64,000 nt of DNA, taken from positions 730,848 through 794,847 of the forward strand of contig OZ244208.1 of the NCBI GenBank assembly GCA_965216885.1, given 5' to 3'. The notes below the pieces were generated by a model. The model was not told the DNA's origin, searched no databases, and saw only the letters and a list, made by a program, of their open reading frames with translations. Below are positions 1-64,000 of the stretch, piece after piece. Both the position numbers and the translations under genes were made by a program. The stretch's first letter is position 1; each line of letters begins with the position of its first letter. The DNA comes from Pirellulaceae bacterium (GTDB taxonomy: Bacteria; Planctomycetota; Planctomycetia; Pirellulales; Pirellulaceae).

Positions 1-851
1 AGCAAATCACTGAGAGAAATGCACAAGAAAACTCCTGCGGATGCCGACAGCAGGCAACCGAGCCAGAATCCCCCGCTTGCGAGCGGCGGCCAGTAGACCG
101 CTGCCAATGCACCCAAAAGGCACATCAAACCAAAGCAGGCGTTGGCCAACTGGATTGATCGCCACGAGCGGTTTTCGGCCGCCATGAGTGTCGATAGCGA
201 GAGTGCATCCAGCGGCTTGTGTAGCAAAATCGCCAGATATACACCGAAGCCCGCCGGTGCAATGGCGCCACTATGGCTATGGTGCGACTCGTGTAGTACC
301 GCGGCCCCTAACGCGATTCCATCCATAAAGGTATGGAGCCCCAGCCCGAAGATCACGCCCAGCCACCCCAGTCTTGTCGGGCGCCATTCCTGACTGTGAT
401 CATCGTGCGAGCAGTTCTCGTGTCCGTGTGAATGTCCGTCGTGAGAATGCCCACCGTGTTCGGCGTCGTCGTCCCCGACGGCATGCTGATGAAAATGAAA
501 GGCTCGCATCAGAAAAAACGTGAACATCAAACCGACCACCATCGCAATCATGGCATAGTCGATACTTTCGATCGCGGTTCGCAAAGATCCGGCTGTGGAG
601 AGCGTGTCAACGTTGGGGGACGTGGCCCGCGCGTCAGCGATCTCGCTCCGGACTGCATGCTCATGGATTTCAGCAAAACCGTGTGGTAGCAGCAGAAACA
701 CTGAGACACCCAGCATCATGCCGCCAACAAAACTGAGCACCAGCTGCATGCGCACATGGTTCATGCGGATGATCTGCGGCAGATATCCACCCAGCATGGC
801 GCTCGCGACAATCGTGATGCCGTAGGCGATAAGTAAGAGTGTGGGGGACAT
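1..851 (-). CDS. ZIP-family (ZupT-like) divalent metal transporter with a His-rich cytoplasmic loop; the 3' end runs off the window edge
   Basis: Manual reverse-complement translation from the ATG at 851..849 gives MSPTLLLIAYGITIVASAMLGGYLPQ...HTFMDGIALGAAV...LHKPLDALS with no stop down to position 1. The ORF is absent from the ORF track, probably because it has no stop inside the window. It has ZIP-like motifs and an HSHDGHSHGHE metal-binding loop. Confidence 0.6.
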   Translation of the reverse strand, partial: MSPTLLLIAYGITIVASAMLGGYLPQIIRMNHVRMQLVLSFVGGMMLGVSVFLLLPHGFAEIHEHAVRSEIADARATSPNVDTLSTAGSLRTAIESIDYAMIAMVVGLMFTFFLMRAFHFHQHAVGDDDAEHGGHSHDGHSHGHENCSHDDHSQEWRPTRLGWLGVIFGLGLHTFMDGIALGAAVLHESHHSHSGAIAPAGFGVYLAILLHKPLDALSLSTLMAAENRSWRSIQLANACFGLMCLLGALAAVYWPPLASGGFWLGCLLSASAGVFLCISLSDL

Positions 852-1018
852 GGTGCGGGCAAATCAGCTAAATGAAGGCAATCGCCGAGTATCCCAGTTT
901 CGTAGGACGGGCATAAGTGGACTCGGCTGTGAATGTTTGCGTCGCCCGCGACTTGCGGTGCACCGCCGCTAGTTTTCGACGTGCACTTACCTTGGGGGTT
1001 TCCGCCCGGTGCTTCCTC

Positions 1019-1777
1019 TTACTTCGCTGCTGAGGTCGACTTCGGCTTCTTCGTGAAGCAGACGATGACGCTCTCTGATTCCGTTCCGGGCATGGGATAA
1101 CTCTTGACACACCGAAGGTCAAGTTCCGAAACAAGCCCCAGGTGGCGAGCCTCCTTGCGCTCCTCAACCCATCTAGGGCCCTTGATCAACAGCAACCGAT
1201 CAAAGGAAGTCCAGTAGGGATTCACCCACCGAAGAATCTTGGACATGGGTCCGACGGCTCGAGCCATCAATACCTCGAAGCGAGGCCCCTGCCCTTTTCG
1301 CTTGCGCAACAGATCCTGAACACGGGCGTTGATAACGCGTGTCTTCAGATCCAGTTTCTGAATCATGTCCACCAGCGTCTTCGTTTTCTTCTCGATGGAC
1401 TCGCAGAGCGTCATGCGGATGTCCGGCCTGAGGATTGCGACCAGTATGCCCGGCACACCACCTCCGGAACCAAAATCGAGCACACGTTCCTTGTGCTCGA
1501 GACATTCTGCCAAATGCATCGAGTCCACGACGTCCCGAGCGACGAAGGTGTCGTAATCCAGATGCCGGGTCAGATTCAACTGCTCGTTCCATGCCCACAG
1601 CATGTGACAGTACTTCTCTGTCAGGGCCGTTTGTTCCGGCGTCAGGGTGATGGAATGTTTTTCCAGCGCTTCGTGGAGATTCGCAGACACTTGGATAGTA
1701 AGTCTTCTGTTATGGATTCTGGTGAGCCGCCATGACGGCTGTGATTTGGTCGCCGAGTGATACCGCCGAGCCTTCAT
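1019..1777 (-). CDS. rsmG: 16S rRNA m7G527 methyltransferase RsmG (GidB)
   Basis: LDFGSGGGVPGI is the SAM-binding motif. LTPEQ..LWAWNEQLNLTRH aligns with the RsmG N-terminal helix. The start is ambiguous: the ORF extends to 1873, and I chose the internal Met at 1777. Confidence 0.75.
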   Translation of the reverse strand: MKARRYHSATKSQPSWRLTRIHNRRLTIQVSANLHEALEKHSITLTPEQTALTEKYCHMLWAWNEQLNLTRHLDYDTFVARDVVDSMHLAECLEHKERVLDFGSGGGVPGILVAILRPDIRMTLCESIEKKTKTLVDMIQKLDLKTRVINARVQDLLRKRKGQGPRFEVLMARAVGPMSKILRWVNPYWTSFDRLLLIKGPRWVEERKEARHLGLVSELDLRCVKSYPMPGTESESVIVCFTKKPKSTSAAK

Positions 1778-1996
1778 GATGTCGGCGAAGCAGTGTGCCG
1801 CCATACGGGTTGCAATTTCGTGGGCGTCGCGAGCGCAGTCCGGTAGTCTCACGGGAAGATGGCTGCAGTGCAAGCGGTCATGGTTGACTTTGCCGGTTGC
1901 GAAGTTTTTGTGGATTCCGCAGGGCTGGGGGACGATATCCCAGATGTGCCGCCGCGCAAGGTCTGCGGCTCAGAAATGAATTGCAAGGAAGCTACC

Positions 1997-3016
1997 ATGA
2001 CATCCCACATCAAAATCGGCCTCCTTACCGCGCTCGCGGCGCTGCTCAGCAGCGGTTGTTGCCTGACTACTTCGTGTGGCGTTGGCGGAGTCGGTTGTGG
2101 AATCGCTCCCGGTGCTGCCAGCTGCGGAGCGGCAGGTTACGGAGCTGCCCCCGGCTGTGGAGCTGCCCCCGGCTGTGGAGCTGCCCCCGGCTGTGGAGTT
2201 GCCGCCGACTGCGGTGGCTGTGATAGTTGCGGCGGAGGCCCCGTCATCCCGTGTCGATCTGGTCAACACGGAGGATGTTTGGGTCTGAAGTGCATCGGCA
2301 AACTGTTCAACATCGCCAGCTATGGATGCCTTTCCGGTTGCGGAGGCGGCTGCGGTGGCGGCTGTGGCGAAACTTACTATCACGACTGGATCAGCGATCC
2401 GCCCTGCCCCGATCCTTGCGATGGCTGCGGAAACTGGAATGGTGCCGGGTCCTGTGCTGGTGGAGCTTGTGGTTCTGGCGTCGGTGCGGTTGGCTGTGGC
2501 GTCAGTTCATGCGGTGGCGGATGTGCCGACGGCTGTGCGGTTGGACCAGCGCCCGGATGCGGAGCGGCCATGCCAGCGATGGGCTGCGGAGTCAGCATGC
2601 ACGGTGGAGGGCGCACTGCGTTTTCTCTACCCGGCCGAGCACTCTATTCGACATGGATGGGAATGGGTGGTGTCCTGCGAGGTATTCGCTATGGCTTCCT
2701 GCCAACATGCCGTTCGTGCAACGCGTTTAGCACCTCGGATTACTGCGGCGGCTGTGCCGGTGGCATGAGTGTCGCTGGGCCATCATGCGGTTGTGCGGGA
2801 GTCACGATGGACGGTTGCAGTAGTTGCGGAGTTGCTTCGACCGGAACGGTCGTCCATTCCAACGTCGTGCATCACGGTGGTTCGAATCAGTTTGCTACCG
2901 GCCAACTTGCTTCACATCAGCTTTCGCCAGGCAGAGTGCCACATCAGGTAACTCGTCAGATTCGCACAGCTCATGGTCGTCCGCCGCACAAAGTCGTTGC
3001 GGATCGTATGCGATAG
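1997..3016 (+). CDS. Cys/Gly-rich secreted lipoprotein (about 50 Cys) with GCGAAPGC tandem repeats; possibly metal-binding
   Basis: The RBS AAGGAA sits upstream of the ATG at 1997. The signal peptide ends in the lipobox LSSGC. The body is extreme low-complexity CG-rich sequence with a GCGAAPGC x3 nucleotide repeat at about 2150-2210. The reported ORF start at 1859 is probably an upstream extension. Confidence 0.6.
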   Translation: MTSHIKIGLLTALAALLSSGCCLTTSCGVGGVGCGIAPGAASCGAAGYGAAPGCGAAPGCGAAPGCGVAADCGGCDSCGGGPVIPCRSGQHGGCLGLKCIGKLFNIASYGCLSGCGGGCGGGCGETYYHDWISDPPCPDPCDGCGNWNGAGSCAGGACGSGVGAVGCGVSSCGGGCADGCAVGPAPGCGAAMPAMGCGVSMHGGGRTAFSLPGRALYSTWMGMGGVLRGIRYGFLPTCRSCNAFSTSDYCGGCAGGMSVAGPSCGCAGVTMDGCSSCGVASTGTVVHSNVVHHGGSNQFATGQLASHQLSPGRVPHQVTRQIRTAHGRPPHKVVADRMR

Positions 3017-3053
3017 ACTGTGTTGCTCGCGTCTACTGTTTGTCGACGCAGCT

Positions 3054-3827
3054 CTAGCGGCTTCTGACGCCAGTCCATTCGCGGAACACAATCTGTGGGA
3101 AGATGACTGCGCCGGCGGCGTATCTTCGGGCCAGTCGACGCGGTTCCGAAGCGACCCGGTGTATCCATTCAAGTCCGGTGCGACGCATCCACACGGGCGC
3201 CTGTGGTTTCTCGCCGGCAAGAAAATCGATGGTTGCTCCAACGCAGAAGAGTGTTTTTGCCTTGATGCGATCCCGGAAGCGATGTGTCCACAGTTCCTGT
3301 TTGGGAGCTCCGACGCCAAACACAAGGACGTCCGGTCGAGCTTCTTCGATACGTTGCAGGATTGCCTCGCATTCCTGCTCGTCATTCTCGAACCCAAATG
3401 GCGGACTGTAGGTGCCCGCGATTGTCAGGCCGGGCCAGTCGCGGTCAATTCGTCGAGCGGCTTTCACGGCGACGCCCGGCATCGCGCCTAACAGGTAGAC
3501 TCGAGCGCCCTTTTCACGTCTCTGCAGTTCGTCGAAGAGCGCGGGAATCAGTTCGGAACCGGCCACACGTTCCGGCAGCGGTTTACCCAGCCATTTGGAT
3601 GCCACGATCAACGGAAAACCATCTGCGAGCACCATGGCGGCTGATTTATAGGCTTCCATCAACTGCTGGTTTTCTTGCAGCATGACCACATGGTCGACAT
3701 TGGGTGTGACGACGTAGCGGCATTGCTCGGCGTTGTCTTCGTCGATCCATGACACGAGTTGTTGAACGGCGCCCTGCATATCGAGGGAGTCAATTTCAAC
3801 ATCAAATAGTGAAATACGTTCGCGCAT
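3054..3827 (-). CDS. WecB/TagA/CpsF-family glycosyltransferase (N-acetylmannosaminyltransferase-like)
   Basis: The full-length translation has the family-typical YLLGA..G, FGVGAPKQE.W and WIHRV motifs. Confidence 0.8.
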   Translation of the reverse strand: MRERISLFDVEIDSLDMQGAVQQLVSWIDEDNAEQCRYVVTPNVDHVVMLQENQQLMEAYKSAAMVLADGFPLIVASKWLGKPLPERVAGSELIPALFDELQRREKGARVYLLGAMPGVAVKAARRIDRDWPGLTIAGTYSPPFGFENDEQECEAILQRIEEARPDVLVFGVGAPKQELWTHRFRDRIKAKTLFCVGATIDFLAGEKPQAPVWMRRTGLEWIHRVASEPRRLARRYAAGAVIFPQIVFREWTGVRSR

Positions 3828-3888
3828 CTTTGTTCCGTCTTTCCGTTTGGTCCGTCTTTCCGTTTGTTCCGTTTATTCGCGAGTCCGT

Positions 3889-5511
3889 TTAGTCGGCCTG
3901 ATTGGACGACTTCATCAATTGCGCGAGATGGTCCAGCGACTGGGTGCTCTGGTCGTGGGTGCCACCGCCACAAGATTCCGCGACCGTTTCGACCGTGTGG
4001 AGCTGCAGCGCGGCGGGGGTGTCCTGTTCGTCGGAAGCCCGTGGATTGGTGAGCTCCCGTAGGCGACGGTCAGGGTCTTGACCATCGTCGGACGCACGAC
4101 GTTTGGGAACATCCGTTTTTCTACGTCCAGCTCGATTCGCTTCCTGCCAGGGTGCAATGAGGTAGACGAGGCTGAGCCCCAACAGAAGGCCACCGAACGT
4201 ACTACCGAGGACCACGATCTTTGAGCCAGGCCCGACCGGGCGGGTGCCGGCGATGGGCGCGTCGAGTCGGGTGATCAGGCTGGCCGCAAGCGCGGCACTC
4301 TGGCGGCCTCGACCTTCGGCAACAGCGACGCTGGCCAGTCGAAGTTGCTCTCTTCGTTGTTCGACTTTCGCAGTCAGATTCGCGTAGGGTGCCCGTTGGC
4401 GGGCCAATTCATCGAGTCGCGTTTGAACTTCCCGCAGCTTCTTACCGAGCGAATTCCTCAGTTGGCGGTTCACGATCATCTGGGCTTTACTGGTGGCAAT
4501 GGCGTTACGGGCTTCCCGCAGTAGCTGCTGCTTGATGTTCTCTTCGTTGAGACGCGCCGCCTGCACGCGTGGGTGCTGTTCGGTCATTCCGCCGCTGAGT
4601 CGTGCCGTTCGCAGTTGAGCGTCGACAAAACCATCCTTGAGGCGGCTGAGAGCTGGTTGGACTTCCAATAGCTGCTGGGGAGTTGCCAGAATCGCGTCCG
4701 GATCGTCACCGATCTTCATGAGCAATTCGATCAGCTTGGATTGGGTTTCGACCTGGCCTTCCGCCTGACGCATTTCGATTTTGATCTGGGTAAGCGAGCG
4801 ACGAAGGTTGCTGTCGCCCGAACCGGCGGTGACCAGCGTCCGCATCTCGCCAAGGTCGGCTCCAAGAGAACCTTCCATCTTTGAAAGCTCTCTGGTGGCT
4901 TCGTCCAGCGTGTTTTGTGCCAGCTCCTGTTTCTGTTCGAGTTCAGCAATGATGCTGGTCGCGTGTTCGTTACGCAGCTCTTTCATGCGTGCATCAAGCT
5001 GATCGCAGACCGCATTGGTGAGTCCCACGGCGCGTTCTGGCGAGCTGGATGTGACCGACAGGTAGATGACTTCGCTGGTGCCAAACTCCGTGCCCTTCGG
5101 CGCGGAGACACTGATGTCTTTAAGGAAGCTCTCAACGTCCTTGTCGGTCAGCGGTTTCTTGGAGTTCTTCTTTTCCGGGCCTACCGTCTCCATCGCCGTG
5201 CGTGCAACGTTGGGGTTCTTGGCGATCTGCAGGATCGTCTCCAGTGATCGCTTTAGCAGGTCATTGCTGTCGAAGCGGCCCAGCGGTGTACCCGAGCCCA
5301 TGCCCAGTTCGCCTATCGCTTCGTCGCGAACAACCAGCGCCTGCGAGGCTTCCCACGAGTCCTCCTTTGTGACTGCATACAGAAGCCCAACAACCATGAA
5401 GACAACTGTTGGTGTCACCCAGAGCAGTCTGTTTGTCTTGAGTGCGTTGATGATCTTGTCGAAATCAACAAGACGTTTGAGACCTGTTCGCCGTTCGTAA
5501 GGTGTCGACAT
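3889..5511 (-). CDS. Polysaccharide co-polymerase / chain-length determinant (Wzz/GumC-like)
   Basis: An N-terminal TM helix, a long coiled-coil periplasmic region and a second TM near the C-terminus (VVLGSTFGGLLLGLSLVYLIA) give the PCP topology. It is adjacent to the glycosyltransferase. Confidence 0.7.
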   Translation of the reverse strand: MSTPYERRTGLKRLVDFDKIINALKTNRLLWVTPTVVFMVVGLLYAVTKEDSWEASQALVVRDEAIGELGMGSGTPLGRFDSNDLLKRSLETILQIAKNPNVARTAMETVGPEKKNSKKPLTDKDVESFLKDISVSAPKGTEFGTSEVIYLSVTSSSPERAVGLTNAVCDQLDARMKELRNEHATSIIAELEQKQELAQNTLDEATRELSKMEGSLGADLGEMRTLVTAGSGDSNLRRSLTQIKIEMRQAEGQVETQSKLIELLMKIGDDPDAILATPQQLLEVQPALSRLKDGFVDAQLRTARLSGGMTEQHPRVQAARLNEENIKQQLLREARNAIATSKAQMIVNRQLRNSLGKKLREVQTRLDELARQRAPYANLTAKVEQRREQLRLASVAVAEGRGRQSAALAASLITRLDAPIAGTRPVGPGSKIVVLGSTFGGLLLGLSLVYLIAPWQEANRAGRRKTDVPKRRASDDGQDPDRRLRELTNPRASDEQDTPAALQLHTVETVAESCGGGTHDQSTQSLDHLAQLMKSSNQAD

Positions 5512-5759
5512 GCGTCATCCGCTTAGGGCCGGGCAGCAAAAAATGGCAGACTTCTGACATCGAAGACTGCCGTTCGCTAAAAGGATAGGACGCAGGAAGC
5601 CGGCAAGAATGGCTCAGCGGAAGAAGCCGAAACACTGTTGCTTCGGTTGTTGTGGTTGTAGTGATCGGATGAGTTAATTGTCGGCCAATCGCGACAAATA
5701 GCATATGAATTGAGGGATCGCAGTATTGAGAACGGGCAGAGGGACGCCCGTCAGACTAC

Positions 5760-6535
5760 GCTCCGAAGACCTCGGACACGGTTCGGCGGGAGCCTCACCC
5801 TCCCGCGCCGAATTCCCCGAGCAGCGGCATGCACGGGAGGGCGAGGCTCCCGCCGCGCCTGGAATCAAACATGACGTTGCCTCGTATACGGTTCGGCAGG
5901 AGCCTCACCCTCCCGCGCCGAATTCCCCGAGCAGCGGCATGCACGGGAGGGCGAGGCTCCCGCCGAGCCTGGAATCAAACATGACGTTGCCTCGTATACG
6001 GTTCGGCAGGAGCCTCACCCTCCCGCGCCGAATTCCCCGAAGCGGCATGCACGGGAGGGCGAGGCTCCCGCCGAGCCTGGAATCAAGCATGACGTCGCCT
6101 CGTATACGGTTCGGCGGGAGCCTCACCCTCCCGCGCCGAATTCCCCGAGCAGCGGCATGCACGGGAGGGCGAGGCTCCCGCCGCGCCTGGAATCAAACAT
6201 GACGTTGCCTCGTATACGGTTCGGCAGGAGCCTCACCCTCCCGCGCCGAATTCCCCGAGCAGCGGCATGCACGGGAGGGCGAGGCTCCCGCCGAGCCTGG
6301 AATCAAACATGACGTTGCCTCGTATACGGTTCGGCAGGAGCCTCACCCTCCCGCGCCGAATTCCCCGAGCAGCGGCATGCACGGGAGGGCGAGGCTCCCG
6401 CCGAGCCTGGAATCAAGCATGACGTCGCCTCGTATACGGTTCGGCCGGAGCCTCACCCTCCCGCGCCAGGAATCAAACATGACGTTGCCTCGTATACGGT
6501 TCGGCCGGAGCCTCACCCTCCCGCGCCGTCCGCAA
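5760..6535. repeat. Tandem array of about 6 full 110-bp GC-rich repeat units (108-bp variant included) plus 2 truncated copies of about 62 bp; each unit carries an imperfect 18-bp inverted repeat
   Basis: Units begin at 5780, 5890, 6000, 6108, 6218, 6328 and 6438. Each contains the arms GGGAGCCTCACCCTCCCG and CGGGAGGGCGAGGCTCCC separated by about 28 nt. The arms pair perfectly (with one G-U) only in the minus-strand transcript. Confidence 0.9.
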
Positions 6536-6558
6536 GTCGCGGCGATGGGAGAGAATCC

Positions 6559-7053
6559 CTACTTGATGTCGCTGCCCGCCGGCTTGTCGTAGCTGCGGGC
6601 CACGCGACGCAGTTCATGCGCCGTGCGACGCAACTGATCCGCGTTCTCGTACTGCCGCAGCGCTTCGATGTCGTTGGCAATGCGATCCAGAATTGCACCG
6701 TGAGTCCGCATCGTCTTTACCAGTTCCGGCGACGACATTCGCGTTGGCGTCGCGGGTACCGAACCCGATGGACCCTTCTGGGCTTTTAGTCCCAGTTTCG
6801 AACGCAGCTCTGCATTGAAAATCTGATCCGCTTCTTCGACGTTCCCGTCGAGTACTGTGCCGCGAAGCACGCTGCCGCCCATGCGTTTCTTGAGCTGTTC
6901 GATCTCAAGGAGTTCCTGTTCGTTGGTAGACGAATCTTCCAAGCCAACGTTCCCGGAGTCTCCCGTGAATGCGGTCGATGCGAATGCGGCCAGAACCGCG
7001 ACGCCGATCGAGCGGATCACGAATGAGCGGACAGCGTTGAATTGCGATGACAT
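6559..7053 (-). CDS. Secreted hypothetical protein (signal peptide plus coiled-coil)
   Basis: Hydrophobic N-terminal signal sequence; no recognisable domain. Confidence 0.5.
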   Translation of the reverse strand: MSSQFNAVRSFVIRSIGVAVLAAFASTAFTGDSGNVGLEDSSTNEQELLEIEQLKKRMGGSVLRGTVLDGNVEEADQIFNAELRSKLGLKAQKGPSGSVPATPTRMSSPELVKTMRTHGAILDRIANDIEALRQYENADQLRRTAHELRRVARSYDKPAGSDIK

Positions 7054-7128
7054 CGATTGAGCCTCCTTGCGTTTCGCGGATTATAGGAGGTCGAAGTCGG
7101 GGGCCCCAACACCAGTCTGACCATGGGG

Positions 7129-8892
7129 CTACGCGGTATCGAGAATCACCAGGTCGGGTGCGATTTCCCGCATACGATCGGACATGAAGCGTTTGACGTT
7201 GGCGGTCGTCTTCAGGCGTAGAGCCTGTTGGAAAATGCCCTCGGCCATCTCGACGGTCAGCTTTGCAGCCAGTTGTTTGGTCGTGGGCACGAAAGCCGGG
7301 CTCATGCTGAACTGCCGCAATCCCATGCCCATCAGCAGTACGAAGGCGCGCGGCTGGCCGGCCATTTCGCCGCAAAGCGTCACGGGTTTGCCAGCTTTAT
7401 TGCAGGCTCGGATTACACCACCAAGAACACGGAGCACTGGTGGGCTGAGCGGCTGACAGAGGTGGCTTACTTTGGGATTGTCGCGGTCAGCTGCCATCAG
7501 ATATTGCACGAGGTCGTTGGAGCCAATCGATACGAAATCAACGACGTCCAGCATCAGGTCGATGGCAACCGCTGCGGCAGGAACCTCCAGCATGAGACCG
7601 ACGGGGACTTCGGAAAAGGACTTTCCTTCCGTGCCAAGCTTCCGACCGGCGCGGCGAACGAACGAGCGAACGCGGCGCATTTCCTCAAGGGTTGTGATCA
7701 TGGGGAACATCAGCTTGACCCCGCCACCCAGCTTCTCGGCATAGGATGCTGCCCGCAGGATGGCCCGCACCTGGGTCTCGAAAAACTCCGGATGTTCGAA
7801 GGACAGACGAATGCTCCTCCATCCCATGAACGGATTGGCTTCCTGATGCCGGCCGAGATAAGGAATTGTCTTGTCGCCGCCGATGTCGAGTGTCCGTATG
7901 GTGACGTTGTGATCGGGGCTCGCATCAATGATGTCCCGGTAGGCTGCCAGCTGCTCTTCTTCGTCGGGTACATCCTCGTGCGTCAGGTAGAGATATTCGG
8001 TGCGGTACAGCCCGACACCCGATGCGCCCATGGCACCCGCGGCCAGCGCATCCTGGGCGTGATTGATATTTGCGAGCAACCGTAACGGTTCGCCGTCTTT
8101 CGTGACGGCCGGTTGATCGCGGTTTTCGGCCAGTTGGTCGCGGAGGTGGAAGAATTCCCGTTCGAGTTTACGATACGCTGCCAGCGCTTCGGCGTCGGGG
8201 TTGACGATGACGTGACCCTCGCGTCCGTCGACGACAATGACGTCGCCGGTCTTGACGTTCTTCAGGACACCCACAACGCCACTGACCGCGGGGATACCAC
8301 GGCTCCGCGCGATGATGGCGGCATGGCTGGTTTGGCTTCCCCGCTGGGTCACAATGCCACGAACTTCGGTATCTCCCAACGCGACGGCCTGCGAGGGCAG
8401 GAGTTCGTCGACGCAGATAATCAGTGGTCCATCCAGCGGCGGAGCGACTTCCGGTCTGAGGACGTCCGACAGGTGTGCGCTCAGTCGCACGACGACATCC
8501 CGCACGTCAGCGAGTCGTTCACGAATGTAGTCGTCCGCAGTCGCGCCAAACATGGCCGCGTAGTCGTCCAGCAGTTTCTGCAAGGCGGCCTGTGCCTGAA
8601 TGCGATCTTTGACGATCCACTGCCTGACCTTTTTGGTGAATGCGGTATCGCGCAGAATCGAGCGGTGGGTTTGGAAGATCGCGGCCTCTTCGGGGCCAAC
8701 CTGCTTTTCGACCTTCCGTTGAAGGTTGCGCAGTTCGCTGCTGACCTTGTCTCGCGCGGACTCGTACCTCGCTAATTCTGCGGTTATTTCCTTGTCCACA
8801 AGGCGTTTCGTGTCCGGATCCACGAATATCTCGTGAATGCAATAAGCCGTTCCAACGGCGACTCCGGGAGATACTGCCAAGCCTTTTCTCAT
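7129..8892 (-). CDS. ptsI: Phosphoenolpyruvate-protein phosphotransferase (PTS Enzyme I)
   Basis: The N-terminus is SPGVAVG, the active-site His lies in GSQTSHAAIIARSRGIPAV, and a PEP-utilising TIM-barrel C-terminus follows. Length 587 aa. Confidence 0.9.
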   Translation of the reverse strand: MRKGLAVSPGVAVGTAYCIHEIFVDPDTKRLVDKEITAELARYESARDKVSSELRNLQRKVEKQVGPEEAAIFQTHRSILRDTAFTKKVRQWIVKDRIQAQAALQKLLDDYAAMFGATADDYIRERLADVRDVVVRLSAHLSDVLRPEVAPPLDGPLIICVDELLPSQAVALGDTEVRGIVTQRGSQTSHAAIIARSRGIPAVSGVVGVLKNVKTGDVIVVDGREGHVIVNPDAEALAAYRKLEREFFHLRDQLAENRDQPAVTKDGEPLRLLANINHAQDALAAGAMGASGVGLYRTEYLYLTHEDVPDEEEQLAAYRDIIDASPDHNVTIRTLDIGGDKTIPYLGRHQEANPFMGWRSIRLSFEHPEFFETQVRAILRAASYAEKLGGGVKLMFPMITTLEEMRRVRSFVRRAGRKLGTEGKSFSEVPVGLMLEVPAAAVAIDLMLDVVDFVSIGSNDLVQYLMAADRDNPKVSHLCQPLSPPVLRVLGGVIRACNKAGKPVTLCGEMAGQPRAFVLLMGMGLRQFSMSPAFVPTTKQLAAKLTVEMAEGIFQQALRLKTTANVKRFMSDRMREIAPDLVILDTA

Positions 8893-9148
8893 GTGGGCAA
8901 TTTAGCAGACACGTGCCACCCAGTGTTTCGATTGATTTCCGCCTTCCTGACCAAAATGATGCCGCCAGATGGGGCGCTAACTAATCCCCGCAGGAACTAA
9001 TGGCGCTCGTAGCTGTCCCGTTCGACGTTGCTCGTCTGGACAGAGGGCCCTGGATTCTGGTAAAGCCTTGCCGACAGTAGCCTTAGTTCGGTTGAGCAGG
9101 ATAGGGCTTGGCGATATACTCCGCAGTTTACGCGCGACATCGAGTACT

Positions 9149-9634
9149 ATGCGGTTTACCCTGATTGACAAGATTACCGACCTACATCCCGGTGAAAGGG
9201 TGTGCGCGGTAAAGGGCCTGTCGATGTCCGAAGAGTATTTGCAGGACCATTTTCCGTTGTTTCCGGTGATGCCGGGCGTGCTGATGCTGGAGGCTTTGTA
9301 TCAATCCAGCTGTTGGTTGGTGCGTGTGACGGATGACTTTTCGTGCAGCATGGTGCAACTTGCAGAAGCGAGAAACGTAACTTACAAGGATTTTGTCCAA
9401 CCCGGGGAATCGCTTTCTATAGAGAGTCGAATCCACAAACGGGTGGACAATCGCGTCACGGTTCAGGCCGAGGGGAAGGTGGACGGTCGATCTGCAGTGA
9501 AGGCTCGGCTGGTTTTGGATTGTTTCAATCTAGCCGATCGTGATCTTGCTAGCAGCTCCATCGATTCGTACATCATTCAGGAACTCAGGCGGGAATACGA
9601 GAACCTGCGTGGCGTCGTCATAGAACAGGGCTGA
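9149..9634 (+). CDS. fabZ: 3-hydroxyacyl-ACP dehydratase (FabZ-type hot-dog fold)
   Basis: Carries the FabZ catalytic signature HFPLFPVMPGVLMLEAL. I chose the Met at 9149 (MRFTLIDKI) rather than the ORF-track start at 9068. Confidence 0.8.
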   Translation: MRFTLIDKITDLHPGERVCAVKGLSMSEEYLQDHFPLFPVMPGVLMLEALYQSSCWLVRVTDDFSCSMVQLAEARNVTYKDFVQPGESLSIESRIHKRVDNRVTVQAEGKVDGRSAVKARLVLDCFNLADRDLASSSIDSYIIQELRREYENLRGVVIEQG

Positions 9635-9731
9635 ATCAGCGTTGTGATCGGCCGATTTACAAGATATGAACGTGCGTGCAAAAAAAGAGTAAAAGCAGGC
9701 ACCGGTAAGAAAAACAGAGGAGTGTATTCAG

Positions 9732-10118
9732 ATGGCACCATCTAATGACGAAGTGTTTCAGAAAGTTCAGGAGGCACTCGTTGAGGCGCTAGGCGTTGAT
9801 GACGACGAGGTAACTCCGGAATCCACGCTGGTGGGTGACCTCGGCGCGGAGTCAATCGACTTTCTGGATATCGTGTTTCGCCTGGAAAAGGCCTTTGGCA
9901 TTGAGATTCCGCGAGCAGAGTTGTTCCCAGAGGACATTCTGACCAACGCTGAATATGTCGAAGGTGGTCGCGTGACGTCGACGGGTGTCGCGGAACTCAA
10001 GAAACGTATGCACTTCGCTGATCTTTCCAAGTTCGAAGCGAATCCGCTGATCTCCGAATTCCCGAATCTGCTGACCGTCAATGACATGTGTCGGTACGTT
10101 GCAAGCAAGTTGGCCTGA
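9732..10118 (+). CDS. Acyl carrier protein, unusually long (128 aa) with a C-terminal extension of about 45 aa
   Basis: DLGAESIDFLDIVFRLEKAFGIEIP is the phosphopantetheine Ser motif (DSL-like). The RBS GAGGAG lies upstream. Confidence 0.75.
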   Translation: MAPSNDEVFQKVQEALVEALGVDDDEVTPESTLVGDLGAESIDFLDIVFRLEKAFGIEIPRAELFPEDILTNAEYVEGGRVTSTGVAELKKRMHFADLSKFEANPLISEFPNLLTVNDMCRYVASKLA

Positions 10119-10122
10119 CGAC

Positions 10123-10668
10123 ATGCGATGGTGGTGGATAGACCGGTTCGTTGAATTCCAGAGCGGCAAGTACGCCAAGACGGTGAAGAACGTCTCGCTC
10201 GCCGAGGAACAACTCGACGACTACATGCCTGCCCATCCGGTCATGCCGCACTCGCTCATCATTGAGGGACTGGCGCAGACCGGTGGGTTGCTGGTTGGCC
10301 AACTGAGCGATTTCGAACGCAGCGTCGTGCTGGCGAAGGTATCCAGCGCGAAGTTCTATTTCGCGCCGACGCCCGGAGACCAATTGTCGTATCACGCGGT
10401 TCTGGAAAGAATCGAAACCGACGGAGCGCTCGTCTGCTGTACCGTGCATGTTGGTGAGCGACTACAGGCGAACATTGATTTGTACTTTGCCTACTTCGAC
10501 AACCGTGGCATTCAGCGGGGCCAGTTTATTCCCGCCGACTTTTTGCGCATGATGCGCGTGTTCCGGCTTTTTGATGTAGGCGTGGATGCCGATGGCAATC
10601 CGCTGAAAGTACCCGAGAGACTGCTCGAAGCCGAAAAACAGAACCTCACGGGTTCGGTGACCTCGTAA
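10123..10668 (+). CDS. FabA/FabZ-like hot-dog dehydratase, second paralog
   Basis: YMPAHPVMPHSLIIEGLAQTGG matches the hot-dog dehydratase His motif. The start sits 4 nt after the ACP stop. The ORF-track start at 10081 would overlap the ACP gene. Confidence 0.7.
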   Translation: MRWWWIDRFVEFQSGKYAKTVKNVSLAEEQLDDYMPAHPVMPHSLIIEGLAQTGGLLVGQLSDFERSVVLAKVSSAKFYFAPTPGDQLSYHAVLERIETDGALVCCTVHVGERLQANIDLYFAYFDNRGIQRGQFIPADFLRMMRVFRLFDVGVDADGNPLKVPERLLEAEKQNLTGSVTS

Positions 10669-10736
10669 GGTTTTGTGCTTTCCGGCGAGCCGGATCGAAA
10701 GGCTCCGTATAAGAACGTCTGTTCACGGTGGCCATG

Positions 10737-10901
10737 TTATTTTTGGTCCGTCAAAACCAGCCACAAAGCGTGAACCATGCCGGGGATGCCGCCCAGCAGA
10801 GTCAGAATGATGTTAACCCAGAAGTGCATCCCTGTATTCACTTGCAAGAACGCGGCAATCGGTGGAAACACAATCGACAACACGATTTTGACAATCTGCA
10901 T
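10737..10901 (-). CDS. Pmp3/YqaE (UPF0057) family small proteolipid, 54 aa
   Basis: Not in the ORF track because it is under 60 aa. Manual translation gives MQIVKIVLSIVFPPIAAFLQVNTGMHFWVNIILTLLGGIPGMVHALWLVLTDQK. This matches the Pmp3/YqaE consensus (ILPPLGV...FWINILLT.LGYIPG.IHALY). Confidence 0.75.
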   Translation of the reverse strand: MQIVKIVLSIVFPPIAAFLQVNTGMHFWVNIILTLLGGIPGMVHALWLVLTDQK

Positions 10902-11077
10902 ACTTTCATTTCCTTGGGGTTAGTGAATTGTCCAACAGTAATTCGTCGACGGAGAGCCATTCTTGGCAAAATCCGCGTCGCGGCGAATGTCGGCGGTCCG
11001 AAAGACACGCCGGCTAAAAACGGCCGTCGTGATATGCTTATCAATCTGCAACTCAACTGTACGTTCGAGGCCCAGCC

Positions 11078-12358
11078 ATGCGAAGGCGAGTAGTCATTAC
11101 TGGAGTCGGTTCTATCAACCCGATGGGACACGATGTGGAAACCGTTTGGTCAGGCCTGAAAGAAGGCAAATCGGGCGTCGGTTTCACGTCGATTTTTGAC
11201 GCCAGTCGGTTCCCGACCAAGATCTCCGCGGAGGTCAAAAACTGGAGTGTTGCGGACGCCGGAATCGATGCGGAGGAGTGGAAGTTTCGCGGACGGCATA
11301 CTTGCTTTGCGGCCGGTGCGGCCACGCAGGCGGTCGAGGGTTCTGGTGTACTCGAAGCAGGCCTGGACCCGGTTCGCTTTGGTGTCTATCTGGGTTGCGG
11401 CGAGGGTAATCAGGATTTTGGCTCCTTCACCGAAATGATGACCGCCGCGCTGACGGATGACGGTTTGGACATCGCCGAATTTACGCGTAAGGGCCTCGAG
11501 ATTCTGAATCCGATGCTCGAGCTTGAGCAGGAACCCAACATGCCGTGCGGTCATCTCGCCAGCATGTTTAACGCCCAAGGCCCAAACCTGAATTGTCTGA
11601 CCGCGTGCGCGGCCAGTAGCCAGGCGATCGGTGAAGCCAGCGAGATCATCCGCCGCGGGGACGCGGACGTCATGCTATCCGGTGGCACGCACAGCATGAT
11701 TCATCCGTTCGGTGTCACAGGTTTCAACCTGTTGACGGCGCTCTCAGAGAACAATGAAGTGCCCGAGAAAGCCTCGCGACCCTTCGATCGACTTCGTGAC
11801 GGCTTTGTGCTTGGCGAGGGCTCCGCGATGGTTGTGCTGGAAGAGTACGAAATGGCGAAGAAACGCGGTGCTCATATTTTCGGCGAAATCCTCGGCTACG
11901 GAACGACCGCCGACGCCTACCGCATCACCGACATTCACCCGGAAGGTCGCGGTGCAATTGCCTGTATGAAGATGGCGATGGAGGACGCGAACGTTACTCC
12001 CGCAGACATTGACTACGTGAATGCTCACGGCACCAGCACCACCGTGAATGACAAGATCGAAACACTCAGCTGTCGTGCTGCTTTTGGCGACCATGCGGAG
12101 AAGATTCCCGTTTCCAGCACGAAGAGCATGATGGGACATCTGATCGCGGCAGCGGGCGTGACCGAACTGATCGTTTGCCTGATGGCAATGCGGGACAATG
12201 TGTTACCGCCGACGATCAACTACGAAAATCCGGATCCCCTGTGCGACCTGGATTACATTCCCAATGAAGCTCGTGAGGCGGAATGCAACATCGCCCTGAA
12301 TAACAGCTTTGGGTTCGGCGGACAGAATATCACGCTGATTGTCGGCAAGCCTTCCTGA
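11078..12358 (+). CDS. fabF: Beta-ketoacyl-ACP synthase (KAS I/II, FabF/FabB-like)
   Basis: Begins MRRRVVITGVGSINPMG, has the active-site Cys in the NCLTACAAS context, two His motifs (HGTSTTVND, GHLIAAAGV) and NSFGFGG at the C-terminus. Confidence 0.85.
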   Translation: MRRRVVITGVGSINPMGHDVETVWSGLKEGKSGVGFTSIFDASRFPTKISAEVKNWSVADAGIDAEEWKFRGRHTCFAAGAATQAVEGSGVLEAGLDPVRFGVYLGCGEGNQDFGSFTEMMTAALTDDGLDIAEFTRKGLEILNPMLELEQEPNMPCGHLASMFNAQGPNLNCLTACAASSQAIGEASEIIRRGDADVMLSGGTHSMIHPFGVTGFNLLTALSENNEVPEKASRPFDRLRDGFVLGEGSAMVVLEEYEMAKKRGAHIFGEILGYGTTADAYRITDIHPEGRGAIACMKMAMEDANVTPADIDYVNAHGTSTTVNDKIETLSCRAAFGDHAEKIPVSSTKSMMGHLIAAAGVTELIVCLMAMRDNVLPPTINYENPDPLCDLDYIPNEAREAECNIALNNSFGFGGQNITLIVGKPS

Positions 12359-12446
12359 TCCCAGGTCCAGCCAACATCGCCAGCTCGAACGAGAAGCTGG
12401 TTTTGAAACCTGGAGTCCAGTAGCAATTGCCCAGTAACAAAGACAA

Positions 12447-12481
12447 AGCCCCGCGCGAATCCGCGCGGGGCTTTGTGCTTT
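12447..12481. terminator. Bidirectional intrinsic terminator between the convergent fabF and the Cys-rich lipoprotein gene
   Basis: GC hairpin GCCCCGCGCG-AATC-CGCGCGGGGC flanked by T-runs on both strands. Confidence 0.65.
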
Positions 12482-12592
12482 GGTGAACTCACTGAACGAA
12501 GAACGCATCCTTTTGTGGGACGACGATCTGAGGAATCAAAATCCGGTGATCATGATCTGGGAATCACAATCCTGAATTCGAAGACCTGTAGA

Positions 12593-13024
12593 TCACGGTC
12601 CGATCGAAGGTGGATTCGAGACGAAGAAGTCGCGAGGTCCACGCGTCGTGTAGTACGGATACGTTACCTGAGGACTTGGTGGGCCGTTAGCAGGACCGGG
12701 CATTCCGCCCATGTGCGACTGCGGTCCACGATGGTGTTGGCCAATGAACGAAGCCAGAGGTCCGGTGTGCCCACCGCGAACGCCATAGCCATCGCCGTTC
12801 AACGTTTCCGGTGTTGCGCAGTTGCCGCTATTGCAGCCGCCACCCAAGCTTCCCAGTAGTCCGGATAGACCACATGCGCCCGAGGCGCAACCACTGCTGC
12901 ACGAGTCGCAACCGACCGGGCCAGCGTCACAACCGCCGGCTCCGCAGCCACCCGTGGATTGACATCCTGTGGTGGCGACGCATAGCAGAAACGCAGCCAC
13001 AAGGGCTGTCATACTCTTTATCAT
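12593..13024 (-). CDS. Cys/Gly-rich lipoprotein, paralog of 1997-3016
   Basis: The lipobox is ATTGC, followed by GGCGAGGCDAGPVGCDSCSSGCASGACG in a Gly/Pro-rich tail. I chose the internal Met at 13024 (MIKSMTAL). Confidence 0.6.
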   Translation of the reverse strand: MIKSMTALVAAFLLCVATTGCQSTGGCGAGGCDAGPVGCDSCSSGCASGACGLSGLLGSLGGGCNSGNCATPETLNGDGYGVRGGHTGPLASFIGQHHRGPQSHMGGMPGPANGPPSPQVTYPYYTTRGPRDFFVSNPPSIGP

Positions 13025-13195
13025 CTGATTTCCCCCCAAAAACGGCTCACCAGAAACGGCGCACGCCGTCTGGGTTGCCAGCAAAATGCTTGAAGCGGAC
13101 TCGTTTTCCAATGCGGGCGAAAACGAACCTGTTTAGATGATCGACCTGAGTTTCGGTAGAATTGAGAAAATCGGGAAATTCGATATGACCGAGTA

Positions 13196-13510
13196 ATGAG
13201 GCAATTCACGGTCTGGTGTCATTGCTATGATGGCAGCAAGGAACAACGGGAATTCGAGATGAACCAACCTGACAAAATCAACCGTTCGGCGCAGGCGACG
13301 CCGTGGCTACCGCGATTCGGTATCGCTGAAATGATGTTGGCCATGATGATCCTCTGCGTCATGGCCGCGGCGGGCAGTTACATGTCGACGGCGATTCGCG
13401 ACGGTCGTGGCCGAGCGATCTTTGTCATCTTTACACTGGCTTCGCCGATTGCACTCGTGCTGGTGCTGAGCGCCTATCTGGGACTGAAGCGCTGGTTGAA
13501 AAGCCGCTGA
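13196..13510 (+). CDS. Small membrane protein (2 TM), hypothetical
   Basis: Hydrophobic helices; the start could instead be at 13259. Confidence 0.35.
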   Translation: MRQFTVWCHCYDGSKEQREFEMNQPDKINRSAQATPWLPRFGIAEMMLAMMILCVMAAAGSYMSTAIRDGRGRAIFVIFTLASPIALVLVLSAYLGLKRWLKSR

Positions 13511-13623
13511 TCCAGGCGGGGCTTGGCGACGAAACGTTTGACCCGCGGGCGAACGCGTTTTGCCATCGCTGCACGTCCCCGGGAAATGGATAGTGTGAGT
13601 GACTACCGCTTTCGCCGCACCCG

Positions 13624-14297
13624 TTATTCGGAATCCGGTTCACCAATGCCGCGCAGGTAGGACGAAAGTCTGGATTGCAGATCCAGCAACTGCTGCCACC
13701 GTTCCTGTTCCAGCGTCACGCGGCTTTCGTCTTCTTCCGTCTTGACGGAAAGTAACAGGTGCCGGATTCGCACATGCAGGTACTCGATCAGCTCCGATAG
13801 CTGCGCCGCCTGAGCGGGACTGAGCCCGGTTGGCAACTCGGGAGGTTCGGCAACGTGCACGGTTGCCTGAAGGTCTTCTTCGTCCTGCCAGTTCAGATCA
13901 AAGCTGACGCTATCGGAAGACGCGTCTGGCTTCATTTCGCGACTTTCGGTCTCCGCCAATTCGTAGGCGTCACCCTTGAGCGTCGCCATACGACCTTCGA
14001 TCTCCGACGGAGAACCGAACAGCAGGATTGACCGGCCCACGCAAATCATGTCACCGTGGCGGAGGATGCGCAACTGGATGTCCTCACCATTTACCTTCGT
14101 GCCGTTGGTGCTCTCCAGATCCGTGAGGACCAGTCGATTTTGATCTTCCTGAATTTTCAAATGAAATCGACTAACACGGTCGTCGTTCAGTTGAATGACG
14201 TTGCCTTCTTCCCGGCCGATCGTCACTGGTGTGCCTAAACTCGTGAAGATACGTCCACGATCGGCACCGTCGATTACACGTAGATTGACTTCAGCCA
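13624..14297 (-). CDS. FHA-domain protein
   Basis: The N-terminal FHA signature reads G...V.IGR......V.L.D..VSR.H..I......L.DL.STNGT.VNG. I chose the start at MAEVNLRV (14297). Confidence 0.7.
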
Positions 14298-14574
14298 TCA
14301 CCGGTCTTGCAGATCGTGGGAATTTGCGAGGGAACGTTACCTTTACAATATAGCGTTCCGGGCCGATGGGGCGTACTCGAATCGTCCCCCTGCAGGATGG
14401 GTGCGATTCGGACCATCTTTTGCCGGAAAAACATTGCGCCGAGTTGCTTGACACAAGATGCGGGAGTGAGACACTACGGGTAGTTAGGTTGTTTCAAGTG
14501 ATGAGCATTCGTTTGAAACAGGCACCTATGTGCTCGCGTTCAGGAAGACTTGCGCCGCTGACATGGAGGGGATT

Positions 14575-15258
14575 ATGCAAATACGTGCACTCAATTCGGG
14601 ACTTGTCCTGCTAATTCTGATGAGTGGGACGCTCTTCGGATCACCCATTGGCGGTGCGTGGACTTCGGTAGAGTCTTCGACTCTTGCGTTTGGGGAGGTC
14701 GACGGGATTCGCATTGTCGCGACCACCAACGAAGACGCTCCGTTCACCGAGATTGCCACTCACAGTTTCACGGACGACAGTATTATCTGTGGAGCCTGGC
14801 AGGCGGATGAACTGGCACTGGACCCGTCTGTCACTTCGCTCACAACGACGTACGTCAATGCTGGCGACTACCAGCAGTTTGATTTCGATGTGCCTTGGTA
14901 CAACGGCTATTTCTACATCGAAAACTTCGATGCCAGTTCACTTGCGAAGATCACCGTACTCGGTGGCGCGACGGCATCCCTGGCAACGGCCAGTACCAGT
15001 ATCTCCTACGACGCGGCTGGATCGATGGGCGTATTGAGATCATCGAACACCAGTTTTGACGGTGAGGGCGACGCGGTGCTACTGTTCGACGGTCCGGTTA
15101 CTTCCATTCGTGTCGATTACGAAGACGGAGTGCAGGCCAACGGCGTCTTTTACGGATTTGCCTCCATGAACGCGGCAATTCCAGAACCCGTTTCTCTCGT
15201 TGTATGGGCGCTTCTGATCGGTTTGGTCGTGGTCGGTCGTCGACAATTCGCCGGTTGA
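14575..15258 (+). CDS. Secreted PEP-CTERM sorting-domain protein
   Basis: GGAGG RBS, a signal peptide, and a C-terminal IPEPVSLVVWALLIGLVVVGRRQ that matches PEP plus TM plus basic tail (an exosortase target). Confidence 0.65.
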   Translation: MQIRALNSGLVLLILMSGTLFGSPIGGAWTSVESSTLAFGEVDGIRIVATTNEDAPFTEIATHSFTDDSIICGAWQADELALDPSVTSLTTTYVNAGDYQQFDFDVPWYNGYFYIENFDASSLAKITVLGGATASLATASTSISYDAAGSMGVLRSSNTSFDGEGDAVLLFDGPVTSIRVDYEDGVQANGVFYGFASMNAAIPEPVSLVVWALLIGLVVVGRRQFAG

Positions 15259-15359
15259 GCCTACCGGTGGTTGTCAGCCAGTGGGGAAAGCGTGTAGATT
15301 CTGTCTTCACACGACCGCTGACTTCAAACTCGGCAATCGTCAGGCTTCACGGCCACCAC

Positions 15360-15431
15360 GCACCCGTAGTGTAATGGATAGCACTTTGGTCTTCGGAACC
15401 AACAGTCGGGGTTCGAATCCCTGCGGGTGTA
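15360..15431 (+). tRNA. tRNA-Arg(TCG)
   Basis: Hand-folded cloverleaf: acceptor GCACCCG/CGGGTGT, D-loop AATGGATA, anticodon loop CTTCGGA, T-loop TTCGAAT. Confidence 0.75.
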
Positions 15432-15776
15432 CTTCTTAACTCTTCGTTTCTCGAAGAATGCCGACTTCCCGCGAGAATGTCGTTTGCGTGGGGGGCCTCT
15501 TGCGACTGCTTTTCCCGTTTGCGGCGCGTTGCTGCCCCACCTGTTGCCCCATGGCAACGTCCTCTGGAATCCTCATGTCAAATTGCTGAGCCAGGCCGTG
15601 GGCACACGGATTAGGAATCAGTCGGGCCGGTGTCGGCGGGCTTCGCTGTCGAGGAGTGTTGCCGGTTCCTGTCGCGAGTACGAGTAAGATACTCAGCAGA
15701 TGACGCAGCGAATTCAGAGCAGTCGTCATCGGGTTCGCCCGGGGGGCCGCACGATTCAGACGAATTTGAGACACGC

Positions 15777-18053
15777 ATGAATGATGAACAGCTCTCGCAA
15801 CTGCGTGATCGACTAGGCAATGCGAGCAAACAGGAACTTGCCAGTTACTGCGGCGAATTGATTGCCGCGGGCGTTGAGCACAAAGATATTGTTCGAGCCG
15901 TATTGGGGAGTGTTTCGGGACATGCGGTGGCAGATGAATCCTGGCTGCCAACGGCCAGCGTCATCAATGTGTCGGACAGTCTGGTGCACGTTCCGTTGCA
16001 GCTGGACGAAAACAAACATCACATGCTGGTGTTTGGCGAACGGCGTCCGCCTTTCAAACGCATCGAAGCTCCACCTCGAGTAGCTGGTTCCGTCGAAGCG
16101 TTGCGTCAGCGATTTGCCGCGGCGATGCCGGGCAATGACTGGCAACTCGGCGAACGATGTTTGTTGGGAATCAAGGAAGAAGCAGACCTCACCGCGGTAC
16201 TCACCACGCTGTTGACGACGCTGCTCGAGCCGCGATATCTCGGCACGACCGCCGGTCCGTGGTGGGCAGGAGTTCGGCATTTGTTGATTGGCGGCATGAT
16301 CGATCTTTGGCAGGAGTTTGGCGATGACGCGATGCTCTACGTCATTTGCAACAAGGGAGCGCAGCAATGTGCCAGGGCGATCGAGGGGCACTCCGAGCCC
16401 AAGCGTACGCAATTGGCGATGCAGGAACTGGAAACGGCGTACTCAGAACTGAACGGGAATTTTGGTCACGACGGCGTGTTCGATGAGCGGGCGTTTCGGA
16501 CGGATGTCACGTCGGGCGATGTAGCAAACGCATTCCGAGCCGTCACGTCTGCGTGGCATACTGGCGTGCCGATCCACCAGATTGACCTGGCACTGACGAT
16601 GTTGTGTGTGGAACGGATTCTTCGCGGCGCGTACGGAAGTGGTGCGAACTGGGACAACCTCAAACGAGAACTCCAGGCGACCGGAGTGATCCGTCGTGCT
16701 GCATTGTTGGATGATCAACTAGCGTACAAGGCGGCGTTGCACGCGGTGTGGCAAATCGTTCGCCATGGTGATGACGGGCTCTGTGACGTCGATGCGTTCC
16801 CGCAACTACATGAATTTCAGAGTGATGACGAAGACGAGCACCTACTGTATGTTCGCAATGGGATCGGCGCTGCGAGTTCTCGTGAGGCTATCAATGCAGC
16901 GCACAACTTTCTCATAAGTGGTCACCCGCCGACGCATCTGATGCGAGACATGATTCTGTGGGTGAAACTGCATTGCAACGGCAACGGTTACTACGCTGGT
17001 CAACGTGGGATGCTGGATGCGTGGGAGCTGGCGAAGGATCACCCGGAAAGAAACCGTATCCCGTTGGCGCTGGTAGGGTGGATGGCCGACTATCGAAATC
17101 AGCATTTCAATTTCAGGAAGTGCTATGGCCCAATCTGGGGCGCCAACCTGTCCGACGACGGTGGTTTGCTGGCCATACGATCCGGCGGGACCCGCGTGTT
17201 CGATGCAAAGACCGGCGACGAGTTGATGTTCTTTCGTGGCGAGCCATGGCGATTCGCGTTTCACCCGGCGGGCCGATTACTCGCTGCCGGATGGGATGGT
17301 GGCGACCTTCAGATCATCGATTTGGTCGCTCGCAAAGTTGTAAGGCACTGGCCGGCATTCCCTGGTGACGTGAGTGGCCAGTTCGGCGACGGCAAATTCT
17401 GGGGCCTGGCGTTCAGTCCCGATGGACGATTGCTGGCGGGTTGCTCGCGTGGTTGTAACGAAGTACACGTCTGGGATACGGCGACCTGGGAGTTGAAGCA
17501 CGAGCTATTCGGGCATTCGAATCATCGCATCGAATCGGTCACCTTCAGCGCGGACAGTCAGCGGCTGGCCTCGGGTGGCTGTGACGGCACCGTCCGCCTG
17601 TGGAACATGGACACCGGCGAACAGGAGCTTGTTTTTGACAAACACGAAGATGAAACAGGACGCATCGAGAGCCTGCAGTTTCATCCCGACGGTTGCCGCC
17701 TGATTAGTGCTCAATGCAACGGCGAGGTCAAAGTCTGGGACAGCCTCACCGGCGAGGAGTACTTTACGGTTTGGCCCGTGCGCGATCTGAACTTCGTTGG
17801 CTTCACGCCAGACGGGAAATTCGCGATCAGCGAACACACCGGGACGCTTCACTATCACGACTGTGATACCGGCAAACTCGTCACCACGTTGGAAGCGATT
17901 CCGAAGAAGCAAGGCGATCACACGATCTTTGGTGGAGCCAACCAGTCACGCGACCGCTCGACGATTGTCACTGCCGGTTGGCACGGACAAGTGCGTCTTT
18001 GGAATGCCGCGAATCGGGAACTGACCTGTTCGTTCGATCTCGATGTGAGTTGA
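15777..18053 (+). CDS. Large WD40 beta-propeller protein: about 430-aa uncharacterised N-terminal domain plus C-terminal WD40 repeats
   Basis: Repeats such as GHSNHRIESVTFSADSQRLASGGCDGTVRLWN and GEVKVWD. The alternative upstream start at 15630 is possible. Confidence 0.7.
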   Translation: MNDEQLSQLRDRLGNASKQELASYCGELIAAGVEHKDIVRAVLGSVSGHAVADESWLPTASVINVSDSLVHVPLQLDENKHHMLVFGERRPPFKRIEAPPRVAGSVEALRQRFAAAMPGNDWQLGERCLLGIKEEADLTAVLTTLLTTLLEPRYLGTTAGPWWAGVRHLLIGGMIDLWQEFGDDAMLYVICNKGAQQCARAIEGHSEPKRTQLAMQELETAYSELNGNFGHDGVFDERAFRTDVTSGDVANAFRAVTSAWHTGVPIHQIDLALTMLCVERILRGAYGSGANWDNLKRELQATGVIRRAALLDDQLAYKAALHAVWQIVRHGDDGLCDVDAFPQLHEFQSDDEDEHLLYVRNGIGAASSREAINAAHNFLISGHPPTHLMRDMILWVKLHCNGNGYYAGQRGMLDAWELAKDHPERNRIPLALVGWMADYRNQHFNFRKCYGPIWGANLSDDGGLLAIRSGGTRVFDAKTGDELMFFRGEPWRFAFHPAGRLLAAGWDGGDLQIIDLVARKVVRHWPAFPGDVSGQFGDGKFWGLAFSPDGRLLAGCSRGCNEVHVWDTATWELKHELFGHSNHRIESVTFSADSQRLASGGCDGTVRLWNMDTGEQELVFDKHEDETGRIESLQFHPDGCRLISAQCNGEVKVWDSLTGEEYFTVWPVRDLNFVGFTPDGKFAISEHTGTLHYHDCDTGKLVTTLEAIPKKQGDHTIFGGANQSRDRSTIVTAGWHGQVRLWNAANRELTCSFDLDVS

Positions 18054-18682
18054 GGTCTGAAGTCCGGCTGCGATTGCTGAATTTGCCGGACCGAGGGCAA
18101 TCACATGGAACACGGCGATACGCGGAACCCGCATACGTTGCTGCTCTGTGTGTCTCGGCTCTCCCCACGGTTTCGCTGATTGTCTTTCGAATGCAAAGGA
18201 CTTCCGTAGTGACGTTCGCGTCTCTTTTTCCCAGAACTCCGGCCACACTGGCCTGGCCCCAAAAGTGGCTGCGGGGGTTCTCATCCAGCGGTTAAACCCG
18301 CCCCGCCAGCGTGCGGATTCCCGCGGAATCTTTTTGCGTACCCCTCTTTCGTGACATAGAGTTGATATGCAAGGGTGGGTGCTACGAAGAAGCGTCGTCG
18401 GCGCCCGCACTTTTCTCCTTTCATTCACATTCGTGCGAAAGACAACGGCAAACCGGTCGTGAGGCCGGGACGCAAAGCCATGGGTCTCCTGTTGGAGATT
18501 GCCAGGCCGCCTAGCGACAAACCGCGAGGCTTCCAGTTTGAGTAAGTCAGATCATTCTCGCTGCGATCTCCCTTCATTTCTTCCACCGTTGATTCAACGG
18601 TTGCATCCTCTTCCATGGCCAGTCAATGCGTCGGTCTGAATCGTCAGGTCGGTCCTAGCATTGGTTCTGGAAGAGGGCGTGC

Positions 18683-20320
18683 ATGCCTGGCAATCTTATT
18701 TGTGAATCCCGGTTCGCGTTCCCAGCGCTACGTGCGTGTGGGTTCGGCGCGATTGGCATATTGCTGCTCGATATCGCCGAGCGGAATGGTTGGATTGCGC
18801 AATTGACGGAGAGCGCCCTCTGTCTGGCGATCTGCAGCGTCGTCTTCGTTGTGCTGTTGCCGCTGGCTCGCACACTTTCCGGGTTGGCCAGAATCGGCAT
18901 GACGGCTTTCGCGGTGCTGGTGTTGGCCAATTTGTCGCTGGTCGTCGTCGAAGACATTGGGCTGCTGGATTCGCTACCGTTGATCGGCCATGACAGTCGG
19001 TGGATTCATAACGTCGGAAAATTCATTGTCGCTGGCTGGACGTGCGGCCTCTTCCTGTTTATTTACGCGTTGTTGCGACAGCTTGAGGAAACCCGCGACC
19101 AGTCGATTCGCGACGCAGTTCAACTCAAACTGGCCAACGTGAAATTGCAAACGACCCTCGCCGAGCTGAAGAAGTCGCAGCAAATGGTTGTGCAGCAGGA
19201 ACGCATTTCGGCACTGGGGCAGATGGCCAGCGGTGTCGCCCACGACCTGAACAACGCGCTAACCCCGGTCTGGGCGTTTGCCGATTTCCTGCGGCCGATT
19301 GACGTGCCGGCGGAACAGCGCGAATCACTGCGTAGCATGCGGGCAGGGGTCGAACATGCCTGCCGTGTCGTAAAGCAGCTGCAGTATTTCTATCGAAGAA
19401 CGGAACGCCCGCACTGTGAGCAGGTGGCACTGTCGGCGCTGGTCGAGCAGTCCGTACAACTAACGAGATTCCGCTGGCACGATGACACACTGCGACGTGG
19501 GTTGGTGATTTCTGTCACGCTGACGCTCGACGACGACAGCCACATCGTTGTTGAGCCCACCGAACTCATTCAGGTGCTCAACAATCTTGTGTTGAATGCT
19601 GTCGAGGCGATGCCCAAGGGTGGCGAAATCGCAATCACCGTTGCGCGAGATGTTGACGTCGTGCGGCTTACGATCGTGGATGATGGCGAGGGTATGACGG
19701 CGAAGCAAAGAGCCCGCTGTTTTGATCCGTTCTTCACGACAAAGCGAGGAGGCAGCGGCCTGGGGCTGAACGTTTGCCGTACGATCGTCGAACGCTACGG
19801 TGGCACGATCGCCGTCTTTGAGGCGAAAGGTGACGGGACGAAGTTCGCTCTCAAGTTTCCGTATGCCGCTCCGGCGACTGCGAAAGAAGAGAAAACCGAA
19901 GACGTTCGCCCGCAACACAGCATGCTGGTAATCGACGACAGCGAATTCGTTCGGCAGACGATGCATGCACTTCTGACCTCTTTGGGTTTTTCGGTGAAGC
20001 TGGCGGAGGATGGTCAGAGCGGAATGGACGCCGCGCGGGAATCAGAAGCCGATCTGATCTTCGTTGACTACGCGATGCCGGGAATGACCGGCTGTGACGT
20101 CGTCGCGGGCCTGAGAGAACTCTCGCGCAACATTCCCGTTGTCGTCATGTCCGGATGGGCAAAGATGACCGTGCTGGAACAGTTTGGTAATTCCGACGTG
20201 CAGCCTGACCAGATACTGGAGAAGCCGCTAAATGCGGAAGCCATCCAGGACTGCCTCACCGGATTCGGTTTTCTCGCCGCACCAGGGGGCACGCCGCTCC
20301 CGAATGATGTGAAGTCATGA
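18683..20320 (+). CDS. Hybrid sensor histidine kinase (multi-TM sensor, HisKA, HATPase_c, C-terminal receiver)
   Basis: H-box VAHDLNNALTPV, G-boxes DDGEGM and GGSGLGL, and a receiver domain running from MLVIDDSEFVRQ to DYAMPGMTG. Confidence 0.85.
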   Translation: MPGNLICESRFAFPALRACGFGAIGILLLDIAERNGWIAQLTESALCLAICSVVFVVLLPLARTLSGLARIGMTAFAVLVLANLSLVVVEDIGLLDSLPLIGHDSRWIHNVGKFIVAGWTCGLFLFIYALLRQLEETRDQSIRDAVQLKLANVKLQTTLAELKKSQQMVVQQERISALGQMASGVAHDLNNALTPVWAFADFLRPIDVPAEQRESLRSMRAGVEHACRVVKQLQYFYRRTERPHCEQVALSALVEQSVQLTRFRWHDDTLRRGLVISVTLTLDDDSHIVVEPTELIQVLNNLVLNAVEAMPKGGEIAITVARDVDVVRLTIVDDGEGMTAKQRARCFDPFFTTKRGGSGLGLNVCRTIVERYGGTIAVFEAKGDGTKFALKFPYAAPATAKEEKTEDVRPQHSMLVIDDSEFVRQTMHALLTSLGFSVKLAEDGQSGMDAARESEADLIFVDYAMPGMTGCDVVAGLRELSRNIPVVVMSGWAKMTVLEQFGNSDVQPDQILEKPLNAEAIQDCLTGFGFLAAPGGTPLPNDVKS

Positions 20321-20466
20321 GCTGCCAGGGTTCTCTGAGGCCCAACGGATAGCGTCGCGATTCGTTTGCAATCTGGAATGCCTTTGCGCCATACTTTGGC
20401 TGACTGCCTGGATTTTGTTCGAGGCAGCCACTCGTCAATGCAATTCCTTTTTTTGGTGGGGCAGCC

Positions 20467-23400
20467 ATGAATCGGTATTCGTCGTGGGTCGTAGTGATCT
20501 TGTCGGCGCTGGTAGCACTCATGCTGACGGGCGATCTTCTATTTGCCGAGCCGATCCCCAGCGGGGCGGAATTTGTGTTCCCGAAATCGCAGCAGAGCAC
20601 GATGGCGCTCGAGGCGGACATAACTCGGGAGATTGCCGAACTGAAAAAGACCGGCACGCGCGAGAGTCTCGCCGAAGCGGCAAAGATTGAAGAGAAACTC
20701 CGCGCCGCGCGACGCGTGAAGAATGGCGAGCCGCCCATGAGTCCCGAGCTCGAACTACACGTGGTGGGGCTTTACGAAGGGAAGGCGTCGCCGGAGATCG
20801 ACGGGCTGGGGGCCAAGGTGCACGTCACGATGACCCACGCGCCACTCATTCTCTGCCTGACGTCCTACGAACCGGTCACGTGGATGATGGAAGTGGACGA
20901 TCGAGTTGACCTTCGGCAGGTGATTCTTGGCGGGCAGAACGGATCGGTGACAGGTTTGCCCGAGGGAATTCCGGTGGCAGATTATTCCCGGCCGAGCGAA
21001 ACGGGAAAACATATCTACTATGCGTACAAGAAGAACGACGAGGACAGCGGGTCGGCAGCCTATGAAAGGCTGAGCGCTAACCTGGAAGCTGCCACCGGCA
21101 TGCGGCCGACTTCGTTCGACGGCGAATATGGGCCGCGTAAGACATTTGTCGTGGGACCGGAAAGTAAAGTCTGGTGCGAGGAACAATCGTACAGCTTGAT
21201 GCGCGACGCGTGGCTGCTGGCCACTCGGGCGAAACGCGAAGCGATATGGAATGAATTGGCAACCCTTCGTTTTCCAGCCAGCTCCAGCACTTTCAGTGAT
21301 CCATTTCATCGCCAGGGTGCAAAATACTATTACGGCACCCACAGCGTGCTTGGACCAATCAAGGGTTTGCAGCACGAAGTAGAAAGTCAGCGGAACGGAC
21401 GGGAGCACCAAGAAGGCGAGTTTCGAATGTTGCGTCCCACCGGCGAGGTCGACGCATTGAAGTGGGACACCGAATCACATCTGCCCCAACCACGGGGTTT
21501 CACATCGAGCGTGTTTGATTCGAAGCGAAATCGTTGGGTCATGATAGGCGGAACACGGCGTGGTCGCTTCATGTACGCATGGTCTGCCACCGATCAGAAA
21601 TGGTCGGCTCTGCGATCCACGGCTGGAATGGATATCCATGGATCGCTGACGTACTCCGCCGAGCACGACAGGCTCTACGGTATTGGCAAAGGAATGATCC
21701 TCCATACGGGTCGCGACTATCCCATCATCTACACGCTGCACCCCATGGGAGCTGCGCTATCCCGGCTTCAGCTCGACAGGCTGGACCCCTACGAGCCCGG
21801 ACGACGGCACTCCATTCAAACGGACCTGGCGATTGCCGGCGGCTATTTCCTGATGCGGGAAACGGAACAACATCGGGGCGACCCGGAAGCAAAGGTGACG
21901 GTCAAGACGCAAGTGATCGATCCGCAATCCGGTAACCTGATAGCCAGTGTGCCGGGATTCGGAATCGCCACAGTCGAAGAACAGCAAGAGCTTGTCGCCG
22001 CGTACCTTACGACGAAGCAGAAACACGGCGTCGGGCATCTGGCGGAAATTCCCCGGGTGAAAGAGAAGGCTCGCAAGCCGAAACGAAAACCGGGCGCACC
22101 ACGTCAGGCCGTCGCGGCACTGGAAAATCCGCTCAATGGACACTGCTACGAAATTGTCATGGATGCCGGTGACATGACGTGGAAGCAGGCCATGACATTC
22201 GCCGCCAACAGCTTTCACCAGGGAGCTCGTGGTCATCTGGTTACGATCACCTCAAAAGAAGAGAACGATTTTCTGGTTGCCAACTTTGCTGGTGCTGGTG
22301 ACACCTGGGCCGGCGGCAGTGATGCCGGACACGAAGGCGTCTGGGAATGGATGTGTGGACCCGAAATTGGGGACGTCTTCTACGAGGTGAACGGCAACGA
22401 CAACGGCTTTCACAACTGGGCCGGCCGCGGTGCGAACGTTGGCAGGGCTCACGAGATTGAGCCGAACAATTCGGGGAACAAAGAGCACTACTTGCACTGG
22501 AACTGGCGCATCGGCGGGGGGCGTGGTGACGGAGCGGGCAACTGGAATGACTGGGATGCCGATCGAACGTGTCGCTACGTCATCGTCGAATACTCCACCA
22601 CGCCGACGGCAATCGAGTTCAATCGCAAGCAGTCGCGGACCCGAAAGCCGGAAAAGAATGAGCAGAAGCGATCGCAGTCCACCTTCGACCCATCTCAGGC
22701 CGACGCCGTCTACTTTTCGTGGAACGAGGGTTGGCACGTTTACGGCTACTCCCTGGATGCCAACGCGTGGTCCACATGGAGCAGCCCGAATGCACAAGTC
22801 ACTCGAAACGCCAGGCTGGCAGTTGGGGAAAAGTACATTGCGATCGTCAGCCCCAGCGTGGACTCGATGGGTTGGCTGCTAGATCGTGAGACGGCCAAAT
22901 GGACGAAGCTTCCGCCGGACGGCGCGGCGGTGGCTGAACGCCGCGGCGATGTGATCGTCGGCATCGAGAATGTGCAGGGCCGCGTTCGACTGACGAGCGT
23001 CAATTGTGCGCACTTTGTTGGCGACGCCCTGATCGTGTTGAAGGCCCGGGGAGCCAGCACGAATACGCGAATCTTTGACGTCCAGAAAAAGTCGTGGCGG
23101 AGTGCACGGAGGTCGCCGCTGAGTGCCCGAATGCGCAGTCTGAACGGCGCGTCGAAAGAGCATGCCTTCATGTTTGGGGGTTACCCGAATTCGCTGCAGG
23201 ATGGCGCCGTTTACGTGGTTCAGCGAGATCGTTGGATGCACTTGCCCCAGTCGCCCGTGAAGTTTAAATACGGCACCGACAGCGCAGTGGCCGGGGGGAA
23301 TTTCGTTGTCTTTGGCGGACAAGAGCAACGCGCGGCGGCGATGTTCGACGTCAATCGCGGCGGCTGGCAGTCGCTCGATGATGTGCCCTTCGACACGGCA

Positions 23401-23709
23401 ATGTCGGGCGTGGCGGTGCTGGAGGATGAAGTGTTTGTGTGGTCCGGCTACGAAGCGGCCGAGCGTGAGGCGGGTGCGTGCGATTTGAAGACGGGCAAGT
23501 GGCGACGGATCAGCTTCGGTCCACTGAAGCCTCGCTGCCTGACGCATTCAAGCGTGGCGAAGGGAAAGGTGATCTTCTTCGGCGGTTGGGACGCGAGCAA
23601 TGAATCCTTCGTCATGGACGGAGCCATCTACGATCCAGCCGAGGATACGTGGACACCGATGCCCAAGCTACCAGCCCCCGTACCGCTTGCGTTTCATCCG
23701 GGTTGGTAA
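20467..23709 (+). CDS. 1080-aa secreted protein with an internal C-type lectin-like domain and C-terminal beta-propeller (Kelch-like) repeats
   Basis: Signal peptide present. The CTLD-like core is HCYEIV...W..A..FA......GHLVTITSKEENDFL...WAGGSD...EGVWEWM.G, and a Trp/Gly-rich NW.G repeat region follows. Confidence 0.6.
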   Translation: MNRYSSWVVVILSALVALMLTGDLLFAEPIPSGAEFVFPKSQQSTMALEADITREIAELKKTGTRESLAEAAKIEEKLRAARRVKNGEPPMSPELELHVVGLYEGKASPEIDGLGAKVHVTMTHAPLILCLTSYEPVTWMMEVDDRVDLRQVILGGQNGSVTGLPEGIPVADYSRPSETGKHIYYAYKKNDEDSGSAAYERLSANLEAATGMRPTSFDGEYGPRKTFVVGPESKVWCEEQSYSLMRDAWLLATRAKREAIWNELATLRFPASSSTFSDPFHRQGAKYYYGTHSVLGPIKGLQHEVESQRNGREHQEGEFRMLRPTGEVDALKWDTESHLPQPRGFTSSVFDSKRNRWVMIGGTRRGRFMYAWSATDQKWSALRSTAGMDIHGSLTYSAEHDRLYGIGKGMILHTGRDYPIIYTLHPMGAALSRLQLDRLDPYEPGRRHSIQTDLAIAGGYFLMRETEQHRGDPEAKVTVKTQVIDPQSGNLIASVPGFGIATVEEQQELVAAYLTTKQKHGVGHLAEIPRVKEKARKPKRKPGAPRQAVAALENPLNGHCYEIVMDAGDMTWKQAMTFAANSFHQGARGHLVTITSKEENDFLVANFAGAGDTWAGGSDAGHEGVWEWMCGPEIGDVFYEVNGNDNGFHNWAGRGANVGRAHEIEPNNSGNKEHYLHWNWRIGGGRGDGAGNWNDWDADRTCRYVIVEYSTTPTAIEFNRKQSRTRKPEKNEQKRSQSTFDPSQADAVYFSWNEGWHVYGYSLDANAWSTWSSPNAQVTRNARLAVGEKYIAIVSPSVDSMGWLLDRETAKWTKLPPDGAAVAERRGDVIVGIENVQGRVRLTSVNCAHFVGDALIVLKARGASTNTRIFDVQKKSWRSARRSPLSARMRSLNGASKEHAFMFGGYPNSLQDGAVYVVQRDRWMHLPQSPVKFKYGTDSAVAGGNFVVFGGQEQRAAAMFDVNRGGWQSLDDVPFDTAMSGVAVLEDEVFVWSGYEAAEREAGACDLKTGKWRRISFGPLKPRCLTHSSVAKGKVIFFGGWDASNESFVMDGAIYDPAEDTWTPMPKLPAPVPLAFHPGW

Positions 23710-23749
23710 TCCGACCGGCATCGCCCGAGCCGCTGGCATTCGCCAGTCG

Positions 23750-26443
23750 TTATTCTGCCGGATGAAAATAGATCGAATCAATGTTCATCAACGCGTCGGC
23801 GCGGTCTTCTTTCACGAAGACGACAAAGACATCGTGCAAGCCAGTGGTTGTCTTGAAATCAGCCAGCTCGTCTCGCCAGTTTTCCCAATCACCGTTGGGT
23901 TGGACGTGGATCTTCGCGAGTAACGGTCCATCGATTTTGTCCATGCGAAACTCGATGAAACCTCCCGGACCCGCGGATGCGACACGCGCGGTGACGCTTC
24001 CCACTACACTGAGGTCCGTGTCATCGATTCGCAGATGGTGATTGTGATTGATCGAGCCGAGGAATTCACCGTTGTTGGCTGACTCGCTCTTCATTCGCGT
24101 TACACCTTGCAGGAGATTGGCGTGCTCCGCTTCGACATGCCGACTTCGTAAACGTAGCGTTGTGGAGCTGGTCGTCGCCGGGACGGTACCCGCTCCAAGA
24201 TCCGTATAACTGGCTTCCAGAACCAATCCGCCTGAGTACTGATCATCGATTTCAATCTCGCCGACAAATCCACGAACGACATCGATGCCGCCGCTGTCAC
24301 GCAGGTTGTAAATCCATTCGACCATCGAATGAACTTCCTCCTGGGTATGTTGCTTGTGTGGAATCATGGGGATCTTGCCCCAGACGCCCGTAGAACCATT
24401 GATGACTCGTTCAATCGACTTTGCCATCGCGTGGGCGTCGTCGCGATATTTCCTGGAGACTTCGATCAACGGCGGGCCGACTCGCTTTTGGTGGACAGCG
24501 TGACAGTTGAAGCAGTCGCTGCCGCGCATCGTTTGCAAACCCGGTGGGGCCATGGCATCCGAATCGTAGTCCATCGCAAACGGGCCACTGATCTTGCGAG
24601 CGTTCACGGATGCTCGACCAGATGATTCACCATCGATTTCCGGCAGATCCTGCTCGTCGGCAAGGTCGTAGTCGTTCGTGCCATCTTCAAAGTCATTGAC
24701 GAACATTTCATAGCGAATCGGTTCGCCAGGATCGAAGAAGTGGCTGGTCGGTTCGAGCAGACGTAGTTCGGGCCTCGCGTTGCCAACGAGGATCGGGACG
24801 GAGGCCGTAGCTCGACCACCGCTTCCGTCGGTGACGACTAGTTCGACATTGAAGACTCCGGGCTCGCAGAATAAAACCGTAGGGTTCGGGTCGTTCGAGA
24901 TGACGGTGCGTTTGGTGGTTTTGCCCTCGCTGTCTGTCTCATTGCGAACCCATTCGTAGCTGAGCCGATCGTTGGTGTCCTTATCGAATGTGCCTTCGCT
25001 GCTGAACTCAACGGCCAGCGGTTCGCGACCTACGTTGTTCTGAACTTTGGCGACGGCGATCGGTCGGCGATTGCCGGAGACATAGTCGATGCGAACGATC
25101 TTTGCATCCTTGTTTTCGCCCCATGTCTCGCCGTACTCGATCATGTACAGCGAGCCTTCCGGGCCGAAGGTCAGGTCGATGGGACGCTGCATTTTGTAGT
25201 CGGCCACAAAATCTTCGATCTTCTGGATGTTGGAGTCGTCATCGAGATGGACGGCTTTGATCCAGTGTCGCGTCCATTCAAAGATGAACAGCGTGTTGTC
25301 GAGTTCCCGAGGGAATTTCGTTTTTGATTCCAGCGACTCGTCAAAGTGATAGACGGGGCCGGCGCATGCCGTGCGCCCGCCACTGTTTCCGATTGCGGGA
25401 AACTTTTCAGAGTATCCGTACGGATAGTAGATGAAGGCTTTCTGTGCCGGTGGCAGGATGCGCGAGCCGGTGTTGGAGGGTGATTCGTTGATCGGTTGTT
25501 CGGGGTCGTAGCGCGGACCAATCTTTCCCGTTGCAAAATCAACGTCGGCGTAAGCCTGATTGTCGGCGATGAAGTACGGCCAACCAAAGTTGCCGGCGGC
25601 GCGAGCCTGATTGATTTCGTCGTAGCCACGCGGGCCTCGCTCGGTGTTGCCGTTGGCGTCCGGTCCCACCTCGCCCCAGTAGACATATCCCGTCCGCTGG
25701 TCGACACTCAATCGCCACGGATTGCGACAGCCCATCGCGTAAATTTCGGGGCGACCATCACGCGCATCGGTGAACAGATTGCCTTCCGGGATTTCATAGC
25801 GTCCGTCCGCAGTCGGGCGAATACGGAGGATCTTTCCGGAAAGTGCATTCGTGTTTGCGGCAGACTTCTGCGCGTCCCACGGCTCCTTGCCTTCGCGTTC
25901 GTCCAGCGGCGCGTAGCCGTGCGAGTCTCCGTGAGGATGCGTGTTGTCACCAGTGCCAATGAAGAGATTGCCGTTCGGTCCGAACTCCATCGAGCCCGCG
26001 TGGTGGCAGCATTCGATACGCTGTTCCTCGAACTTCAGCAGCACTCTTTCCGATGCGGGGTCGAGCCTGCCATTCTTCAGCGTGAACCGACTGATGTGTT
26101 GACCGGGGTAATCGGGCGGCGAATATTGCAGAAAGATGTGTTGGTTGGTGTCGAAATCCGGATCGAGCGCGAGACCAATCAGTCCGTTTTCCTGCTTCTC
26201 GAATACCTCCAGTTCGCCGACGAGGTGCACAACGCCGGGTTCGGGTTGAAAGACTTTTAGCTTGCCACCAAGTTCGATATAGAAGACTCGGCCGTCGGAG
26301 GCTACATCCAACTCCATTGGCCGAGTGAGTTCGCTGACCAATTCGGTGACCTCGAAACGTTCGGGGTCGAAGGGGAAGTCTTCGGCAAGACAATTGGGAG
26401 CAAGAAACAGAATCAGGCAGAGGGCCAGGCTAATCGATCGCAT
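23750..26443 (-). CDS. Secreted multidomain oxidoreductase: PQQ-type glucose/sorbosone dehydrogenase beta-propeller plus PKD domain plus c-type cytochrome (CFNCH) plus C-terminal carbohydrate-binding-like module
   Basis: The signal peptide starts at MRSISLALCLILFLAPNCLA; I chose this start at 26443. A GSDH-like region follows, then one CxxCH haem motif and a PKD-like segment. Confidence 0.7.
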   Translation of the reverse strand: MRSISLALCLILFLAPNCLAEDFPFDPERFEVTELVSELTRPMELDVASDGRVFYIELGGKLKVFQPEPGVVHLVGELEVFEKQENGLIGLALDPDFDTNQHIFLQYSPPDYPGQHISRFTLKNGRLDPASERVLLKFEEQRIECCHHAGSMEFGPNGNLFIGTGDNTHPHGDSHGYAPLDEREGKEPWDAQKSAANTNALSGKILRIRPTADGRYEIPEGNLFTDARDGRPEIYAMGCRNPWRLSVDQRTGYVYWGEVGPDANGNTERGPRGYDEINQARAAGNFGWPYFIADNQAYADVDFATGKIGPRYDPEQPINESPSNTGSRILPPAQKAFIYYPYGYSEKFPAIGNSGGRTACAGPVYHFDESLESKTKFPRELDNTLFIFEWTRHWIKAVHLDDDSNIQKIEDFVADYKMQRPIDLTFGPEGSLYMIEYGETWGENKDAKIVRIDYVSGNRRPIAVAKVQNNVGREPLAVEFSSEGTFDKDTNDRLSYEWVRNETDSEGKTTKRTVISNDPNPTVLFCEPGVFNVELVVTDGSGGRATASVPILVGNARPELRLLEPTSHFFDPGEPIRYEMFVNDFEDGTNDYDLADEQDLPEIDGESSGRASVNARKISGPFAMDYDSDAMAPPGLQTMRGSDCFNCHAVHQKRVGPPLIEVSRKYRDDAHAMAKSIERVINGSTGVWGKIPMIPHKQHTQEEVHSMVEWIYNLRDSGGIDVVRGFVGEIEIDDQYSGGLVLEASYTDLGAGTVPATTSSTTLRLRSRHVEAEHANLLQGVTRMKSESANNGEFLGSINHNHHLRIDDTDLSVVGSVTARVASAGPGGFIEFRMDKIDGPLLAKIHVQPNGDWENWRDELADFKTTTGLHDVFVVFVKEDRADALMNIDSIYFHPAE

Positions 26444-26610
26444 GGTTTCACTAAGGCGGGCATCAGGTGTAAGGCGTGGTCTTTTAGGATGCCAGATCTG
26501 GCCCGGTCTATCCAGAGTGGAGTCCGTTCCTGCTAGGATTGGCACAAGCTGGTACAAATCCGTTGAACCCGGCCTTCATCCCGTTGCTCGCCGGGTGAAG
26601 GAATCGCGAC

Positions 26611-27255
26611 ATGCGTGAACTGTTTCGAACACTTCCGCTGATGTGCATGGTACTTCTGGTACCCGTGTTGCCATTTCTGTTATTCGGTGGCCGCTTCGAG
26701 GATTGGCTGCAGGGCATTGCGGATGATCCGCCGTCGGTCCCCGTCACGATGGCGCTGGTGATCGGTCTTTTGTCGACGGACATACTGCTGCCCATCCCAT
26801 CCAGCGTCATCAGTACGCTCAGTGGTTGGCAGTTGGGGTGGTGGCGTGGGACGCTGGCGACGTGGGTTGGCATGAACCTCGGCGCGATCATCGGATTCGC
26901 GTTGGCACGTCGTTGGGGTAAGCCCTTCGCGTTGTGGTTTTCAAAGGAGGAGGACCTCGAACGGATGCGGATCGTCAGCGATCGGTACGGGCCGTTTGTT
27001 CTGGTGCTAACTCGAGCGATGCCCGTCTTTGCGGAGGCCACCGTATTGATCTCCGGCATGCACCAGCTGGCATGGCGGCGATTTCTTCCCGCGGTGGTGT
27101 TCAGCAATCTCGGTATCGCCGTGGCCTATTCGGCCTTTGGAGACTACGCCGAACAGCACCAGTGGTTGCCCTTGGCGTTGGGCATTGCGATTGCGGTCCC
27201 GGTTCTGGTTGCTGCGGTGGCACAGCGTCTGATGCCAAAAGCCGACGCAAACTAG
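26611..27255 (+). CDS. DedA/SNARE-associated (VTT-domain) family membrane protein
   Basis: Multi-TM; G..LG......RR.G (DedA-like motif); length 214 aa. Confidence 0.55.
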   Translation: MRELFRTLPLMCMVLLVPVLPFLLFGGRFEDWLQGIADDPPSVPVTMALVIGLLSTDILLPIPSSVISTLSGWQLGWWRGTLATWVGMNLGAIIGFALARRWGKPFALWFSKEEDLERMRIVSDRYGPFVLVLTRAMPVFAEATVLISGMHQLAWRRFLPAVVFSNLGIAVAYSAFGDYAEQHQWLPLALGIAIAVPVLVAAVAQRLMPKADAN

Positions 27256-27690
27256 TAACCGGATCACTTCGCGATTTTCTGTGAACCCAATCCGGTGCAC
27301 CACGTCCTTACCCTTACTGATGCAAATCGCATCGGCGCGGTTGGCCGGGAGCAGCCCGCGGCAAACGCAAAAGTTTTCGCCATACAAGCAGATCGAGCAC
27401 GATGTTTTCCATATTCAAACAGAAATCGAACGGCAATATCGGCGGGAATGGTAATTCGTGTCCCGGGCCGCTTCGGTTGTGACGCAAGGTTGGCAATGCG
27501 AACAGCAGCAGCCCGGTGTCACACGACATCGGGCTTTTTTCGTGGTCCGATCAAGACGAAATGCTGGAGACGAAAGGCAAACGAACTGGACTGGTAGCTG
27601 AGACGGCTTAGCACCTGGTTGAAGCCCAGGAGACGAGGATTCGAGCGCCTCCCAGTCCGCTGCGTCGCGAAAGCAATGGCGCACAAATAT

Positions 27691-27763
27691 AGGGTAGAGG
27701 TGCAGAAGGAAGCACGCCTGCTTCGGGTGCAGGAGGGTTCCGGTTCGACTCCGGGGTGCCCTA
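27691..27763 (+). tRNA. tRNA-Pro(CGG)
   Basis: Canonical cloverleaf: acceptor AGGGTAG/GTGCCCT (1 mismatch), D-stem GTGC/GCAC, anticodon arm CCTGC-TTCGGGT-GCAGG, T-arm TCCGG-TTCGACT-CCGGG. Confidence 0.8.
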
Positions 27764-27811
27764 CTTGGTGACGGTGAGCTGCGGCTCGCACATTGGAAAT
27801 GAAGCGGAAAT

Positions 27812-27883
27812 TGGTCGTCGAGAGCTGGTTGCTCATCTCTTTCTGATAAGGAGAGCGCGCTGAGTTCGATCCTCAGGGCGACC
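27812..27883 (+). tRNA. Non-canonical tRNA-like gene; anticodon loop TCTGATA (anticodon TGA on a class-I body) with a short 5-nt D-loop
   Basis: Acceptor GGTCGTC/GGCGACC pairs over 7 bp (one G-U). D-stem GAGC/GCTC, T-arm CTGAG-TTCGATC-CTCAG. Confidence 0.5.
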
Positions 27884-27974
27884 ACTGAACAACGTTGAAT
27901 GATGGAACCCGGAAATACTTGAAGGAAGAGAAATGCAAACGCAACTTCGATCCAAACGCATACCCCAATAACCA

Positions 27975-28047
27975 TGGGGGTAAAGCTTTTTGGCGAAGCA
28001 GCCGGCTTTTAACCGGCAGAGCAGAGTTCGATTCTCTGTGCCCCTAC
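27975..28047 (+). tRNA. tRNA-Lys(TTT)-like with a poorly paired acceptor stem (possible pseudo-tRNA)
   Basis: Perfect anticodon arm GCCGG-CTTTTAA-CCGGC, T-arm CAGAG-TTCGATT-CTCTG; the acceptor has only 4 of 7 pairs. Confidence 0.45.
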
Positions 28048-28091
28048 TCGGTGGTGACCGAAGGAATTCGGCCATCACGCGGTAGTCGGGA

Positions 28092-28163
28092 CCTGGTGGG
28101 TCAAGCGCGTCTTATAAGCGAGCGGCGGTGGGTTCGATTCCCGCGACTACCACTCGTCAGGGC
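28092..28163 (+). tRNA. tRNA-like gene with a degenerate anticodon arm; identity unclear
   Basis: Acceptor GGTAGTC/GACTACC is perfect and the T-arm is GTGGG-TTCGATT-CCCGC. The anticodon region GCGTCTTATAAGCGAG has only weak pairing. Confidence 0.4.
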
Positions 28164-28195
28164 GAGCAGCGGAAGCATAAGTATTAGTGACAAAC

Positions 28196-28268
28196 GGGAT
28201 CAAGGTGTTAGCGGCAGCATACGTGGCTCTTAACCACGGAGGTGAGGGTTCAAGTCCCTCTGATCCCA
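28196..28268 (+). tRNA. tRNA-Lys(CTT)
   Basis: Acceptor GGGATCA/TGATCCC is perfect, anticodon arm CGTGG-CTCTTAA-CCACG, T-arm GAGGG-TTCAAGT-CCCTC. Confidence 0.8.
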
Positions 28269-28276
28269 CTGAAAAC

Positions 28277-28347
28277 GCACTGTTCGTCTAACGGAAAGAT
28301 GCCTCCTTCGTAACGAGGCGATGCGAGTTCGATTCTCGCACGGTGCC
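28277..28347 (+). tRNA. tRNA-Thr(CGT)-like with a 3-bp D-stem
   Basis: Acceptor GCACTGT/ACGGTGC (one G-U), anticodon loop TTCGTAA, T-arm GCGAG-TTCGATT-CTCGC. Confidence 0.5.
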
Positions 28348-28394
28348 CTGACGCGGAACTGGAACGGACGTGTTCCTTTGACGTTTCGCACAAT

Positions 28395-28465
28395 GTGCCT
28401 GCGGTCCAGTGGCGAGATACCTGGTTTCCACCCAGGGGATGCGAGTTCGATTCTCGCCAGGCACT
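28395..28465 (+). tRNA. tRNA-Gly(TCC)
   Basis: Acceptor GTGCCTG/CAGGCAC is perfect, anticodon arm CCTGG-TTTCCAC-CCAGG, T-arm GCGAG-TTCGATT-CTCGC; the D-stem is weak. Confidence 0.65.
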
Positions 28466-28480
28466 CTGACAATTTAAAAA

Positions 28481-28551
28481 GCGCCCATGGTGTAGTGGTA
28501 ACCCATCTGCTTGCCATGCAGAAGACGCGAGTTCAATTCTCGCTGGGCGCT
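28481..28551 (+). tRNA. tRNA-Gly(GCC)
   Basis: Acceptor GCGCCCA/TGGGCGC is perfect, anticodon arm TCTGC-TTGCCAT-GCAGA, T-arm CGCGA-GTTCAAT-TCTCG. Confidence 0.8.
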
Positions 28552-28552
28552 C

Positions 28553-28626
28553 TGCGGGATGGAGCAGTTGGCAGCTCGCAAGGCTCATAACCTTGAGGTC
28601 GATGGTTCGAGTCCATCTCCCGCTAT
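28553..28626 (+). tRNA. tRNA-Met(CAT), possibly initiator-like (mismatched 1:72 pair); body close to E. coli tRNA-fMet
   Basis: The sequence TGCGGGATGGAGCAGTTGGCAGCTCGCAAGGCTCATAACCTTGAGGTCGATGGTTCGAGTCCATCTCCCGCTA resembles the E. coli initiator tRNA. It lies 2 nt after the previous tRNA. Confidence 0.7.
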
Positions 28627-28633
28627 TTTGAAT

Positions 28634-28718
28634 ACCGGTGGGCTGACGTTGGTGTCAGGGGGTGGCTGTTAACCACCTGTGAGGAAACTCTACGCAGGTT
28701 CGATTCCTGCTGCCGGTG
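28634..28718 (+). tRNA. Non-canonical tRNA-like gene: anticodon GTT (Asn) on a class-II body with a long variable arm
   Basis: Acceptor ACCGGTG/TGCCGGT pairs over 7 bp with 2 G-U. D-stem CTGA/TCAG, anticodon arm GGTGG-CTGTTAA-CCACC, a 16-nt variable arm containing the GAG-GAAA-CTC hairpin, T-arm GCAGG-TTCGATT-CCTGC. Confidence 0.5.
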
Positions 28719-28760
28719 CTTGATTGGTATTCGTGTGCGGTGAAAGTTCCACGCGATGTT

Positions 28761-28851
28761 GGAAGGGCAAACCAATTGGCGATGGTGGCCGTCTCGAAAA
28801 CGGGTGAGCGATAATGATATCGCCTTGAGGGTTCGACTCCCTCTCCTTCCG
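28761..28851 (+). tRNA. tRNA-Ser(CGA)
   Basis: Acceptor GGAAGGG/TCCTTCC, anticodon loop CTCGAAA, a long variable-arm hairpin GCGATA-ATGA-TATCGC, T-arm GAGGG-TTCGACT-CCCTC; length 91 nt. Confidence 0.75.
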
Positions 28852-29099
28852 CTGTCGAGCTGGTGCCGATTCAAGGCGACCTCGCAACAGAAGTTTTGTT
28901 GTTTTACATGAACCCGAATCTGCGGAACGCGTCTTTAATGGCGGCAACCGAGACCGCTTAACCGAAGTAAACGAGAACGATGAATAATTTACGATCCAAC
29001 ACCGAACAATCGAGGAGCATAAACGCGATGTGTTATCGCGATTTGCTCGCTGAATATGTAATGCGGTTGTGATGTCAGGCTGACCATTGTGTCCACGAT

Positions 29100-29125
29100 A
29101 GCCCGGCATTGCCGGGCTTTTTTTG
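29100..29125 (+). terminator. Strong rho-independent terminator inside the tRNA array
   Basis: AGCCCGGC-ATT-GCCGGGCT followed by TTTTTTT. Confidence 0.75.
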
Positions 29126-29160
29126 TGCCTTCACCGAGCGGAAAGGTGAGCAAAACCAAC

Positions 29161-29233
29161 GTCCATGGAGTGTGCTGGATTCGCACGCGACCCTGCGAAG
29201 GTCGAGGATCAGGTTCGATTCCTGGCTTGGACG
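29161..29233 (+). tRNA. tRNA-Arg(GCG)
   Basis: Acceptor GTCCATG/CTTGGAC (one mismatch), D-stem GTGT/GCAC, anticodon arm CGACC-CTGCGAA-GGTCG is perfect, T-arm TCAGG-TTCGATT-CCTGG. Confidence 0.65.
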
Positions 29234-29268
29234 CTCAGCGAACGAATGGACGACAACCAGGGAACTCT

Positions 29269-29339
29269 GGCCTGCGAGTGTGATGGAAGCACGACTGACT
29301 TCGAATCAGTTAGACGAGGTTCGACTCCTCGGTGGGCTA
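29269..29339 (+). tRNA. tRNA-Arg(TCG), second copy; D-arm resembles the copy at 15360
   Basis: Acceptor GGCCTGC/GTGGGCT (3 G-U), anticodon arm ACTGA-CTTCGAA-TCAGT is perfect, T-arm CGAGG-TTCGACT-CCTCG. Confidence 0.6.
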
Positions 29340-29357
29340 CTGAAAATTGAGACGATG

Positions 29358-29430
29358 GCACGGTACGCCAATGGCGGAGCGGCTTGCTTCAAACACAAGT
29401 GATTGTGGGTTCGAATCCCTCCCGTGCTAC
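29358..29430 (+). tRNA. tRNA-Leu(CAA)-like with a short (5-nt) variable arm; non-canonical for a Leu tRNA
   Basis: Acceptor GGCACGG/CCGTGCT, anticodon loop TTCAAAC, T-arm GTGGG-TTCGAAT-CCCTC. Confidence 0.5.
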
Positions 29431-29484
29431 TGAAACACCGAGTTACCAACAACAGAGACTCCAACACCATCGAAAGGGGAAACA

Positions 29485-29727
29485 ATGAACGGCAACAACC
29501 AATTCTCCGTGCAACTTGCCAACGGTCGCGAGCAGACATTCGAAAGTGCTGAACAGATGGTGGAGTGGATGGAGCGGCAACGTAGCCCTCGACTATCGGC
29601 CAATCGCAATCGAAACGCATCTCGTCGTGGTCGTCGATCGGCGGAGAAAGCCAACCCGCGGAAGCCTGTTAGCTCCGGCGAACCACCTTTGGCACGGTAC
29701 GCGAACCGGAATAGCGGCGAAGTTTAA
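29485..29727 (+). CDS. Small basic hypothetical ORF (80 aa) embedded in the tRNA array; its 3' end overlaps the next tRNA
   Basis: A strong SD (AAAGGGG) lies 8 nt upstream of the ATG. The N-terminal 35 aa look protein-like; the C-terminal part is Arg-rich and overlaps the tRNA at 29691. Confidence 0.3.
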   Translation: MNGNNQFSVQLANGREQTFESAEQMVEWMERQRSPRLSANRNRNASRRGRRSAEKANPRKPVSSGEPPLARYANRNSGEV

Positions 29728-29764
29728 GCCTTCGTGTTTGCGGGTTCGACTCCCGCCCGTGCTA
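29691..29764 (+). tRNA. tRNA-Leu(TAA)-like with a short variable arm; shares its acceptor stem with the gene at 29358
   Basis: Acceptor GGCACGG/CCGTGCT, anticodon arm CGAAG-TTTAAGC-CTTCG is perfect, T-arm GCGGG-TTCGACT-CCCGC. Confidence 0.55.
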
Positions 29765-29811
29765 CTGACGTGGAGTCGCGAGCGTGGGTAAGTGACATGA
29801 AGTGAGGCAAC

Positions 29812-29894
29812 GAGTCGGTCGGGCAATTGGTCGTCCAGCCTGTCTGTAAAACAGGTGCCTTCGGGCGTTGGGGGTTCGATTCCCTCTCGGCTCA
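29812..29894 (+). tRNA. tRNA-Tyr(GTA), class II
   Basis: Acceptor GAGTCGG/TCGGCTC, anticodon arm CCTGT-CTGTAAA-ACAGG, long variable-arm hairpin GCC-TTCG-GGC, T-arm GGGGG-TTCGATT-CCCTC. Confidence 0.7.
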
Positions 29895-29915
29895 CTTTGC
29901 AAAGGAGTGAAGCAC

Positions 29916-29990
29916 GGCGCGGTAGTTTCTGTTGGTAGAAATCTCAGGCTTTCAACCTGAAGTTCGCGGGTTCGATTCCCGTTCGCGTCA
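29916..29990 (+). tRNA. tRNA-Glu(TTC)
   Basis: Acceptor GGCGCGG/TCGCGTC, anticodon arm TCAGG-CTTTCAA-CCTGA is perfect, T-arm GCGGG-TTCGATT-CCCGT. Confidence 0.7.
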
Positions 29991-30066
29991 CTAAGGAGGC
30001 TAGAAGCCAGAAATGAGAGGTCAGTACCACGCGGTCTGTGGTACCTCGCTTCTCGTCTCCCTTTCC

Positions 30067-30134
30067 TGCAAGCCAGTTGGCACTGAACTGACTTTCATAC
30101 GGTCGGTCGCCCGGTTCGATTCCGGGGCTTGCAA
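30067..30134 (+). tRNA. Degenerate short (68-nt) tRNA-like gene, CAT-anticodon-like; probable pseudo-tRNA
   Basis: Perfect acceptor TGCAAGC/GCTTGCA, T-arm CCCGG-TTCGATT-CCGGG; the D and anticodon arms are weak. Confidence 0.4.
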
Positions 30135-30232
30135 CTTGCGGGTCGAGCCAGCTGCTCCGCGAGGCTTCATGAGCCTCGTTGTCCGGGTGCAACTCCCGGA
30201 CCCGCCACCAACAATTATCAAGGTGCGGAAAC

Positions 30233-30311
30233 GGTCGAGTACGCAAACAGGCAAAGCGGCCAGATCGAGAGTCTGGTGACTTTGTGGGTTCGACTCCCAC
30301 TTCGACCACCA
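30233..30311 (+). tRNA. tRNA-Leu(GAG)-like with a short 7-nt variable arm and a genomically encoded 3' CCA
   Basis: Acceptor GGTCGAG/TTCGACC followed by A then CCA, anticodon arm CCAGA-TCGAGAG-TCTGG, T-arm GTGGG-TTCGACT-CCCAC. Confidence 0.5.
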
Positions 30312-30316
30312 AGAAT

Positions 30317-30389
30317 GATCCCGTGGTCCAATGGCGAAGACGCCTGCGTGACAGGCAGGAGAGTGATGGTTCGATTCCATCCGGGGTTA
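30317..30389 (+). tRNA. tRNA-Val(GAC)
   Basis: Canonical numbering fits exactly: acceptor GATCCCG/CGGGGTT, anticodon arm CCTGC-GTGACAG-GCAGG, T-arm GATGG-TTCGATT-CCATC. Confidence 0.75.
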
Positions 30390-30455
30390 CTGTTTTGAGG
30401 TGTATTAACCGAGGCAAACGTCGCGCTCGAGGAGCGCGACGTTTGCACCAACTAC

Positions 30456-30528
30456 GGGCCGACATGTTCCATGGGGGCGACTGACTCTTGCAAAGTCGGT
30501 GTGATGAGTTCGATTCTCATTCGGTCCA
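30456..30528 (+). tRNA. tRNA-Ala(TGC)-like with a degenerate D-arm
   Basis: Acceptor GGGCCGA/TCGGTCC, anticodon arm TGACT-CTTGCAA-AGTCG, T-arm ATGAG-TTCGATT-CTCAT. Confidence 0.55.
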
Positions 30529-30566
30529 CTCGCGTCGTACAGCAGTACACCGGCGAAGTAACATAC

Positions 30567-30653
30567 GGAAGGTAGCCAGATACTGGTTCGCTGGGACTGC
30601 CTGCTAAGCAGTTGGCGTTAACGCGTCTGAGGGTTCAATTCCCTTGCCTTCCG
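30567..30653 (+). tRNA. tRNA-Ser(GCT), class II
   Basis: Acceptor GGAAGGT/GCCTTCC, anticodon arm ACTGC-CTGCTAA-GCAGT, variable-arm hairpin GCGTTAACGC, T-arm GAGGG-TTCAATT-CCCTT; length 87 nt. Confidence 0.75.
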
Positions 30654-30668
30654 CTTGAAGAGGAACGA

Positions 30669-30740
30669 GGGCTCGATAGTGAAGTGGACATCACACCTTT
30701 CTTCTAAAAAGGGATGCCGGGTTCGAATCCTGGTCGGGCT
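30669..30740 (+). tRNA. tRNA-Arg(TCT)
   Basis: Acceptor GGCTCGA/TCGGGCT, D-stem GTGA/TCAC, anticodon arm CCTTT-CTTCTAA-AAAGG is perfect, T-arm CCGGG-TTCGAAT-CCTGG. Confidence 0.75.
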
Positions 30741-30762
30741 GCTGAAGACATGAAAGATATCA

Positions 30763-30833
30763 AGACGCTGGAGCCAGATGGCAAGGCGGCTGCCTGCAAA
30801 GCAGTTGAAGTGGGTTCGATTCCCACCGGCGTC
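30763..30833 (+). tRNA. tRNA-Cys(GCA)
   Basis: Acceptor GACGCTG/CGGCGTC, anticodon arm GCTGC-CTGCAAA-GCAGT, T-arm GTGGG-TTCGATT-CCCAC. Confidence 0.7.
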
Positions 30834-30934
30834 TCTTTTAGGCAAGTTTGAAATCGCTGGGCCAGCGGCGCACTTCGCTCTCTATGAGTTGCGGGGTGTG
30901 TTCCGAACATGGGTTTTGATCAAGGCGATTTCGA

Positions 30935-31006
30935 GCGTGGTTAGCTCAGAGGTAGAGCACCAGACATTTAATCTGGCAGTCACAGGTTCGACTCCTGTAC
31001 CACTCC
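30935..31006 (+). tRNA. tRNA-Lys(TTT)-like with an unusual C32/A33 anticodon loop (CATTTAA)
   Basis: Acceptor GCGTGGT/ACCACTC (one mismatch), D-arm GCTCAGAGGTAGAGC, anticodon arm CCAGA-CATTTAA-TCTGG, T-arm ACAGG-TTCGACT-CCTGT. Confidence 0.55.
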
Positions 31007-31450
31007 GCAGATTGCACTCTGCTCCGAGAGGTGTGTTTTGGAACACAACCACGATGAAAGCCTGAAGATGGTGGGCGTTTTTCGGTCGGCCAACATTTAA
31101 ACCAACGCATTTCACGCGGTCGGCTACGGTCGAGGACGACGAAATCGCAGCGGTTGAAATGGGGGCAACATTGGCAACCGCCTTGCAGTGAATGGATACC
31201 GTGAACTGACGTCCGCTGCCGGACACCGGGACGCTCGATCACCGAAGTGGAAACTGGTCCACGGACGTGATGGAGCGGAAGCCGTGCGAAGCAGCGAGCA
31301 AACGCTTACTTAAATTCGCTCCGCGATTTGTCGTGTGAACGACGAACGTACCGCCGTCGGAAGGTTTTGAATTGAGACACTTTGTATTACTGGTTTGAGT
31401 TTTTGTGCTCTTCGATTGAAGTGAAGGGCAGTCGTGAAGGAGGAAGAGGC

Positions 31451-32551
31451 ATGTTTCAGCGTATCAAGATCCGTAGCTTTGAGGCAGGATTGCACTTCAG
31501 TGACGGCGAGTTCAAGGGCGTTCTGGGCCAGGGAAGTCACTGGCAGTTCAACCCGCTGCAGAAGCACCGCGTTGATGTCGTGTCGCAGCGTGACCCGTGG
31601 CTGGTTCACGGTTGTCTCGACATGATGATCCAGTCGGGTTTGCTGGGCGAGCGGGCGACGGTTGTTGACCTGAAGGATCACGAGCGAGCGCTAGTTTGGG
31701 TCGACGGACGTTTCAACCGCATTTTGCCGCCGGGACAGTACGCCTACTGGAACGGATTTCGTGATGTGCGAGTTGAAGTGGTCGACGCGCGCGAAGTTCG
31801 CTTTGAGCATCCGGAGCTGAAGTTGATCGCGGGATCGCCGAATGCACAAATGCTCTTGGACGTTTGCATGGTCAACCGTAACAACGCCGGTGTCCTGTTT
31901 GTTGACGGCAAGTTCATCGATACGCTTTCGCCGGGTCAGTACGCATTTTGGAAGGGTGCGTCGGACTCGCGACTGGTCGAAGTCGACCTGCGTGAGACGA
32001 TCGTTGACGTCAGCGGTCAGGAAATCATGACGGCCGACAAGGTGACGCTGCGCATGAACGCGGTCGTTACGTACCGCATCGCTGACCCGTTGAAGTGCGT
32101 CACGCAGACGGATGACGTGCGACAGGCGCTCTATCGGGAAACGCAGTTGGTGGTTCGCGAGATCGTGGGTGCCCGTGAGTTGGACGCGTTCCTGACGGAG
32201 AAGGATGTCGTCGCGACGGAAATCGCGCAGGCAGTCAGCGAACGAGCTGCAGACCTCGGTTTGCACCTGGCGTCGGTCGGTATTCGGGACGTGATCCTGC
32301 CGGGTGAAATGAAGGATCTGATGAACAAGGTCACGGAAGCGCGGAAGGCGGCCGAGGCAAACCTGATCGCACGTCGCGAGGAAACGGCGGCGATGCGCAG
32401 CCAGGCAAACACGGCGAAGGTATTGGCGGACAACCCGACGTTGATGCGTCTGCGAGAGCTGGAGGTTCTGGAGAGCATCGCGGCGACGGGTAAGTTGAAC
32501 GTTGTACTCGGCGAAAAGGGATTGGCCGACCGTGTGACGAACCTGTTGTAA
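31451..32551 (+). CDS. SPFH/Band-7 (stomatin/flotillin-like) domain protein with a duplicated N-terminal about 55-aa motif
   Basis: RBS GAAGGAGGAAG upstream. An SPFH core (TADKVTLRMNAVVTYRI...) is followed by a C-terminal coiled coil. I chose the Met at 31451 (MFQRIKI). Confidence 0.65.
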   Translation: MFQRIKIRSFEAGLHFSDGEFKGVLGQGSHWQFNPLQKHRVDVVSQRDPWLVHGCLDMMIQSGLLGERATVVDLKDHERALVWVDGRFNRILPPGQYAYWNGFRDVRVEVVDAREVRFEHPELKLIAGSPNAQMLLDVCMVNRNNAGVLFVDGKFIDTLSPGQYAFWKGASDSRLVEVDLRETIVDVSGQEIMTADKVTLRMNAVVTYRIADPLKCVTQTDDVRQALYRETQLVVREIVGARELDAFLTEKDVVATEIAQAVSERAADLGLHLASVGIRDVILPGEMKDLMNKVTEARKAAEANLIARREETAAMRSQANTAKVLADNPTLMRLRELEVLESIAATGKLNVVLGEKGLADRVTNLL

Positions 32552-32577
32552 TCCTGCCCCGTGCCGATCAACAAAAA

Positions 32578-32617
32578 AGCCCCGCTCGAATCTCTTCGGG
32601 CGGGGCTTTGATTTTTC
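32578..32617. terminator. Bidirectional intrinsic terminator between the convergent SPFH and HDOD-GGDEF genes
   Basis: AAAAAAGCCCCGC-loop-GCGGGGCTTTGATTTTT. Confidence 0.65.
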
Positions 32618-32625
32618 GGTGATCT

Positions 32626-34143
32626 CTAGGAAGTGAGGGCTTCTTCAGCGTCTGCGAAGACGACGCAGTTGCGGCCTTTTCGTTTGGCTTCGTACAAGGC
32701 CTTGTCCGCGAACTCAATGAGTTCACGGCTGTTGGTGTCGGGGAATCGCTGGGAAGCCGCCAACCCGAAACTGGCCGTGACGTTTACGTCGCCGTCGTCC
32801 GTTGGGACCGCATGCTTCTCAATGGATTGGCGGAAACGGTCGGCAATGTCGAAAACGTGGTCAACCTTAGCGTTGTGAAGGATGACGCAGAATTCTTCTC
32901 CGCCGTAGCGGGCGAGAAAGTCGGTGCCGCGAACGCATGCCGCCAGTACCTGCCCGACCTCGCGGAGGACCGCGTCACCAACAGCGTGGCCATAGGTGTC
33001 GTTGAACTTCTTGAAGTGATCGACGTCGATCATCATGACCGCATACGGCAACGCGGTCTTACTCTTGCGGGAACTGTCCAGCTGATCGAGTTCCAGCTCC
33101 AGCGCGTGCCGGTTCGGGATTCCGGTGAGTGCGTCGGTGGTCGAAACTTCCTCGAGACGTTTGTTCTCATGCTGAAGTTCGTCGGCTTCGGTTCTTGCTT
33201 CCGACAGGTCGGTCGCCATTCCAAGGCTGAGCATAACCAGTTGTTGCCGGGCCTGTTCCAGAATGGAAGCACAATCGAGCCCGTTGTCGAGCGGACTGTT
33301 GAATGATTCGAGGGCTTCTTCAATTGCCATTTGGCTGGAGATCACCAAACGCTCCATGGCACTGGCGGAAACGCCCAGCAATTCGACCGAAAGGCGATGC
33401 AGGTCCTGCATGACCTGCGCTTTGTCCTTGCTGAACACCAATTCGGCGGCGAGGTCGGCAAGATGTACGATTGCGGCCATCTCGTCGGCGTCCGTCTTTC
33501 GATCGGCACTGGCCTTGGGTTTCTCCCAGCTTCCGACGACTTCGGATATGACACCAGGCAGCTCCCATTTTTCCAACAGGATTCGTCCGGCAACGTGATG
33601 ATCGGTCGACAACAGGTCGCGCTCCTGCTGGGGCGACGGCAACGCCCCGCCGGCAGCCTTGATCACGTCGACATATTCATCGGGGATGATGGTGCTAAGC
33701 AACAATTGACCGATACGCGAGATCAAGCCGCACAGGAAGACCTGCTCGTTCTGTTCGAAACCAACCAGTCGGGCAATGCCTCGCGCGAACACGGCGGTCG
33801 CGATGGAGTGTTGCCAGAGTAGCGGATCTGATTTGCCCGACGCGTCCTGCCACCCGGGGAACTTCTCCTTGATGGAGAAGCCAAGGGCCACGATCAGGAT
33901 TCGTCGAGTTCCCAGATTCGTGAGCGCTTCCTTGAGTGTGGTGATTGTCCGCCCACGAGAGAACGTGCTGGAATTCACCAACTTCAGGATTTTGGCCGCG
34001 AGTGCCGGGTCCATGGAAATGATATCGCTGGCAAGCTGCATGCCGGCGTCGGGGTTCCTCGAGAACTCAAGGATCTCGAGGACGACGTGAGGTGGATTGG
34101 GTAGCGAATCCACGTTTTTTAGTTGTTCGTTTATGTCGGGCAT
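32626..34143 (-). CDS. HDOD-domain plus GGDEF diguanylate cyclase
   Basis: The N-terminal HDOD signature runs from LPNPPHVVLEIL through KILKLVNSSTF. The C-terminal GGDEF domain has an RYGGEEF active site. I chose the Met at 34143 (MPDINEQL). Confidence 0.75.
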   Translation of the reverse strand: MPDINEQLKNVDSLPNPPHVVLEILEFSRNPDAGMQLASDIISMDPALAAKILKLVNSSTFSRGRTITTLKEALTNLGTRRILIVALGFSIKEKFPGWQDASGKSDPLLWQHSIATAVFARGIARLVGFEQNEQVFLCGLISRIGQLLLSTIIPDEYVDVIKAAGGALPSPQQERDLLSTDHHVAGRILLEKWELPGVISEVVGSWEKPKASADRKTDADEMAAIVHLADLAAELVFSKDKAQVMQDLHRLSVELLGVSASAMERLVISSQMAIEEALESFNSPLDNGLDCASILEQARQQLVMLSLGMATDLSEARTEADELQHENKRLEEVSTTDALTGIPNRHALELELDQLDSSRKSKTALPYAVMMIDVDHFKKFNDTYGHAVGDAVLREVGQVLAACVRGTDFLARYGGEEFCVILHNAKVDHVFDIADRFRQSIEKHAVPTDDGDVNVTASFGLAASQRFPDTNSRELIEFADKALYEAKRKGRNCVVFADAEEALTS

Positions 34144-34390
34144 TTTTCTGTCGGCTCGAATAAATCTTATGCAACGCACATCACCATTACATAGGTTTCG
34201 AGGGGACGAATGCCTACTCAGAGGGGTGACAAAATGTGTCAAGTTTGATTGCGCCCACGCGTCTGTGGAGATTGAATCGGCTCGACGGATTGGTCGGTGT
34301 ACCGCCAATTCAGACGGGAGATGTGGCTATTGAATGGCTGAAGGTTCCATAGGAAGATAGCCTAGGAAAAAGCCTTGTGAAGAAAAATCG

Positions 34391-35017
34391 TCAGTTTCTC
34401 GCTGCCCTGGAAAGCACGTCGGATTCATATTCCGACAGTAGCGCATCAAGATTGCTTTCGATTTCGGTGAGGCTGGTTTCCTGGCGAACCTTCTGGTCCT
34501 GCACGATCGATTCGACCTGCCGTAATTCCGATCTCCACTTTTGAAGTTCGGCGTCGAGCTTGAGGTTGTCGTCGCGAACTCTTGAGGCCAGTTCCGTGGC
34601 CTTGGTGGCAGCTTCACCAAAACGTCCGTTTTCTTCCTTGAGCTGCGTCAGGCTGGCTCGGAGAGAAGCGTTCTCCTGTTCGGAGGCTTCCAGTTTGGTT
34701 CCCAGTTCGATCATGGCGTCGAGCGTACCGGGCGCGGCATCCGTCATACCGCCGGCCATTTGCGGGTAGGCAATTTGCCCATCCGGCGTGGTGGCGGTGG
34801 GCATGCCCTGCACGACATAAGGTTGTTGGACCATCGGCTGACCGTTTGGCATCACTTGCATTCCGCCGGCATAGGCGACGCCGGGCGCTGCGGCCACGGT
34901 TTGCGGTGGACAGATATGATTCTTGAAGTGCGGCGGCAATGCAGCGCAGCCGCCGATCAGCACAAGGCCCGTGACGGCCAGCAGCGTGACGATCGGTTTT
35001 GAACAGTTCCGAATCAT
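34391..35017 (-). CDS. Coiled-coil lipoprotein, hypothetical
   Basis: Lipobox LIGGC followed by a heptad-rich C-terminus. Confidence 0.45.
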   Translation of the reverse strand: MIRNCSKPIVTLLAVTGLVLIGGCAALPPHFKNHICPPQTVAAAPGVAYAGGMQVMPNGQPMVQQPYVVQGMPTATTPDGQIAYPQMAGGMTDAAPGTLDAMIELGTKLEASEQENASLRASLTQLKEENGRFGEAATKATELASRVRDDNLKLDAELQKWRSELRQVESIVQDQKVRQETSLTEIESNLDALLSEYESDVLSRAARN

Positions 35018-35077
35018 GATTTCATCCCGAAATTCGCGCTTCCCTCAGATAGCGGTTCCGTGGTTTTGAGGTCTGAA

Positions 35078-35287
35078 TTACGGATTGCTGTATTCGCAAT
35101 CGATCGTAATCTGATGTCCGCATTTGCAGGTAATGTGTATGGCGCTAATTGCCTTTCCCTGTCGCTCCAGTCGAATCTGAGCTGTGCCATCCGTCTTGAT
35201 GTCGGGGATGTGTACGGTCACCGATTTCGTGTCGTCGCGCACAATCGCACTACTCAGAATCGAAGACTGTGAGTTACGTGATTCCAT
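35078..35287 (-). CDS. Small hypothetical protein (70 aa) downstream of the fliA-coupled ORF
   Basis: Its ATG lies 1 nt after the stop of the preceding small gene; the start is chosen at MESRNSQ. No confident homology. Confidence 0.35.
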   Translation of the reverse strand: MESRNSQSSILSSAIVRDDTKSVTVHIPDIKTDGTAQIRLERQGKAISAIHITCKCGHQITIDCEYSNP

Positions 35288-35288
35288 C

Positions 35289-35474
35289 TCATGCCTCAAT
35301 GTCAATATTTTCGCCGACGCCATTCTGCTTCGTTTCGGCCTTGGGATTATTCTTGTCGGCCGATTTGTTTTGTTTTTTGTTTTTCGCTTTGTCATCCGGC
35401 AGCTTGCGCTTGTTGGGTTGACCAAAGCGTCCCGCAACGTTGCCGACGGAGTTGGAGGGTGTGATTTCAGACAT
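35289..35474 (-). CDS. 61-aa Lys-rich disordered protein translationally coupled to fliA (TAATG overlap); candidate FliA partner or anti-sigma-like factor
   Basis: Its start codon overlaps the fliA stop by 1 nt. It has no detectable FlgM motif. Confidence 0.4.
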   Translation of the reverse strand: MSEITPSNSVGNVAGRFGQPNKRKLPDDKAKNKKQNKSADKNNPKAETKQNGVGENIDIEA

Positions 35475-36190
35475 TATCCACCTCGTGCTTTCACTGCTTC
35501 TCCAAGTCGAAATTCAGCTTTTGCAAGCACGCGTGAAATTCGCGACTCGGAAAGTCCAAGGACCTTGCCTATTTCTCTCAGGCGCAGGTCTTCCAGATGA
35601 TAGAGAGTGAGTACGATTCGTTCCTGTTCCGGTAGTTCTTCGATGCAGTCCGCGACGATCGAACGCGTTTCCTCGTCCTGGATCGCAATATCGGGACTGT
35701 CTTCGCGGGATTGACTGAGGTCATGGTAGTCCGACGCCGGGTCCAGTTCGTCGGGCCGAGCCAGTCGCATGGCTTCCAGTGTTTTTTCCACGTCGGACAC
35801 GGACAATCCCGTGTGCGCGGCAATGTTTTCCGGGGTCGCCGGCGGATCGAGTTGTCGGGTGGCTTTCCTGACAATCGTGACCTGACGGAGCATCTGACGG
35901 GACAGTGGCGAACTGCGCCGAAGCTCGTCCAGAATCGCGCCGCGGACACGAGGGTAGGCGAATGTCTGAAACGAGTTTTCTCGTCCCATGTCAAATCGGT
36001 GCGTGGCTTCGACAAGGCCCAACATGCCGGCGGATTCGAGGTTTTCGATGTCGACATTGGGAGGCAGTTTGCCCACCGTCCTTCGCACGACGTGTCGCAC
36101 GAACTGCACGTTCTCCAGAATTAGCTGTTCGCGATCGGCACGATCGGAGACTTCCTGATATGCCTGCGATGCTCGCGAGCCCTGCATCAT
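35474..36190 (-). CDS. fliA: Sigma-70-family flagellar sigma factor (sigma-28 FliA-like)
   Basis: Region 2 (FQTFAYPRVRGAILDELRR), region 3 and a region-4 helix-turn-helix (LTLYHLEDLRLREIGKVLGLSESRISRV). It lies in the flagellar locus. Confidence 0.8.
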   Translation of the reverse strand: MMQGSRASQAYQEVSDRADREQLILENVQFVRHVVRRTVGKLPPNVDIENLESAGMLGLVEATHRFDMGRENSFQTFAYPRVRGAILDELRRSSPLSRQMLRQVTIVRKATRQLDPPATPENIAAHTGLSVSDVEKTLEAMRLARPDELDPASDYHDLSQSREDSPDIAIQDEETRSIVADCIEELPEQERIVLTLYHLEDLRLREIGKVLGLSESRISRVLAKAEFRLGEAVKARGG

Positions 36191-36192
36191 GA

Positions 36193-36411
36193 CTATGCCT
36201 TTGAGCCAGGGTTGCTACGGTTGGGTGAAAGTACAGTTAGTGTGCGAACGGAGAACATCACAACGATGCCCGTAACGGTTGCTGCGACGGCGACCCGTTG
36301 CAGGACGATCAGTGGTTCGATGCCTCGGACGACGCCAATCAGCGTCACGAAGGCGCCCATCAGTGTGGCTGCAAGGACTCCCCACGGTCTTGGTTCACTG
36401 GCGGTCTGCAT
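36193..36411 (-). CDS. 72-aa two-TM membrane protein between flhA and fliA, hypothetical
   Basis: Hydrophobic; occupies the position where flhF/flhG sit in other flagellar loci. Confidence 0.4.
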   Translation of the reverse strand: MQTASEPRPWGVLAATLMGAFVTLIGVVRGIEPLIVLQRVAVAATVTGIVVMFSVRTLTVLSPNRSNPGSKA

Positions 36412-36412
36412 A

Positions 36413-38551
36413 CTAGATGGCCTCTAACATTTCTCGGTTGGGACCGGGCGTAGAGTCTTTCGCCTTGCCGGTTGACTGCGGTGCGCGAAACACGTCATCG
36501 TGTTTAATAACGTAGGAAAGATTGATCTTCGAATCGTTGGGAACTTCGTGATACGCAACCACCGCCAACTCCGGCAACGCCCTGGACAGGCACTGTCGTA
36601 GCGGTCGGCGTAGAGGGCCATCGGTCAGGACCACAACGTCCTTGCCTGCGTTGTTGGCCTGCTGCCAGTTTGTATTGATTTCGCCAATGAGACGTTCCAT
36701 TGGATCGGGCATCAGGGCCAACTTGCCTTCATGCAGGGATTCGCGGAACTTTGCTTCCAGTTGGGGATCACAGATCATCGCGGTGACCTGATCGTCGTCT
36801 CCGCGGTATCGATCAAGGATGTCACGCGAAAGTTGGTGGCGAACCAGTTCGACAAGGTCGGCAGGATTCTTGATCTGGTGTCCGTGCTGAACGACGACTT
36901 CAAGAATACGAGTGAAGTTGGTGATGGGAACGTGTTCTTCCAGCAGCAGGACAACGACCTGATGCAGGTCGCCCATGCGAATTACTTCGGGTCGCAGTTC
37001 GTCGACGATCGTGGGGGCCGACTCCCGGACCTTGTCGATAAGCTTGCGAAGGTCTTCACGGCTGAGCAATTCATGTGCGTGTTTGCGAAGCACTTCTCCA
37101 AGGTGAGTGATCATTACGGTGGAACCGTCGACCACGGTGTAGCCCTGAATTTCGGCTCGTTGTCGCGAGTTGGGTGATATCCATTTGGCCGGCAGCTGGA
37201 ATGCCGGATCGTGAGAGTCGAGTCCCGCAAGGTCTCCTCGAGCCGTACCGGGATTGATGGCCAGCAAGTCGTGTTCACGCAGTTCGAACTTTGCAATTTC
37301 ACGCCCGTTGATCATGATGCGGTAGGCATCTGCGGACAGGTTGATGTTGTCCCGGATCCGGATCGCGGGAATCCAGGTGCCGTGCTTGCTGGCCATGTCC
37401 GTCCGCAGGCTGCCGATTCGTTCGGCCAGTCCCTTGCCGTGCTTGGCTTCGACCAGAGGAATCAGCCGAATGCCAATTTCGACGCAGATGCGATCGGTCT
37501 GCAAGAACTGATCGAGATGATCCTGCTGGGATGTCTCCGCCGTCTTTTGCGGTTCGCTTTGGTCCGGTTCGTCTGCTTTGGCGGCCGTCGTTTTTTCTTT
37601 GCCCCGCAGTCGCCAGGTGTAGACCAGTCCGCCGGAAAGGATCAGGAACGGTAGCTTGGGAAGTCCCGGAGTAAAGGCAACGAAGAACAGGATGATAGCT
37701 CCGATGAGCAGTGCATTGGTGTTTCTGAAAAGCTGTTGGCCAATCTCGTCACCAAGACTGATTTTCGACGTCGCTTTCGTGACGAGGATACCGGCAGTGG
37801 TTGCAATGATGAGGGCCGGGATTTGTGTGACCAGACCGTCACCTACGGTCAGGATGGAGTATCGTCGGGCGGCTTCCAGGATTCCCACGCCATTGGTCAT
37901 CCCCAGCACGACGCCACCAACAAGGTTGATCCCCGTAATCACGAGTCCGGCGATTGCGTCACCGCGGACGAACTTGCTGGCACCGTCCATCGCCCCGTAG
38001 AACTCGGCTTCCTGTGCCAGGGATTCACGTCGGGTTCGGGCTGTCTCTTCATCGATAGCGCCGGACGTCATCTCGGCGTCGATGGCCATCTGTTTACCGG
38101 GCAGAGCATCCAGCGTAAATCTCGCCGCAACTTCCGAGACGCGCGTGGCACCCTTGGTGATCACGATGAACTGAATCACGATCAGAATCAGGAAGATCAC
38201 CAGGCCGACGATAATATTGCCGCCAACCACGAAACCACCGAACGTGGAAACGATCTTGCCGGCGTCGCCATTGAGCAGAATCAGTCGGGTCGTTGCGACG
38301 TTCAGTGAAAGTCGCCCGAGCGTCAGCAGCAATAGCAGCGATGGGAAAACGGAGATCTCCAGCGGCTTGGTGACGCCGATCGTGATCAACAACAGCAGGA
38401 TGGAAATCGCAAGATTGGTTGCCAGCAACATGTCCAGCAGGACCGGCGGCAGCGGGACCAGAATAACAACGAGAACACCGAGCAATCCCATCGAGAGCAG
38501 GGTTTCGCTCTGGAGATAAATTTTCGGCGATGCGTTGGCGGTACCATCCAT
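36413..38551 (-). CDS. flhA: Flagellar export apparatus protein FlhA
   Basis: 712 aa with an 8-TM N-terminus, the FxLDALPGKQMAIDAEMTSG motif and a cytoplasmic C-terminal domain. Confidence 0.92.
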   Translation of the reverse strand: MDGTANASPKIYLQSETLLSMGLLGVLVVILVPLPPVLLDMLLATNLAISILLLLITIGVTKPLEISVFPSLLLLLTLGRLSLNVATTRLILLNGDAGKIVSTFGGFVVGGNIIVGLVIFLILIVIQFIVITKGATRVSEVAARFTLDALPGKQMAIDAEMTSGAIDEETARTRRESLAQEAEFYGAMDGASKFVRGDAIAGLVITGINLVGGVVLGMTNGVGILEAARRYSILTVGDGLVTQIPALIIATTAGILVTKATSKISLGDEIGQQLFRNTNALLIGAIILFFVAFTPGLPKLPFLILSGGLVYTWRLRGKEKTTAAKADEPDQSEPQKTAETSQQDHLDQFLQTDRICVEIGIRLIPLVEAKHGKGLAERIGSLRTDMASKHGTWIPAIRIRDNINLSADAYRIMINGREIAKFELREHDLLAINPGTARGDLAGLDSHDPAFQLPAKWISPNSRQRAEIQGYTVVDGSTVMITHLGEVLRKHAHELLSREDLRKLIDKVRESAPTIVDELRPEVIRMGDLHQVVVLLLEEHVPITNFTRILEVVVQHGHQIKNPADLVELVRHQLSRDILDRYRGDDDQVTAMICDPQLEAKFRESLHEGKLALMPDPMERLIGEINTNWQQANNAGKDVVVLTDGPLRRPLRQCLSRALPELAVVAYHEVPNDSKINLSYVIKHDDVFRAPQSTGKAKDSTPGPNREMLEAI

Positions 38552-38565
38552 GGCAACCGGCCTTT

Positions 38566-39417
38566 CTAGTCTTCGATTGAATTAATCTGATAAGCGTGTC
38601 GGTTTCCAATCTTCCCAGGCCAACCGACATATTTGTCGATGCCACCAACGGTTGCCGCCAGCGGTTTGTTGATAGGTTGCTCCAACACCAGCACGTCACC
38701 CGGTTTCAAATCAGCCAACGCGGACATCTTGAGTGTGCGTTTCCCCAGCAGCACGACGACGTCCACTGGCAATTCCGTCACCAGCCGTTCGACATCGGCC
38801 GAAGTTCCCTGTTCGGAAGCATTCGCCTGGGATGACCGCATTGCGATCGCATCCATCGACGCGGCGGTCGTAACCCATTCGACCAGACCCTCGCGGAAAG
38901 GAGCCTTCAGGGCGAACTTGGCAACCACCAACTCGCATTCATCCGGAACGTCCATGATCAGGTCTTTCCAGATTCCCGCTTCACCCGTGCTGATATCGGC
39001 GCCAGCCAGCGGAGGCTGCGTTTCGTGCATGGATGTAACGAAGTCTTCGATCAGTTTTCGTTGGACGGCGGCTTCGATGTCCGATAACGCACGCTCTTCG
39101 GTTTCGGCAGCCGGGTCCGCGCCCACGAGGCTGCTGACAAGGTTCAGGCCCACCGACTGTGGAACCATCATCATGCCATGCGATTCATCGGGTCCTGTCG
39201 AAACGCGATAGCCGCTGCCGGCACCTTCGTACCGGGCTGCCAATTCTTTGCCGAGGCAGAAGTCAAAGCCAGCCTGTTCGATTTCGAATTCGAATCCGAA
39301 GTGTGGCGCCCAGCGTTCGTTCGTGGAACGCACGATGCGCGCATGCCAGTCGCCGATCGCCGTTTCGACGAATTCGGGCAGTCGGCCAGGTTTTCGGAAA
39401 TCGAACGCCTCCATCAT
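38566..39417 (-). CDS. fliM: Flagellar motor switch protein FliM
   Basis: The N-terminus FDFRKPGRLPEF fits the CheY-P binding/FliM signature, and the C-terminus is a SpoA (FliN-like) domain, GDVLVLEQPINKPLAATVGG. Confidence 0.8.
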   Translation of the reverse strand: MMEAFDFRKPGRLPEFVETAIGDWHARIVRSTNERWAPHFGFEFEIEQAGFDFCLGKELAARYEGAGSGYRVSTGPDESHGMMMVPQSVGLNLVSSLVGADPAAETEERALSDIEAAVQRKLIEDFVTSMHETQPPLAGADISTGEAGIWKDLIMDVPDECELVVAKFALKAPFREGLVEWVTTAASMDAIAMRSSQANASEQGTSADVERLVTELPVDVVVLLGKRTLKMSALADLKPGDVLVLEQPINKPLAATVGGIDKYVGWPGKIGNRHAYQINSIED

Positions 39418-39908
39418 TGAATCTGAAACTCCTCGAACAGAATGTCCTGCACTTCTTCGATGCCGTCCGGTGCAATGATCTGATTGAACTTGTTCTGGAT
39501 GTCACGGCGCAACGCATTTTGTCCGGCGGCACCACGAATGTCGGCCATCTGCTTGTCCGAGATGTAGCTGATCAACCAGCTGCGCAGTACGGAGTGTTGC
39601 TTGGTGATCGTTTCGACGAGTTCGGTCTCTTTCTCACCAGAGATCTGCAACGTGATCTTCAGGCGGAGATAGCGAGCCAGTTCGCCTTCATCAAGGTTGG
39701 CGACGATTTCGCCAAACTCGTGGAATGCCGGCGGTATGGCCTCGACGACCTCCTCGGTGTCTCCGTTGATCATAGCTGGCACGTAGGCAGCGATTGCAAA
39801 ACCGGCGGCGCCCGAGATCAAACCGACGATTGCAGGAACGGCGATTGCGAGCATCAGCCCGGAATTCTTTTTGGGTGCTTCGTCCTCTTTTGCTTCTTCG
39901 TCAGCCAT
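39414..39908 (-). CDS. fliL: Flagellar basal-body-associated protein FliL
   Basis: Single N-terminal TM plus the FliL domain (YLRLKITLQIS through NALRRDIQNKFNQI). It overlaps fliM by 4 nt. Confidence 0.8.
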   Translation of the reverse strand: MADEEAKEDEAPKKNSGLMLAIAVPAIVGLISGAAGFAIAAYVPAMINGDTEEVVEAIPPAFHEFGEIVANLDEGELARYLRLKITLQISGEKETELVETITKQHSVLRSWLISYISDKQMADIRGAAGQNALRRDIQNKFNQIIAPDGIEEVQDILFEEFQIQ

Positions 39909-39941
39909 CAGCTTCTCCTTCTCCTTCCGAAGTGAAACGAA

Positions 39942-40760
39942 TTAACGATTCAAACGGGACCGACTGGCGGTCTGGGTACGTCGTTGTTTCTGAAGTCGTG
40001 ATGTGAGTTCGGCCAGCAGCGTGGGATCCTTGAGCGAGTCGAGGATCTTGGCAGCGTTCCGCTCCTCCATCTTCTGCAACATGGTCAACGCATAGTCGAT
40101 GCGGCCATCATTGGCGAATTCCCGGAGGACATCCGCCGCGATTTCCGGACTCATGGATTCGATCAGTCCGGCGGCCTGTTTTTCGTTCGCGGCCTTGTCC
40201 TCGGGGGTCTGACCGGTCTCCTTCTCGAATTCCTCGCGGTTCTTGTCCAGCGTCTCGCGTTCTGTTTTCAGTGCCGTGCTCTGTTGTTTGATTTGAGCCA
40301 GCAGCGACTCGCCAGCCGTGAGCGTATCGTTGACATGGGCCAGCAAGCCTTCCATTTCGGCGTGGCGGGCTTCCATGTCCGAGTATTCAAGCTGCATGCG
40401 CTTTTCCCGTTCGTCCAGGGCGGCTTCCCGGGCCTTCAGTTTTTCCATGCGCTCGCGGTTAATGACACCGAACCGAAAGATCTCCTCGGCGCTGATTGGC
40501 TTGGAGGGGACGGGCGTCGGCAAGGGCTCGTCGGGGCCGGTGGATGTCGCATCCGCAACGACGGGTTCGGGTGTGACATCGAAGCTGGGTAATGGCGGCA
40601 GCGTGAAACCGGCTGCGTCGCCAGCGTCCTCCGCGACCACGGCTTCGTCGGCCTTCTCTGCTTCGGCCGCGAGTTGCATCTGCGTGAAGTACCACGCACC
40701 GACCGCCCCAAGGGCGAACAGGCAGACTCCAAACAGCGTGTACAGGAACGTCTTGATCAT
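39942..40760 (-). CDS. Flagellar-cluster membrane coiled-coil protein with an MgtE-N/FlbB-like C-terminal region
   Basis: N-terminal TM, a long Glu/Ala coiled coil, and a C-terminal segment (IAADVLREFANDGRIDYALTMLQKMEERNAAKILDSL) resembling the MgtE_N fold of FlbB/MotE-type flagellar proteins. It overlaps fliJ by 4 nt. Confidence 0.4.
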   Translation of the reverse strand: MIKTFLYTLFGVCLFALGAVGAWYFTQMQLAAEAEKADEAVVAEDAGDAAGFTLPPLPSFDVTPEPVVADATSTGPDEPLPTPVPSKPISAEEIFRFGVINRERMEKLKAREAALDEREKRMQLEYSDMEARHAEMEGLLAHVNDTLTAGESLLAQIKQQSTALKTERETLDKNREEFEKETGQTPEDKAANEKQAAGLIESMSPEIAADVLREFANDGRIDYALTMLQKMEERNAAKILDSLKDPTLLAELTSRLQKQRRTQTASRSRLNR

Positions 40761-41224
40761 TCAGTTGTTCCTTCCGGCTGATAGAGTTGCTGTTCGAAGG
40801 CCTCGCGATATTCGAGACCCAACATTCGCAGTTCCAGTTCGTGTTCCGCTTTGCGCTGTTCGTTGGAAGTGAATTCGGCAAAAGCCGTATCCCGCATTGA
40901 TTCCCATGCCTTTATTTTTCCGTCCAGTTGGCGATGGTGTTTCACCAGTTCCGAATGGTTCTTCGCCAACTCAGCCTCCCGGTGGCCGACTTGCTCGATC
41001 TGCCGTTGCACGATCAGGCTTGACGATTGAATGTCCATAATGTCGATGGGTATTCCGGTTTTGATGCGTTGGCTGATGCCAGCCAGTTCCTGTCTCAGTT
41101 CATCCAGCAGTTTGCGAGTCTCCGCAATGCGTGCCGCCGACATCTGAAGTGCAGCTTCTGACTGCACCTTTTGTTGGTGTTTGAGTCGCAGTAATCGATC
41201 CAGTGGGTAATGGAAGCGCTTCAT
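40757..41224 (-). CDS. fliJ: Flagellar export chaperone FliJ
   Basis: 155-aa all-coiled-coil protein immediately downstream of fliI. Confidence 0.7.
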   Translation of the reverse strand: MKRFHYPLDRLLRLKHQQKVQSEAALQMSAARIAETRKLLDELRQELAGISQRIKTGIPIDIMDIQSSSLIVQRQIEQVGHREAELAKNHSELVKHHRQLDGKIKAWESMRDTAFAEFTSNEQRKAEHELELRMLGLEYREAFEQQLYQPEGTTE

Positions 41225-41227
41225 TTA

Positions 41228-42553
41228 TCAGAATGTCCATTTTCTCGCAAACTGGTTCATCGCAGCCAGCGTCTCTTCAATGTTGGCTTTCGAACCGATT
41301 GGCTGGTGGACAAACTGCCTGACTACCGGCTCCAGCGCGAGGGCACGATCGACGATTGGCGAGCTGCCAGATTCGTAGGCGCCAACTCGCACGAGGTCTT
41401 CGACTTCCGAAAGTGTCGCCAGCATGTGACGCATGCGACGAGCTTCTTCCTGTTGTTGCGGAGTGGTGACTTCGCGGCTCACACGACTGACACTGCGGCC
41501 GACGTCGATCGCCGGGAACTGACCTTTCTCGGCCAACTTGCGACTGAGGACAATGTGCCCATCGACGATCGAACGGACCGCGTCCGTGACGGGCTCATCA
41601 AGGTCGTCTCCATCCACCAGTACGGTAATCAGGCCTGTAATAGAGCCCTCTGGCGATGTTCCCAGTTGTTCGAGGAACGAAGCCAGCAGCTGAAATACAC
41701 TGGGCGTGTAGCCTCGCGAACTTGGTGGTTCACCCAGCGAGAGTCCAATCTCTCGTTGTGCCATCGCCAATCGCGTGATGCTGTCAATCATCAGCAGCAC
41801 GTTCTTCCCCTGCCGGCGAAAACCATCGGCAATCGTCATTGCAGACAGGGCCGCTTTCACTCGCATCAACGCCGCTTCTTCGGAAGTGGTCACGATCACG
41901 ACGGACTTCTCCAGCCCTGTTCCCAGGCAGTCATCCAGAAACGGACGCACTTCCCTGCCCCGTTCGCCGATCAGCGCAACCACGTTGACGTCGGCTTCCG
42001 AACCGCGAGCAATTTCTCCCAAAAGAGTACTTTTTCCTACGCCGCTACCAGCCATCAAGGCAACACGCTGACCGCGTCCGCAGGTGATCAGTCCATCGAT
42101 GGCTCTTTGGCCGGTTACGAATCGTTCTGAAATTCGCGGGCGTGACATCGATGATGGCGTTGATTGCTGCACCGGGATATTTCGGCAACCTTCGATGGGG
42201 CCACGGCCATCGATCGGCTCACCCAGGCCATCCAGTACGCGACCCAACAGTGGGTCACCGAAGGCCACGTCCATTTTGCGTCCGAGTCCAACCACAAGGT
42301 CGCCGGGGCGAAGTCCGTGAGGTGACCGGAACGGCAACAACTGCGATACGCCCTGTTGGAATCCAACGACCTCAGCGAGTACCGGTTCGCTCTTTTGCGG
42401 CCTAATCTCACACAGCTCACCGAGTTCGGCGTCCAGCGTCGTTGTCAGTAGCCCCCGCGCGCCGGTGAGTTTTCCGGCGGACCGAAATGCGGTCGCTTCG
42501 AACAGCTTGTCGAGTTGTAGCGGTTCAAGACCGGTTTCAAGACCAGGCATCAT
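41228..42553 (-). CDS. fliI: Flagellum-specific ATPase FliI
   Basis: Walker A GSGVGKSTLLG in an F1/T3SS ATPase fold. I chose the Met pair at 42553. Confidence 0.92.
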   Translation of the reverse strand: MMPGLETGLEPLQLDKLFEATAFRSAGKLTGARGLLTTTLDAELGELCEIRPQKSEPVLAEVVGFQQGVSQLLPFRSPHGLRPGDLVVGLGRKMDVAFGDPLLGRVLDGLGEPIDGRGPIEGCRNIPVQQSTPSSMSRPRISERFVTGQRAIDGLITCGRGQRVALMAGSGVGKSTLLGEIARGSEADVNVVALIGERGREVRPFLDDCLGTGLEKSVVIVTTSEEAALMRVKAALSAMTIADGFRRQGKNVLLMIDSITRLAMAQREIGLSLGEPPSSRGYTPSVFQLLASFLEQLGTSPEGSITGLITVLVDGDDLDEPVTDAVRSIVDGHIVLSRKLAEKGQFPAIDVGRSVSRVSREVTTPQQQEEARRMRHMLATLSEVEDLVRVGAYESGSSPIVDRALALEPVVRQFVHQPIGSKANIEETLAAMNQFARKWTF

Positions 42554-43127
42554 CAATACCTTTCTTGAGCAGTCGTTCTGCGTCGTCCAGTCGTTGCTCG
42601 ATTGTCGACAAGAGTTGCTTCTGGCCCTGTGTCGCAATGCAGCTGCCTCGCTGCAAGGCTGGATCGGCGACCAACTCCAGTTGTTGGACGATCGTTGCCG
42701 TGGTCGACTCCTCCTGCAACGCCGACAGGTCTTCCGGGTTCAGGCGAACGGAGATCGCGGCGTTGCCTTCGTCAAGCTGCCCCGCAAGTTTCGACAGTAG
42801 GGGTTCAAGGTTGAACTGTCCGGCGTCCACGGCCTGTCCGACGATGTGCCGGGCAATGCTGGTTCCCAATGACACGGCCATCGCCCGCAGTTCCTCGACT
42901 TGAATCTTCTGCGATGACGAATAGTCGTCGACCGACCGGGCGATGTTCGCGAGCAACCTCTCGATCTTCTGTGGGTCGATCGTCGGGACGGGCGGTGCCG
43001 GTTCGGCTGGCTTGGCCTCCGCCGTGGGAGCGGTTGTGTTACGTGGAGTTGACGATGGGACGCCGCGCAGGCGCACGTCGGTCAACAATCGATGGAAGTG
43101 ATATCGTTCGTTCTGGGTGGCAGTCAT
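42537..43127 (-). CDS. fliH: Flagellar assembly protein FliH
   Basis: FliH/YscL-like C-terminus, positioned between fliG and fliI. Confidence 0.7.
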   Translation of the reverse strand: MTATQNERYHFHRLLTDVRLRGVPSSTPRNTTAPTAEAKPAEPAPPVPTIDPQKIERLLANIARSVDDYSSSQKIQVEELRAMAVSLGTSIARHIVGQAVDAGQFNLEPLLSKLAGQLDEGNAAISVRLNPEDLSALQEESTTATIVQQLELVADPALQRGSCIATQGQKQLLSTIEQRLDDAERLLKKGIDDAWS

Positions 43128-44080
43128 TCTTCTTCCATCTCCAGATCCCCTTTGGCATCCAGCTCGGCGACCGCATTGCAGACGCTCTGTCGCGCGATTT
43201 CCTGCTCTTCTTTGGTGATCTTGCCAAGGAATTCCATCTCTTCGACCATCGTGGCACGAGCTCGCTTGGACATGTTGGACAGGATCTTGTCGATGATTCC
43301 CTGGTCGCCGTCCTTCATGGCCACCGCGAGCGTGGCAGAGTCGATTTCGCCCAGCAGCCCCTGAATGGATCGGTCGGTCACCAGCAGCAGGTCGTCGAAG
43401 ACATAGAGCTTCTGCGAGACTGCCTCGGCGGTTTCCTCATCTTCTTCTCGCAGCTTTTCCATCATGGTTGTGCGGCTGCCGCGATCCATCTTTCGCAGCA
43501 TTTCCGCCAACCTCTCGATTGCTGCCGACGTTGGGTCGATGGGCTTCTTGCGGTCGAACAATCGACCTTTGGCAAAGGCAGCTCGCGCGATGCAATGACG
43601 AATGGATTCTGCAACGACCGGTGGTGACTGGAGATGCAAGAACACTTGCGAACCCAATTCACCTTCCAACTCTTCGATGACGGCTGCGGCCTGATCGGCT
43701 TCCATGCTATTCAGCACGGTGGCCGTCGTGCGTGGGCTCTCTTCGTTAAAGACCTGCGCAAGTTGGGCGACGGAAAGTTGAGCCAGATCGTGAAACGGGT
43801 CGTCGGTGGCTTCTGCGGGCGGCAGGTCTTCGTCCGCAGCTTCGTCCGCGTCGGACTTGCCCGGCAGGTCGCTTGAAACGAGTGAAAGAAAGCGGTCGAA
43901 CTCGTCGAGTACCGCGTCGACTTCGTACGCTTCCGGCGGATTTTCATTGATCCCGTTCAGCACGCCGCGAACTTTCGCTGCCTGTGTTTCTGGCAGGTTT
44001 TCCAACAGCGCGTTGGAAACGTCCTCGCCGAGAAAGTTCAGCAGGATGCCGATTCGGGTTTGTGCAGTTTCACCGTTCAC
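43124..44080 (-). CDS. fliG: Flagellar motor switch protein FliG
   Basis: 318 aa with armadillo-like repeats and the charged C-terminal torque helix MVEEMEFLG...ARQSV. Confidence 0.88.
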   Translation of the reverse strand: MNGETAQTRIGILLNFLGEDVSNALLENLPETQAAKVRGVLNGINENPPEAYEVDAVLDEFDRFLSLVSSDLPGKSDADEAADEDLPPAEATDDPFHDLAQLSVAQLAQVFNEESPRTTATVLNSMEADQAAAVIEELEGELGSQVFLHLQSPPVVAESIRHCIARAAFAKGRLFDRKKPIDPTSAAIERLAEMLRKMDRGSRTTMMEKLREEDEETAEAVSQKLYVFDDLLLVTDRSIQGLLGEIDSATLAVAMKDGDQGIIDKILSNMSKRARATMVEEMEFLGKITKEEQEIARQSVCNAVAELDAKGDLEMEEE

Positions 44081-44102
44081 TGTTCGTTCCTGTCAGGCTC
44101 CC

Positions 44103-45635
44103 TCAGGCGGCTTTCTTCACGGTGGCGTTGTCGTCGGCGTCACCCATCCATGCGGAGAGGATTTTCGAGACGGCCTCGGGATTCTGTTGGATTTGATCCG
44201 TCATCTTGGAGAGCACCTGTGCACGTTGCGTCTCCGGATCGGTACGATCAACCACGACTGTGACGGGCTTCATTTTTCGCAAGGCGAGGTTTAGAACCAG
44301 CAGCGCCACGATTGCCGCGAGTCCCAGGGAGCTGTGGCGAATCAGGGTGGTCGCCATTTCCCACTGGTTGATGCCCGCCAGTGTTTCGTCGATCTGTTGG
44401 TCGGTGTTCAGAGCGAACGTGCTGGAAATCACCTTGATCTTGTCGTTGCGTTCGTCCTTGAAACCGACAGCGAACTTGATGGTTTCCTCGATGTCCGCCA
44501 GCGTCGGGACGGTGGCGTCCGGGGCCGCGTTGGGATCGGGCGTCAGATCCACGGCTGCCGCGATCGTGAGTCGTTTGAGCGTACCGGCGACCTGCTTGGT
44601 CTGCTCCGTGGTCTCTGCGTTGAGGTACGTTGTGTCGATGGTTTCGCTTTCCTGCGAAGTACCAACGGCACCGTTTCCTGTGCCAACGGGATTCACGGCA
44701 AGGTTCGAACCGGTGCCGGCAGGACCGCTGGGTGTCTGAGCCTGCCCTGTGCTGTTTGAGGTTTCGATCTTCTCCTGCCCCTTGACCTTAACGGAAGGGT
44801 CGTACGTTTTCGAATTGGTGGTGCGTTCGGTGAAGTCCACTTCCGCCGTTACCTTGACGACTGCCTTGCCCAGTCCCAGCATGGGTTCCAGCATCGATTC
44901 GGCCTTTGCGACCGCTTCGGCTTCGATTCGGTGTTGCATTTCCAGTCGTCCAAGGAAACCGCCATCGCCATCGGTGTTAGGCGTAATGGAGTTTCCATTG
45001 AGGTCGGTGACCGTGACCGATTCGGGAGTGAGCCCTTCGACACTGGCGGCAACCATTTGCACGATCGATCGTGCCTGCGTGCGAGTGATGGAGGCCGATG
45101 GGCGGACACCAATTACAACGCTGGCGGTGGTAGGCTGCTGATCGCGGATCATGGGCGTCCACTTGGGTTGTGCAATGTGGACGTCTGCACTGCTGATGGC
45201 CCTCATGCGAAGAATGCTCTGTTCCAGTTGAGCTTCCTTGGCACGTAGCAGGCGGTGGTGTGTTTGCGAGGAACCGTCAAAGATCGACGAGCCCATGCCG
45301 CTGGCTTCCGGGGACACGCCACTGGCACCCAGTTGGTCGCTGGCTGCCAGTCGTGCTTCGCTCCAGCGCGAGTTGGGAACCATGACGGCCGACCCGGCAA
45401 AGTCGGTCTTGTTGGGGATGCTATTCGTATTCAGGGCACTGACGATATTGGCCGCTTCCGTGGGACTGAGGTTCGTCGCCAACGCGATGTACTGCGGCTG
45501 CGCAGACCAGTAGCCCACGCCGGACACGACCGTGATAGAGATCAATGCGACCAATACGATCGCAGCCCGACCAGCAGGGGTCGAGCGATTCCAGTGTGTC
45601 TTGATTTGTTCGATGATGCCGTTCAGCGTGTCCAT
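44103..45635 (-). CDS. fliF: Flagellar MS-ring protein FliF
   Basis: 510 aa with an N-terminal TM, ring-building motifs, a second TM near residue 440 and a C-terminal FliG-binding tail. Confidence 0.9.
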   Translation of the reverse strand: MDTLNGIIEQIKTHWNRSTPAGRAAIVLVALISITVVSGVGYWSAQPQYIALATNLSPTEAANIVSALNTNSIPNKTDFAGSAVMVPNSRWSEARLAASDQLGASGVSPEASGMGSSIFDGSSQTHHRLLRAKEAQLEQSILRMRAISSADVHIAQPKWTPMIRDQQPTTASVVIGVRPSASITRTQARSIVQMVAASVEGLTPESVTVTDLNGNSITPNTDGDGGFLGRLEMQHRIEAEAVAKAESMLEPMLGLGKAVVKVTAEVDFTERTTNSKTYDPSVKVKGQEKIETSNSTGQAQTPSGPAGTGSNLAVNPVGTGNGAVGTSQESETIDTTYLNAETTEQTKQVAGTLKRLTIAAAVDLTPDPNAAPDATVPTLADIEETIKFAVGFKDERNDKIKVISSTFALNTDQQIDETLAGINQWEMATTLIRHSSLGLAAIVALLVLNLALRKMKPVTVVVDRTDPETQRAQVLSKMTDQIQQNPEAVSKILSAWMGDADDNATVKKAA

Positions 45636-45645
45636 CGATTACCCC

Positions 45646-45984
45646 CTACAGTTGCATCCGCGAAATTTCCTGGTATGCCTCGGTCACCTTGTTTCGGACT
45701 TCCATCAGAAATCGAAACGAGAGATCGGCCTTCGCAACCGACAGCACAACGTTGTGAATATTGTCTACGTTGCCGCTCATCAAATCCTTCATCGCCGCGT
45801 CGGCGGTCGATTGATCTGCGTTGGCGGACTGGACCACGTTCTGCACGACATCCATGAACGTCGTTTCACCGGACGCCTCTTGCGCTTGTGCACCGGGTTT
45901 CAGCGGTTGGCTGGCCGATGAGCCGGACCGAATTGCGTTGAGAGCATCAACTCCCTCGGCCTCTGAAATACGCGAAATACGCAT
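45646..45984 (-). CDS. fliE: Flagellar hook-basal body protein FliE
   Basis: 112 aa; the C-terminus VVLSVAKADLSFRFLMEVRNKVTEAYQEI is FliE-typical. Confidence 0.85.
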   Translation of the reverse strand: MRISRISEAEGVDALNAIRSGSSASQPLKPGAQAQEASGETTFMDVVQNVVQSANADQSTADAAMKDLMSGNVDNIHNVVLSVAKADLSFRFLMEVRNKVTEAYQEISRMQL

Positions 45985-45986
45985 GA

Positions 45987-46418
45987 CTAGATTCCCCGCA
46001 GTAGTTCGATTGCACTGTTGGCCATGTCGCGAAAGGAACGAAGAACTCGCAGGTTCGCTTCGTAACCGCGACTGGCCGTAATCAGGTCGACCATTTCGTT
46101 GGCCAGATTGACGTTGGGCATTTTCACGTAACCGTCATCATCTGCATCCGGGTGACCGGGTTGATAGATCATGGGGAACTCGGATTGATCCGGCTGGATC
46201 CCGACGACTTCGACGCCCGCCATTTCCTGATGACCCTTTAACGCATCCTGGTAGCTGGTTGCGAAGACGACTTCCTGTCGCTGATAGGGATTGCCGTTCT
46301 TGTCCCGCGTGGCGTTGGCGTTGGCAATGTTGTTCGCAATGACATCCATCCTCGCCCGCTCCGCCGAAAGGCCGGACGAGCTGATGTCGAACATCGATAC
46401 GTTTGAATTGGTGTTCAT
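45987..46418 (-). CDS. flgC: Flagellar proximal rod protein FlgC
   Basis: SGLSAERARMDVIANNIANANT at the N-terminus. Confidence 0.9.
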   Translation of the reverse strand: MNTNSNVSMFDISSSGLSAERARMDVIANNIANANATRDKNGNPYQRQEVVFATSYQDALKGHQEMAGVEVVGIQPDQSEFPMIYQPGHPDADDDGYVKMPNVNLANEMVDLITASRGYEANLRVLRSFRDMANSAIELLRGI

Positions 46419-46429
46419 GGTACGTTCGC

Positions 46430-46786
46430 CTACCGACCGGTAATCGCCGTTCTCAACATGCTGAGTTTCTGACCGAGCACATTGGAGAATGCGGAATACA
46501 CCAGTGCGTTGCGTTCCAGTTGCCCTGTCTCCATGGCAACGTCCACGTTGTTTCCGTCGCTACGTTCTTTCAGGCCTGCCGTGTGGCGAACTTCTGGTTC
46601 GAGGTCACTCATATCGACGTCGCCCGAGTTGATCTGTTCTTGCAGTTGGTCGTCGAACGCCACTTCCTGCGCGTGGTAGCCGGGCGTGTTGGCGTTCGCG
46701 AGGTTCTGTCCAACAACACGATGTCGCACGGCGGCTGCCGAGAGGACTTTGCTGATTAGATCGAGTTGTGGGTCCGTAACGTTCAT
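46430..46786 (-). CDS. flgB: Flagellar proximal rod protein FlgB
   Basis: VVGQNLANANTPGYHA motif. Confidence 0.88.
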   Translation of the reverse strand: MNVTDPQLDLISKVLSAAAVRHRVVGQNLANANTPGYHAQEVAFDDQLQEQINSGDVDMSDLEPEVRHTAGLKERSDGNNVDVAMETGQLERNALVYSAFSNVLGQKLSMLRTAITGR

Positions 46787-47173
46787 GTCAGCTGTATCGG
46801 CAGTGTCGATTGGGTTGCTCCATGTAAAAGGGGTTGCAAACCACCTCTCTCGGACTAGCTATGAATTGGGCGAAATGCGATTGGCGGGAAATGCCATAAA
46901 GCACATGCGCGATGGAGGAGCATCGTGCTCCTGTTGTCGTTTGGATGCTCTGGCGCAGTGTTAAACGTGTCTGATTGCCTCTGTCGCAGCTGTCCAAATG
47001 GCGTGCAATGCGGCGCCAATGCGCGTCTTGCGAATCAAGATAGCTCTGCCGACGAACGCACTACATTCAGCATGTGCGTTGTGGAGATTCCAGCTGATCG
47101 ATTGCGCGTTGGCGGTCATTGATCACGCGCGACTAGCTGCCGAGTATTCGTTGCCGAGTATTCGTTGCCGCGT

Positions 47174-48238
47174 TTAGGCGCCGCGTCGCATGCGGTAGAT
47201 GTAGGCGAGTATTTCCGCGACGGCCCGGAAGAGATCCGATGGAATTTCCTGGCCAACTTCGACGGCCGCGTACAGTGCCCTGGCGAGCGGTTTGCGTTCG
47301 AGGACCGGAATGCCATGCTCGGCGGCGAGTTCCCGAATGCGTTTGGCCATCAGTCCCTCGCCTTTGGCGACGACGATGGGAGTTTGCATCACACCACGTT
47401 CGTACTTGATGGCGATGGCCAGGTGAGTCGGGTTGGTAATCACGACGGAAGAGTCCTGGACATCCTGCAGCATACGGTTGCGAGCGGCCTCGCGCTGGAG
47501 TCGACGGAGGCGACCTTTAACCAGCGGATCGCCTTCGTTCTGCTTGTGTTCGTCCTTGATTTCCTGACGCGACATTTTCAGGTCTTCTTCCTGCTGCCAG
47601 CGCTGGTAAAAGTAATCCAACATGGCAATCGCCAGCAGCATGCCGCAGACCGCCCAGACGATATCAAGTGTGACGTCCCAGGTCAGGTTGATAGCGCCCA
47701 GCAGGCTGAGATGCGACGCGTTCTGGACGATATCAAGCTTCGAGTTCATGACCAGGATGGCCACGAAGCCAATGCCGGCAAGCTTGAGCACGCCCCAAAG
47801 TCCGCGAATGGAGGAGCGGATGGAAAACAGCTTCGAGTAGCCCTCGGCAGGAGACAGCTTGGACCACTTCAGTTGCATCGATTCCGATTGAATCTGAAAG
47901 CCAACCTGCGAGATATTGCCGCCCAGTCCTGCGAGGAAGCTGCCTGCGAAGAGTCCGCCCATAATTCGCAACGAAATCTGCAGCAGGATTTGCGACAGAA
48001 TCGACGTGTGTTCGATCGTCCATTCGCGGTGCTCCTGAAAGCGGGCCTCGCGTCGAATCAGGTCGGCGAGTTGTTGCATCATGTCGCCCGCGGTCCATGC
48101 GAGTACCGCGAAACCTGCCATCAGCAGAACCGTGGAACTCAGTTCCTGACTGAGGGCCACCTGTCCCTTCTTGCGCGCATCCTCGCGCTTCTTGGGAGTT
48201 GCCTGTTCGGTCTTCGACTGTGTTTGGTCGCCCGCCAT
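47174..48238 (-). CDS. flhB: Flagellar export apparatus protein FlhB
   Basis: 4-TM N-terminus and the NPTH autocleavage site (VITNPTHLAIAIKYE). Confidence 0.92.
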   Translation of the reverse strand: MAGDQTQSKTEQATPKKREDARKKGQVALSQELSSTVLLMAGFAVLAWTAGDMMQQLADLIRREARFQEHREWTIEHTSILSQILLQISLRIMGGLFAGSFLAGLGGNISQVGFQIQSESMQLKWSKLSPAEGYSKLFSIRSSIRGLWGVLKLAGIGFVAILVMNSKLDIVQNASHLSLLGAINLTWDVTLDIVWAVCGMLLAIAMLDYFYQRWQQEEDLKMSRQEIKDEHKQNEGDPLVKGRLRRLQREAARNRMLQDVQDSSVVITNPTHLAIAIKYERGVMQTPIVVAKGEGLMAKRIRELAAEHGIPVLERKPLARALYAAVEVGQEIPSDLFRAVAEILAYIYRMRRGA

Positions 48239-48345
48239 GAAGCGTGGTTCCGGGAATCGGCTTCAGCGGAGTTGCTGGCCGGTTCCATGCTGAAATTCGT
48301 GGTTTAATGAAGTTGTGCGGGCAGCGTCGGTTGCTGTCACCCGAT

Positions 48346-49122
48346 TTAGAATAGCCACCGCCAGACGTCGGGTTGTGATTCGAAGAAGTTGGCCAGGTTG
48401 GTCAGCACCGTGGGCAGAAACGCAAGGAACGCAATCAGGCCCACAGCGAACCGCACCGGGATACCAACCGAAAACAGATTGACGTGAGGGACGGATTTCA
48501 TGGCCACCCCCAGTACAACGGTGGTGGTGAACAGGCAGAGGGCGATCGGAGCAATCAGCAACAGGCTGACTTCGTGTGTCTGGTTCAAACCGTGAGCGAA
48601 AAACGTCTCGGCAAATGCCCGAAGATCATTCGCAATGTTCTTGTGATAGATCGACGCGTACAACGCCATCAGCACCGTGTGATGTGTATTGGTTCCAAAG
48701 AAAATGAGAATCCCCAGTGACTCCAGCAACGCACCGGCTTCGTTGGAAGTCGAGTCGGCTCCGGGGTCGGTAATGCCGCCCAGATTGAATCCCATCTCCT
48801 GCCCGATATAGATGCCCGCCATGCGCATGGGCAACATCATCAGGCCCAGGATGGTTCCCAGAATTCCGCCGATCAGTAGTTCGCGTGCCGCGCCGGTCAG
48901 CATGGCGAAGCCCGTCATTTGGGAAATTCCGTTTGCCGACTGTGCGGTAAATTCGGGCAGCCACGCGATCGTCAAACCCATGCAGATGCCAGTCTTGATC
49001 AGATGTGGCACGTACTTACGGGCGAAGATCGGGAATGTCAGAATGAAGGCGGAGACGCGCGTTAACAGGAACAGGAAGGCGACCAGCCATCCGTGACCCA
49101 ACTGAAATTCGGCGGCGTTCAT
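48346..49122 (-). CDS. fliR: Flagellar export apparatus protein FliR
   Basis: Multi-TM protein with the FliR signature FLLTRVSAFILTFPIF. I chose the Met at 49122. Confidence 0.85.
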   Translation of the reverse strand: MNAAEFQLGHGWLVAFLFLLTRVSAFILTFPIFARKYVPHLIKTGICMGLTIAWLPEFTAQSANGISQMTGFAMLTGAARELLIGGILGTILGLMMLPMRMAGIYIGQEMGFNLGGITDPGADSTSNEAGALLESLGILIFFGTNTHHTVLMALYASIYHKNIANDLRAFAETFFAHGLNQTHEVSLLLIAPIALCLFTTTVVLGVAMKSVPHVNLFSVGIPVRFAVGLIAFLAFLPTVLTNLANFFESQPDVWRWLF

Positions 49123-49388
49123 TGGGTCACCTGCGACAGGTACCAGAACATGCGCTGGGTGAAGTTCACCAGCACTCGCAGCGACCATGGCATCGTGAAC
49201 GCCAGCACGATCGCGACGGCAATGATCCTTGGTGCGAACGTCAGCGTCTGTTCCTGAATGCTGGTCACCGTCTGGAAAATGCTAATGCACAATCCCACGG
49301 CAAGGCTGACCGCGACGGTCGGAAACGCCAACAGGATAGCCGTATAGAGTAGCTCGCGACCGATGAGGATGGCTTCTTCGGGAGGCAT
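49119..49388 (-). CDS. fliQ: Flagellar export apparatus protein FliQ
   Basis: 89-aa two-TM protein with the LLAFPTVAVSLAVGLCISIFQTVTSIQEQTL motif. It overlaps fliR by 4 nt. Confidence 0.9.
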   Translation of the reverse strand: MPPEEAILIGRELLYTAILLAFPTVAVSLAVGLCISIFQTVTSIQEQTLTFAPRIIAVAIVLAFTMPWSLRVLVNFTQRMFWYLSQVTQ

Positions 49389-49404
49389 GGGAATCCTTTC
49401 GCCG

Positions 49405-50130
49405 TCACAGAAAACTCATACCGAGACCACGGGCGACGAGGTGCCACCCATCCACCACCACGAACAACAGCAGCTTGATCGGTGCGGACACCACGACCGG
49501 TGGCATCATCATCATGCCCAGTGACATCAGGATCGTGGAAACCAGCAGGTCGACCAGGACGAACGGAATGTAGATGCAGAATCCCATAATGAAGGACGTC
49601 TTCAGTTCGCTAATCATGTAGGCGGGAATCAACACGCGTATAGGCGTTTCCTCGGCGGATGACAGCGGTTCCATGCGTGCCATCTGCAGGAAGAGCGCAA
49701 GGTCGTTCTTGCGGGTGTGCTTCAACATGAACGCATGCATTTCGACACTGGAACGTTCGATGGCCACCGCTCCCGAGATTTCCTTGTTGGCATACGGAGC
49801 AATCGCGTTGCTTTGAATGGCGTCCAGTGTTGGGCCCATCGTGAATGCGGTCATGAACATGGCCAAACCCACCAACGACGCGTTCGGCGGAATCTCCTGC
49901 GTTGTCATGGCGCGACGAACGAAGGACAGCACGATCACGATGCGCGTGAAAGATGTAATACTGATCAACGCCGTGGTCAGAAACGCGAGGGCGCCCATGA
50001 ATAGCGCCATTTGCAACGGTGGCGCAAGGCCCTCGAACATGCTCGATTCCGTCGCCATGCGTAGCGCTTCAACGGGTGCTTCAAAGCTGTTGATGGGCGC
50101 CGTTTCGCCCGCTCCGCCAGTTACGTCCAT
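49405..50130 (-). CDS. fliP: Flagellar export apparatus protein FliP
   Basis: TSFTRIVIVLSFVRRAMTTQEIPPN is the FliP signature. Confidence 0.92.
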   Translation of the reverse strand: MDVTGGAGETAPINSFEAPVEALRMATESSMFEGLAPPLQMALFMGALAFLTTALISITSFTRIVIVLSFVRRAMTTQEIPPNASLVGLAMFMTAFTMGPTLDAIQSNAIAPYANKEISGAVAIERSSVEMHAFMLKHTRKNDLALFLQMARMEPLSSAEETPIRVLIPAYMISELKTSFIMGFCIYIPFVLVDLLVSTILMSLGMMMMPPVVVSAPIKLLLFVVVDGWHLVARGLGMSFL

Positions 50131-50900
50131 CCTGCAGAGGCTCCCAGTGGTTTGGCGGCAGAGTTCTTCCTGTCGAGTTGCCAGCCATGAGCCGACGCCT
50201 CTTCCAGATTCATGGCTCGATTGCGAATACCTGCCGGGCGCGCCACGTTCGCGGCTGCTCGGCGAATGGCGTTTTCGTCTGATTCACTGCTGAGCCCCGT
50301 TTCTTCTTCGGTATCCAGGCTGGCTTCAAGGCTGGCGTCGAAACCCGCGCGAATGGGGACGATTTCTCGCATACCCGATGCATCGCGACCCACCAGCACC
50401 AGTTGGTCCTGCACGCTGACAAGATGAAGGCAACAGCGGGGAGCGACGTAGACCGTGTCCAGCACCTCCATATCACCTCGCCGCGACGCGTTTCGTTTGC
50501 GTGCGTTGGTGAACCGGGTAAACAGAATCAGGGCGAAGAACAGCGACGTTGCCAGCACCAATCCAAGGACCAGTCGTCCAAGTAATCCAGAAACATCCAT
50601 GTCCGGCGCGAATTCGAATGCCGGTGGTGGGTACTTTCCAAAGGCCGCCATCGGCTCGGCTGTTTCTTTGGTGGTATCGTCGGTTTCGGGTGCTTGCAGA
50701 CCGTCGGTCGATTCGAAGTGTTCGTTCGTGCCGGAAGCATGTGCTGCGTAAAAGTCGCTGGCTGTCATCGTTGGGGCGGAGCTACCTGTCACCGATTCAC
50801 GATCGGTGGGCGCGACGTAGTGCACCATCGCTTCGTCCGCGGGGCTGCCGGCGGCGAAAGCAAGCGTTAGCAGGAGTGACAGAATTGCGAGATTTCGCAT
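50121..50900 (-). CDS. fliO: Flagellar biosynthesis protein FliO-like
   Basis: Single TM, and MEVLDTVYVAPRCCLHLVSVQDQLVLVG matches the FliO/FliZ conserved region. I chose the Met at 50900. Confidence 0.65.
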   Translation of the reverse strand: MRNLAILSLLLTLAFAAGSPADEAMVHYVAPTDRESVTGSSAPTMTASDFYAAHASGTNEHFESTDGLQAPETDDTTKETAEPMAAFGKYPPPAFEFAPDMDVSGLLGRLVLGLVLATSLFFALILFTRFTNARKRNASRRGDMEVLDTVYVAPRCCLHLVSVQDQLVLVGRDASGMREIVPIRAGFDASLEASLDTEEETGLSSESDENAIRRAAANVARPAGIRNRAMNLEEASAHGWQLDRKNSAAKPLGASAGWT

Positions 50901-50907
50901 GCGTTTA

Positions 50908-51315
50908 CTACTCGGCGGGAGCTTCAATTTCCTTGATGCGGATCGCGAAGCAGTCGTCGACGACCACGATCTCTCCGCGTGCCAGCCGCACACCCTGTGA
51001 GACAAGGTCTACCGGTTCGCCGATCGGCCGATCCAGTCGCAGGACCGAACCCTCGCCGATGTGTAGCAGCTCGCCGATGGGAATCTGCACTCGCCCGAGT
51101 TCCGCCCACACGTCGACGCGCACTTCGCGGAAACGATCGAGACTCGATGCAGCCCCTTTGCCGCCACGGTTTTCGACCAGCGACGTAAACTCGGGTGTGC
51201 TCGCCACCACCGATTCTTCAGCTGTCGGCTCGGCGACGGCCTGGTCGGTTGCGGCGCCTGCCGAGTCCGTTGAATTGCCAGTTGCAGCATCGACGTTGTT
51301 GTCTTCATCCGTCAT
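50908..51315 (-). CDS. fliN: Flagellar motor switch protein FliN
   Basis: C-terminal SpoA domain VDVWAELGRVQIPIGELLHIGEGSVLRLDRPIGEPVDLV. Confidence 0.88.
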   Translation of the reverse strand: MTDEDNNVDAATGNSTDSAGAATDQAVAEPTAEESVVASTPEFTSLVENRGGKGAASSLDRFREVRVDVWAELGRVQIPIGELLHIGEGSVLRLDRPIGEPVDLVSQGVRLARGEIVVVDDCFAIRIKEIEAPAE

Positions 51316-51583
51316 CGGAATCGCTCCTTCTCATCAGTTTCGCGAGCGTGTCGTTTAACGACGACCTAAGCTGTAGTGAAACTTCATCCGTTTCATACTT
51401 CGAGCCGAATCACTGTTGGACTTGAGTGATTACGAAAGGTTTGTCGGTCCCGGCGCGTGAGCGAACTGCAACGCCAGGGCAGGTAGAGACAACCATTAAA
51501 AAGCAAGTCAGCAGGTGCAGTTTGGCTCGCAGCCCGTAACTCGGGCGAACGACCGAATTAAGGAACCAATTGAAAGTTGATTC

Positions 51584-52363
51584 ATGGACATTGCAACAGT
51601 AGTGGGACTGCTCCTGGGCCTGGGACTTGTTTTGTCGTCGATCATGATGGGATCGGGGGGACTCGCTCCGTTCATCAACATTCCCTCGGCGATGATCACT
51701 ATTGGAGGTTCGTTTGCGGCGATCCTCATCAACTTCCCGCTCAAACCCGTTTTGAGTTTGCCCGCGATCATTATGAACTGCTTCTTTGACAGGCTTCCGA
51801 ATCCGAACGAGGTGATCGGACAGTTCACGGAGTTCGCTGCCATCGCACGGAAGGATGGCTTGTTGGCGCTCGATGCGAAGACCGAGGATATCAAGGATCG
51901 CTTCATGCGTAACGGCATGGTGCTGGTCGTCGCGGGAATGTCCAAGGAAGACATCGAACTGATTATGGACGTAGAAGTGAACTACATTGACGAACGCCAC
52001 AAGATGGGAAAGAAGATTATCGACGCGTTGGGTGCTGCGGCTCCGGCGTTCGGTATGGTGGGAACGCTGATCGGTCTCGTGCAGATGCTTCGTTCTCTGG
52101 ATGATCCAAGCCAGATTGGTGGCGGTATGGCGACGGCCCTTTTGACGACGCTGTACGGAGCTCTAATGGCGAACCTGTTCTGTATTCCGCTGGCTGGAAA
52201 GCTGGAAGCGAGAAACAAGGACGAAATCATGGTCCGCGAACTCATCGTCAGCGGCCTGGTAGGCCTGATTGAAGGGCATCCACCGCGTTCGGTCCACGGT
52301 CGACTGACTGCGTTCCTGTCACCAGGTGCGCGACCCTCCGAGGAATCCGCCACGGCAGCGTAA
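51584..52363 (+). CDS. motA: Flagellar stator protein MotA (MotA/TolQ/ExbB family)
   Basis: 4 TM plus a large cytoplasmic loop, and FGMVGTLIGLVQML through TTLYGALMANL. Confidence 0.88.
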   Translation: MDIATVVGLLLGLGLVLSSIMMGSGGLAPFINIPSAMITIGGSFAAILINFPLKPVLSLPAIIMNCFFDRLPNPNEVIGQFTEFAAIARKDGLLALDAKTEDIKDRFMRNGMVLVVAGMSKEDIELIMDVEVNYIDERHKMGKKIIDALGAAAPAFGMVGTLIGLVQMLRSLDDPSQIGGGMATALLTTLYGALMANLFCIPLAGKLEARNKDEIMVRELIVSGLVGLIEGHPPRSVHGRLTAFLSPGARPSEESATAA

Positions 52364-52379
52364 CCAACGGGAGATCAGC

Positions 52380-53018
52380 ATGGCAAGAAAACCAGACGAT
52401 CCGCCTGCAGACATACCCGCATGGGTGATGACGTTCAGCGACGTGATTACGCTGCTGATGACGTTCTTTATCCTGCTGCTGACGTTTGCAACCAACGAAC
52501 CGGAGTCCTACGGCAAGTCTCAGGCCAGCATGTTCGGCGGCTCGGGAGCGTCCGGGATCGTTGGTGATTTCACCACGCAGAATGACTCCGTCCTGATGCG
52601 TGCTCGTACGCGTGCCGGTCGTGCGACCAGTCGCGGATCGGAGATGCCGCCTATGAAGACGGCTCCGGTCACGAAGGCCATGGCCAAGGGGATTGCTGGT
52701 CTCGAGACGGAAGAGATGCGAGACCTGTCCAGTTCGCACTCCATTCGCCTGCCATGGTCGTCCCTGCTGGAGGGTGACAAACTAACCAGTTCCGGCGAAC
52801 AACAGATGCGGATGCTGGCGTTTCAGATTCATCGGCAGCAGTTCTCCGTTCAGTTGTCCGCGGCCAATGAGCAGCGGTTGGAGTCGGCACTGAAAATCTA
52901 CGAACACCTGATCTCGACCGGTCAAGTGAAGCCCTTCGACATGAGCGTCGAAAAGAACAACCGCGTTCCTGCGGACGTTCTGGAAATTGTAATTTCGAAA
53001 CAGTTCACCGAAGAATGA
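52380..53018 (+). CDS. motB: MotB-like stator subunit 1 (N-terminal plug/TM with the conserved Asp; C-terminal OmpA-like domain divergent)
   Basis: RBS GGGAG upstream. WVMTFSDVITLLMTFFILLL carries the MotB TM Asp motif. It sits directly downstream of motA. Confidence 0.7.
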   Translation: MARKPDDPPADIPAWVMTFSDVITLLMTFFILLLTFATNEPESYGKSQASMFGGSGASGIVGDFTTQNDSVLMRARTRAGRATSRGSEMPPMKTAPVTKAMAKGIAGLETEEMRDLSSSHSIRLPWSSLLEGDKLTSSGEQQMRMLAFQIHRQQFSVQLSAANEQRLESALKIYEHLISTGQVKPFDMSVEKNNRVPADVLEIVISKQFTEE

Positions 53019-53019
53019 C

Positions 53020-53766
53020 ATGGCACGGCAGGAAAAACCAGAAGATCCCGGCCCCAGTAAGCTCTATCTGCTGTCGTTCGGCGACACGATGACGACGCTC
53101 CTGGCGTTCTTCATCATTCTGTGTTCCATGGCCGACGACCAGAGCGGAGCCAATCTCTATTCCGGAACGGGCTCCTTCGTCAACGCCTTCGACGGCGCCG
53201 GGGGCGCCGGGAAATTCTCGACGGCAACTTCTGACCGGGCCGTTGAACTGGATCACGCCAGTCCCCGTTATCCCGTGCCTGGCGAAGACGGCGAGTCGGG
53301 AAATCCGGCGACCGGTCCGGACGAAGATAACGGCTTGCGGTCAATCGATCGCGAGAAGGAAGAAATGCAGCGTTTCCTGAATGAGATCGAACGACTTGCA
53401 GACGTCGACAAGGAGGCCGAAACAGTCGGCGAGGTGACGTTCGACTTCTTCAAACGACTCAACGAGGAAGCTCCCGTTATTCCGCCGACCTACAACTCAA
53501 TGTTGGCCCAGGTTGTCCCGGTATTGCGAGCCAACACGCATCGTGTGGAGGTGATCGTCTGGGCAAAGAATCCCGGACCCTTCGCGGTTCGCATCGCGAC
53601 GAATCAGTCATCCGCCGTCGCCACGGAACTGGTCGAACGGGTTGGACTGAATGACGAACAGCAGTCGCGGTTGCGGGCGGTTGGAAAACCGTGGCGGTTC
53701 TCGGATCACAAGCGGCCGATTCTCTCGGTGGTGATCCGAAAAGTCGAGGAGCGGAAGTCGGCGTAG
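53020..53766 (+). CDS. MotB-like stator subunit 2 (paralog)
   Basis: LLSFGDTMTTLLAFFIILCS is a MotB-like TM with the Asp. It starts 1 nt after the previous stop. Confidence 0.65.
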   Translation: MARQEKPEDPGPSKLYLLSFGDTMTTLLAFFIILCSMADDQSGANLYSGTGSFVNAFDGAGGAGKFSTATSDRAVELDHASPRYPVPGEDGESGNPATGPDEDNGLRSIDREKEEMQRFLNEIERLADVDKEAETVGEVTFDFFKRLNEEAPVIPPTYNSMLAQVVPVLRANTHRVEVIVWAKNPGPFAVRIATNQSSAVATELVERVGLNDEQQSRLRAVGKPWRFSDHKRPILSVVIRKVEERKSA

Positions 53767-53794
53767 CGCTATACTGCCCGGTGTGAGCTTCCGG

Positions 53795-55228
53795 CTATCT
53801 CAGGAAGTCCAGCAGATTCACATCGAACGAACCGGCGGCCGTCGCATAGACGTATTCCAACAGTGTCTGTTCGGTCTGTAGCTGCAGGATCACTTCGGTC
53901 AGGTCCGCGTTTTCGACGTCTCCGATCGCAATACGCGTCTCCAGTTGCGCTTCCTGTGTTCGTGTCTCGATCCAGTCGAGATTTTCCAGGTCAACCGCCT
54001 GCTCGCCGACAACGTCCAGCATGTGATCCAGCAGTCGATCGATGTCCGCCTGGCGATTGGACATCTCGTGCTGGAATTCACCACTGCCGAATTCTTCTCG
54101 TGACTCCAGCAGATCGCGTAGTTCGATAAGGGCTTCGAAGACATCAATCGAACCCACGTACGACAGGTCTTCGGTTCCGGTGCGAGTGACATTGGCGGTG
54201 TCGACGTTGGTTACCTCGCCCGTCGTTGAACTGATGAGCTGCTGGTTGTTGGAGAAGTCGATCGCCAGCGACGTAGCGCCGCCGTCATTGGAAATCGTCC
54301 CGTTGGCTTCGATTTCGACATTGCCCGAGGCGGTCGGGGCGACTGCCGAAAGATCGACATGGACGACTTCTCCGTTGGGTCCCGTTACGGCGAGGTCTGT
54401 CGAAGTCGCATCGAACGCAATGGCAACGCCGCCGTTCAGGCTGACGGTCTGGCCACTGCCGGTGTCCGTGATAGTGAGGTTGTGCGTGCCACGTTCGCCA
54501 ATCACGGTATCGCCACCGACGGAGCTCGCTCCCGGTGTGACACCGGCAATGCCAAAGTACTGGGTCGAGGTGTGCTGTATCTGCAATTGCCCGTCGCCCG
54601 AGCCGGTATCCGAGCCCGTTCCCGATCGTGCGCCCGTGTCTCCGAAGTAGCTTGTTTCGCCACGATCGGTCAGGCGGAAGACTTCCTCGCCCGAGTACAT
54701 GACATCGACCGTCTGGAATGGTCCCACGATCGTCTGCGACCGTTGGTTGGATCCGGCATACGCCACCGCAGCAATACGGCCCTCAGCATCGTAGGCGGTA
54801 ACTTCATAGGCCGGTCCGTCGTTGGAAGTCCCGGCGAACAGCGCACCTCCACCTTCGGTGGAATTCGCGACATTCAACATCTGTTCCAGAATCGCGTTGA
54901 CCGACTGGGCGAGCGTGCGGGGTTCCTGGGATTGCACTCCTTCCAATGCCAGATCGCGCGCGTCTCGCATCCGCTCGACGGCAGAACGCAAATGTGAATT
55001 GCTTTGACCGAGTCGGGATCGGGCGGTCGAGATGTTTTGCAGGTCGACTTCCATGCGGGCGTCGATGGCCTTGTGCCCCAGCAGCGACCCCATCGCGCCG
55101 GGATCGTCCGACGGCCTTTCAATCCGCAGTCCGGTCGTCAATTGCTGTTGGAGCCGCAGGATTTCCTGCGTGCGACTTCGGGCTTCGCGAGAAACCTGTT
55201 CGTTGAACGACTGTTGCGTAACTCTCAT
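53795..55228 (-). CDS. flgL: Flagellar hook-associated protein 3 (FlgL)
   Basis: Flagellin-like N-terminus (GLRIERPSDDPG) and C-terminus (LQTEQTLLEYVYATAAGSFDVNLLDFL), downstream of flgK. Confidence 0.75.
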   Translation of the reverse strand: MRVTQQSFNEQVSREARSRTQEILRLQQQLTTGLRIERPSDDPGAMGSLLGHKAIDARMEVDLQNISTARSRLGQSNSHLRSAVERMRDARDLALEGVQSQEPRTLAQSVNAILEQMLNVANSTEGGGALFAGTSNDGPAYEVTAYDAEGRIAAVAYAGSNQRSQTIVGPFQTVDVMYSGEEVFRLTDRGETSYFGDTGARSGTGSDTGSGDGQLQIQHTSTQYFGIAGVTPGASSVGGDTVIGERGTHNLTITDTGSGQTVSLNGGVAIAFDATSTDLAVTGPNGEVVHVDLSAVAPTASGNVEIEANGTISNDGGATSLAIDFSNNQQLISSTTGEVTNVDTANVTRTGTEDLSYVGSIDVFEALIELRDLLESREEFGSGEFQHEMSNRQADIDRLLDHMLDVVGEQAVDLENLDWIETRTQEAQLETRIAIGDVENADLTEVILQLQTEQTLLEYVYATAAGSFDVNLLDFLR

Positions 55229-55248
55229 ATTGGTTCGCCAGTTGAATG

Positions 55249-57213
55249 CTATCGAATAATGGCCATCAGCGTCTGTAGCGATTCGTCGATGGCCGAGATG
55301 TACTGTGCGGCTGCCTGGAAGGAACGTTGATACTGCAGCATCTTTGCGACCTCCTCATTGATATCGACGCCGGACAAGGCTTCCATATCGGCCCGAATCG
55401 TCTGCTCGAGGTCGGCGTTGTTGGAGGCGATCTGTTCCAGGTCGCGAACTTCCAGTCCCACTTCCGCGATCATGTTGGCGACGAACTGTTCGATCGTCTG
55501 CGTTCCGTTGCCCAGCAGCTTTTCGTCGCGGACGTTCACCATCCGTACGAGGTTCGTCGTGTCATTGGCATGGCCAAGCACCGTGGTCGCCAGACGTGAC
55601 GGGTCTTCGGAAATGAGCGGATTGACGTGTAGCGTGGTGGGACTGTCGCCGGCGAATAGGGTGTTCAGACCAAGCGCCGAAAGCAGGCCGGACGTATCCG
55701 GAACACCAACGGTCGAAAGCTCAAAGGAATCGCCCGCGTTGGCAGTCCCGGCCGACAACGTCAGTTCGACTCCCGGAACAACCTGAAGTGGCGTCCCCGG
55801 TTCGTAGCCGGCGCCCACGCTGAGGATTGCGACCAGGTCGTTGTCGGAGTCATAAACTTCCAGCGACAGTCCGTCGGTGGCGCCGATCGTGCCGGAGTTG
55901 GCAAACTGAAAGGTCAGCTCGTCATTCTCCTGCAATGCAAATCGTCCATCGAATCTGGCGGTGGTCGTTCCGGTGATCGCCACGTTGACAGGTTCTTGCT
56001 GTAGGTTACCCGTGAAGCTGAACGAGTAACCCTCGTCGGCAACAATGCCAAAAATGCCACCGTCGGTGGGCGTGGTTGCCGAGAGCCGGTCGATGCCGGA
56101 GATCAGCGCGCCAATGTCGGTGAGGCTCTGGGTTTGCGGATCGATATCCAGACGATGTAGCTGTCGATTCCCGGTGGCGGCTTCGGTCACGGTGATGAAG
56201 AGCTCGCCGTTGGTAACGGGAAATGGTAGCTCCTGCAGGCCCAGTGGCGTCGTGACATCATCGAACGAACGCGAGCCGCTGAGACTGGTGAAATCACCAC
56301 GAATGCCCACACCAAACGCATGCGCTGAATCGACCGCAGATACCAGGGCTGCGGTCAGTTCCTGAAGGCTCTGCTGGTAGGTGGAAGCTCCGTCATTGCT
56401 CGCCGCCAGAAGCGCACCGAGGCGACCGCCTTCGATTGCGAGCGGTTCGTCGCAGAGTGGATGCCACAATTCCATGATGCCGTCGGAATTCCGTTCGGCA
56501 GTGATGTTGGGCGGAGTCGAACCGATCGTGATTTGACCGCCAATCAGGACGTCGAAGTTTCCGTCGCTGCGATTCACGGTAACGTCCGTGAGTTGGGAAA
56601 GTTCGCGAACAAGGTTGTCGCGACGGTCACGAAGGTCAGACGCTTCCCCTCCGGTTGCTTCAGAGTTGATGATGCGGTTGTTGAGGTCGGCGATCTCGGT
56701 GGAGATTTCCTGAATGGAAACGATCGCCGAATCGATCTCGGAATCGAATCCCTGCGAGAACTCGGTAAGCTGGCCGGACAGTCGACTGATTTCGTCCGCC
56801 AGTCCCTCGGCCGAACGAACGACGGTGGTTCGCAGCGCCGCATCGTCCGGAAATCTCGAAAGCCCTTCCAGTTCGTTGAAGAAGGTTTCCAGTCGATCCA
56901 GGAGCGAACCGTTTCCGGGCGTCAGCATGGATTCAAGCTGGTTCAGGCTGGTGAGACGCAATTCGGCAAAGGCGCTGTCGGCCAGGACCGTGTTGAGTGC
57001 ATCCTGAGTGGCACCATTGGTCAGGCGGCGCACGGCATCGACGGAAACACCCTGCCCGATCAGGTGACCGCCCAGGTTGACCGTCGGGTTTTCGGAAAAG
57101 AGCACGTCACGACGGACGAAGCCATCGGTATTGGCATTGGCGATGTTGTGGCCAACCACGGCAAGTGCCGTCTGGTTGGCTCGAATCGCGGAAAGACCGG
57201 TTGAGAAATTCAT
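55249..57213 (-). CDS. flgK: Flagellar hook-associated protein 1 (FlgK)
   Basis: 654 aa; N-terminal GLSAIRANQTALAVVGHNIANANTDGF and a conserved C-terminal helix. Confidence 0.85.
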   Translation of the reverse strand: MNFSTGLSAIRANQTALAVVGHNIANANTDGFVRRDVLFSENPTVNLGGHLIGQGVSVDAVRRLTNGATQDALNTVLADSAFAELRLTSLNQLESMLTPGNGSLLDRLETFFNELEGLSRFPDDAALRTTVVRSAEGLADEISRLSGQLTEFSQGFDSEIDSAIVSIQEISTEIADLNNRIINSEATGGEASDLRDRRDNLVRELSQLTDVTVNRSDGNFDVLIGGQITIGSTPPNITAERNSDGIMELWHPLCDEPLAIEGGRLGALLAASNDGASTYQQSLQELTAALVSAVDSAHAFGVGIRGDFTSLSGSRSFDDVTTPLGLQELPFPVTNGELFITVTEAATGNRQLHRLDIDPQTQSLTDIGALISGIDRLSATTPTDGGIFGIVADEGYSFSFTGNLQQEPVNVAITGTTTARFDGRFALQENDELTFQFANSGTIGATDGLSLEVYDSDNDLVAILSVGAGYEPGTPLQVVPGVELTLSAGTANAGDSFELSTVGVPDTSGLLSALGLNTLFAGDSPTTLHVNPLISEDPSRLATTVLGHANDTTNLVRMVNVRDEKLLGNGTQTIEQFVANMIAEVGLEVRDLEQIASNNADLEQTIRADMEALSGVDINEEVAKMLQYQRSFQAAAQYISAIDESLQTLMAIIR

Positions 57214-57237
57214 AAGTTCATGGCTCTGCGGAAGGAA

Positions 57238-57756
57238 TCAGAGATCCGTGTCGAGGATGGAACTGTGGTCCGTGGTTTCCATCAGCCCCGTTCGCGCGTA
57301 GTTGCGAGGCTGTGGCTTGACGCCGACCAAATGGTGAATCATGTCGGTGACGATATGATTCGTCTGCATTGCCAGAACGGTGTTCGCACGGTTCAACACG
57401 TTGATGCGAGAGGTGGACTTTGTAAGCCTTCCGCGGGCGAGCAGCAGTTGTTCCCGCAGCGAATCCGTCGTGTGTGCTGCCAACGCGCCGATCGTCGCGT
57501 CCTCGCTGCTCAGCTCCAGTTCGGCTGCGATCTGAGCGCGAAGCTGATCACGTTGCTTTGAAAGTTCGGCCGATGCAGCGATCGTGTGCTGCTGCTTGTC
57601 CAGCGCCTCACGCAGGATGGTCCAATCTCGCTTCAAGAGACCAGCTCGCGTTTCTTCGACCAGCGAGAGTGTCGCCTGCAGCATGGCTTCTTCCTGCTGC
57701 AGATGGGCGAGGCAGCGAAGTGCCAGCGTCTCGTGGGCCATGGTTGTGGTAGTCAA
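57238..57756 (-). CDS. flgN: FlgN-like flagellar export chaperone
   Basis: 172-aa helical protein immediately upstream of flgK with an FlgN-like Leu/Gln heptad pattern. Confidence 0.5.
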   Translation of the reverse strand: MTTTTMAHETLALRCLAHLQQEEAMLQATLSLVEETRAGLLKRDWTILREALDKQQHTIAASAELSKQRDQLRAQIAAELELSSEDATIGALAAHTTDSLREQLLLARGRLTKSTSRINVLNRANTVLAMQTNHIVTDMIHHLVGVKPQPRNYARTGLMETTDHSSILDTDL

Positions 57757-57760
57757 TGCT

Positions 57761-58153
57761 TCACTCCTTGGCAGTTTGACTGGCAGGATCAGGCGCGCCC
57801 TGATTTGCCGTAGAGGTGGGATGGGCGGAAGGCAATGCTTCAGCGAGGATCATTTCGCGAATGCCCAGTGAACCACTCTGTGCGAGATGCTGACCCATGT
57901 ATTGGTCAAACATGCCGCCCAGAACGTCCGACGATTCCTCGCCGAATAGTCCGTTCGGGAGCGTGCTCCTCATTTCTTTCAACAGCAGCGAGACGAACAT
58001 GCTCTCGAAGGCAGTCGCGGTGGATTCGTGGGCCTGGATTGATTTCGATACAGCGGCCGCCTCGGAGCCGGAACGCCCCGGATCGCGCATGCGCGTGAGG
58101 GCCTCCAGCTGAGCGGCGTCGATGGGTCCTGCGCCGAGTTGTGGGATGTCCAT
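57761..58153 (-). CDS. flgJ: FlgJ rod-binding domain protein (no muramidase domain)
   Basis: TAFESMFVSLLLKEMRS is the rod-binding (Rod_C/FlgJ_N) motif; length 130 aa. Confidence 0.7.
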   Translation of the reverse strand: MDIPQLGAGPIDAAQLEALTRMRDPGRSGSEAAAVSKSIQAHESTATAFESMFVSLLLKEMRSTLPNGLFGEESSDVLGGMFDQYMGQHLAQSGSLGIREMILAEALPSAHPTSTANQGAPDPASQTAKE

Positions 58154-58162
58154 GAGTGGTTC

Positions 58163-59380
58163 CTATTTGATGATCAGCTCCGCGTGCAAAGCCCCTTGAG
58201 CACGCAGCTGAAGGAAGATGGATCCAAGGTCTCGTGGCGACACGCCCAAGGCGTTCAGAGCCTGAGCGAGGTCTCCCACGGTGACGTTCGGTTCGAAGAC
58301 TGAAAGTCGGTTGGTCTCCTCGACGACTTCCAGGTCCGTTCGCGGAACGACGACCGTTTCGCCGTCGGACAGCGGAGCCGGTTGCGAGACTTCGGGTGTT
58401 TCGCCCGTGATGATCGAAAGGTTCGCATGTGCCAGTGCGACGCGCGAGAGTTTCACATCGGCGCCAATGATAATCGTGCCCGTCGCCTCGTTAATGACGA
58501 CACGCGCCCTGGAGGACGGCGACACTGGCAGCAATTGGGTCATGCCGATGAAACGTTGTCGGTCATGTTGATATTTAATCGGAATGTGCACTTCAACGGT
58601 GCCCGCATCGAGTGTCCTCGCAGCGTAGGGCGCCAGTTCGTTGATGGCGTCCACAATGCGAGTGGCCGTGGTTGGGTCGGCATCCCGCAGCATCAGACGG
58701 AATCGAGCATCGTCTTTCACGCAGTACGGAATCTGCTTTTCAACGCGGGCCTGACCGGTACCTTTGGTCGGATGATTCTTGACGACACTTGCTGCATCGC
58801 CGGAAAAACTGAAGCCACCGATCGACACCGTGCCGGATGCGACAGCATAAACTTCCTCGTCGGCTCCGTAGAGCGGTGTCATGATCAGCGTTCCGCCCTG
58901 TAGGCTGGAGGCGTCATCGAGTGCCGCAACCGTCACGTCCAGGGTTCGGCCCGGGCGATCCGACGTACGCAGGTCGGCCGTTACCAGGACGGCCGAGATG
59001 TTGTCGGTCTTCAACTGCGTATCGGTTCGCGTCAGCATCCGAAGAATCGGGTCCGACCGAATGCCGAATCGCTGCATCAGGTTGACGGCGGCCTCACGAG
59101 TTAGCGGTGTCTTGCCGCCGGTTCCGTTGAGTCCCGCAACAAGTCCAAAGCCTGTCAGAGGGCTGGTGCGATCCCCTTCAACATCGGTGATGTTCTTGAT
59201 CAGGACCTCGTTGCACAACGCAGCCTCACCGCCGGAAAGAAGGACGACGACGACAATGCAGAGCAAAACCAACGGCTTTGTCAGCCACTTCGCAAACGGG
59301 CGCGTTTCAAACGCACGCGATTCCGGATGGCGAAGCTCGATCTGATTTTGTAGCGAAGTCATGTGCATGTCCTTATGCAA
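58163..59380 (-). CDS. flgI: Flagellar P-ring protein FlgI
   Basis: Signal peptide; FlgI-typical DLGSIFLQLRAQGALHAELIIK at the C-terminus. Confidence 0.88.
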   Translation of the reverse strand: MHKDMHMTSLQNQIELRHPESRAFETRPFAKWLTKPLVLLCIVVVVLLSGGEAALCNEVLIKNITDVEGDRTSPLTGFGLVAGLNGTGGKTPLTREAAVNLMQRFGIRSDPILRMLTRTDTQLKTDNISAVLVTADLRTSDRPGRTLDVTVAALDDASSLQGGTLIMTPLYGADEEVYAVASGTVSIGGFSFSGDAASVVKNHPTKGTGQARVEKQIPYCVKDDARFRLMLRDADPTTATRIVDAINELAPYAARTLDAGTVEVHIPIKYQHDRQRFIGMTQLLPVSPSSRARVVINEATGTIIIGADVKLSRVALAHANLSIITGETPEVSQPAPLSDGETVVVPRTDLEVVEETNRLSVFEPNVTVGDLAQALNALGVSPRDLGSIFLQLRAQGALHAELIIK

Positions 59381-59401
59381 ACCGGCGATCCGTCAGCAGA
59401 T

Positions 59402-60016
59402 TCAGAAGGGCCAGATTCGGTTTGTGATTCTTCCCACCCACCCCTGGTTGGTGAAATGCGTTTCGGGGCCGCAACCCTGGTATTCAACCCGGAAATCAGC
59501 GACGTACTGCGATGTTACCGTGTTGTTCGCGCTGACGTCCTGAGGTCGCACGACCCCGGAGATCATCAGTTGACGTTGTTCCTCGCCGACCACTTGCGTT
59601 CGTGAACCGGCGATGACCAGGTCGCCGTTGGGGCGAACCTCAATCACCTGAACCGTGATCCGGTCGGTAAACTGCCGAGCGATCTGGTACTGCGAATCCC
59701 CGTCGAATTCCCGATTGGAATTCTTTGCGATCGTGGCATTGGCGGAGCTGGCTGCGCCCGTGGAGGCACCGGCGAAGTCGAAGTCAAATCCAGCCGACGT
59801 CGTTTTGCCCAGCGAACGTTGATCTCGATTGGTGACGTCCGTGTTCTCGCGAACGAGTACCGTTAGCAGGTCGCCAGCGCGTCGAGCGCCTGTATCAAAG
59901 AAGAAGTGGGAAAACCTTGGATTACGTTTTGCCCAGATGGATTGAGCGCAACAGGTGGGAGCGCAGTGCAATACGGCGAGGAAGACAATGATGAATCCGA
60001 TTTGACGGTTGGACAT
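59402..60016 (-). CDS. flgH: Flagellar L-ring lipoprotein FlgH
   Basis: Lipobox VLHC; DLLTVLVRENT and VQVIEVRPNGDLVIAGSRTQVVGEEQRQLMISGVVRPQDV are FlgH signatures. I chose the Met at 60016. Confidence 0.88.
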   Translation of the reverse strand: MSNRQIGFIIVFLAVLHCAPTCCAQSIWAKRNPRFSHFFFDTGARRAGDLLTVLVRENTDVTNRDQRSLGKTTSAGFDFDFAGASTGAASSANATIAKNSNREFDGDSQYQIARQFTDRITVQVIEVRPNGDLVIAGSRTQVVGEEQRQLMISGVVRPQDVSANNTVTSQYVADFRVEYQGCGPETHFTNQGWVGRITNRIWPF

Positions 60017-60051
60017 GAGGCTACCGTGCGGGAAGGGGAATTGGAGGTGGG

Positions 60052-61041
60052 TCACAGCCGAATCTCAGCTGTGTTGGCGTCAATGATTTTGGCGAAAATG
60101 ATCTTTCGTGTTGATGGATTCTGAAATCGAATGGTCTCACCTATCTTTCCACGCTGCATGGAAACGGCTCCGCCCATGACGACACGCAGTTCGCCCTTGC
60201 GAGCGATCAGCCGTACCGGGGAGCGTGATTGAATGACGTAGGAATTGGCGGCGTTGGATCGAGTCGAAACGTCGGCAGGACGAAGGACCTGGCCGGGCGT
60301 AATGCGGCGGCGCAGGACGCGTCCGGTCAGCTCCGCATCCTGTTCAAACAGATCTCGGGTTGCTACCGGCAAGCGAGTCCATTCGATGTCGTCGGCACTG
60401 AGCACATCACGGGGCGACAGTGTGCTGCGAGCGACAGGCACGCTACGCAACAGGCGAACCTGCAGATTCACGGGGATCGTGGTCACGAGGTTGTTCTCGC
60501 TATAGATGCCAACGTGCATGCTGACCGCACCCAGGCGTGGCTTCTCTGGCGGAAACGGCTTCAAGACACTGCCGGAATCCAGTGATTCGGTGAGCTTGTT
60601 GATGGGACGGGTGAAGCGAAGGTCCAGGTCGTTGGGTGCGACGTGGAATGCGTCGGCAAGCGCTGGTCGAATCGACTTCATCACCAGTTCGTCGGAACTG
60701 TAGTCGCCGCGTCGTTGCACTGCGACCGAACGTCCGACGACTTTGACTTCGTTCTTGCCGTAGCCATTCAGGAGCAGGCGGTATGAGATGCGTTCGCCCG
60801 AGATCACGTCTTGATCGCCGACGTGTTCCAGTTCGCTGATGTCGAGGTCCGCTATTTCGCTGCGAGTGCGTTCGGGGCCGCCGGAAATGACAGCCAGGTC
60901 CCGCATGGCGACCAGTTCGTGTGGGGTTTCCACTCGGGAACGCAACGTGATGGTAACCGTATCGCCGACGCGCTGCGCGCAGGCTACACCGCTGCCAAGC
61001 GCCAGAAACATCAGGCAGGCTATTTGTCGGACATCGATCAC
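60052..61041 (-). CDS. flgA: Flagellar P-ring assembly chaperone FlgA (SAF domain)
   Basis: Signal peptide and a C-terminal SAF-like domain; sits between flgG and flgH. Confidence 0.65.
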   Translation of the reverse strand: MIDVRQIACLMFLALGSGVACAQRVGDTVTITLRSRVETPHELVAMRDLAVISGGPERTRSEIADLDISELEHVGDQDVISGERISYRLLLNGYGKNEVKVVGRSVAVQRRGDYSSDELVMKSIRPALADAFHVAPNDLDLRFTRPINKLTESLDSGSVLKPFPPEKPRLGAVSMHVGIYSENNLVTTIPVNLQVRLLRSVPVARSTLSPRDVLSADDIEWTRLPVATRDLFEQDAELTGRVLRRRITPGQVLRPADVSTRSNAANSYVIQSRSPVRLIARKGELRVVMGGAVSMQRGKIGETIRFQNPSTRKIIFAKIIDANTAEIRL

Positions 61042-61046
61042 GGCGT

Positions 61047-61829
61047 TTACCTCACAATGTCGGTCGTTGTCGAGAGCATTTCGTCACCGGCACGAATGGC
61101 TCGCGAATTGATTTCGTAGGCTCGCTGTGCGGTGATCAGCGAGATCAGTTCAGTTACCACTTCGACGTTGGACCGTTCCAGGAACCCGCCCAGTAGCGTT
61201 CCGTTGCCATCGAGTCCCGGTGTGCCCGGAACGGATGGGCCCGATGCGGTGGTTTCTGCGTACAGGTTGCCGCCTTCGCTGCTGAGTCCCGCCGGGTTCT
61301 GGAATCGCACCAACGTCAGTTGCCCCAGCGGGGATTCAATTCCGTCCACGGTTGCCGATACCGTGCCGTCCGATCCAACAGCGACACTCGTTGCGTTGGC
61401 GGGAATCGATATCTGGGTGCCCATCGCATAGCCGGATGACGTGACGAGATTTCCGTTGGCATCCGTTCGGAACGAACCGTCTCGCGTGTACCGCAAGTCG
61501 CCGTTGGGAAGGCTGACTTCGAAGAAGCCGTCACCTTCGATTGCAACGTCCGTTGGGTTGCCGGTCTGTTCCACACTGCCCGGTGTAAAGAGCTTCGTCG
61601 TTCCCACCGGTCGCACACCGCTACCAATCTCCAGCCCGATGGGCGTCGGAAGTCCACTGGCAACTTCGTTTCCCGCTTGCCGAATCGTGGAGTACAACAG
61701 ATCGGCGAAGTCCACCTGACTGCGTTTGAAGCCGTTGGTGTTAACGTTCGCCAGGTTGTTGGCGGTCACGTCGATCATTGTTTCCTGGGCCTTCATGCCC
61801 GTCGCGCTGCTATAGAGTGCTCGGATCAT
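61047..61829 (-). CDS. flgG: Flagellar distal rod protein FlgG
   Basis: N-terminus MIRALYSSATGMKAQETMIDVTANNLANVNTNGFK, C-terminus MLSTTTDI. Confidence 0.9.
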   Translation of the reverse strand: MIRALYSSATGMKAQETMIDVTANNLANVNTNGFKRSQVDFADLLYSTIRQAGNEVASGLPTPIGLEIGSGVRPVGTTKLFTPGSVEQTGNPTDVAIEGDGFFEVSLPNGDLRYTRDGSFRTDANGNLVTSSGYAMGTQISIPANATSVAVGSDGTVSATVDGIESPLGQLTLVRFQNPAGLSSEGGNLYAETTASGPSVPGTPGLDGNGTLLGGFLERSNVEVVTELISLITAQRAYEINSRAIRAGDEMLSTTTDIVR

Positions 61830-61833
61830 CCGT

Positions 61834-62547
61834 TTATCCTCCCGGGCTGGTTGTTTGCTGTAGCGATTCGTCCAGTGCCTTGAGCACGCGTTCGGACGCT
61901 TCGTGCTGTCTCATGTTGGTGATCATCTGAATCAGTTCGGTCACGGCCGACACGTTTGACATTTCACGAGCGCCCTGGCGAACGCTGATGTCGGCGTCAT
62001 TTGCAGCCATGTCCGGCGGCGACTCATAGACCGTCGTTCCTGCCGGGATGAGTTTGGCGTTGTCATCGAACTGCACGACCTGCAACTTGCCGGCGGGCGT
62101 GCCTGCGATCGTGACCGAGCCGTCGTTCGCGACGACGACCTGGCTGGGGCTTGCGTTGGCGGGAAGATTGATGGAACCGCCGGAGCCCTGCACCTTCAGG
62201 CCGCCGCTGGAGACAAGGTCGCCCTCCGCGGAAACCTGAAAGACGCCATTGCGTGTATAGAGCGGACCGTCCGGGCCTTCCAGCACGAAGAAGCCATCGC
62301 CATCAATGGCGACATCCAGATTGCGACCGCTCTGCGCGATCGGGCCGGGCGTAAAGTCAGCAGTGACTTCCGCCAGCATCTCATCACTGCTCTCGGTGTC
62401 TTCCATGGCGTGCTCGAAAGTCTGCACGGCCACGACGTTCTTCCGATATCCAGGCACATTCATGTGCGCAAGATTATTGGCAATTACTTCCTGTCGCTGC
62501 TCAGCCACATTCATGGCGGCTGCAGCGCGGTAGATCCCCGCGAACAT
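61834..62547 (-). CDS. flgF: Flagellar proximal rod protein FlgF
   Basis: N-terminus MFAGIYRAAAAMNVAEQRQEVIANNLAHMNVPGY; I chose the internal Met at 62547. Confidence 0.85.
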   Translation of the reverse strand: MFAGIYRAAAAMNVAEQRQEVIANNLAHMNVPGYRKNVVAVQTFEHAMEDTESSDEMLAEVTADFTPGPIAQSGRNLDVAIDGDGFFVLEGPDGPLYTRNGVFQVSAEGDLVSSGGLKVQGSGGSINLPANASPSQVVVANDGSVTIAGTPAGKLQVVQFDDNAKLIPAGTTVYESPPDMAANDADISVRQGAREMSNVSAVTELIQMITNMRQHEASERVLKALDESLQQTTSPGG

Positions 62548-62762
62548 CCGTGTCGCCCCCCGACGAACTCCTTGTACCGATTCGAACCATGAGTCGCAAA
62601 CTTCGTGCCAGAGTTCCGTCTCACGAATTGCCACGATAATGCGAGAAATCGTCACGACACGATGACAGCGACAGCCTGATAGCAGACGGAACGGAACGAG
62701 AAACGATGAATTGCGTTCCGATAGCACATGCGTCGGATTGCATTTACATCCGCGCGAAGGAG

Positions 62763-63983
62763 TTAGTCCTTTTCGTGAATCGAACCCGGCGGGGCGATCG
62801 GCAGCGGAATCTTCACGACCGATTCCGGCAGTGCTTCTTCGGTCGGGGGAATCCGAGCTAAAGCTGCTTGGTCCGGCAGGGTGTCTTTGCCGGGTACGTC
62901 TTCCGGTCCGATTTGCACGACGATGGCCTGGTTGCCACCGCGTTGCTTCGCCGTATACATCTGCTGGTCGACGCGGCGTACCAGCCAGGAAAAGTCGACA
63001 TCCGAGAGTCTTTCAATAGGACAGAAGATACCGCCGATACTGACCGACACCTGTCCCCTTCTGACGGAATTGAGCTCCTTCTCCAGACGCTGGCAGATAC
63101 GCCCTGCGACGGCGTTGAGCGCATCAAGCGTCAGCCCCATAAAGACGGCGAGGAATTCGTCGCCTCCATAGCGAATCACCAGATCCTCGTCCCGCAGCGT
63201 GTCGATCAGGATCGCAGCAACCTGCCGAAGCACCTCGTCACCTTCTTCGTGGCCGAGTTGATCGTTGATCTCCTTGAAGTTGTCGAGATCGAAGAAAAGC
63301 AGGCCCAGCGGCATTTCGAACTGCAAGCAGGTTTCAATCTCGTTCTCCAATCCGGTCTCCAGCAGCCGACGATTGAATGCTCCGGTCAGGGCGTCGCGGA
63401 ACATTTCCTTCTGGAAATAGAGGCTGCGATCGCGAACTCGTTCGAGTTGTTCGATTGCTTCGCCGACGTCGCGTTTGGCTTCTGCCGCTTCCATTTGGCT
63501 GCGAATGGCGATGTCCTCCACCAACCCCCGGGCTGTCCCCAATATCTCCTCGATGGGTGGTAGTTCACCGATATCGACGGAGAACGCACCCGCGGCCTGA
63601 TCGACGCGACCTCGAACTTCGTCGAAGAAGTCCGGAATTTCATCGGCCGGAATCTGGAATGTGCCTTTCATGACCGCGCGGAACTCAGGAGACACAACGC
63701 TTGTCTCCGACTCGATGTGACGCGTCGTCATGGACGCCAGCTGCAGAGCATGCTCCAGCATGGGAATCGGTGTGCTGCGCAGGGTGACGGGTGGTTCGTG
63801 GTGATTGCGGATGGCTTCGATGGTTGACGGAGCAAGTTGCAGGTTCTTGCAGTACTGTTCGCCCACGTCGATGTGGCTGATTCCGAAGAGCTGTTTTTCC
63901 AGCTTGCACTGGGTGTACGGTGTCGCCTTGTCGAGAATCGTGCGCACGTATTCTTCGGTTTTCGTTCGCATCAACGCCAGCAC
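62763..63983 (-). CDS. GGDEF diguanylate cyclase with an N-terminal HDOD-like region; the 5' end may continue beyond the window
   Basis: RYGGDEFLAVF active site, and a GISHIDVGEQYCKNLQLAP HDOD-type segment. Confidence 0.7.
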   Translation of the reverse strand: MLALMRTKTEEYVRTILDKATPYTQCKLEKQLFGISHIDVGEQYCKNLQLAPSTIEAIRNHHEPPVTLRSTPIPMLEHALQLASMTTRHIESETSVVSPEFRAVMKGTFQIPADEIPDFFDEVRGRVDQAAGAFSVDIGELPPIEEILGTARGLVEDIAIRSQMEAAEAKRDVGEAIEQLERVRDRSLYFQKEMFRDALTGAFNRRLLETGLENEIETCLQFEMPLGLLFFDLDNFKEINDQLGHEEGDEVLRQVAAILIDTLRDEDLVIRYGGDEFLAVFMGLTLDALNAVAGRICQRLEKELNSVRRGQVSVSIGGIFCPIERLSDVDFSWLVRRVDQQMYTAKQRGGNQAIVVQIGPEDVPGKDTLPDQAALARIPPTEEALPESVVKIPLPIAPPGSIHEKD

Positions 63984-64000
63984 GCCGACGTCCTGAATCA

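Follow-up and report, generated by a model that had tools for sequence, protein, structure and literature searches.

Does a compact group of lipid-synthesis genes built around an unusually long ACP in a Pirellulaceae bacterium represent the core type II FAS of the cell, or does it form an elongation module of its own? The genes lie in a window of 64,000 nucleotides, which is the whole stretch of DNA analyzed here, and the features that bear on the question are the following, with coordinates counted from the first letter of the window.

9092..9120, plus strand: candidate weak sigma-70-like promoter TTGAGC-17-TATACT, 29 nt upstream of DH1
9149..9634, plus strand: DH1, a FabZ-type 3-hydroxyacyl-ACP dehydratase paralogue, 161 aa (Pfam FabA-like domain, E 3e-16)
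9732..10118, plus strand: ACP, 128 aa (Pfam PP-binding, E 1e-12)
10123..10668, plus strand: DH2, a second FabZ paralogue, 181 aa (Pfam FabA-like domain, E 1e-10)
10737..10901, minus strand: Pmp3/YqaE-family proteolipid, 54 aa (Pfam PF01679, E 1.5e-18)
11078..12358, plus strand: FabF-type KAS II, 426 aa (ketoacyl-synt N and C domains, E 2e-44 and 3e-39)
12443..12476, no strand assigned: perfect 15-bp GC-rich hairpin, 85 nt past the KAS stop

All five genes, i.e., the two FabZ-type dehydratases, the ACP, the FabF-type KAS II, and the antisense Pmp3, were confirmed at these coordinates by Pfam searches and by independent gene calls on three public contigs, which contain the same five genes; the preliminary description of four co-directional genes with an antisense Pmp3 (10737-10901) therefore stands. 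The 4-nt gap that it reported between the ACP and DH2 is directly visible (TGA cgac ATG), and the gap preceding the KAS is read as 409 nt. Its observation that fabG, fabI, and fabD/fabH are missing is likewise upheld, as no further fab gene was detected in the 64-kb window by tblastn with E. coli FabG, FabD, FabH, FabI, FabA, and AcpP. The promoter scan returned 1 site where 1.9 are expected by chance, and the upstream element is therefore a candidate only. The hairpin, flagged on the minus strand by the scan and followed by a weak T-run on the plus strand, likely marks the end of the transcription unit.

The cassette is conserved well beyond the window. In a comparison set of 86 related loci, for which the denominators vary by gene pair, the ACP is found upstream of DH2 in 61/61 loci and DH1 in 41/45, and the KAS lies downstream of DH2 in 42 of 46; Blastopirellula marina and Planctomycetaceae MAGs likewise carry all four genes together. 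Such a conserved unit, with an ACP and dehydratases that score below their equivalog cut-offs, agrees with the earlier view that the cassette is compact, has an unusual ACP to itself, and differs from a standard fab operon. FabG is encoded between DH1 and the ACP in 17/45 loci, resulting in a fabG-acp-fabF order. With TIGR01830 (cut-off 297.75), the L074 type of in-cluster FabG reaches 337 bits; the FabGs of L038 and L050 reach 293 and 285 bits, just under the cut-off, and pass the FabG subfamily model. Beyond the four genes, only this FabG and a divergent upstream ptsI, present in 18 loci, recur among the 86 loci. Neither a CLF, a second KS, a thioesterase, an adenylating enzyme, an LpxXL-type acyltransferase, nor a radical-SAM gene was found near the cassette in these 86 loci, and no phytoene desaturase, desaturase, methyltransferase, exporter, tailoring, transport, or PKS gene adjoins it. 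The flanks vary by lineage and resemble housekeeping neighborhoods. In our reading, the cassette is an ancient operon that has been vertically inherited across the class Planctomycetia.

A distinctive member of the cassette is the ACP, whose phosphopantetheine site, Ser41, is invariant in 75/75 orthologues. Its Pfam PP-binding match is limited to residues 10-65, corresponding to profile positions 1-55 of 67. In the AlphaFold (AF2) model (pLDDT 88, pTM 0.80), helix III is separated from the terminal helix IV (116-127) by a beta-hairpin and three short helices, approximately residues 72-113, and canonical 78-81-aa ACPs align to both ends of the long protein with a target-normalized TM of ~0.8. 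The model shows the extra ~45 residues to be inserted within the protein, between helix III and helix IV; the length of 128 aa and the size of the extra part given in the preliminary description are thus borne out, and the C-terminal location is not. The insertion itself is highly conserved and confidently modeled, and 73/75 aligned tblastn segments span 123-128 aa, which is consistent with its presence throughout the orthologues. It is absent from every solved ACP in the structure comparison, and no characterized housekeeping ACP was found with a comparable insertion. Identity among the ACPs is 64-91% across loci and orders. The N-terminal part gives its best NCBIfam matches to housekeeping ACP models, the AcpXL-type model not being the top match; the whole protein, however, scores 55.4 bits with the AcpP equivalog TIGR00517 (cut-off 70.45) and 67.1 bits, barely above the cut-off of 66, with the subfamily model NF002150. 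In both its TIGR00517 score and its length, it departs from the four-helix housekeeping AcpP of ~78 aa. The ACP search returned >8000 matches and the cassette 568 metagenome matches; Rhodopirellula is not represented among the named long-ACP matches.

The KAS triad, Cys177-His317-His354, is invariant in 44/44 orthologues, and the protein has an insertion of ~13 aa near residues 113-135, a segment in which 0/44 orthologues are gapped. The general assignment to KAS I/II can be narrowed to a FabF-type KAS II, since the protein scores 467 bits with PRK07314 (cut-off 387) and lower, 288 bits, with FabB (KAS I), although the stricter TIGR03150 is missed (475 against 493.75 bits). It is 42% identical to E. 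coli FabF, its best PDB matches are housekeeping FabFs (381 bits for Listeria FabF versus 226 for KasA), and identity across orders is 67-92%.

Both dehydratases are FabZ paralogues that fall well short of the FabZ models: DH1 scores 90.5 bits with NF000582 (cut-off 113) and 84.6 with TIGR01750 (cut-off 155), and DH2 scores 74.5 and 73.4 bits, respectively. The suggestion that the second dehydratase is FabA-like is not sustained, as the top NCBIfam matches of DH2 are FabZ models; with the FabA equivalog TIGR01749 (cut-off 238 bits) DH1 reaches 17 bits and DH2 gives no match, and both proteins carry Glu rather than the Asp of FabA. The catalytic residues of DH1, His34 and Glu48, are invariant in 49/49 orthologues. 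In DH2 of the window, Tyr34 occupies the position of the catalytic His, and Glu48 is kept. Across the family, DH2 Glu48 and the tunnel Gly55 are invariant (87/87 sequences), and position 34 is Tyr in 36/87, all from ptsI-adjacent loci, and His in 46/87; the Tyr-for-His swap is confined to the sub-lineage of the window. DH2 also has a conserved C-terminal extension of ~50 aa. The dehydratases are ~50% identical across orders. The best PDB sequence matches of both include the anammox amxFabZ, and those of DH1 also include canonical FabZs, over which amxFabZ leads by only ~4 bits. A precomputed Pfam label describes DH1 as ApeI-like.

Natural fusions of ~350 aa, in which DH1 forms the N-terminal half and DH2 the C-terminal half, offer a view of how the two proteins may work together. 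In the fusions, the His is found in the N-terminal half only, and the Glu is invariant in the C-terminal half. The fusion model (pTM 0.80) shows a double hot-dog fold, the best PDB match of which is a 342-residue chain of 2cf2, the mammalian FAS architecture entry; double hot-dog thioesterases and PKS dehydratases rank next, and the latter, including the dehydratase domains of CurK and MlnB, match in fold at 9-17% identity. The double hot-dog dehydratases of type I FAS/PKS likewise combine an N-terminal His with a C-terminal acidic residue; in the window, by contrast, each half has a gene of its own, the ACP gene lies between the two, and the sequence similarity of the halves is to FabZ. Because such fusions occur, DH1 and DH2 may act as a heterodimeric dehydratase, and they probably form a lopsided, asymmetric pair; the fusions together with residue logic are the basis of this heterodimer reading. 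The fused dehydratases stand alone amid housekeeping genes. One locus only has an Fe-ADH gene after the fused dehydratase.

A mechanism can be proposed in which the operon provides the ACP-centered core of a type II elongation cycle, composed of FabZ-a (DH1), FabG where present, ACP, FabZ-b (DH2), and FabF. The ACP would be phosphopantetheinylated at Ser41 and bear the growing chain, which the FabF-type KAS, with its Cys-His-His triad, would condense with malonyl-ACP. The 3-keto group would then be reduced by a FabG, encoded in the operon in other lineages and presumably elsewhere in the genome of the window, and the 3-hydroxyacyl-ACP would be dehydrated by DH1 and DH2 acting as a FabZ-like heterodimer. 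In FabZ, the two catalytic residues of an active site come from different subunits, the His from one and the Glu from its partner, and the always-conserved site would therefore be that formed by DH1-His34 and DH2-Glu48, with the open-tunnel Gly55 of DH2. The reciprocal site, formed by DH2 residue 34 and DH1-Glu48 and lined by Ala/Cys55-Trp56 of DH1, would have lost its His in the lineage of the window and in the fusions, leaving one working site per dimer; since DH2 keeps its His in about half of the family, this picture of a single active site would hold in some lineages only. FabD and the enoyl reductase would be borrowed from elsewhere in the genome. Finally, the ACP insertion and the C-terminal extension of DH2 could plausibly serve in partner recognition, separating the traffic of the long ACP.

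Mycobacterial FAS-II (AcpM, HadAB/HadBC, KasA/KasB, MabA) also combines an enlarged ACP with FabF-type KAS enzymes and a FabG-type reductase. The two systems are similar in working but not homologous in detail: HadA, HadB, and HadC are MaoC-type rather than FabZ-type hot dogs, and the extra part of AcpM is a C-terminal tail, not an internal insertion. HadAB is a heterodimeric dehydratase with one catalytic and one non-catalytic hot-dog subunit (PMC4491049).

With a probability of roughly 0.45, we propose that the cassette is a type II FAS elongation module of the Planctomycetia that has its own ACP and operates alongside a canonical acpP system. Built on the gene identities, residue conservation, synteny, fusions, and ACP fold, this proposal would further entail orthogonality to the canonical system, a DH1-DH2 heterodimer with a single active site, and a product that is most likely a reduced acyl chain of the ordinary kind (saturated or hydroxy) rather than a polyketide. 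An auxiliary role is plausible because canonical fabD-acpP-fabF sets are carried both by R. baltica, a family-level relative, in which fabD, acpP (81 aa), and fabB/F are RB314, RB318, and RB320 (PMC2754498), and by Kuenenia, in which the set, with an ACP of ~80 aa, is Kustd1386-1389 (PMC2649909). An orthogonal ACP/FabZ pair also has an experimental precedent in the same phylum, as amxFabZ dehydrates its substrate on amxACP and not on the canonical ACP (PMC10139942). The corresponding amxACP-amxFabZ-FabF cluster (Kuenenia kuste3603-3608; PMC10139942, PMC4790861) likewise has a variant FabZ and one or more FabF homologues beside a dedicated ACP. It differs, however, in its FabZ, a single homohexamer with a tunnel Ile, in its non-canonical FabF, and in the presence of phytoene-desaturase-like and B12 radical-SAM genes; these candidate ladderane markers (radical-SAM, phytoene-desaturase-like, non-canonical FabF) are absent from all loci, and the KAS triad is intact.

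The best-surviving alternative, a possible one, is that the cassette is the main, and perhaps the only, type II FAS core, with the insertion-bearing ACP serving as the housekeeping AcpP and DH1/DH2 as FabZ, and that sets of the R. baltica type are a lineage-specific replacement or addition. The preliminary description's statement that this is not the core fab operon is no more than plausible. The fabG-acpP-fabF order is universal and a hallmark of core FAS. A core operon would be expected to look just like this, with its fabG-acp-fabF order, FabF-like KAS, very highly conserved ACP, and housekeeping surroundings. The DH1-fabG-acp-DH2-fabF arrangement mirrors the canonical order, with the FabG equivalog cut-off passed in one of two sequence types; the KAS is nearest to housekeeping FabFs and above the NCBIfam FabF subfamily cut-off; the N-terminal part of the ACP best fits housekeeping models; the ACP and the KAS are far better conserved across orders (64-91% and 67-92%) than the dehydratases (~50%); and the cassette is very common and without accessory genes, even the fused dehydratases lying alone among housekeeping genes. 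The lack of Rhodopirellula among the named long-ACP matches also means that the long-ACP and canonical systems could be alternatives rather than partners. Compared with the canonical core of E. coli and B. subtilis (fabG-acpP-fabF plus fabZ), the enzyme families and catalytic residues are the same, and the order is matched in orthologous clusters; here, however, the ACP carries a 45-aa insertion and lies under the AcpP cut-off (55.4 against 70.45 bits), two divergent FabZ paralogues, both far under the FabZ cut-offs, flank the ACP in place of the single homomeric FabZ that the canonical system encodes at another site in the genome, neither fabD nor fabH is linked, and the DH2 His is lost in the lineage of the window. 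Against a core role also speaks the short acpP beside fabD and fabF in two planctomycete lineages, the same family included (PMC2754498, PMC2649909), which is therefore probably ancestral and retained, as does the want of a comparable insertion in any characterized housekeeping ACP. A more far-reaching version, in which the operon is the sole FAS core in most Planctomycetia, with a 45-residue ACP subdomain and an obligate asymmetric FabZ heterodimer that is fused in Thermoguttaceae and has repeatedly lost one of its two active sites, is somewhat less probable.

It is improbable that the cassette is an anaerobic unsaturated-fatty-acid branch comparable to FabA/FabB or to Enterococcus FabN/FabO, in which one FabZ paralogue would isomerize trans-2 to cis-3 enoyl-ACP and a dedicated FabF would elongate the cis intermediate. 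To our knowledge, the known branches of this kind need no dedicated ACP, which counts against it. The His/Glu dyad is intact in both dehydratases in roughly half of the family, but DH2 lacks the catalytic His in the lineage of the window and in the fusions, neither protein resembles FabA (17 bits for DH1 against 238; no match for DH2), and isomerase activity is unreadable from sequence. Two FabZ paralogues with a FabF paralogue do follow the FabN/FabO gene logic (PMC9671860); R. baltica, on the other hand, has a delta-9 desaturase, RB4876 (PMC2754498).

The preliminary description had leaned toward PKS-like, polyene, ladderane, or lipid-A-linked products, and two known systems invite the comparison. 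Aryl-polyene clusters encode two FabZ-like hot-dog proteins, ApeI and ApeP, with a reported heterocomplex, and rhizobial acpXL-fabZXL-fabF2XL-fabF1XL clusters, which lack fabD and fabI, combine a dedicated ACP with paralogues of FabZ and FabF. The likeness to the former lies in the ApeI-like Pfam match of DH1; no Ape protein is among the PDB sequence matches of DH1 or DH2, and the ApeO/ApeC KS-CLF pair, ApeR, a dedicated KR, a thioesterase, a methyltransferase, acyl/glycosyl transferases, and LolA/MMPL export genes are absent from the window and the 86 loci. The rhizobial cluster differs in its two KAS genes, alcohol dehydrogenase, and LpxXL acyltransferase, the loci examined here having a single KAS and no conserved acyltransferase. 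A specialized PKS-like type II cluster, whether for aryl polyenes or other polyenes, for ladderanes, or for an AcpXL-like very-long-chain lipid A, is thus the least probable reading: the dedicated atypical ACP, the missing enoyl reductase, the ApeI-like label, the amxFabZ matches, and a FabZ-ACP-FabG set within the candidate ladderane cluster of Kuenenia (kuste3339-3341; PMC4790861) are outweighed by a standard FabF with an intact triad, a lead of only ~4 bits for amxFabZ, 0/86 loci with any of the accessory genes enumerated above, and a distribution far wider than that of any known specialized planctomycete lipid.

Few bacterial proteins are as uniform as ACP and FabZ, both of which are antibiotic targets. 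Three traits depart from the textbook type II FAS and are undescribed in the literature searched: a class-wide ACP with a conserved extra subdomain, a split paralogous FabZ pair that is fused in some lineages and has shed one catalytic His in others, and the setting of both within a fabG-acp-fabF frame. A cassette that works in parallel with a canonical system would point to a hitherto unrecognized lipid pathway shared by the Planctomycetia. A cassette that is the core system would alter the understanding of ACP recognition in this class; it would also provide, in the steps from two genes with two sites through two genes with one site to a fused double hot dog, a natural series in which to follow the origin of megasynthase dehydratase domains. 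As a sole FAS core, it would imply a rewired partner interface for every ACP-dependent enzyme across an entire class of bacteria, and its FabZ pair would stand, as a living intermediate, between the homodimeric FabZ and the double hot-dog dehydratases found in megasynthases.

The antisense Pmp3 gene scores 66.9 bits with PF01679 (gathering score 22.9), covering 48/49 profile positions. It is absent from all other related loci examined and present only in L001-L004, i.e., the contigs of the window's own strain and its closest relative, L004. On this distribution, Pmp3 is a recent, lineage-specific antisense insertion outside the conserved cassette; in relatives without it, the DH2-KAS gap is 23-526 nt, with a median of ~105.

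[quoted passage not shown] Its genes, together with a Pmp3 gene on the opposite strand, are as follows.

Genes of the cassette and the antisense gene within it
9149-9634, + strand: DH1, 161 aa; Pfam FabA-like domain, E 3e-16
9732-10118, + strand: ACP, 128 aa; PP-binding domain, E 1e-12
10123-10668, + strand: DH2, 181 aa; Pfam FabA-like domain, E 1e-10
10737-10901, - strand (antisense): Pmp3 gene, 54 aa; PF01679, E 1.5e-18
11078-12358, + strand: KAS, 426 aa; both ketoacyl-synthase domains

Read off the sequence, ACP and DH2 are separated by 4 nt and DH2 and KAS by 409 nt, and all five genes agree with the gene calls on three public contigs bearing an identical KAS. A tblastn search with E. coli AcpP, FabA, FabD, FabG, FabH and FabI found no other fab gene in the 64 kb. 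These profile matches, gene calls and searches thus bear out the preliminary description of a tight cassette with an antisense Pmp3 gene, from which fabG, fabI and fabD/fabH are absent. The window has a G+C content of 55-61%, and the cassette has neighbours typical of planctomycetes, encoding WD40, Kelch, FHA and PSCyt/PSD-type proteins. Scans of the sequence for promoters and terminators returned counts not above chance.

The KAS is a FabF. It scores 467 bits against PRK07314 (cut-off 387) and 475 bits against TIGR03150, slightly below the cut-off of 493.75, while the FabB models reach about 288 bits. Its identity to E. coli FabF is 42%, and its best relatives in the PDB are the housekeeping FabFs of Listeria, Bacillus, Thermus, Synechocystis and E. 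coli, with KasA far lower; an insertion of about 13 residues near 113-135 sets the KAS apart from those FabFs.

The ACP had been described as a long protein with a C-terminal extension; its length of 128 aa, with about 45 extra residues, stands, but their placement does not. The PP-binding profile match ends at residue 65, which is profile position 55 of 67. In an AlphaFold model based on 32 homologues (pLDDT 88, pTM 0.80), helix I spans residues 5-20, helix II starts at Ser41, a short helix III region covers 61-71, and a terminal helix occupies 116-127; the extra segment is modeled as a β-hairpin and three short helices at about 76-112. Canonical ACPs of 78-81 residues align with this model in Foldseek over 118-126 columns, with a target-normalised TM of about 0.8, and the extra segment was not found in any solved ACP. 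Since the profile stops at residue 65, the modeled terminal helix follows the extra segment and the alignments run end to end, the extra residues are inserted between helix III and helix IV, and a C-terminal extension is ruled out. The inserted residues are as conserved as the remainder of the protein. Literature searches found no description of an insertion-bearing ACP of this kind in planctomycetes.

The second dehydratase had been read as FabA-like, a reading that NCBIfam scores and alignment exclude. The best NCBIfam matches of both dehydratases are FabZ models (DH1 90.5 bits, DH2 74.5 bits, both under the FabZ cut-off of 113 bits), and DH2 has no match to the NCBIfam FabA models. Aligned to solved FabZs, DH2 has Tyr34 at the position of the catalytic His and retains the catalytic Glu48, while DH1 holds both His and Glu. 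The DH2 family is modest in size (44 clusters at E below 1e-30 in a full-library HMMER search) and takes in natural proteins of about 350 aa in which DH1 and DH2 halves are fused. In an alignment of 30 fusions, the N-terminal half always has His34 and Glu48 and the C-terminal half always has Glu218; the C-terminal half is not conserved at its His position. One fusion was modeled (pTM 0.80) as a pair of hot-dog domains with a disordered linker between them. In the PDB, a chain of 342 residues from entry 2cf2 (mammalian FAS architecture) matches the model best, followed by double hot-dog thioesterases and PKS dehydratases, and single FabZ chains cover half of the model. Two fusion genes are unlinked to ACP and KAS and lie among housekeeping genes: one in a Thermoguttaceae MAG (L010, 11167-12357, + strand), followed by an Fe-dependent alcohol dehydrogenase, and one on a metagenome contig (L009, 8638-9765, - strand), divergent from a FabH-like (ACP_syn_III) gene. 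Taken as Rosetta-stone evidence, the fusions suggest that DH1 and DH2 would form a FabZ-like heterodimer; literature searches found no description of such a FabZ heterodimer.

The active site of FabZ is composed of a His from one subunit and a Glu from the other. His34 and Glu48 are invariant in DH1 (49/49), as are Glu48 and Gly55 in DH2 (87/87). At position 34, DH2 has His in 46 of 87 sequences, including every locus with an in-cluster FabG and Blastopirellula marina, and Tyr in 36, including the window and every locus adjacent to ptsI; the His-to-Tyr change, which 20 representatives had pointed to as a hallmark of the whole family, is thereby overturned as such. The acyl tunnel of FabZ is lined by a Gly a few residues past the Glu (PMC10139942), and in DH1 this position is Ala or Cys, with Trp as the next residue in nearly all sequences (48/49). 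From these invariant residues, the two-subunit make-up of FabZ sites and the tunnel Gly, we infer that the site always maintained is probably the one pairing the His of DH1 with the Glu of DH2, together with the DH2 Gly, that the reciprocal site may be constricted, and that the Tyr lineage and the fusions may each have lost it independently.

Homologues of the long ACP number in the thousands; identity is 77% or more for the best 120, and those named belong to Bremerella, Blastopirellula, Pirellulaceae, Planctomycetales and Planctomycetaceae. The same four genes occur in the same order, with unrelated flanks, in B. marina, a Planctomycetaceae MAG, another planctomycete contig and an 8.5-Mb scaffold; identity to B. 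marina is 79% for ACP, 74% for KAS and only about 50% for DH1 and DH2. A scan of a genome collection returned three close loci, and 80 more came from scanning metagenomes with DH2 as the seed. Among 86 non-redundant loci with DH2, chosen by DH2 so that the counts are conditional on its presence, ACP lies directly upstream of DH2 in all 61 with room for it, DH1 upstream in 41 of 45, and KAS downstream in 42 of 46. Four loci (L030, L036, L058, L090) have ACP-DH2-KAS and enough room upstream without DH1, and another four (L018, L063, L080, L084) have DH2 without KAS in the available downstream sequence.

A fabG gene lies between DH1 and ACP in 17 of the 45 loci with enough upstream sequence; thus, in its fuller form the cluster reads FabZ-a, FabG, ACP, FabZ-b, FabF, i.e., the universal fabG-acpP-fabF triad with the ACP flanked on both sides by a dehydratase paralogue, and fabG has been lost from it in the window's lineage. 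The in-cluster FabGs are 38-50% identical to E. coli FabG. The type found in locus L074 exceeds the strict TIGR01830 equivalog cut-off (337 vs 297.75 bits), and the other two tested, from L038 (293 bits) and L050 (285 bits), fall just under it and pass the FabG subfamily model. A few FabG-type loci contain a second, more distant short-chain dehydrogenase 3' of KAS (L074, 7566-8351; L081, 2763-3314), 33% identical to E. coli FabG.

The Pmp3 gene is confined to the strain of the window and the closest relative (L004, 75% identical), and is absent from the next relatives, L005 and L006, in which the DH2-KAS gap is 42-127 nt. It is thus a recent insertion that splits the operon, and was rejected as a functional member of the cassette.

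The cassette may operate beside a canonical system or may itself be the core operon. We favor a parallel module, at a probability of roughly 45%. Rhodopirellula baltica, of the same family, groups fabD (RB314), an 81-aa acpP (RB318) and fabB/F (RB320), with five FabB/F paralogues besides (PMC2754498, PMC2649909); Kuenenia has the canonical set Kustd1386-1389 alongside extra ACP/FabZ/FabF sets (PMC2649909, PMC4790861), and the anammox amxFabZ is active solely on its own ACP (PMC10139942). In the cassette, moreover, the ACP and both dehydratases score below curated equivalog cut-offs. A core FAS operon, to which we give somewhat less credence, is supported by the fabG-acp-fabF arrangement, a KAS of FabF type, the housekeeping genes around the cassette, and the ubiquity of the cassette with its strongly conserved ACP. 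A branch for unsaturated fatty acids and a PKS-like system share the small probability that is left; as a PKS-like, aryl-polyene, ladderane or AcpXL (lipid A) cluster, the cassette in each case lacks the defining features, and clustering of 310 flanking ORFs yielded no lipid-tailoring, transfer or export gene.

In R. baltica SH1 (4,346,427-4,347,360), RB8123, annotated 'fabZ', has the size of DH2 (177 aa), and its start is overlapped on the same strand by RB8119, a hypothetical ORF of 142 aa and pI 10.1 (supplement of PMC2754498). RB8119 lies exactly where a long-ACP gene would be expected if RB8123 is a DH2 orthologue, which is suggestive, and RB8119 may be an old mis-annotation; no Rhodopirellula protein is among the named long-ACP matches listed, including those from a search with the B. 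marina ACP.

Besides ptsI, the one common neighbour, the flanking ORF clusters comprised a small Cys/Gly-rich protein and various unrelated genes scattered among the loci.

Flanking features in the window
5770-6467: tandem repeat, 110-bp unit x 6.4, 96% identity; GC-rich inverted repeat inside each unit
7129-8892, - strand: PEP-utilising enzyme gene (ptsI-like), 587 aa; divergent, upstream of DH1; adjacent in 18 related loci
12593-13111, - strand: Cys/Gly-rich ORF, convergent to KAS; signal or lipoprotein-like N-terminus

The adjacency of ptsI tracks exactly with the sub-lineage whose DH2 has Tyr for the catalytic His. The tandem repeat separates a 540-aa minus-strand ORF (3889-5511) from the genes on the ptsI side. 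The Cys/Gly-rich ORF, at which the public calls have no gene, ends in a conserved motif, YPYYTxRGPRDFxxxNPPSIG, and at least 13 related loci have a homologue at the corresponding place, among them L004, L011, L012, L013, L016, L071, L078, L082, L083, L092 and L093.

Follow-up and report, generated by a model that had tools for sequence, protein, structure and literature searches.

A probable L-type tRNA gene array with candidate leader attenuators in a Pirellulaceae bacterium

A dense run of same-strand tRNA genes, many of them of unusual form, raises the question of whether it is a mobile or phage-derived island, a reservoir of RNAs with no role in translation, or a set of working tRNAs. Within the window, the whole 64,000-nt stretch of DNA that was analyzed, ARAGORN finds 27 plus-strand tRNA genes at 27588-31006, or 27 in 3.42 kb. 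The original prediction of a dense array is thus borne out, with 26 of these genes falling within its 27691-31006 and the 27th, Phe-GAA at 27588-27660, lying just to the left; the spacers range from 0 to 308 nt rather than from 2 to 100 nt. Using Rfam RF00005 with a threshold of 29 bits, 19 of the 27 genes score at or above the threshold, three long-arm genes have tRNA-Sec as their best model with scores below the tRNA-Sec threshold, and five (27813, 28081, 30067, 30137 and 30456) have no match in the RF00005 search. Trp, His, Gln and Asp are missing from the array as first proposed, whereas Phe and Ile, also listed as absent, are present: ARAGORN assigns Ile anticodons GAT and TAT, along with Ala-TGC and three CAT genes. 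The four missing tRNAs, Asp, Gln, His and Trp, must thus have their genes elsewhere. The 3' part is not an assembly artefact, since 30111-34064 is matched at 99.8% identity by two independent metagenome assemblies. The best explanation overall, which we hold to be somewhat probable, is that the region is a chromosomal L-type array that has undergone partial erosion and a rearrangement into two units. Its long-resident, supernumerary, sequence-divergent and mostly functional tRNA genes would form a spare set gated by leader attenuators. The first unit is as follows.

27588..27660 (+), tRNA-Phe(GAA), first gene of sub-array 1; ARAGORN, Rfam 51.2 bits, 86% identity to Phe-GAA of related arrays
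27691..27764 (+), tRNA-Pro(CGG); ARAGORN, Rfam 42.4 bits
27813..27885 (+), Ile-GAT anticodon, conserved body of non-canonical type; ARAGORN, loop CTGATAA, no Rfam match
27976..28047 (+), tRNA-Lys(TTT); ARAGORN, Rfam 52.8 bits
28081..28153 (+), TAT anticodon, body related to the 27813 type; ARAGORN, no RF00005 match, tRNA-Sec model 28.4 bits
28196..28269 (+), tRNA-Lys(CTT); Rfam 53.4 bits, 93% identity to orthologues
28277..28348 (+), tRNA-Thr(CGT); ARAGORN, Rfam 48.2 bits
28395..28466 (+), tRNA-Gly(TCC); Rfam 51.1 bits
28481..28552 (+), tRNA-Gly(GCC); Rfam 66.0 bits, the array's top score
28553..28625 (+), CAT-anticodon tRNA with canonical body; Rfam 62.2 bits
28634..28719 (+), Asn(GTT) orthologue, 86 nt, G73; ARAGORN, tRNA-Sec model 30.6 bits
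28762..28852 (+), tRNA-Ser(CGA), class II, end of sub-array 1; ARAGORN, tRNA-Sec model 44.6 bits, 82% identity to orthologues

Most of the window's tRNAs share 80-96% identity with same-anticodon genes of related arrays, and the anticodon/body mismatches first proposed mostly dissolve on comparison with these relatives. The supposed TGA anticodon on a class-I body is a misreading of the 27813 gene, whose loop CTGATAA gives the anticodon GAT. This gene, with a GGTCGTC acceptor, a 4-bp D stem and a 5-nt D loop, is 75-84% identical to counterparts at the related loci L003, L045, L059, L062, L064 and L077, whose copies differ by compensatory changes in the anticodon stem. The GTT gene, 86 nt long, does have the extra arm described, but alignment with its 76-nt Asn-GTT counterparts in 12 related arrays shows it to be an Asn orthologue with a variable-region insertion of about 11 nt. 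The 28081 gene, 73% identical to the 27813 gene, is not the canonical Ile-TAT of the relatives (64-72 bits) and is degenerate by comparison. The CAT gene at 28553, which directly abuts Gly(GCC), is 85% identical to a CAT gene (L045:11247) that itself lies outside the L045 array. The second unit contains the remaining tRNA genes.

29161..29234 (+), tRNA-Arg(GCG), first gene of sub-array 2; Rfam 41.2 bits, 92% identity to orthologues, which adjoin Cys at the array 3' end in relatives
29269..29340 (+), tRNA-Arg(TCG); Rfam 47.8 bits
29357..29430 (+), Leu(CAA), short variable region, A73; ARAGORN, Rfam 47.1 bits
29691..29765 (+), Leu(TAA), short variable region; Rfam 49.6 bits
29812..29895 (+), tRNA-Tyr(GTA), class II; ARAGORN, Rfam 38.4 bits
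29916..29991 (+), tRNA-Glu(TTC); Rfam 49.9 bits
30067..30135 (+), 69-nt CAT-anticodon tRNA, miniature D arm; ARAGORN, no Rfam match
30137..30210 (+), second small CAT-anticodon tRNA, encoded CCA; ARAGORN, no RF00005 match
30233..30311 (+), Leu(GAG), short variable region, encoded CCA; ARAGORN, Rfam 45.2 bits, 87% identity to orthologues
30317..30390 (+), tRNA-Val(GAC); Rfam 53.4 bits, 92% identity to orthologues
30456..30529 (+), Ala(TGC), weak T stem; ARAGORN, no Rfam match
30567..30654 (+), tRNA-Ser(GCT), class II; ARAGORN, 84% identity to orthologues
30670..30742 (+), tRNA-Arg(TCT); Rfam 51.4 bits
30764..30835 (+), tRNA-Cys(GCA), U73; Rfam 57.9 bits, 96% identity to L076
30935..31006 (+), tRNA-like element X; ARAGORN 'Lys-TTT', A33, Rfam 56.9 bits

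The Leu-CAA, Leu-TAA and Leu-GAG genes (74-79 nt) have the short variable regions originally described, a form that all related arrays share with that of Anabaena. This family is 97.8% paired, compared with 30-47% in slid controls, and double compensatory changes occur at 13 of 20 pairs. In Leu(CAA), a 3-bp D stem of Leu type goes with a long D loop. Leu(TAA), 87% identical to the relatives' Leu-CAA genes, is a duplicated CAA-type gene in which C34 has changed to T. The very short gene of the original prediction, put there at 68 nt, has 69 nt and belongs to a type of 69-71-nt CAT tRNAs conserved in related arrays. The neighboring 30137 gene has the T loop TGCAACT; the subtype to which it belongs recurs, with T loop TGCGAC, in L025, L030, L053 and L059. 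Judging from these alignments, most of the odd features, namely the short-variable-arm Leu tRNAs, the 69-71-nt CAT tRNAs and the Ile-GAT type with its small D-loop, are family traits maintained via compensatory changes. Identity elements are likewise kept: G3:U70 and A73 in Ala(TGC) when aligned with its orthologues, U73 in Cys and Gly, A73 in Leu, G73 in Asn, and G73 with a long arm in the Ser tRNAs. At the 3' end, an N73-C74-T75 trailer is found in 83-86% of 565 array tRNAs, as in most inspected stand-alone tRNAs of these genomes, and CCA is encoded in only 9 of the 565; the window has two such genes (30137-30210 and 30233-30311) instead of the one first reported.

As predicted, three Arg genes in the array are accompanied by a separate Arg-TCG at 15360, which is canonical (63.3 bits) and 70% identical to the array copy at 29269 (47.8 bits). 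The latter is a divergent duplicate of the stand-alone gene, and this duplication, like the four missing amino acids, suggests that the array is supernumerary. Cys(GCA), in turn, may be the housekeeping Cys gene, as it is conserved also in array-less loci of relatives. Part of the array may be dead, given that five members fail the Rfam tRNA model and the TAT copy is degenerate relative to its counterparts.

A reservoir of non-translational tRNA-like RNAs, as also proposed, fits element X only. Its 41 orthologues scarcely vary in the D arm, anticodon stem and T arm, yet the anticodon triplet is at maximal entropy, the anticodon loop is hypervariable, U33 is not conserved, and the outer acceptor pairs are frayed, with pair 1-72 forming in 8 of 41. 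The other members keep their identity elements and canonical anticodon loops, save for the conserved C33 of Leu-GAG (loop TCGAGAG). Two further features lie downstream.

31060..31368 (+), conserved structured RNA 'Y', after X and before the SPFH gene; RNAalifold, nhmmer
31451..32551 (+), SPFH/Band7 gene; Pfam PF01145, 80 homologous loci

RNA Y (about 300 nt) adjoins the array and is not part of the tRNA-array finding. RNAalifold predicts 60 pairs with compensatory changes in 49, an nhmmer profile detects it at about 70 of the 80 loci, and it has no Rfam match at E<=10.

In 45 related planctomycete species, at least 4 kb of sequence is available upstream of the SPFH homologue. Of these species, 16 carry 15-40 same-strand tRNAs just ahead of this gene in a largely conserved order, 3 carry 5-14, 20 carry 1-4 and 6 carry none. 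No protein-coding gene other than SPFH/Band7 keeps its synteny with the array from species to species. A recent mobile or phage-derived island is therefore an unlikely reading: the array resembles its flanks in GC content, a search for an integrase and att repeats found neither, and 16 related species have an array at this locus. A homologous array is present on one phage-like contig. Nor is the array without precedent in Planctomycetes, for which the original prediction knew of no described example: degenerate clusters of 2-28 tRNA genes have been described in this phylum (Kim et al. 2016; PMC4807772, S2 Text), which is also among the array-bearing phyla in two surveys (PMC4758250, PMC8421152).

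Upstream of each of the two units, we observe a leader (27402-27540 and 28980-29124) made up of a short ORF and a hairpin.

27402..27482 (+), leader ORF 1 (MFSIFKQKSNGNIGGNGNSCPGPLRL*), ending at the conserved TGA
27510..27540 (+), leader terminator 1 (AGCCCGGTGTCAC..GACATCGGGCTTTTTT), conserved hairpin 48 nt before the first tRNA
28980..29072 (+), leader ORF 2 (MNNLRSNTEQSRSINAMCYRDLLAEYVMRL*), ending at the conserved TGA
29100..29124 (+), leader terminator 2 (AGCCCGGCATTGCCGGGCTTTTTTT), predicted hairpin 37 nt before Arg-GCG

The second hairpin is the strong terminator (29100-29118) that had been predicted to split the array at 29100, and leader ORF 2 accounts for the low-GC gap noted there (0.494 in 28853-29160, versus 0.552 in the array and 0.573 in the window). 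ORF 1 has its UGA stop (27480-27482) within the antiterminator strand, GTGACGCAAGGTT at 27479-27491, and ORF 2 has its own (29070-29072) within GTGATGTCAGGCT. An ORF of 23-40 codons ending at the same conserved TGA, within this strand (strand A), is found upstream of arrays in 15 leaders. Its frame is open for at least 26 codons in 11 of 11 leaders tested, with the other two frames usually shorter, and the peptide usually ends in (P)LR(L/W)-stop (PLRL or LRW). The L033 and L080 leaders have no ATG in this frame, and in L054 the peptide has a different C-terminal end. Of the 16 full arrays, 15 retain the terminator hairpin ahead of the first tRNA. In related arrays the distance is 5-139 nt, and the hairpin is kept even though the upstream protein genes differ. 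In three arrays it ends just 5-18 nt before the first tRNA, which leaves no space for a promoter between them. Pairing reaches 99% in the terminator and, over 10 leaders, 87% in the antiterminator that excludes it, versus 21-47% in slid controls. Covariation is thin because leader sequences are highly conserved: each helix has 2 double-change pairs, and the observed values are reached by 22-51 of 500 shuffles. The antiterminator complementarity of the window's own two leaders is weaker than that of the relatives, and their minimum-energy folds contain the terminator alone. No sigma-70-like promoter was detected.

Such a device, with a short ORF, a UGA stop in the antiterminator strand and then a terminator, appears to be undescribed, and in our model the array appears to be switched on when the leader senses poor translation. 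Each unit would be transcribed from a promoter upstream of the leader ORF, with strand A able to pair with B, the 5' arm of the intrinsic terminator (B:C) that closely precedes the first tRNA. When the leader is efficiently translated, the terminating ribosome would cover strand A, so that B:C forms and the array is off. Stalling or failure of the ribosome on the leader, whether from translation inhibitors, tRNA shortage or tRNA cleavage, would free strand A to pair with B and let transcription proceed past the terminator to the tRNA genes. RNase P and a 3' endonuclease would then cleave the primary transcript, and the CCA-adding enzyme would finish the products, since the genes end in N73-C-T and rarely encode CCA. 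Charged by host synthetases, these tRNAs would supply an alternative pool. The placement of the UGA stop inside the antiterminator strand, followed by the terminator, predicts induction under translational stress.

The proposed likeness to long tRNA arrays of cyanobacteria and elsewhere is supported by an HNH endonuclease gene (PF01844) found in 15 related arrays, though not in the 64-kb window. With about 30% identity and an E of 4e-19, this protein is a full-length homologue of the HNH encoded next to the trn operon of Anabaena PCC 7120, and a homologue also occurs inside a 31-tRNA array on an Acidiphilium plasmid. The Leu tRNAs of the Anabaena array are likewise short-armed (75-78 nt), and together with the HNH homology this places the present array in the described L-array class. 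In Anabaena, 23 of 26 array tRNAs are aminoacylated in vivo, and the trn operon is induced by translation inhibitors (PMC8421152). Since control there involves a repressor and promoter repeats rather than attenuation (PMC8421152, PMC10272220), the regulatory analogy between the two arrays is functional and not mechanistic.

ARAGORN places 28 tRNA genes in the window, 27 of which form a plus-strand array (27588-31006), while one, Arg-TCG at 15360, is isolated. With 27 genes in 3.42 kb (7.9 per kb, all on the plus strand), the cluster lies within the formal definition of a tRNA array, which asks for 20 or more tRNA genes and no fewer than 2 per kb (Tran et al. 2015, PMC4758250). L-arrays are defined by one orientation and by spacing compatible with co-transcription (Santamaria-Gomez et al. 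2021, PMC8421152). Here, the genes share a single orientation and are closely spaced, with 0-99 nt between them except at two gaps of 308 and 260 nt, and an internal leader and terminator (28980-29124) divides the array into two units, the second of which begins with Arg-GCG at 29161. The first gene and the two copies of the leader are as follows.

27588-27660, plus strand: Phe-GAA, the first gene of the array, just left of the start at 27691 in the original prediction
27402-27482 and 27510-27540, plus strand: leader copy 1, an ORF and a terminator (hairpin and T-run), respectively
28980-29072 and 29100-29124, plus strand: leader copy 2, an ORF and a terminator (hairpin and T-run), respectively

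The original prediction, made from the sequence alone, described 25 genes, many of them non-canonical, with spacers of 2-100 nt; the actual range is 0-308 nt. Several of its observations hold: three Leu-anticodon genes have a short variable region, the GTT gene carries extra length (86 nt), a strong terminator lies at 29100, and the GC content dips in the gap at 28.85-29.16 kb (0.494 vs. 0.552 for the array). The second leader copy lies in this gap and accounts for its low GC content as well as for the terminator dividing the array. Other details change. The unusually short gene exists but measures 69 rather than 68 nt, and Trp, His, Gln, and Asp are indeed absent from the array, but the Phe and Ile-anticodon genes (GAT and TAT) are present; Ala and three CAT genes are also among the members. 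The loop of the supposed TGA gene reads CTGATAA, which makes its anticodon GAT, and two genes encode CCA where one had been counted. Finally, the original prediction named no described example from a Planctomycete-like genome, but degenerate tRNA clusters were already noted in this phylum by Kim et al. 2016 (PMC4807772). As Santamaria-Gomez et al. also list Planctomycetes among the phyla carrying L-arrays and note a conserved HNH gene in them (PMC8421152), the kind of array is already known.

The 29-bit threshold of RF00005 is reached by 19/27 array genes, and the median of the genes detected by Rfam is ~51 bits, whereas the stand-alone Arg gene scores 63. The best match of the three genes with a long arm (28634, 28762, and 30567) is the Rfam tRNA-Sec model, below the threshold of that model, and five genes (27813, 28081, 30067, 30137, and 30456) give no RF00005 match. 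An L-array is expected to add isodecoders to a complete housekeeping set; here, Arg-TCG is present twice, as an array copy and as the canonical gene at 15360 (70% identity), and four amino acids have no gene in the array. The segment 30111-34064 is matched at 99.8% identity by two independent metagenome contigs.

To place the array among its relatives, we scanned one genome per species with the protein of the SPFH/Band7 gene downstream of the array (31451-32551), yielding 80 loci at 65-74% identity, mostly from Planctomycetaceae-type MAGs; tRNAs were counted in those 45 loci for which the sequence upstream of the SPFH gene spans 4 kb or more. Directly upstream of this gene, 15-40 same-strand tRNAs are found in 16/45 loci, with smaller sets of 5-14 in 3/45 and 1-4 in 20/45, and none in 6/45. 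The distribution is thus patchy, with at least 15 tRNAs in 16/45 species and four or fewer in 26/45. The order is largely shared, running Phe, Glu, Pro, Ile, Lys, Ile-TAT, Lys, Thr, Gly, Pro, Asn, Ser, Gly, Gln ... Val, Leu, Asp, Leu, Tyr, Glu, Leu, Met, Leu-GAG, Val, Thr, Ala, Ala, Ser, Arg, Ser, His, [HNH], Trp, Thr, Arg, Arg, Arg-GCG, Cys, X, where X is the tRNA-like element at 30935-31006. Most window tRNAs are 80-96% identical to the same-anticodon genes of related arrays. SPFH is the only flanking gene linked to the array across relatives, as no syntenic counterparts of the window DedA, GSDH, Kelch, kinase, GGDEF, sigma factor, and FlhA genes were found in the 80 related loci.

Judged by gene content and order, the window copy is eroded and rearranged relative to related arrays. 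It lacks the HNH gene, the His, Trp, Asp, and Gln tRNAs, and several further isoacceptors, and its Arg-GCG and Arg-TCG are relocated to the head of the second unit. In fifteen related arrays, an HNH endonuclease of ~198 aa (PF01844) is encoded between His and Trp; no homologue was found in the window by tblastn, and as the gene is carried by the array family, the window copy has lost it. Some related arrays also carry DUF4291 or an RNA ligase (PF09414), a cargo that hints at a link to tRNA repair; these genes, like HNH and a 233-aa ORF of related arrays, are all missing from the window. DUF4291 lies inside the arrays of three related loci (L025:6397-7867, L054:5268-5867, and L002:6530-7122), with the RNA ligase also present in L025 and a frameshift in the L002 copy. 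An 80-aa ORF in the window (29485-29727) was rejected as a gene because it has no homologue in related loci.

These comparisons bear on whether the array is an ordinary housekeeping cluster supplying the main tRNAs of the cell. Such a role would suit the related arrays of 35-40 tRNAs, in which nearly all amino acids are covered, as well as the 3' trailers, which are the same as those of host tRNAs, and the conservation of the terminal Cys-GCA, and perhaps Arg-GCG, in loci without the array; Planctomycetes typically have a single tRNA-Cys (PMC4807772). A housekeeping operon would be canonical and high-scoring, universally conserved in relatives, and the sole or main source of its isoacceptors, but with the exception of Cys-GCA, which is kept in array-less loci, the array is neither high-scoring nor universal. 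It scores below the stand-alone tRNA, is missing in more than half of the relatives, does without four amino acids, duplicates the canonical Arg-TCG at 15360, and has a predicted default-off terminator before both units. Kim et al. (PMC4807772) give 44-57 tRNAs for planctomycete genomes without arrays and 76-96 for those with arrays. We therefore regard a housekeeping role as the least probable of the explanations considered.

The erosion of the window copy raises a second alternative, that the array is an unexpressed, decaying relic, mostly of neutral pseudogenes, kept in place through its conserved neighbors Cys, X, Y (a structured RNA at 31060-31368), and SPFH. The five genes that fail RF00005, the reduced median score, the lost HNH and tRNA genes, the rearranged order, and the four or fewer tRNAs left at the locus in 26/45 species are what decay would produce; the TAT gene and the Asn gene of 86 nt appear damaged, and the term of Kim et al. 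2016 for such clusters is "degenerate" (PMC4807772). The oddities of the array are, however, conserved rather than random. In all related arrays, Leu-CAA, GAG, TAA, and TAG are 73-79 nt long, and only Leu-CAG is of class II. The window Leu-CAA, TAA, and GAG accordingly lack the long variable arm of a canonical class II tRNA-Leu, having a variable region of just 6-9 nt, but they keep A73 and the Leu-type D-arm architecture. In an alignment of 41 short-arm Leu genes, the cloverleaf is 97.8% paired vs. 30-47% with slid partners, and 13/20 pairs show double compensatory changes. C33 is conserved in the Leu-GAG of arrays, and the window Leu-TAA is a CAA-type duplicate in which C34 has changed to T.

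The peculiarities of the remaining non-canonical members are likewise mostly family traits. The orthologues of the small-D-loop GAT gene, of two 69-74-nt CAT types, and of the Ala gene share the same peculiarities, including a TGCGAC T loop in one of the CAT types and a retained G3:U70 in Ala. The GTT gene aligns with the 76-nt, G73 Asn-GTT genes of other arrays save for an insertion of ~11 nt in the variable region, and as this alignment holds apart from the insertion, we reject the possibility that it is a Ser body with an Asn anticodon, i.e., a mistranslating tRNA. The exception is the window TAT gene, which places a TAT anticodon on a GAT-type body and fails the tRNA model; the Ile-TAT genes of relatives are canonical (64-72 bits), in agreement with the tRNA-Ile-UAU reported by Kim et al. 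(PMC4807772). At the 3' end, 83-86% of 565 array tRNAs have the trailer N73-C74-T75, and CCA is encoded in 9/565. Most of the stand-alone tRNAs inspected in these genomes carry the same trailer, so it is not an array-specific trait, and the array thus has host-type 3' processing signals. The combination of an N73-C-T ending and rare CCA, seen also at 15360-15432 and in stand-alone tRNAs of relatives, looks like a lineage-wide convention. Overall, the compensatory changes that maintain stems across genera, the retained identity elements and canonical anticodon loops, the conserved body types, the host-type trailers, and a conserved, putatively regulatory leader upstream all argue against a relic, as does the charging in vivo of 23/26 tRNAs of the homologous Anabaena array (PMC8421152). 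We consider a relic unlikely.

A third alternative is recent acquisition, with the array as an island of phage or other mobile origin. The genes on one flank encode WD40, a histidine kinase behind a c-di-GMP riboswitch, Kelch, GSDH-CBM6, and DedA proteins, and those on the other SPFH/Band7, HDOD-GGDEF, a sigma factor, and FlhA, such that ordinary planctomycete chromosomal genes lie on both sides. The riboswitch is a c-di-GMP-I-GGC aptamer (18438-18515, plus strand, 69.1 bits in Rfam) upstream of a hybrid histidine kinase/response regulator gene (18683-20320). A prophage or integrative island would be expected to bring an integrase or phage genes, att repeats, and a break in composition. No integrase or transposase is found among the large flanking ORFs of the window, no att-like repeats flank the array (the only direct repeats are tRNA T arms), and the GC content of 0.552 vs. 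0.573 for the window shows no break. A blastn search of 50,697 phage records returned generic single-tRNA matches only, covering at most 5% of the query.

An island would suit L086, a related locus on a phage-like contig of the IMG/VR viral database (IMGVR_UViG_3300049594_000559, 1075-13057), in which tape-measure, collagen-like tail-fibre, mannosyltransferase, and methyltransferase genes are directly followed by the leader hairpin and then by a 32-tRNA array in the same order with an HNH gene. Together with the patchy presence among species and the tie between HNH homing endonucleases and array spread (PMC8421152), this makes a phage link for the array family possible, but L086 may instead be a prophage adjoining a chromosomal array. 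Moreover, the Cys-X-Y-SPFH context is found in all carriers, and the same insertion context at 65-74% SPFH identity implies long residence. Nothing suggests a recent acquisition of the window array, and we judge an island of this kind very unlikely.

The conserved leader offers a view of how the array may be controlled. The hairpin at 27510-27540, AGCCCGGTGTCAC..GACAYCGGGCTTTTTT, lies upstream of the first tRNA in 15/16 full arrays despite differing upstream genes, and it is for this reason that we reject its reading as a mere terminator of the upstream DedA gene. In relatives, it is separated from the first tRNA by 5-139 nt, and in three arrays by just 5-18 nt, which means that the array must be transcribed through it. 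About 25 nt upstream of the hairpin, GTGACACCTGGC is the reverse complement of its 5' arm. Across ten aligned leaders, the terminator is 99% paired and the mutually exclusive upstream helix is 87% paired, compared with 21-47% for slid controls; sequence conservation leaves only weak covariation. Each leader contains an ORF of 23-40 codons with its TGA inside the GTGAC of this antiterminator strand. In 11/11 leaders tested, the frame runs without a stop for 26 codons or more, the other two frames usually being shorter. The predicted peptides form a related set, with M-x-(F/L)-(R/S)-S at the N-terminus, ..(F/I)A.QPAN.. in the center, and (P)LR(L/W) at the C-terminus.

Both window leaders have the intrinsic terminator expected of a ribosome-mediated attenuator. 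The shared-strand antiterminator is drawn from the ten leaders; its helix is weaker in the window's own leaders than in those of relatives, and the minimum-energy folds of the two window leaders contain the terminator only. A scan for sigma-70-like promoters found none, and such a scan may not suit Planctomycetes. From these features, we infer ribosome-mediated attenuation of the array as the simplest reading. A ribosome at the leader stop codon would mask the antiterminator strand, allowing the terminator to form and keeping the array off, and with stalled or absent ribosomes, the strand would be free and transcription would read through into the array. L-arrays are expected to combine low basal, inducible expression with aminoacylated tRNAs, and for the window array, the terminator before each unit predicts a default-off state. 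This reading agrees with the induction of the Anabaena operon measured with translation inhibitors, where control is by a repressor (PMC8421152). In the literature searched, we found no description of ribosome-sensing attenuation of a tRNA operon.

Near the 3' end of the array, just before X, lies Cys-GCA (57.9 bits, U73), possibly the housekeeping Cys gene, as it is conserved also in relatives without the array. Between this gene and X, the spacer (30836-30934) is conserved at 72-95% identity in ~15 related loci; other array spacers are not conserved. Strong inverted repeats without a T-run, GGTACCACGCGGTCTGTGGTACC and CAAACGTCGCGCTCGAGGAGCGCGACGTTTG, occupy the spacers at 29992-30066 and 30391-30455, for which no similarity to related loci was found. 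Element X was called as Lys-TTT, with A33. Over 41 loci, it hardly varies in the D arm, the anticodon stem, and the T arm, and the anticodon triplet shows maximal entropy (atg, cag, att, act, agt, aac, aaa, gat, cat, and others). There is no conservation of U33, and the acceptor stem is frayed at its outer pairs, pair 1-72 being formed in 8/41. As the anticodon loop is unconstrained and the acceptor end frayed, X is a tRNA-like module rather than a decoder. Orthologues of X occur in ~45 related loci (e.g., L002:9110-9185 and L066:9440-9516); their anticodon loop changes in nearly every species, with A34 anticodons and loops of 8 nt among the variants, and ..ACCA closes many of the copies.

Element Y (31060-31368, plus strand) is a conserved structured RNA of ~300 nt between X and the SPFH start at 31451. 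RNAalifold assigns it 60 pairs, 49 with compensatory changes, and an nhmmer profile locates it ahead of the SPFH homologue in ~70/80 related loci, twice in L015. Apart from X, which matches the tRNA family, nothing in the X-Y region has an Rfam match at E<=10. Y is a candidate for a new RNA or for the 5' leader of the SPFH gene.

The properties of X invite the question of whether the array as a whole is a non-translational reservoir, whose members act as decoys for tRNA-cleaving toxins, as regulators, or as processing signals rather than as decoders. X itself clearly fits, and the 69-71-nt CAT genes with non-canonical D arms and T loops, the RNA ligase (PF09414) or DUF4291 in some related arrays, and the "sponge" role suggested for the Anabaena array (PMC8421152) point in the same direction. 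Apart from X, however, anticodons are conserved between orthologues, and the genes keep U33, purine 37, and synthetase identity elements, none of which decoys would need. For the array as a whole, we find this explanation improbable.

Taken together, the evidence leads us to favor, with moderate confidence, an L-type array of spare tRNAs that has long been resident and is partly eroded, with selection acting on tRNA structure and a leader-peptide attenuator as its gate; the four alternatives are less well supported. A more specific version, which we put forward only tentatively, is that the locus combines a self-contained "translation-failure" module with the two undescribed RNA elements X and Y. 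In such a module, stalled or absent ribosomes at the leader would switch on spare, divergent tRNAs, the short-variable-arm Leu lineage included. Novelty is most likely in the attenuator, in the conserved short-arm Leu lineage shared with cyanobacterial arrays, and in X and Y.

Long tRNA arrays are widespread and poorly understood, with functional data for the Anabaena operon only. Here, one array family is kept at a single chromosomal site over many planctomycete lineages with its cloverleaf under selection. The leader ORF, antiterminator, and terminator would provide a concrete mechanism for silence followed by a response to translational stress or tRNA damage, and this mechanism may account for the persistence of divergent spare tRNAs. 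Short-arm Leu tRNAs are a natural test of the extent to which bacterial LeuRS can dispense with the long variable arm, and X and Y are candidate new RNA families.

Among known systems, the trn operon on plasmid delta of Anabaena/Nostoc sp. PCC 7120, reportedly treated by Puerto-Galan and Vioque in 2012, comprises 24-26 genes. Like the window array, it consists of more than 20 same-strand, divergent tRNA genes with some pseudogene-like members, which are supernumerary in Anabaena and probably so in the window, and the translational-stress response predicted for the window array parallels its measured induction. The HNH endonuclease of planctomycete arrays aligns with that of all8564, immediately upstream of this operon, over 97% of its length (30% identity, E 4e-19), and the Anabaena Leu-CAA, TAG, GAG, and TAA are 75-78 nt long with a short variable region, a Leu-type D arm, and A73. 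This sharing of a homologous HNH and of short-arm Leu genes suggests a deep common origin; our literature search gave no specific prior description of short-arm bacterial tRNA-Leu in arrays. The gene order of the two is unrelated, and unlike the plasmid-borne Anabaena operon, the window array is chromosomal, fixed beside the SPFH gene, devoid of HNH, and predicted to be controlled by leader-peptide attenuation rather than by promoter direct repeats and the TrcR repressor (PMC8421152). An Acidiphilium plasmid carries a 31-tRNA array with an HNH homologue inside, and its Leu tRNAs are 82-84 nt long. An HNH match on an Acaryochloris plasmid was rejected as array-linked, with no tRNAs within 6 kb.

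Within the same phylum, Kim et al. 2016 (PMC4807772, S2 Text) describe degenerate tRNA gene clusters of 2-28 genes with tRNA-Ile-UAU and read them as dispensable and horizontally acquired. These clusters resemble the window array in their low-scoring genes (up to 28) and in a TAT-anticodon gene, which is canonical and high-scoring there but non-canonical in the window. They are described chiefly for Rhodopirellula and its relatives, where similarity is weak and synteny disrupted, whereas in our loci, order and position are conserved across many Planctomycetaceae-type genomes. The leader, HNH gene, short-arm Leu, and X and Y elements were not found among the passages of PMC4807772 compared. The arrays of Acidithiobacillus, of Mycobacterium plasmids and phages, and of Firmicutes (PMC4758250; Morgado & Vicente 2018, PMC5966550) similarly add redundant isoacceptors, and tRNA array units are associated with homing endonucleases and mobile elements (PMC4758250; PMC5966550), but they have no gene order in common with the window, and the Firmicutes arrays are housekeeping and linked to rRNA operons. 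The tRNA clusters of T4, T5, and mycobacteriophages also feature dense same-strand tRNAs, divergent isoacceptors, and interspersed HNH or Seg endonucleases; unlike these, the window array has no phage genes nearby, and its nucleotide similarity to phages is limited to generic tRNA matches.

Ribosome-mediated attenuation is familiar from the trp, his, and leu leaders and from the antibiotic-responsive leader ORFs of ermC, vmlR, and lmo0919. The array leader differs from these in that tRNAs, rather than an amino-acid biosynthesis or resistance gene, are controlled and in that it contains no run of a single regulatory codon; no upstream "1:2" pairing was identified in it. What the window's leaders are predicted to have in common with such attenuators is a short ORF, a stop codon at which a strand would be masked, mutually exclusive antiterminator and terminator helices, and a U-tract.

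What the first reader, a model, noticed from the sequence alone, without database searches (positions are those of the whole stretch)
29358..29764. Pair of Leu-anticodon tRNA-like genes with identical acceptor stems and short variable arms, with a small ORF between them
The genes at 29358-29430 (anticodon CAA) and 29691-29764 (anticodon TAA) share the acceptor stem GGCACGG/CCGTGCT and the discriminator A. Both have 5-nt variable loops, whereas bacterial tRNA-Leu is class II. This suggests a local duplication followed by anticodon divergence. LeuRS identity normally relies on the long arm, so these may be mischarged, uncharged, or recognised by a different aaRS. The 260-nt spacer between them carries the SD-led ORF at 29485 (see the next finding).
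Basis: seen in the sequence. Interest (0 to 1): 0.55.

Follow-up and report, generated by a model that had tools for sequence, protein, structure and literature searches.

The report
Short-armed leucine tRNAs in tRNA array
The two genes are real leucine-anticodon tRNAs that lack the usual long extra arm, but they belong to a large, conserved family found in mobile tRNA gene arrays of Planctomycetes, cyanobacteria and phages, so they are an ordinary member of a known though little-discussed kind.

Summary
Both tRNA genes exist: t1 at 29357-29429 (CAA) and t2 at 29691-29764 (UAA). They have 5-nt variable loops, A73 and identical acceptor stems. They sit in a 27-tRNA array (27588-31006) on a bacterial chromosome that looks planctomycete. 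A third Leu tRNA in the array (GAG, 30233-30308) is also short-armed, whereas Ser and Tyr keep their long arms.

A pattern scan found homologous arrays in more than 120 genomes, almost all Planctomycetota, and on phage contigs. In these arrays, Leu-UAA, UAG, CAA and GAG genes are nearly always 73-79 nt. An alignment of 136 distinct sequences is 96.9% paired, and 18 of 20 pairs show compensatory changes. The short genes keep the bacterial leucine signature (A73, A14, A15:U48, N13·A22), which other isotypes in the same arrays almost never show. The same architecture occurs in Mycobacterium phage Mangeria and in the Nostoc PCC 7120 trn operon, where 23 of 26 tRNAs are charged in vivo.

The pair is not a recent duplication. 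Body identity is 66%, and each gene has 90-92% relatives in other genomes. The shared acceptor stem recurs across the family.

t2 looks sound. t1 has two stem mismatches and a weak cloverleaf. The intervening ORF is lineage-specific and ends on t2's anticodon.

Verdict: new member of a known kind.

The parts
27588..31006 (+). Long tRNA gene array (L-array): 27 tRNA genes in 3.4 kb, all on the + strand
   Evidence: ARAGORN and Rfam. The gene order matches arrays in more than 120 mostly planctomycete genomes and on phage contigs.
29357..29429 (+). t1: type I (short variable loop) tRNA-Leu, anticodon CAA, A73, no encoded CCA. It has two stem mismatches (C31.A39, U50.U64).
   Evidence: Its body is closest to Leu-UAG genes of other arrays. 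The cloverleaf scores -16.9 against an MFE of -24.8 kcal/mol.
29430..29690 (.). 261-nt spacer that is specific to this lineage
   Evidence: Found only in the window and in L001, where it has an 8-nt insertion. Related arrays have 7-72 nt here. No tRNA remnant is detectable.
29485..29727 (+). 80-codon ORF that overlaps t2 by 37 nt; its stop codon is t2's anticodon TAA. Probably not a real gene.
   Evidence: There is no Pfam match and no homologue in the 145 other loci held at that point. It differs from L001 by 2 non-synonymous and 2 synonymous changes.
29691..29764 (+). t2: type I tRNA-Leu, anticodon UAA, A73, no stem mismatches
   Evidence: The cloverleaf scores -26.8 against an MFE of -28.7 kcal/mol.
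30233..30308 (+). Third short-armed Leu tRNA (anticodon GAG, 7-nt variable loop, C33) with the same D-arm design. CCA is encoded at 30309-30311.
   Evidence: The CCA reads CTA in L001.
29100..29125 (+). Terminator-like hairpin plus T-run, in the 308-nt gap just upstream of the sub-array that holds t1 and t2
   Evidence: This is a consensus match only.
15360..15431 (+). Stand-alone tRNA-Arg(UCG) outside the array. It duplicates the array's Arg(UCG) at 29269-29339.
   Evidence: It scores 63.3 bits against 47.8 bits for the array copy. This fits the view that the array is supernumerary.

Best explanation
t1 and t2 are two paralogous members of a conserved family of type I tRNA-Leu genes, meaning Leu tRNAs with a short variable loop. 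This family is carried by long, horizontally mobile tRNA gene arrays ('L-arrays', called 'degenerate tRNA gene clusters' in Planctomycetes) and by phage tRNA clusters.

Likely mechanism (inferred). The tRNAs are transcribed with the rest of the right-hand sub-array. RNase P and 3' nucleases cut them out, and the CCA-adding enzyme adds CCA. The host LeuRS then charges them, using A73 and the D/T-loop core rather than the variable arm or the anticodon. They would read UUG (t1) and UUA/UUG (t2) as supernumerary, probably conditionally expressed, isoacceptors alongside the host's ordinary class II Leu tRNAs.

Shown here: the genes exist; the cloverleaf is conserved with covariation; the leucine signature is present; selection is purifying; and the family is widely distributed.

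Inferred, not shown: transcription, charging with leucine, and use in translation. t2 is the stronger candidate for a working tRNA. t1 may be impaired.
For: - **Real tRNA genes.** ARAGORN and Rfam both call them.
- **A whole family.** The window's array has three short Leu genes, while its Ser and Tyr keep long arms. Across 145 loci there are 294 Leu genes with variable regions of 7 nt or less. In the same loci, 200 of 201 Ser and 52 of 55 Tyr genes stay long.
- **Covariation.** In an alignment of 136 distinct sequences, 96.9% of cells are paired. 18 of 20 pairs change on both sides. There are 549 compensatory cells against 132 in shuffles (0 of 500 shuffles reach that), and the slid-register controls reach only 33-49% paired.
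- **Leucine signature.** The combination A73 + A14A15 + U48 + non-Watson-Crick N13.A22 + D arm of 16 nt or more is present in 68% of short Leu and 87% of long Leu genes. It is present in 0-8% of every other isotype in the same arrays. All three window Leu genes have it.
- **Purifying selection.** Between the window and L001 (98.9% identical), 0 of 21 substitutions fall in 1302 nt of tRNA and 21 fall in 1071 nt of spacer (Fisher p=5e-8).
- **Distribution.** There are more than 120 hits in genome contigs, almost all Planctomycetota and including isolates of Stieleria, Rubripirellula, Rhodopirellula and Gemmata. On phage contig L010 the array lies next to tape-measure and tail-fibre genes. Mycobacterium phage Mangeria has annotated tRNA-Leu genes of 74-75 nt with the same D loop, AAACUGGCAAA. 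All four Leu genes of the Nostoc PCC 7120 trn operon are short.
- **Experimental precedent.** 23 of the 26 tRNAs of that Nostoc operon are aminoacylated in vivo and are found on polysomes (PMC8421152). A type I tRNA-Leu(CAA) is leucylated in S. coelicolor (PMC6614811). E. coli LeuRS identity does not need the long arm (PMC9976931).
- **Supernumerary status.** In Planctomycetes only tRNA-Ile(UAU) is exclusive to these clusters (PMC4807772 supplement). The window also has a second, better-scoring Arg(UCG) gene outside the array.
Against: - There is no expression or charging data for this organism or for any planctomycete array.
- E. coli LeuRS failed to charge the Streptomyces type I tRNA-Leu, so charging depends on the host enzyme, which I could not examine.
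- t1 has two stem mismatches, and its cloverleaf is 8 kcal/mol worse than its MFE fold.
- Array tRNAs score lower on general tRNA models than housekeeping ones, and Kim et al. called them 'partially degraded' and possibly dispensable.
- The purifying-selection test is significant only for the 17 tRNAs taken together. For t1 plus t2 alone (147 nt) about 2.9 substitutions would be expected and none is seen; my own estimate puts this at p of about 0.06.
- Sequence similarity over positions 8-26 does not place t1 or t2 next to class II Leu genes. The resemblance to Leu lies in architecture and signature, not in overall sequence.
- For the Nostoc operon, I could not tell from the text held which three genes are the pseudogenes.
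Confidence: 0.7

Rival explanations
1. The genes are decaying relics. The array is a horizontally acquired, dispensable 'degenerate tRNA gene cluster', the short-armed Leu genes are partially degraded, and they are not charged or used. This could apply to both genes or to t1 alone.
For: Kim et al. 2016 describe planctomycete clusters as degraded, fast-evolving and with low Cove scores. Array tRNAs here score 38-66 bits, against 63 bits for the stand-alone Arg. t1 has C31.A39 and U50.U64 mismatches and a weak cloverleaf. The array differs between near-identical strains: L001 lacks the left 10 tRNAs. E. coli LeuRS cannot charge a natural type I tRNA-Leu.
Against: Decay does not produce 549 compensatory cells or 96.9% pairing across 136 sequences. 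It does not keep a Leu-specific signature. It does not keep all 17 tRNAs identical while the spacers collect 21 substitutions. The short arm is a stable family trait across phyla and phages, not a random lesion. In Nostoc, 23 of 26 array tRNAs are charged in vivo.
Confidence: 0.2
2. t1 and t2 arose from a recent local tandem duplication, and one copy then changed its anticodon.
For: The genes are adjacent and have an identical 7-bp acceptor stem, discriminator and 3' trailer (ACUGA).
Against: Body identity is only 66%, and the D loops, anticodon stems and T stems all differ. Each gene has much closer relatives in other genomes, at 90-92%. Related arrays already carry separate Leu-CAA and Leu-UAA genes at these positions. 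The shared acceptor stem is a recurrent stem of the whole family: it occurs in 18 other genes, and other arrays also share it between isoacceptors, for example L039, L078 and L093. t1 looks like a gene of the UAG lineage that has acquired a CAA-type anticodon loop.
Confidence: 0.03
3. The tRNAs are charged by a synthetase other than LeuRS, or are mischarged. UUR codons would then be read as another amino acid, giving recoding or deliberate mistranslation.
For: A class I shape with A73 is shared with several isotypes. The anticodons share A35 and A36 with tRNA-Phe. In Nostoc, two array tRNAs (Phe and Ile) migrated aberrantly on acid gels.
Against: From the established identity rules (PMC9976931, plus general knowledge), synthetases for class I tRNAs with A73 need anticodon bases that are absent here: G34 for Phe, C35 for Arg, C36 for Val, and CAU or GAU for Met and Ile. 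AlaRS needs G3:U70, and these genes have C3:G70. The Leu-specific core signature is present. No mistranslation was found in Nostoc.
Confidence: 0.05
4. The short arm is selected for, not merely tolerated. Armless Leu tRNAs in mobile arrays would act as back-up or anti-defence tRNAs that escape toxins or nucleases which recognise class II tRNAs through the long variable arm.
For: tRNA arrays are discussed as putative anti-defence systems (PMC12803027). The arm is lost in exactly the one class II isotype whose bacterial synthetase does not need it, while Ser and Tyr keep theirs. The trait recurs in phage, plasmid and chromosomal arrays of three phyla. Paper-search snippets mention enzymes that act preferentially on long-armed tRNAs, MenT3 on tRNA-Ser and SLFN11 on type II tRNAs. 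I read only the abstracts of those papers.
Against: Neutral loss gives the same pattern, because LeuRS does not require the arm and phage genomes are under pressure to stay small. Leu-CAG usually keeps its long arm in the same arrays. No toxin that targets tRNA-Leu through the arm is known in these hosts, and none was looked for here.
Confidence: 0.12

Closest known systems
Type I tRNA-Leu(CAA) of Streptomyces coelicolor (Fan et al. 2019, NAR, PMC6614811)
   Same: It is a bacterial tRNA-Leu with a 5-nt variable loop that coexists with class II Leu tRNAs, has a CAA anticodon, and shares U8-A14 as an identity element.
   Different: It is a single essential chromosomal housekeeping gene, not part of a mobile array. 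Its charging has been shown by experiment, and it depends on the leucine-specific domain of the Streptomyces LeuRS. I did not have its sequence, so I could not test homology to the array family.
L-arrays, i.e. long horizontally transferred tRNA operons such as the trn operon of Anabaena/Nostoc PCC 7120 (Santamaria-Gomez et al. 2021, PMC8421152; Tran et al. 2015, PMC4758250)
   Same: These are dense, same-strand arrays of 20-43 supernumerary tRNA genes. The Nostoc operon's four Leu genes are also short-armed and have a Leu-type D arm.
   Different: The Nostoc array is on a plasmid next to an HNH endonuclease and is induced by translational stress. Regulation and expression of the planctomycete array are unknown. 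The papers I read do not discuss the short arm of the Leu genes.
Planctomycete 'degenerate tRNA gene clusters' (Kim et al. 2016, PLoS One, PMC4807772)
   Same: This is the same object: clusters of low-scoring tRNA genes in Rhodopirellula and relatives, which include the characteristic tRNA-Ile(UAU), present here at 28081-28153.
   Different: They were described as partially degraded and possibly dispensable. Here the Leu genes show strong covariation and purifying selection, which argues that they are maintained, not decaying.
Phage tRNA clusters, e.g. Mycobacterium phage Mangeria (Bixzunavirus, NC_054718)
   Same: It has three adjacent tRNA-Leu genes (cag, gag, caa) of 74-75 nt, with U8A9, a 3-bp D stem, the D loop AAACUGGCAAA, the variable loop UGUUU and A73.
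   Different: It is on a lytic phage genome of an actinobacterial host, and its acceptor and anticodon stems are different.
Animal mitochondrial tRNA-Leu
   Same: It has a short variable loop, and A73 and A14 serve as identity elements.
   Different: It is organellar, has a relaxed D/T-loop structure and has its own dedicated LeuRS. The array tRNAs keep the canonical G18G19/U55C56 elbow.

Membership tests
Bacterial tRNA-Leu (substrate of LeuRS) | Anticodon NAG or YAA in a 7-nt loop closed by a 5-bp stem | tested here: met
   CAA and UAA are called by ARAGORN and Infernal. All five anticodon-stem pairs show compensatory changes in the family.
Bacterial tRNA-Leu (substrate of LeuRS) | Discriminator A73 | tested here: met
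   Both genes have A73. It is present in 250 of 267 unique short Leu genes and is invariant in alignment A1.
Bacterial tRNA-Leu (substrate of LeuRS) | Tertiary core used by E. coli LeuRS: A14, the A15-U48 Levitt pair, G18G19 with U55C56, and U54-A58 (PMC6614811 introduction; PMC9976931) | tested here: met
   t1 and t2 have U8, A14, A15, GG in the D loop, U48 and a UUCGA T loop. The combined signature is found in 68% of short and 87% of long Leu genes, and in 8% or less of any other isotype.
Bacterial tRNA-Leu (substrate of LeuRS) | Long variable arm (class II shape) | tested here: not met
   The variable loops are 5 nt. By the literature this is a structural hallmark but not an identity determinant in E. 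coli, so failing it does not exclude charging by LeuRS.
Bacterial tRNA-Leu (substrate of LeuRS) | Aminoacylation with leucine | not testable with these tools
   This needs in vitro charging or charged-tRNA sequencing.
Type I tRNA-Leu coexisting with type II (Streptomyces case) | Variable loop of about 5 nt with no stem | tested here: met
   The loops are UGAUU and UGUUU. In the family, 5 nt is the commonest length, followed by 6 and 7.
Type I tRNA-Leu coexisting with type II (Streptomyces case) | A LeuRS able to charge both types, through a permissive leucine-specific domain | not tested
   The host's leuS is not in the window, and I did not retrieve it.
L-array / tRNA array unit | At least 20 tRNA genes at 2 or more per kb, in the same orientation (Tran et al. 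2015, abstract) | tested here: met
   There are 27 genes in 3419 nt (7.9 per kb), all on the + strand.
L-array / tRNA array unit | Supernumerary and horizontally mobile | tested here: inconclusive
   In favour: a duplicate Arg(UCG) lies outside the array; the array's left half differs between strains that are 98.9% identical; syntenic arrays occur on a tailed-phage contig; and the literature says so. However, the rest of this genome, and so its housekeeping Leu genes, could not be read.
Recent tandem duplicate pair | The two copies are each other's closest relatives | tested here: not met
   Body identity between t1 and t2 is 66%, against 90-92% to genes in other genomes.

The most novel reading that the evidence does not exclude
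Loss of the long variable arm from tRNA-Leu may be a selected, defining trait of horizontally mobile tRNA arrays and phage tRNA sets across at least three phyla (Planctomycetota, Cyanobacteria, Actinobacteria phages). On this reading, the arrays supply a parallel set of leucine tRNAs that the host LeuRS still charges but that cannot be recognised by toxins, defence nucleases or other factors that identify class II tRNAs by their arm. The window's t1 would add a live example of anticodon remoulding within such an array, with a UAG-type body retargeted to CAA.
Probability: 0.12. Interest if true: 0.7.

Novelty: new member of a known kind. Interest (0 to 1): 0.3.

Why it matters
Textbooks and a recent identity review state that tRNA-Leu carries a long variable arm everywhere except in animal mitochondria. 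The only studied bacterial exception is one Streptomyces gene.

This window shows that short-armed Leu tRNAs are in fact common. They are the rule in the long tRNA arrays of Planctomycetota, and they also occur in a cyanobacterial array and in mycobacteriophages. They are under purifying selection and keep their leucine signature.

This matters in three ways:
- **Annotation.** These genes should not be dismissed as pseudogenes because of their length or their low scores on tRNA models.
- **Enzymology.** It raises the question of which bacterial LeuRS enzymes accept armless substrates.
- **Biology of mobile arrays.** It bears on the debate over what these arrays are for: back-up translation under stress, support for foreign genes rich in rare codons (UUA is 1% of Leu codons here), or anti-defence.

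For this particular window nothing extraordinary is needed to explain the pair.

Tried and rejected
- **Close relatives in cultured phages.** Megablast of the array against INPHARED found only an 80-82% match to one tRNA-Ser.
- **Exact-protein look-up of the SPFH neighbour.** Nothing was found, probably because I used the wrong start codon. FlhA worked instead.
- **Thermodynamic folding.** The MFE structures of t1 and t2 are not cloverleaves, and the z-scores are only -1.1 and -1.4. I did not count this against the tRNA reading. It does show that t1 is weak.
- **Metagenome scan for t1-type genes** (UAG-type body with a CAA loop). There were no hits, so the anticodon switch appears confined to this lineage.
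- **blastn of t2 against PLSDB plasmids.** No match. I fetched the Nostoc plasmid by accession instead.
- **Nearest-neighbour test on positions 8-26 against all other array tRNAs.** The neighbours are a mixture of isotypes at 70-80% identity, and class II Leu genes reach only 68%. Plain sequence similarity therefore does not classify these genes, so I used a position-specific signature instead.
- **The ORF.** There is no Pfam family, no homologue in the 145 other loci, and no tRNA remnant in the spacer.
- **Sigma-70 promoter scan of the array.** None was found. This is not informative for a planctomycete.
- **Literature.** Searches for type I tRNA-Leu in phages or arrays returned only the Streptomyces paper and a descriptive cyanobacterial survey that lists Leu variable loops of 5-18 nt.
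- **Recent-duplication model.** I considered it and rejected it.
Full report
**1. The observation.**

ARAGORN finds 28 tRNA genes in the window. Of these, 27 form one same-strand array at 27588-31006. The two genes in question are called by ARAGORN and by the Rfam tRNA model:
- t1: 29357-29429, 73 nt, anticodon CAA, 47.1 bits.
- t2: 29691-29764, 74 nt, anticodon UAA, 49.6 bits.

Everything else it described is in the sequence. Both genes have the acceptor stem GGCACGG/CCGUGCU with G1.U72, A73, and 5-nt variable loops (UGAUU and UGUUU). CCA is not encoded.

Infernal flags three poor pairs in t1 (C13.A22, C31.A39, U50.U64) and none in t2.

The spacer is 261 nt. The ORF at 29485 does not end in the spacer. 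It runs to 29727, which is 37 nt into t2, and its stop codon is t2's own anticodon TAA.

**2. Context.**

The window is a bacterial chromosome, not a phage. It carries a flagellar gene cluster (FlhA, FlhB, FlgK, FlgI), PTS enzyme I, FabF and FabA, HDOD-GGDEF and histidine-kinase genes, and large Kelch, WD40 and GSDH-CBM6-cytochrome c proteins. Its GC content is 54-61%. I infer a planctomycete origin from this gene content and from the relatives of the array; I did not prove it.

The array holds a third Leu gene (GAG, 30233-30308). It also has a short variable region of 7 nt and the same D-arm design: U8 A9, a CGC/GCG stem, a 10-11-nt loop, and G26. In contrast, Tyr (84 nt) and both Ser genes (88 and 91 nt) keep long arms.

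A stand-alone tRNA-Arg(UCG) at 15360-15431 scores 63.3 bits, against 47.8 bits for the array's Arg(UCG).

A metagenome contig (L001) is 98.9% identical to window 28608-48565. It has the same 17 right-hand tRNAs but diverges completely to the left of 28608, where it carries an ECF sigma factor and a Ser/Thr kinase instead of the ten left-hand tRNAs.

**3. The pair belongs to a large family.**

I built a pattern from the shared D arm, a Leu anticodon and the T arm. It found 22 IMG/VR contigs. Almost all were from Planctomycetota: Pirellulales, Planctomycetales, Gemmatales, Isosphaerales and Kuenenia. They include isolates of Stieleria, Rubripirellula, Rhodopirellula, Aporhodopirellula and Gemmata.

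Nearly every hit is a 20-43-gene array with a recognisably conserved order: Phe Glu Pro Ile Lys Ile Lys Thr Gly Pro Asn Ser Gly Gln Gln Ser Val Leu Leu Asp Leu Tyr Glu Leu Met Leu Val Thr Ala Ser Arg ... Cys.

Two IMG/VR contigs (L006, L010) carry syntenic arrays. In L010 the array lies directly after tape-measure and tail-fibre genes, so the same array family travels on tailed phages or prophages.

Over all loci:

| Gene class | Variable region |
|---|---|
| Leu | 294 genes at 7 nt or less; 41 at 8-11 nt; 69 at 12 nt or more |
| Leu-UAA, UAG, CAA, GAG | almost always short |
| Leu-CAG | mostly long |
| Ser | 200 of 201 long |
| Tyr | 52 of 55 long |

.

One caveat applies. The pattern came from this window, so the planctomycete bias of the hits is partly built in.

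Independent examples show that the trait is wider:
- Mycobacterium phage Mangeria has three adjacent annotated tRNA-Leu genes of 74-75 nt, with the D loop AAACUGGCAAA and the variable loop UGUUU.
- In the Nostoc PCC 7120 plasmid trn operon, all four Leu genes are short.

**4. Are they maintained tRNAs?**

An alignment of 136 distinct short Leu sequences (A1) has U8, A14, G18, G53, U54, A58, C61 and A73 invariant, and U48 nearly so.

On the cloverleaf with a short variable loop:
- 96.9% of cells are standard pairs.
- 18 of 20 pairs show changes on both sides.
- There are 549 compensatory cells, against a shuffled mean of 132 (0 of 500 shuffles reach the observed value).
- Sliding the 3' partners by 1-3 columns drops pairing to 33-49%.

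Between the window and L001, all 21 substitutions in 28634-31006 fall in the 1071 nt of spacer or trailer. None falls in the 1302 nt of tRNA (Fisher p=5e-8). This is strong for the array as a whole. For t1 plus t2 alone it is only suggestive: about 2.9 substitutions would be expected and none is seen (my estimate, p about 0.06).

**5. Leucine identity.**

The literature gives the E. coli determinants as A73, A14, the A15-U48 pair, G18G19 with U55C56, and U54-A58. The anticodon and the long arm are not required, and variants lacking the arm remain active (PMC6614811 introduction; PMC9976931).

t1 and t2 have all of these determinants. I defined a combined signature: A73 + A14A15 + U48 + a non-Watson-Crick N13.A22 + a D arm of 16 nt or more. 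Its frequency in the arrays is:
- 87% of long Leu genes;
- 68% of short Leu genes;
- 0-2% of most other isotypes, with Val highest at 8%.

All three window Leu genes carry it (component frequencies).

The discriminators of the other array isotypes also follow the bacterial rules: Cys U, His C, Ser G, Gly U, Thr U, Trp G.

A plain nearest-neighbour comparison of positions 8-26 did not group t1 or t2 with class II Leu genes. The Leu character therefore lies in specific positions and in architecture, not in overall similarity.

By elimination, the other synthetases that accept class I tRNAs with A73 need anticodon bases that are absent here, and AlaRS needs G3:U70, whereas these genes have C3:G70. 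This step rests on established identity rules.

**6. Not a recent duplication.**

t1 and t2 are 73% identical overall, and 66% outside the acceptor stem and anticodon loop.

t1's body is 90-92% identical to Leu-UAG genes of other planctomycete arrays, and its best Leu-CAA match is 79%. It shares the 16-nt D arm CGCCAAnGGCnGAGCG, the anticodon stem CUUGy/ACAAG, and the T arm GUGGG-UUCGAAU-CCCuC. t2's body is 91% identical to Leu-UAA and Leu-CAA genes elsewhere.

The closest arrays by gene order (L067, L111, L128, L139) already have distinct Leu-CAA and Leu-UAA genes in the run Arg-GCG, Arg-UCG, Leu-CAA, Leu-UAA, Tyr.

The acceptor stem GGCACGG/CCGUGCU appears 20 times in the set, the window's two genes included. 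The other 18 are CAA, GAG or UAA genes in about 14 other genomes, and some arrays also share it between isoacceptors.

So the shared stem is a family trait, from common descent, constraint or concerted evolution. t1 is best read as a gene of the UAG lineage whose anticodon loop has become the CAA type (UUCAAAC). No other example of that combination was found in the JGI metagenome collection.

**7. Quality of the two genes.**

t2 has no stem mismatch, and its cloverleaf (-26.8 kcal/mol) is within 2 kcal/mol of its MFE.

t1 has two mismatches. 78% of the family have at most one. Its cloverleaf (-16.9) is 8 kcal/mol worse than its MFE. The U50.U64 mismatch is shared with several orthologues (L057, L068, L102), so it is tolerated in that lineage.

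I rate t2 as probably functional and t1 as uncertain.

**8. The ORF.**

The 261-nt spacer occurs only in the window and in L001. Related arrays have 7-72 nt at this position. The 80-codon ORF has no Pfam match and no homologue in the other loci. It differs from L001 by two non-synonymous and two synonymous changes.

Its last 12 codons and its stop codon lie inside t2. RNase P cleavage at the 5' end of t2 would therefore leave a message with no stop codon (inference). It is most likely not a gene.

**9. What is known.**

- Long tRNA arrays that spread horizontally and add supernumerary genes are established. They are reported in Planctomycetes too (PMC4758250; PMC8421152).
- The planctomycete clusters were described in 2016 as 'degenerate', of HGT origin and possibly dispensable. 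tRNA-Ile(UAU) was the only anticodon exclusive to them (PMC4807772). That implies the hosts have ordinary Leu genes elsewhere.
- In Anabaena the array is induced by translational stress, and 23 of its 26 tRNAs are aminoacylated in vivo and found on polysomes. ARAGORN finds four Leu genes in that operon, all short, and only three genes are pseudogenes. At least one short Leu tRNA must therefore be charged there. This is my inference; the text held does not name the pseudogenes.
- A type I tRNA-Leu(CAA) is leucylated in S. coelicolor but not by E. coli LeuRS.
- A cyanobacterial survey lists Leu variable loops of 5-18 nt without comment.
- I found no paper that points out the short arm as a regular feature of array or phage Leu tRNAs. 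The paper library is incomplete, however.

**10. Verdict.**

It is wrong about the origin of the pair and about the role of the long arm in bacterial LeuRS recognition.

The pair is a new member of a known kind: type I bacterial tRNA-Leu within an L-array. The family-level picture is more interesting than the pair itself. It consists of a conserved, covarying, armless Leu family across mobile arrays, with Ser and Tyr keeping their arms. It is worth a dedicated survey, but it does not call for any new mechanism.

Noticed in passing
window 28634-28719 (also L004 896-981, L006 1640-1729, L007 3389-3480, L009 6986-7071, L027 1639-1728): This is a class II-shaped tRNA with the Asn anticodon GUU, discriminator G73 and a 15-22-nt variable stem-loop. 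It recurs in arrays and on viral contigs, while most array Asn genes are 73-77 nt. G73 plus a long arm is the bacterial serine identity, so it could be a Ser-charged reader of Asn codons, or an Asn tRNA that has gained an arm.
   Followed up: partly
window 30233-30311: Leu(GAG) has C33 instead of the near-universal U33 (loop UCGAGAG). About 50 unique array Leu-GAG sequences share C33. The window encodes CCA after A73, but L001 has CTA there.
   Followed up: partly
window 30067-30135: This is a 69-nt tRNA with a CAU anticodon and a shortened D arm (anticodon at position 30). It is conserved at the same place, before Leu-GAG, in many arrays, at 69-71 nt. Whether it is Met, initiator or Ile2 was not determined.
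   Followed up: no
window 28608 (inside tRNA-Met 28553-28625) versus L001 19958: Homology with the 98.9%-identical contig L001 stops abruptly inside a tRNA gene. The window's ten left-hand tRNAs are replaced in L001 by an ECF sigma factor and a Ser/Thr kinase-WD40 gene. This is either strain-level rearrangement at the array or an assembly chimera.
   Followed up: partly
window 29100-29125 and 28853-29160: A strong terminator-like hairpin (AGCCCGGCATTGCCGGGCT followed by T7) lies in a 308-nt tRNA-free gap. In related arrays, about nine tRNAs (Gly ... Leu-UAG) occupy this position. The window's array may therefore be two transcription units.
   Followed up: no
window 28081-28153: tRNA-Ile(UAU) lies in the array. 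Kim et al. 2016 single this gene out as the only anticodon found exclusively in planctomycete clusters, with high Cove scores in the three genomes they report. Here Rfam's best model for it was tRNA-Sec, at 28.4 bits.
   Followed up: no
L009, L011, L013, L015, L018, L020, L023 (viral contigs): Leu-UAA, UAG and CAA genes of 79 nt plus CCA have a 10-nt unpaired, U-rich variable region (for example UGAUUUAUUU). These look like intermediates between the long-armed and 5-nt forms.
   Followed up: no
L071 (Pirellulales MAG array): ARAGORN calls a 74-nt tRNA with a CUA anticodon (labelled Pyl), which is an amber-suppressor-type gene, inside a tRNA array.
   Followed up: no
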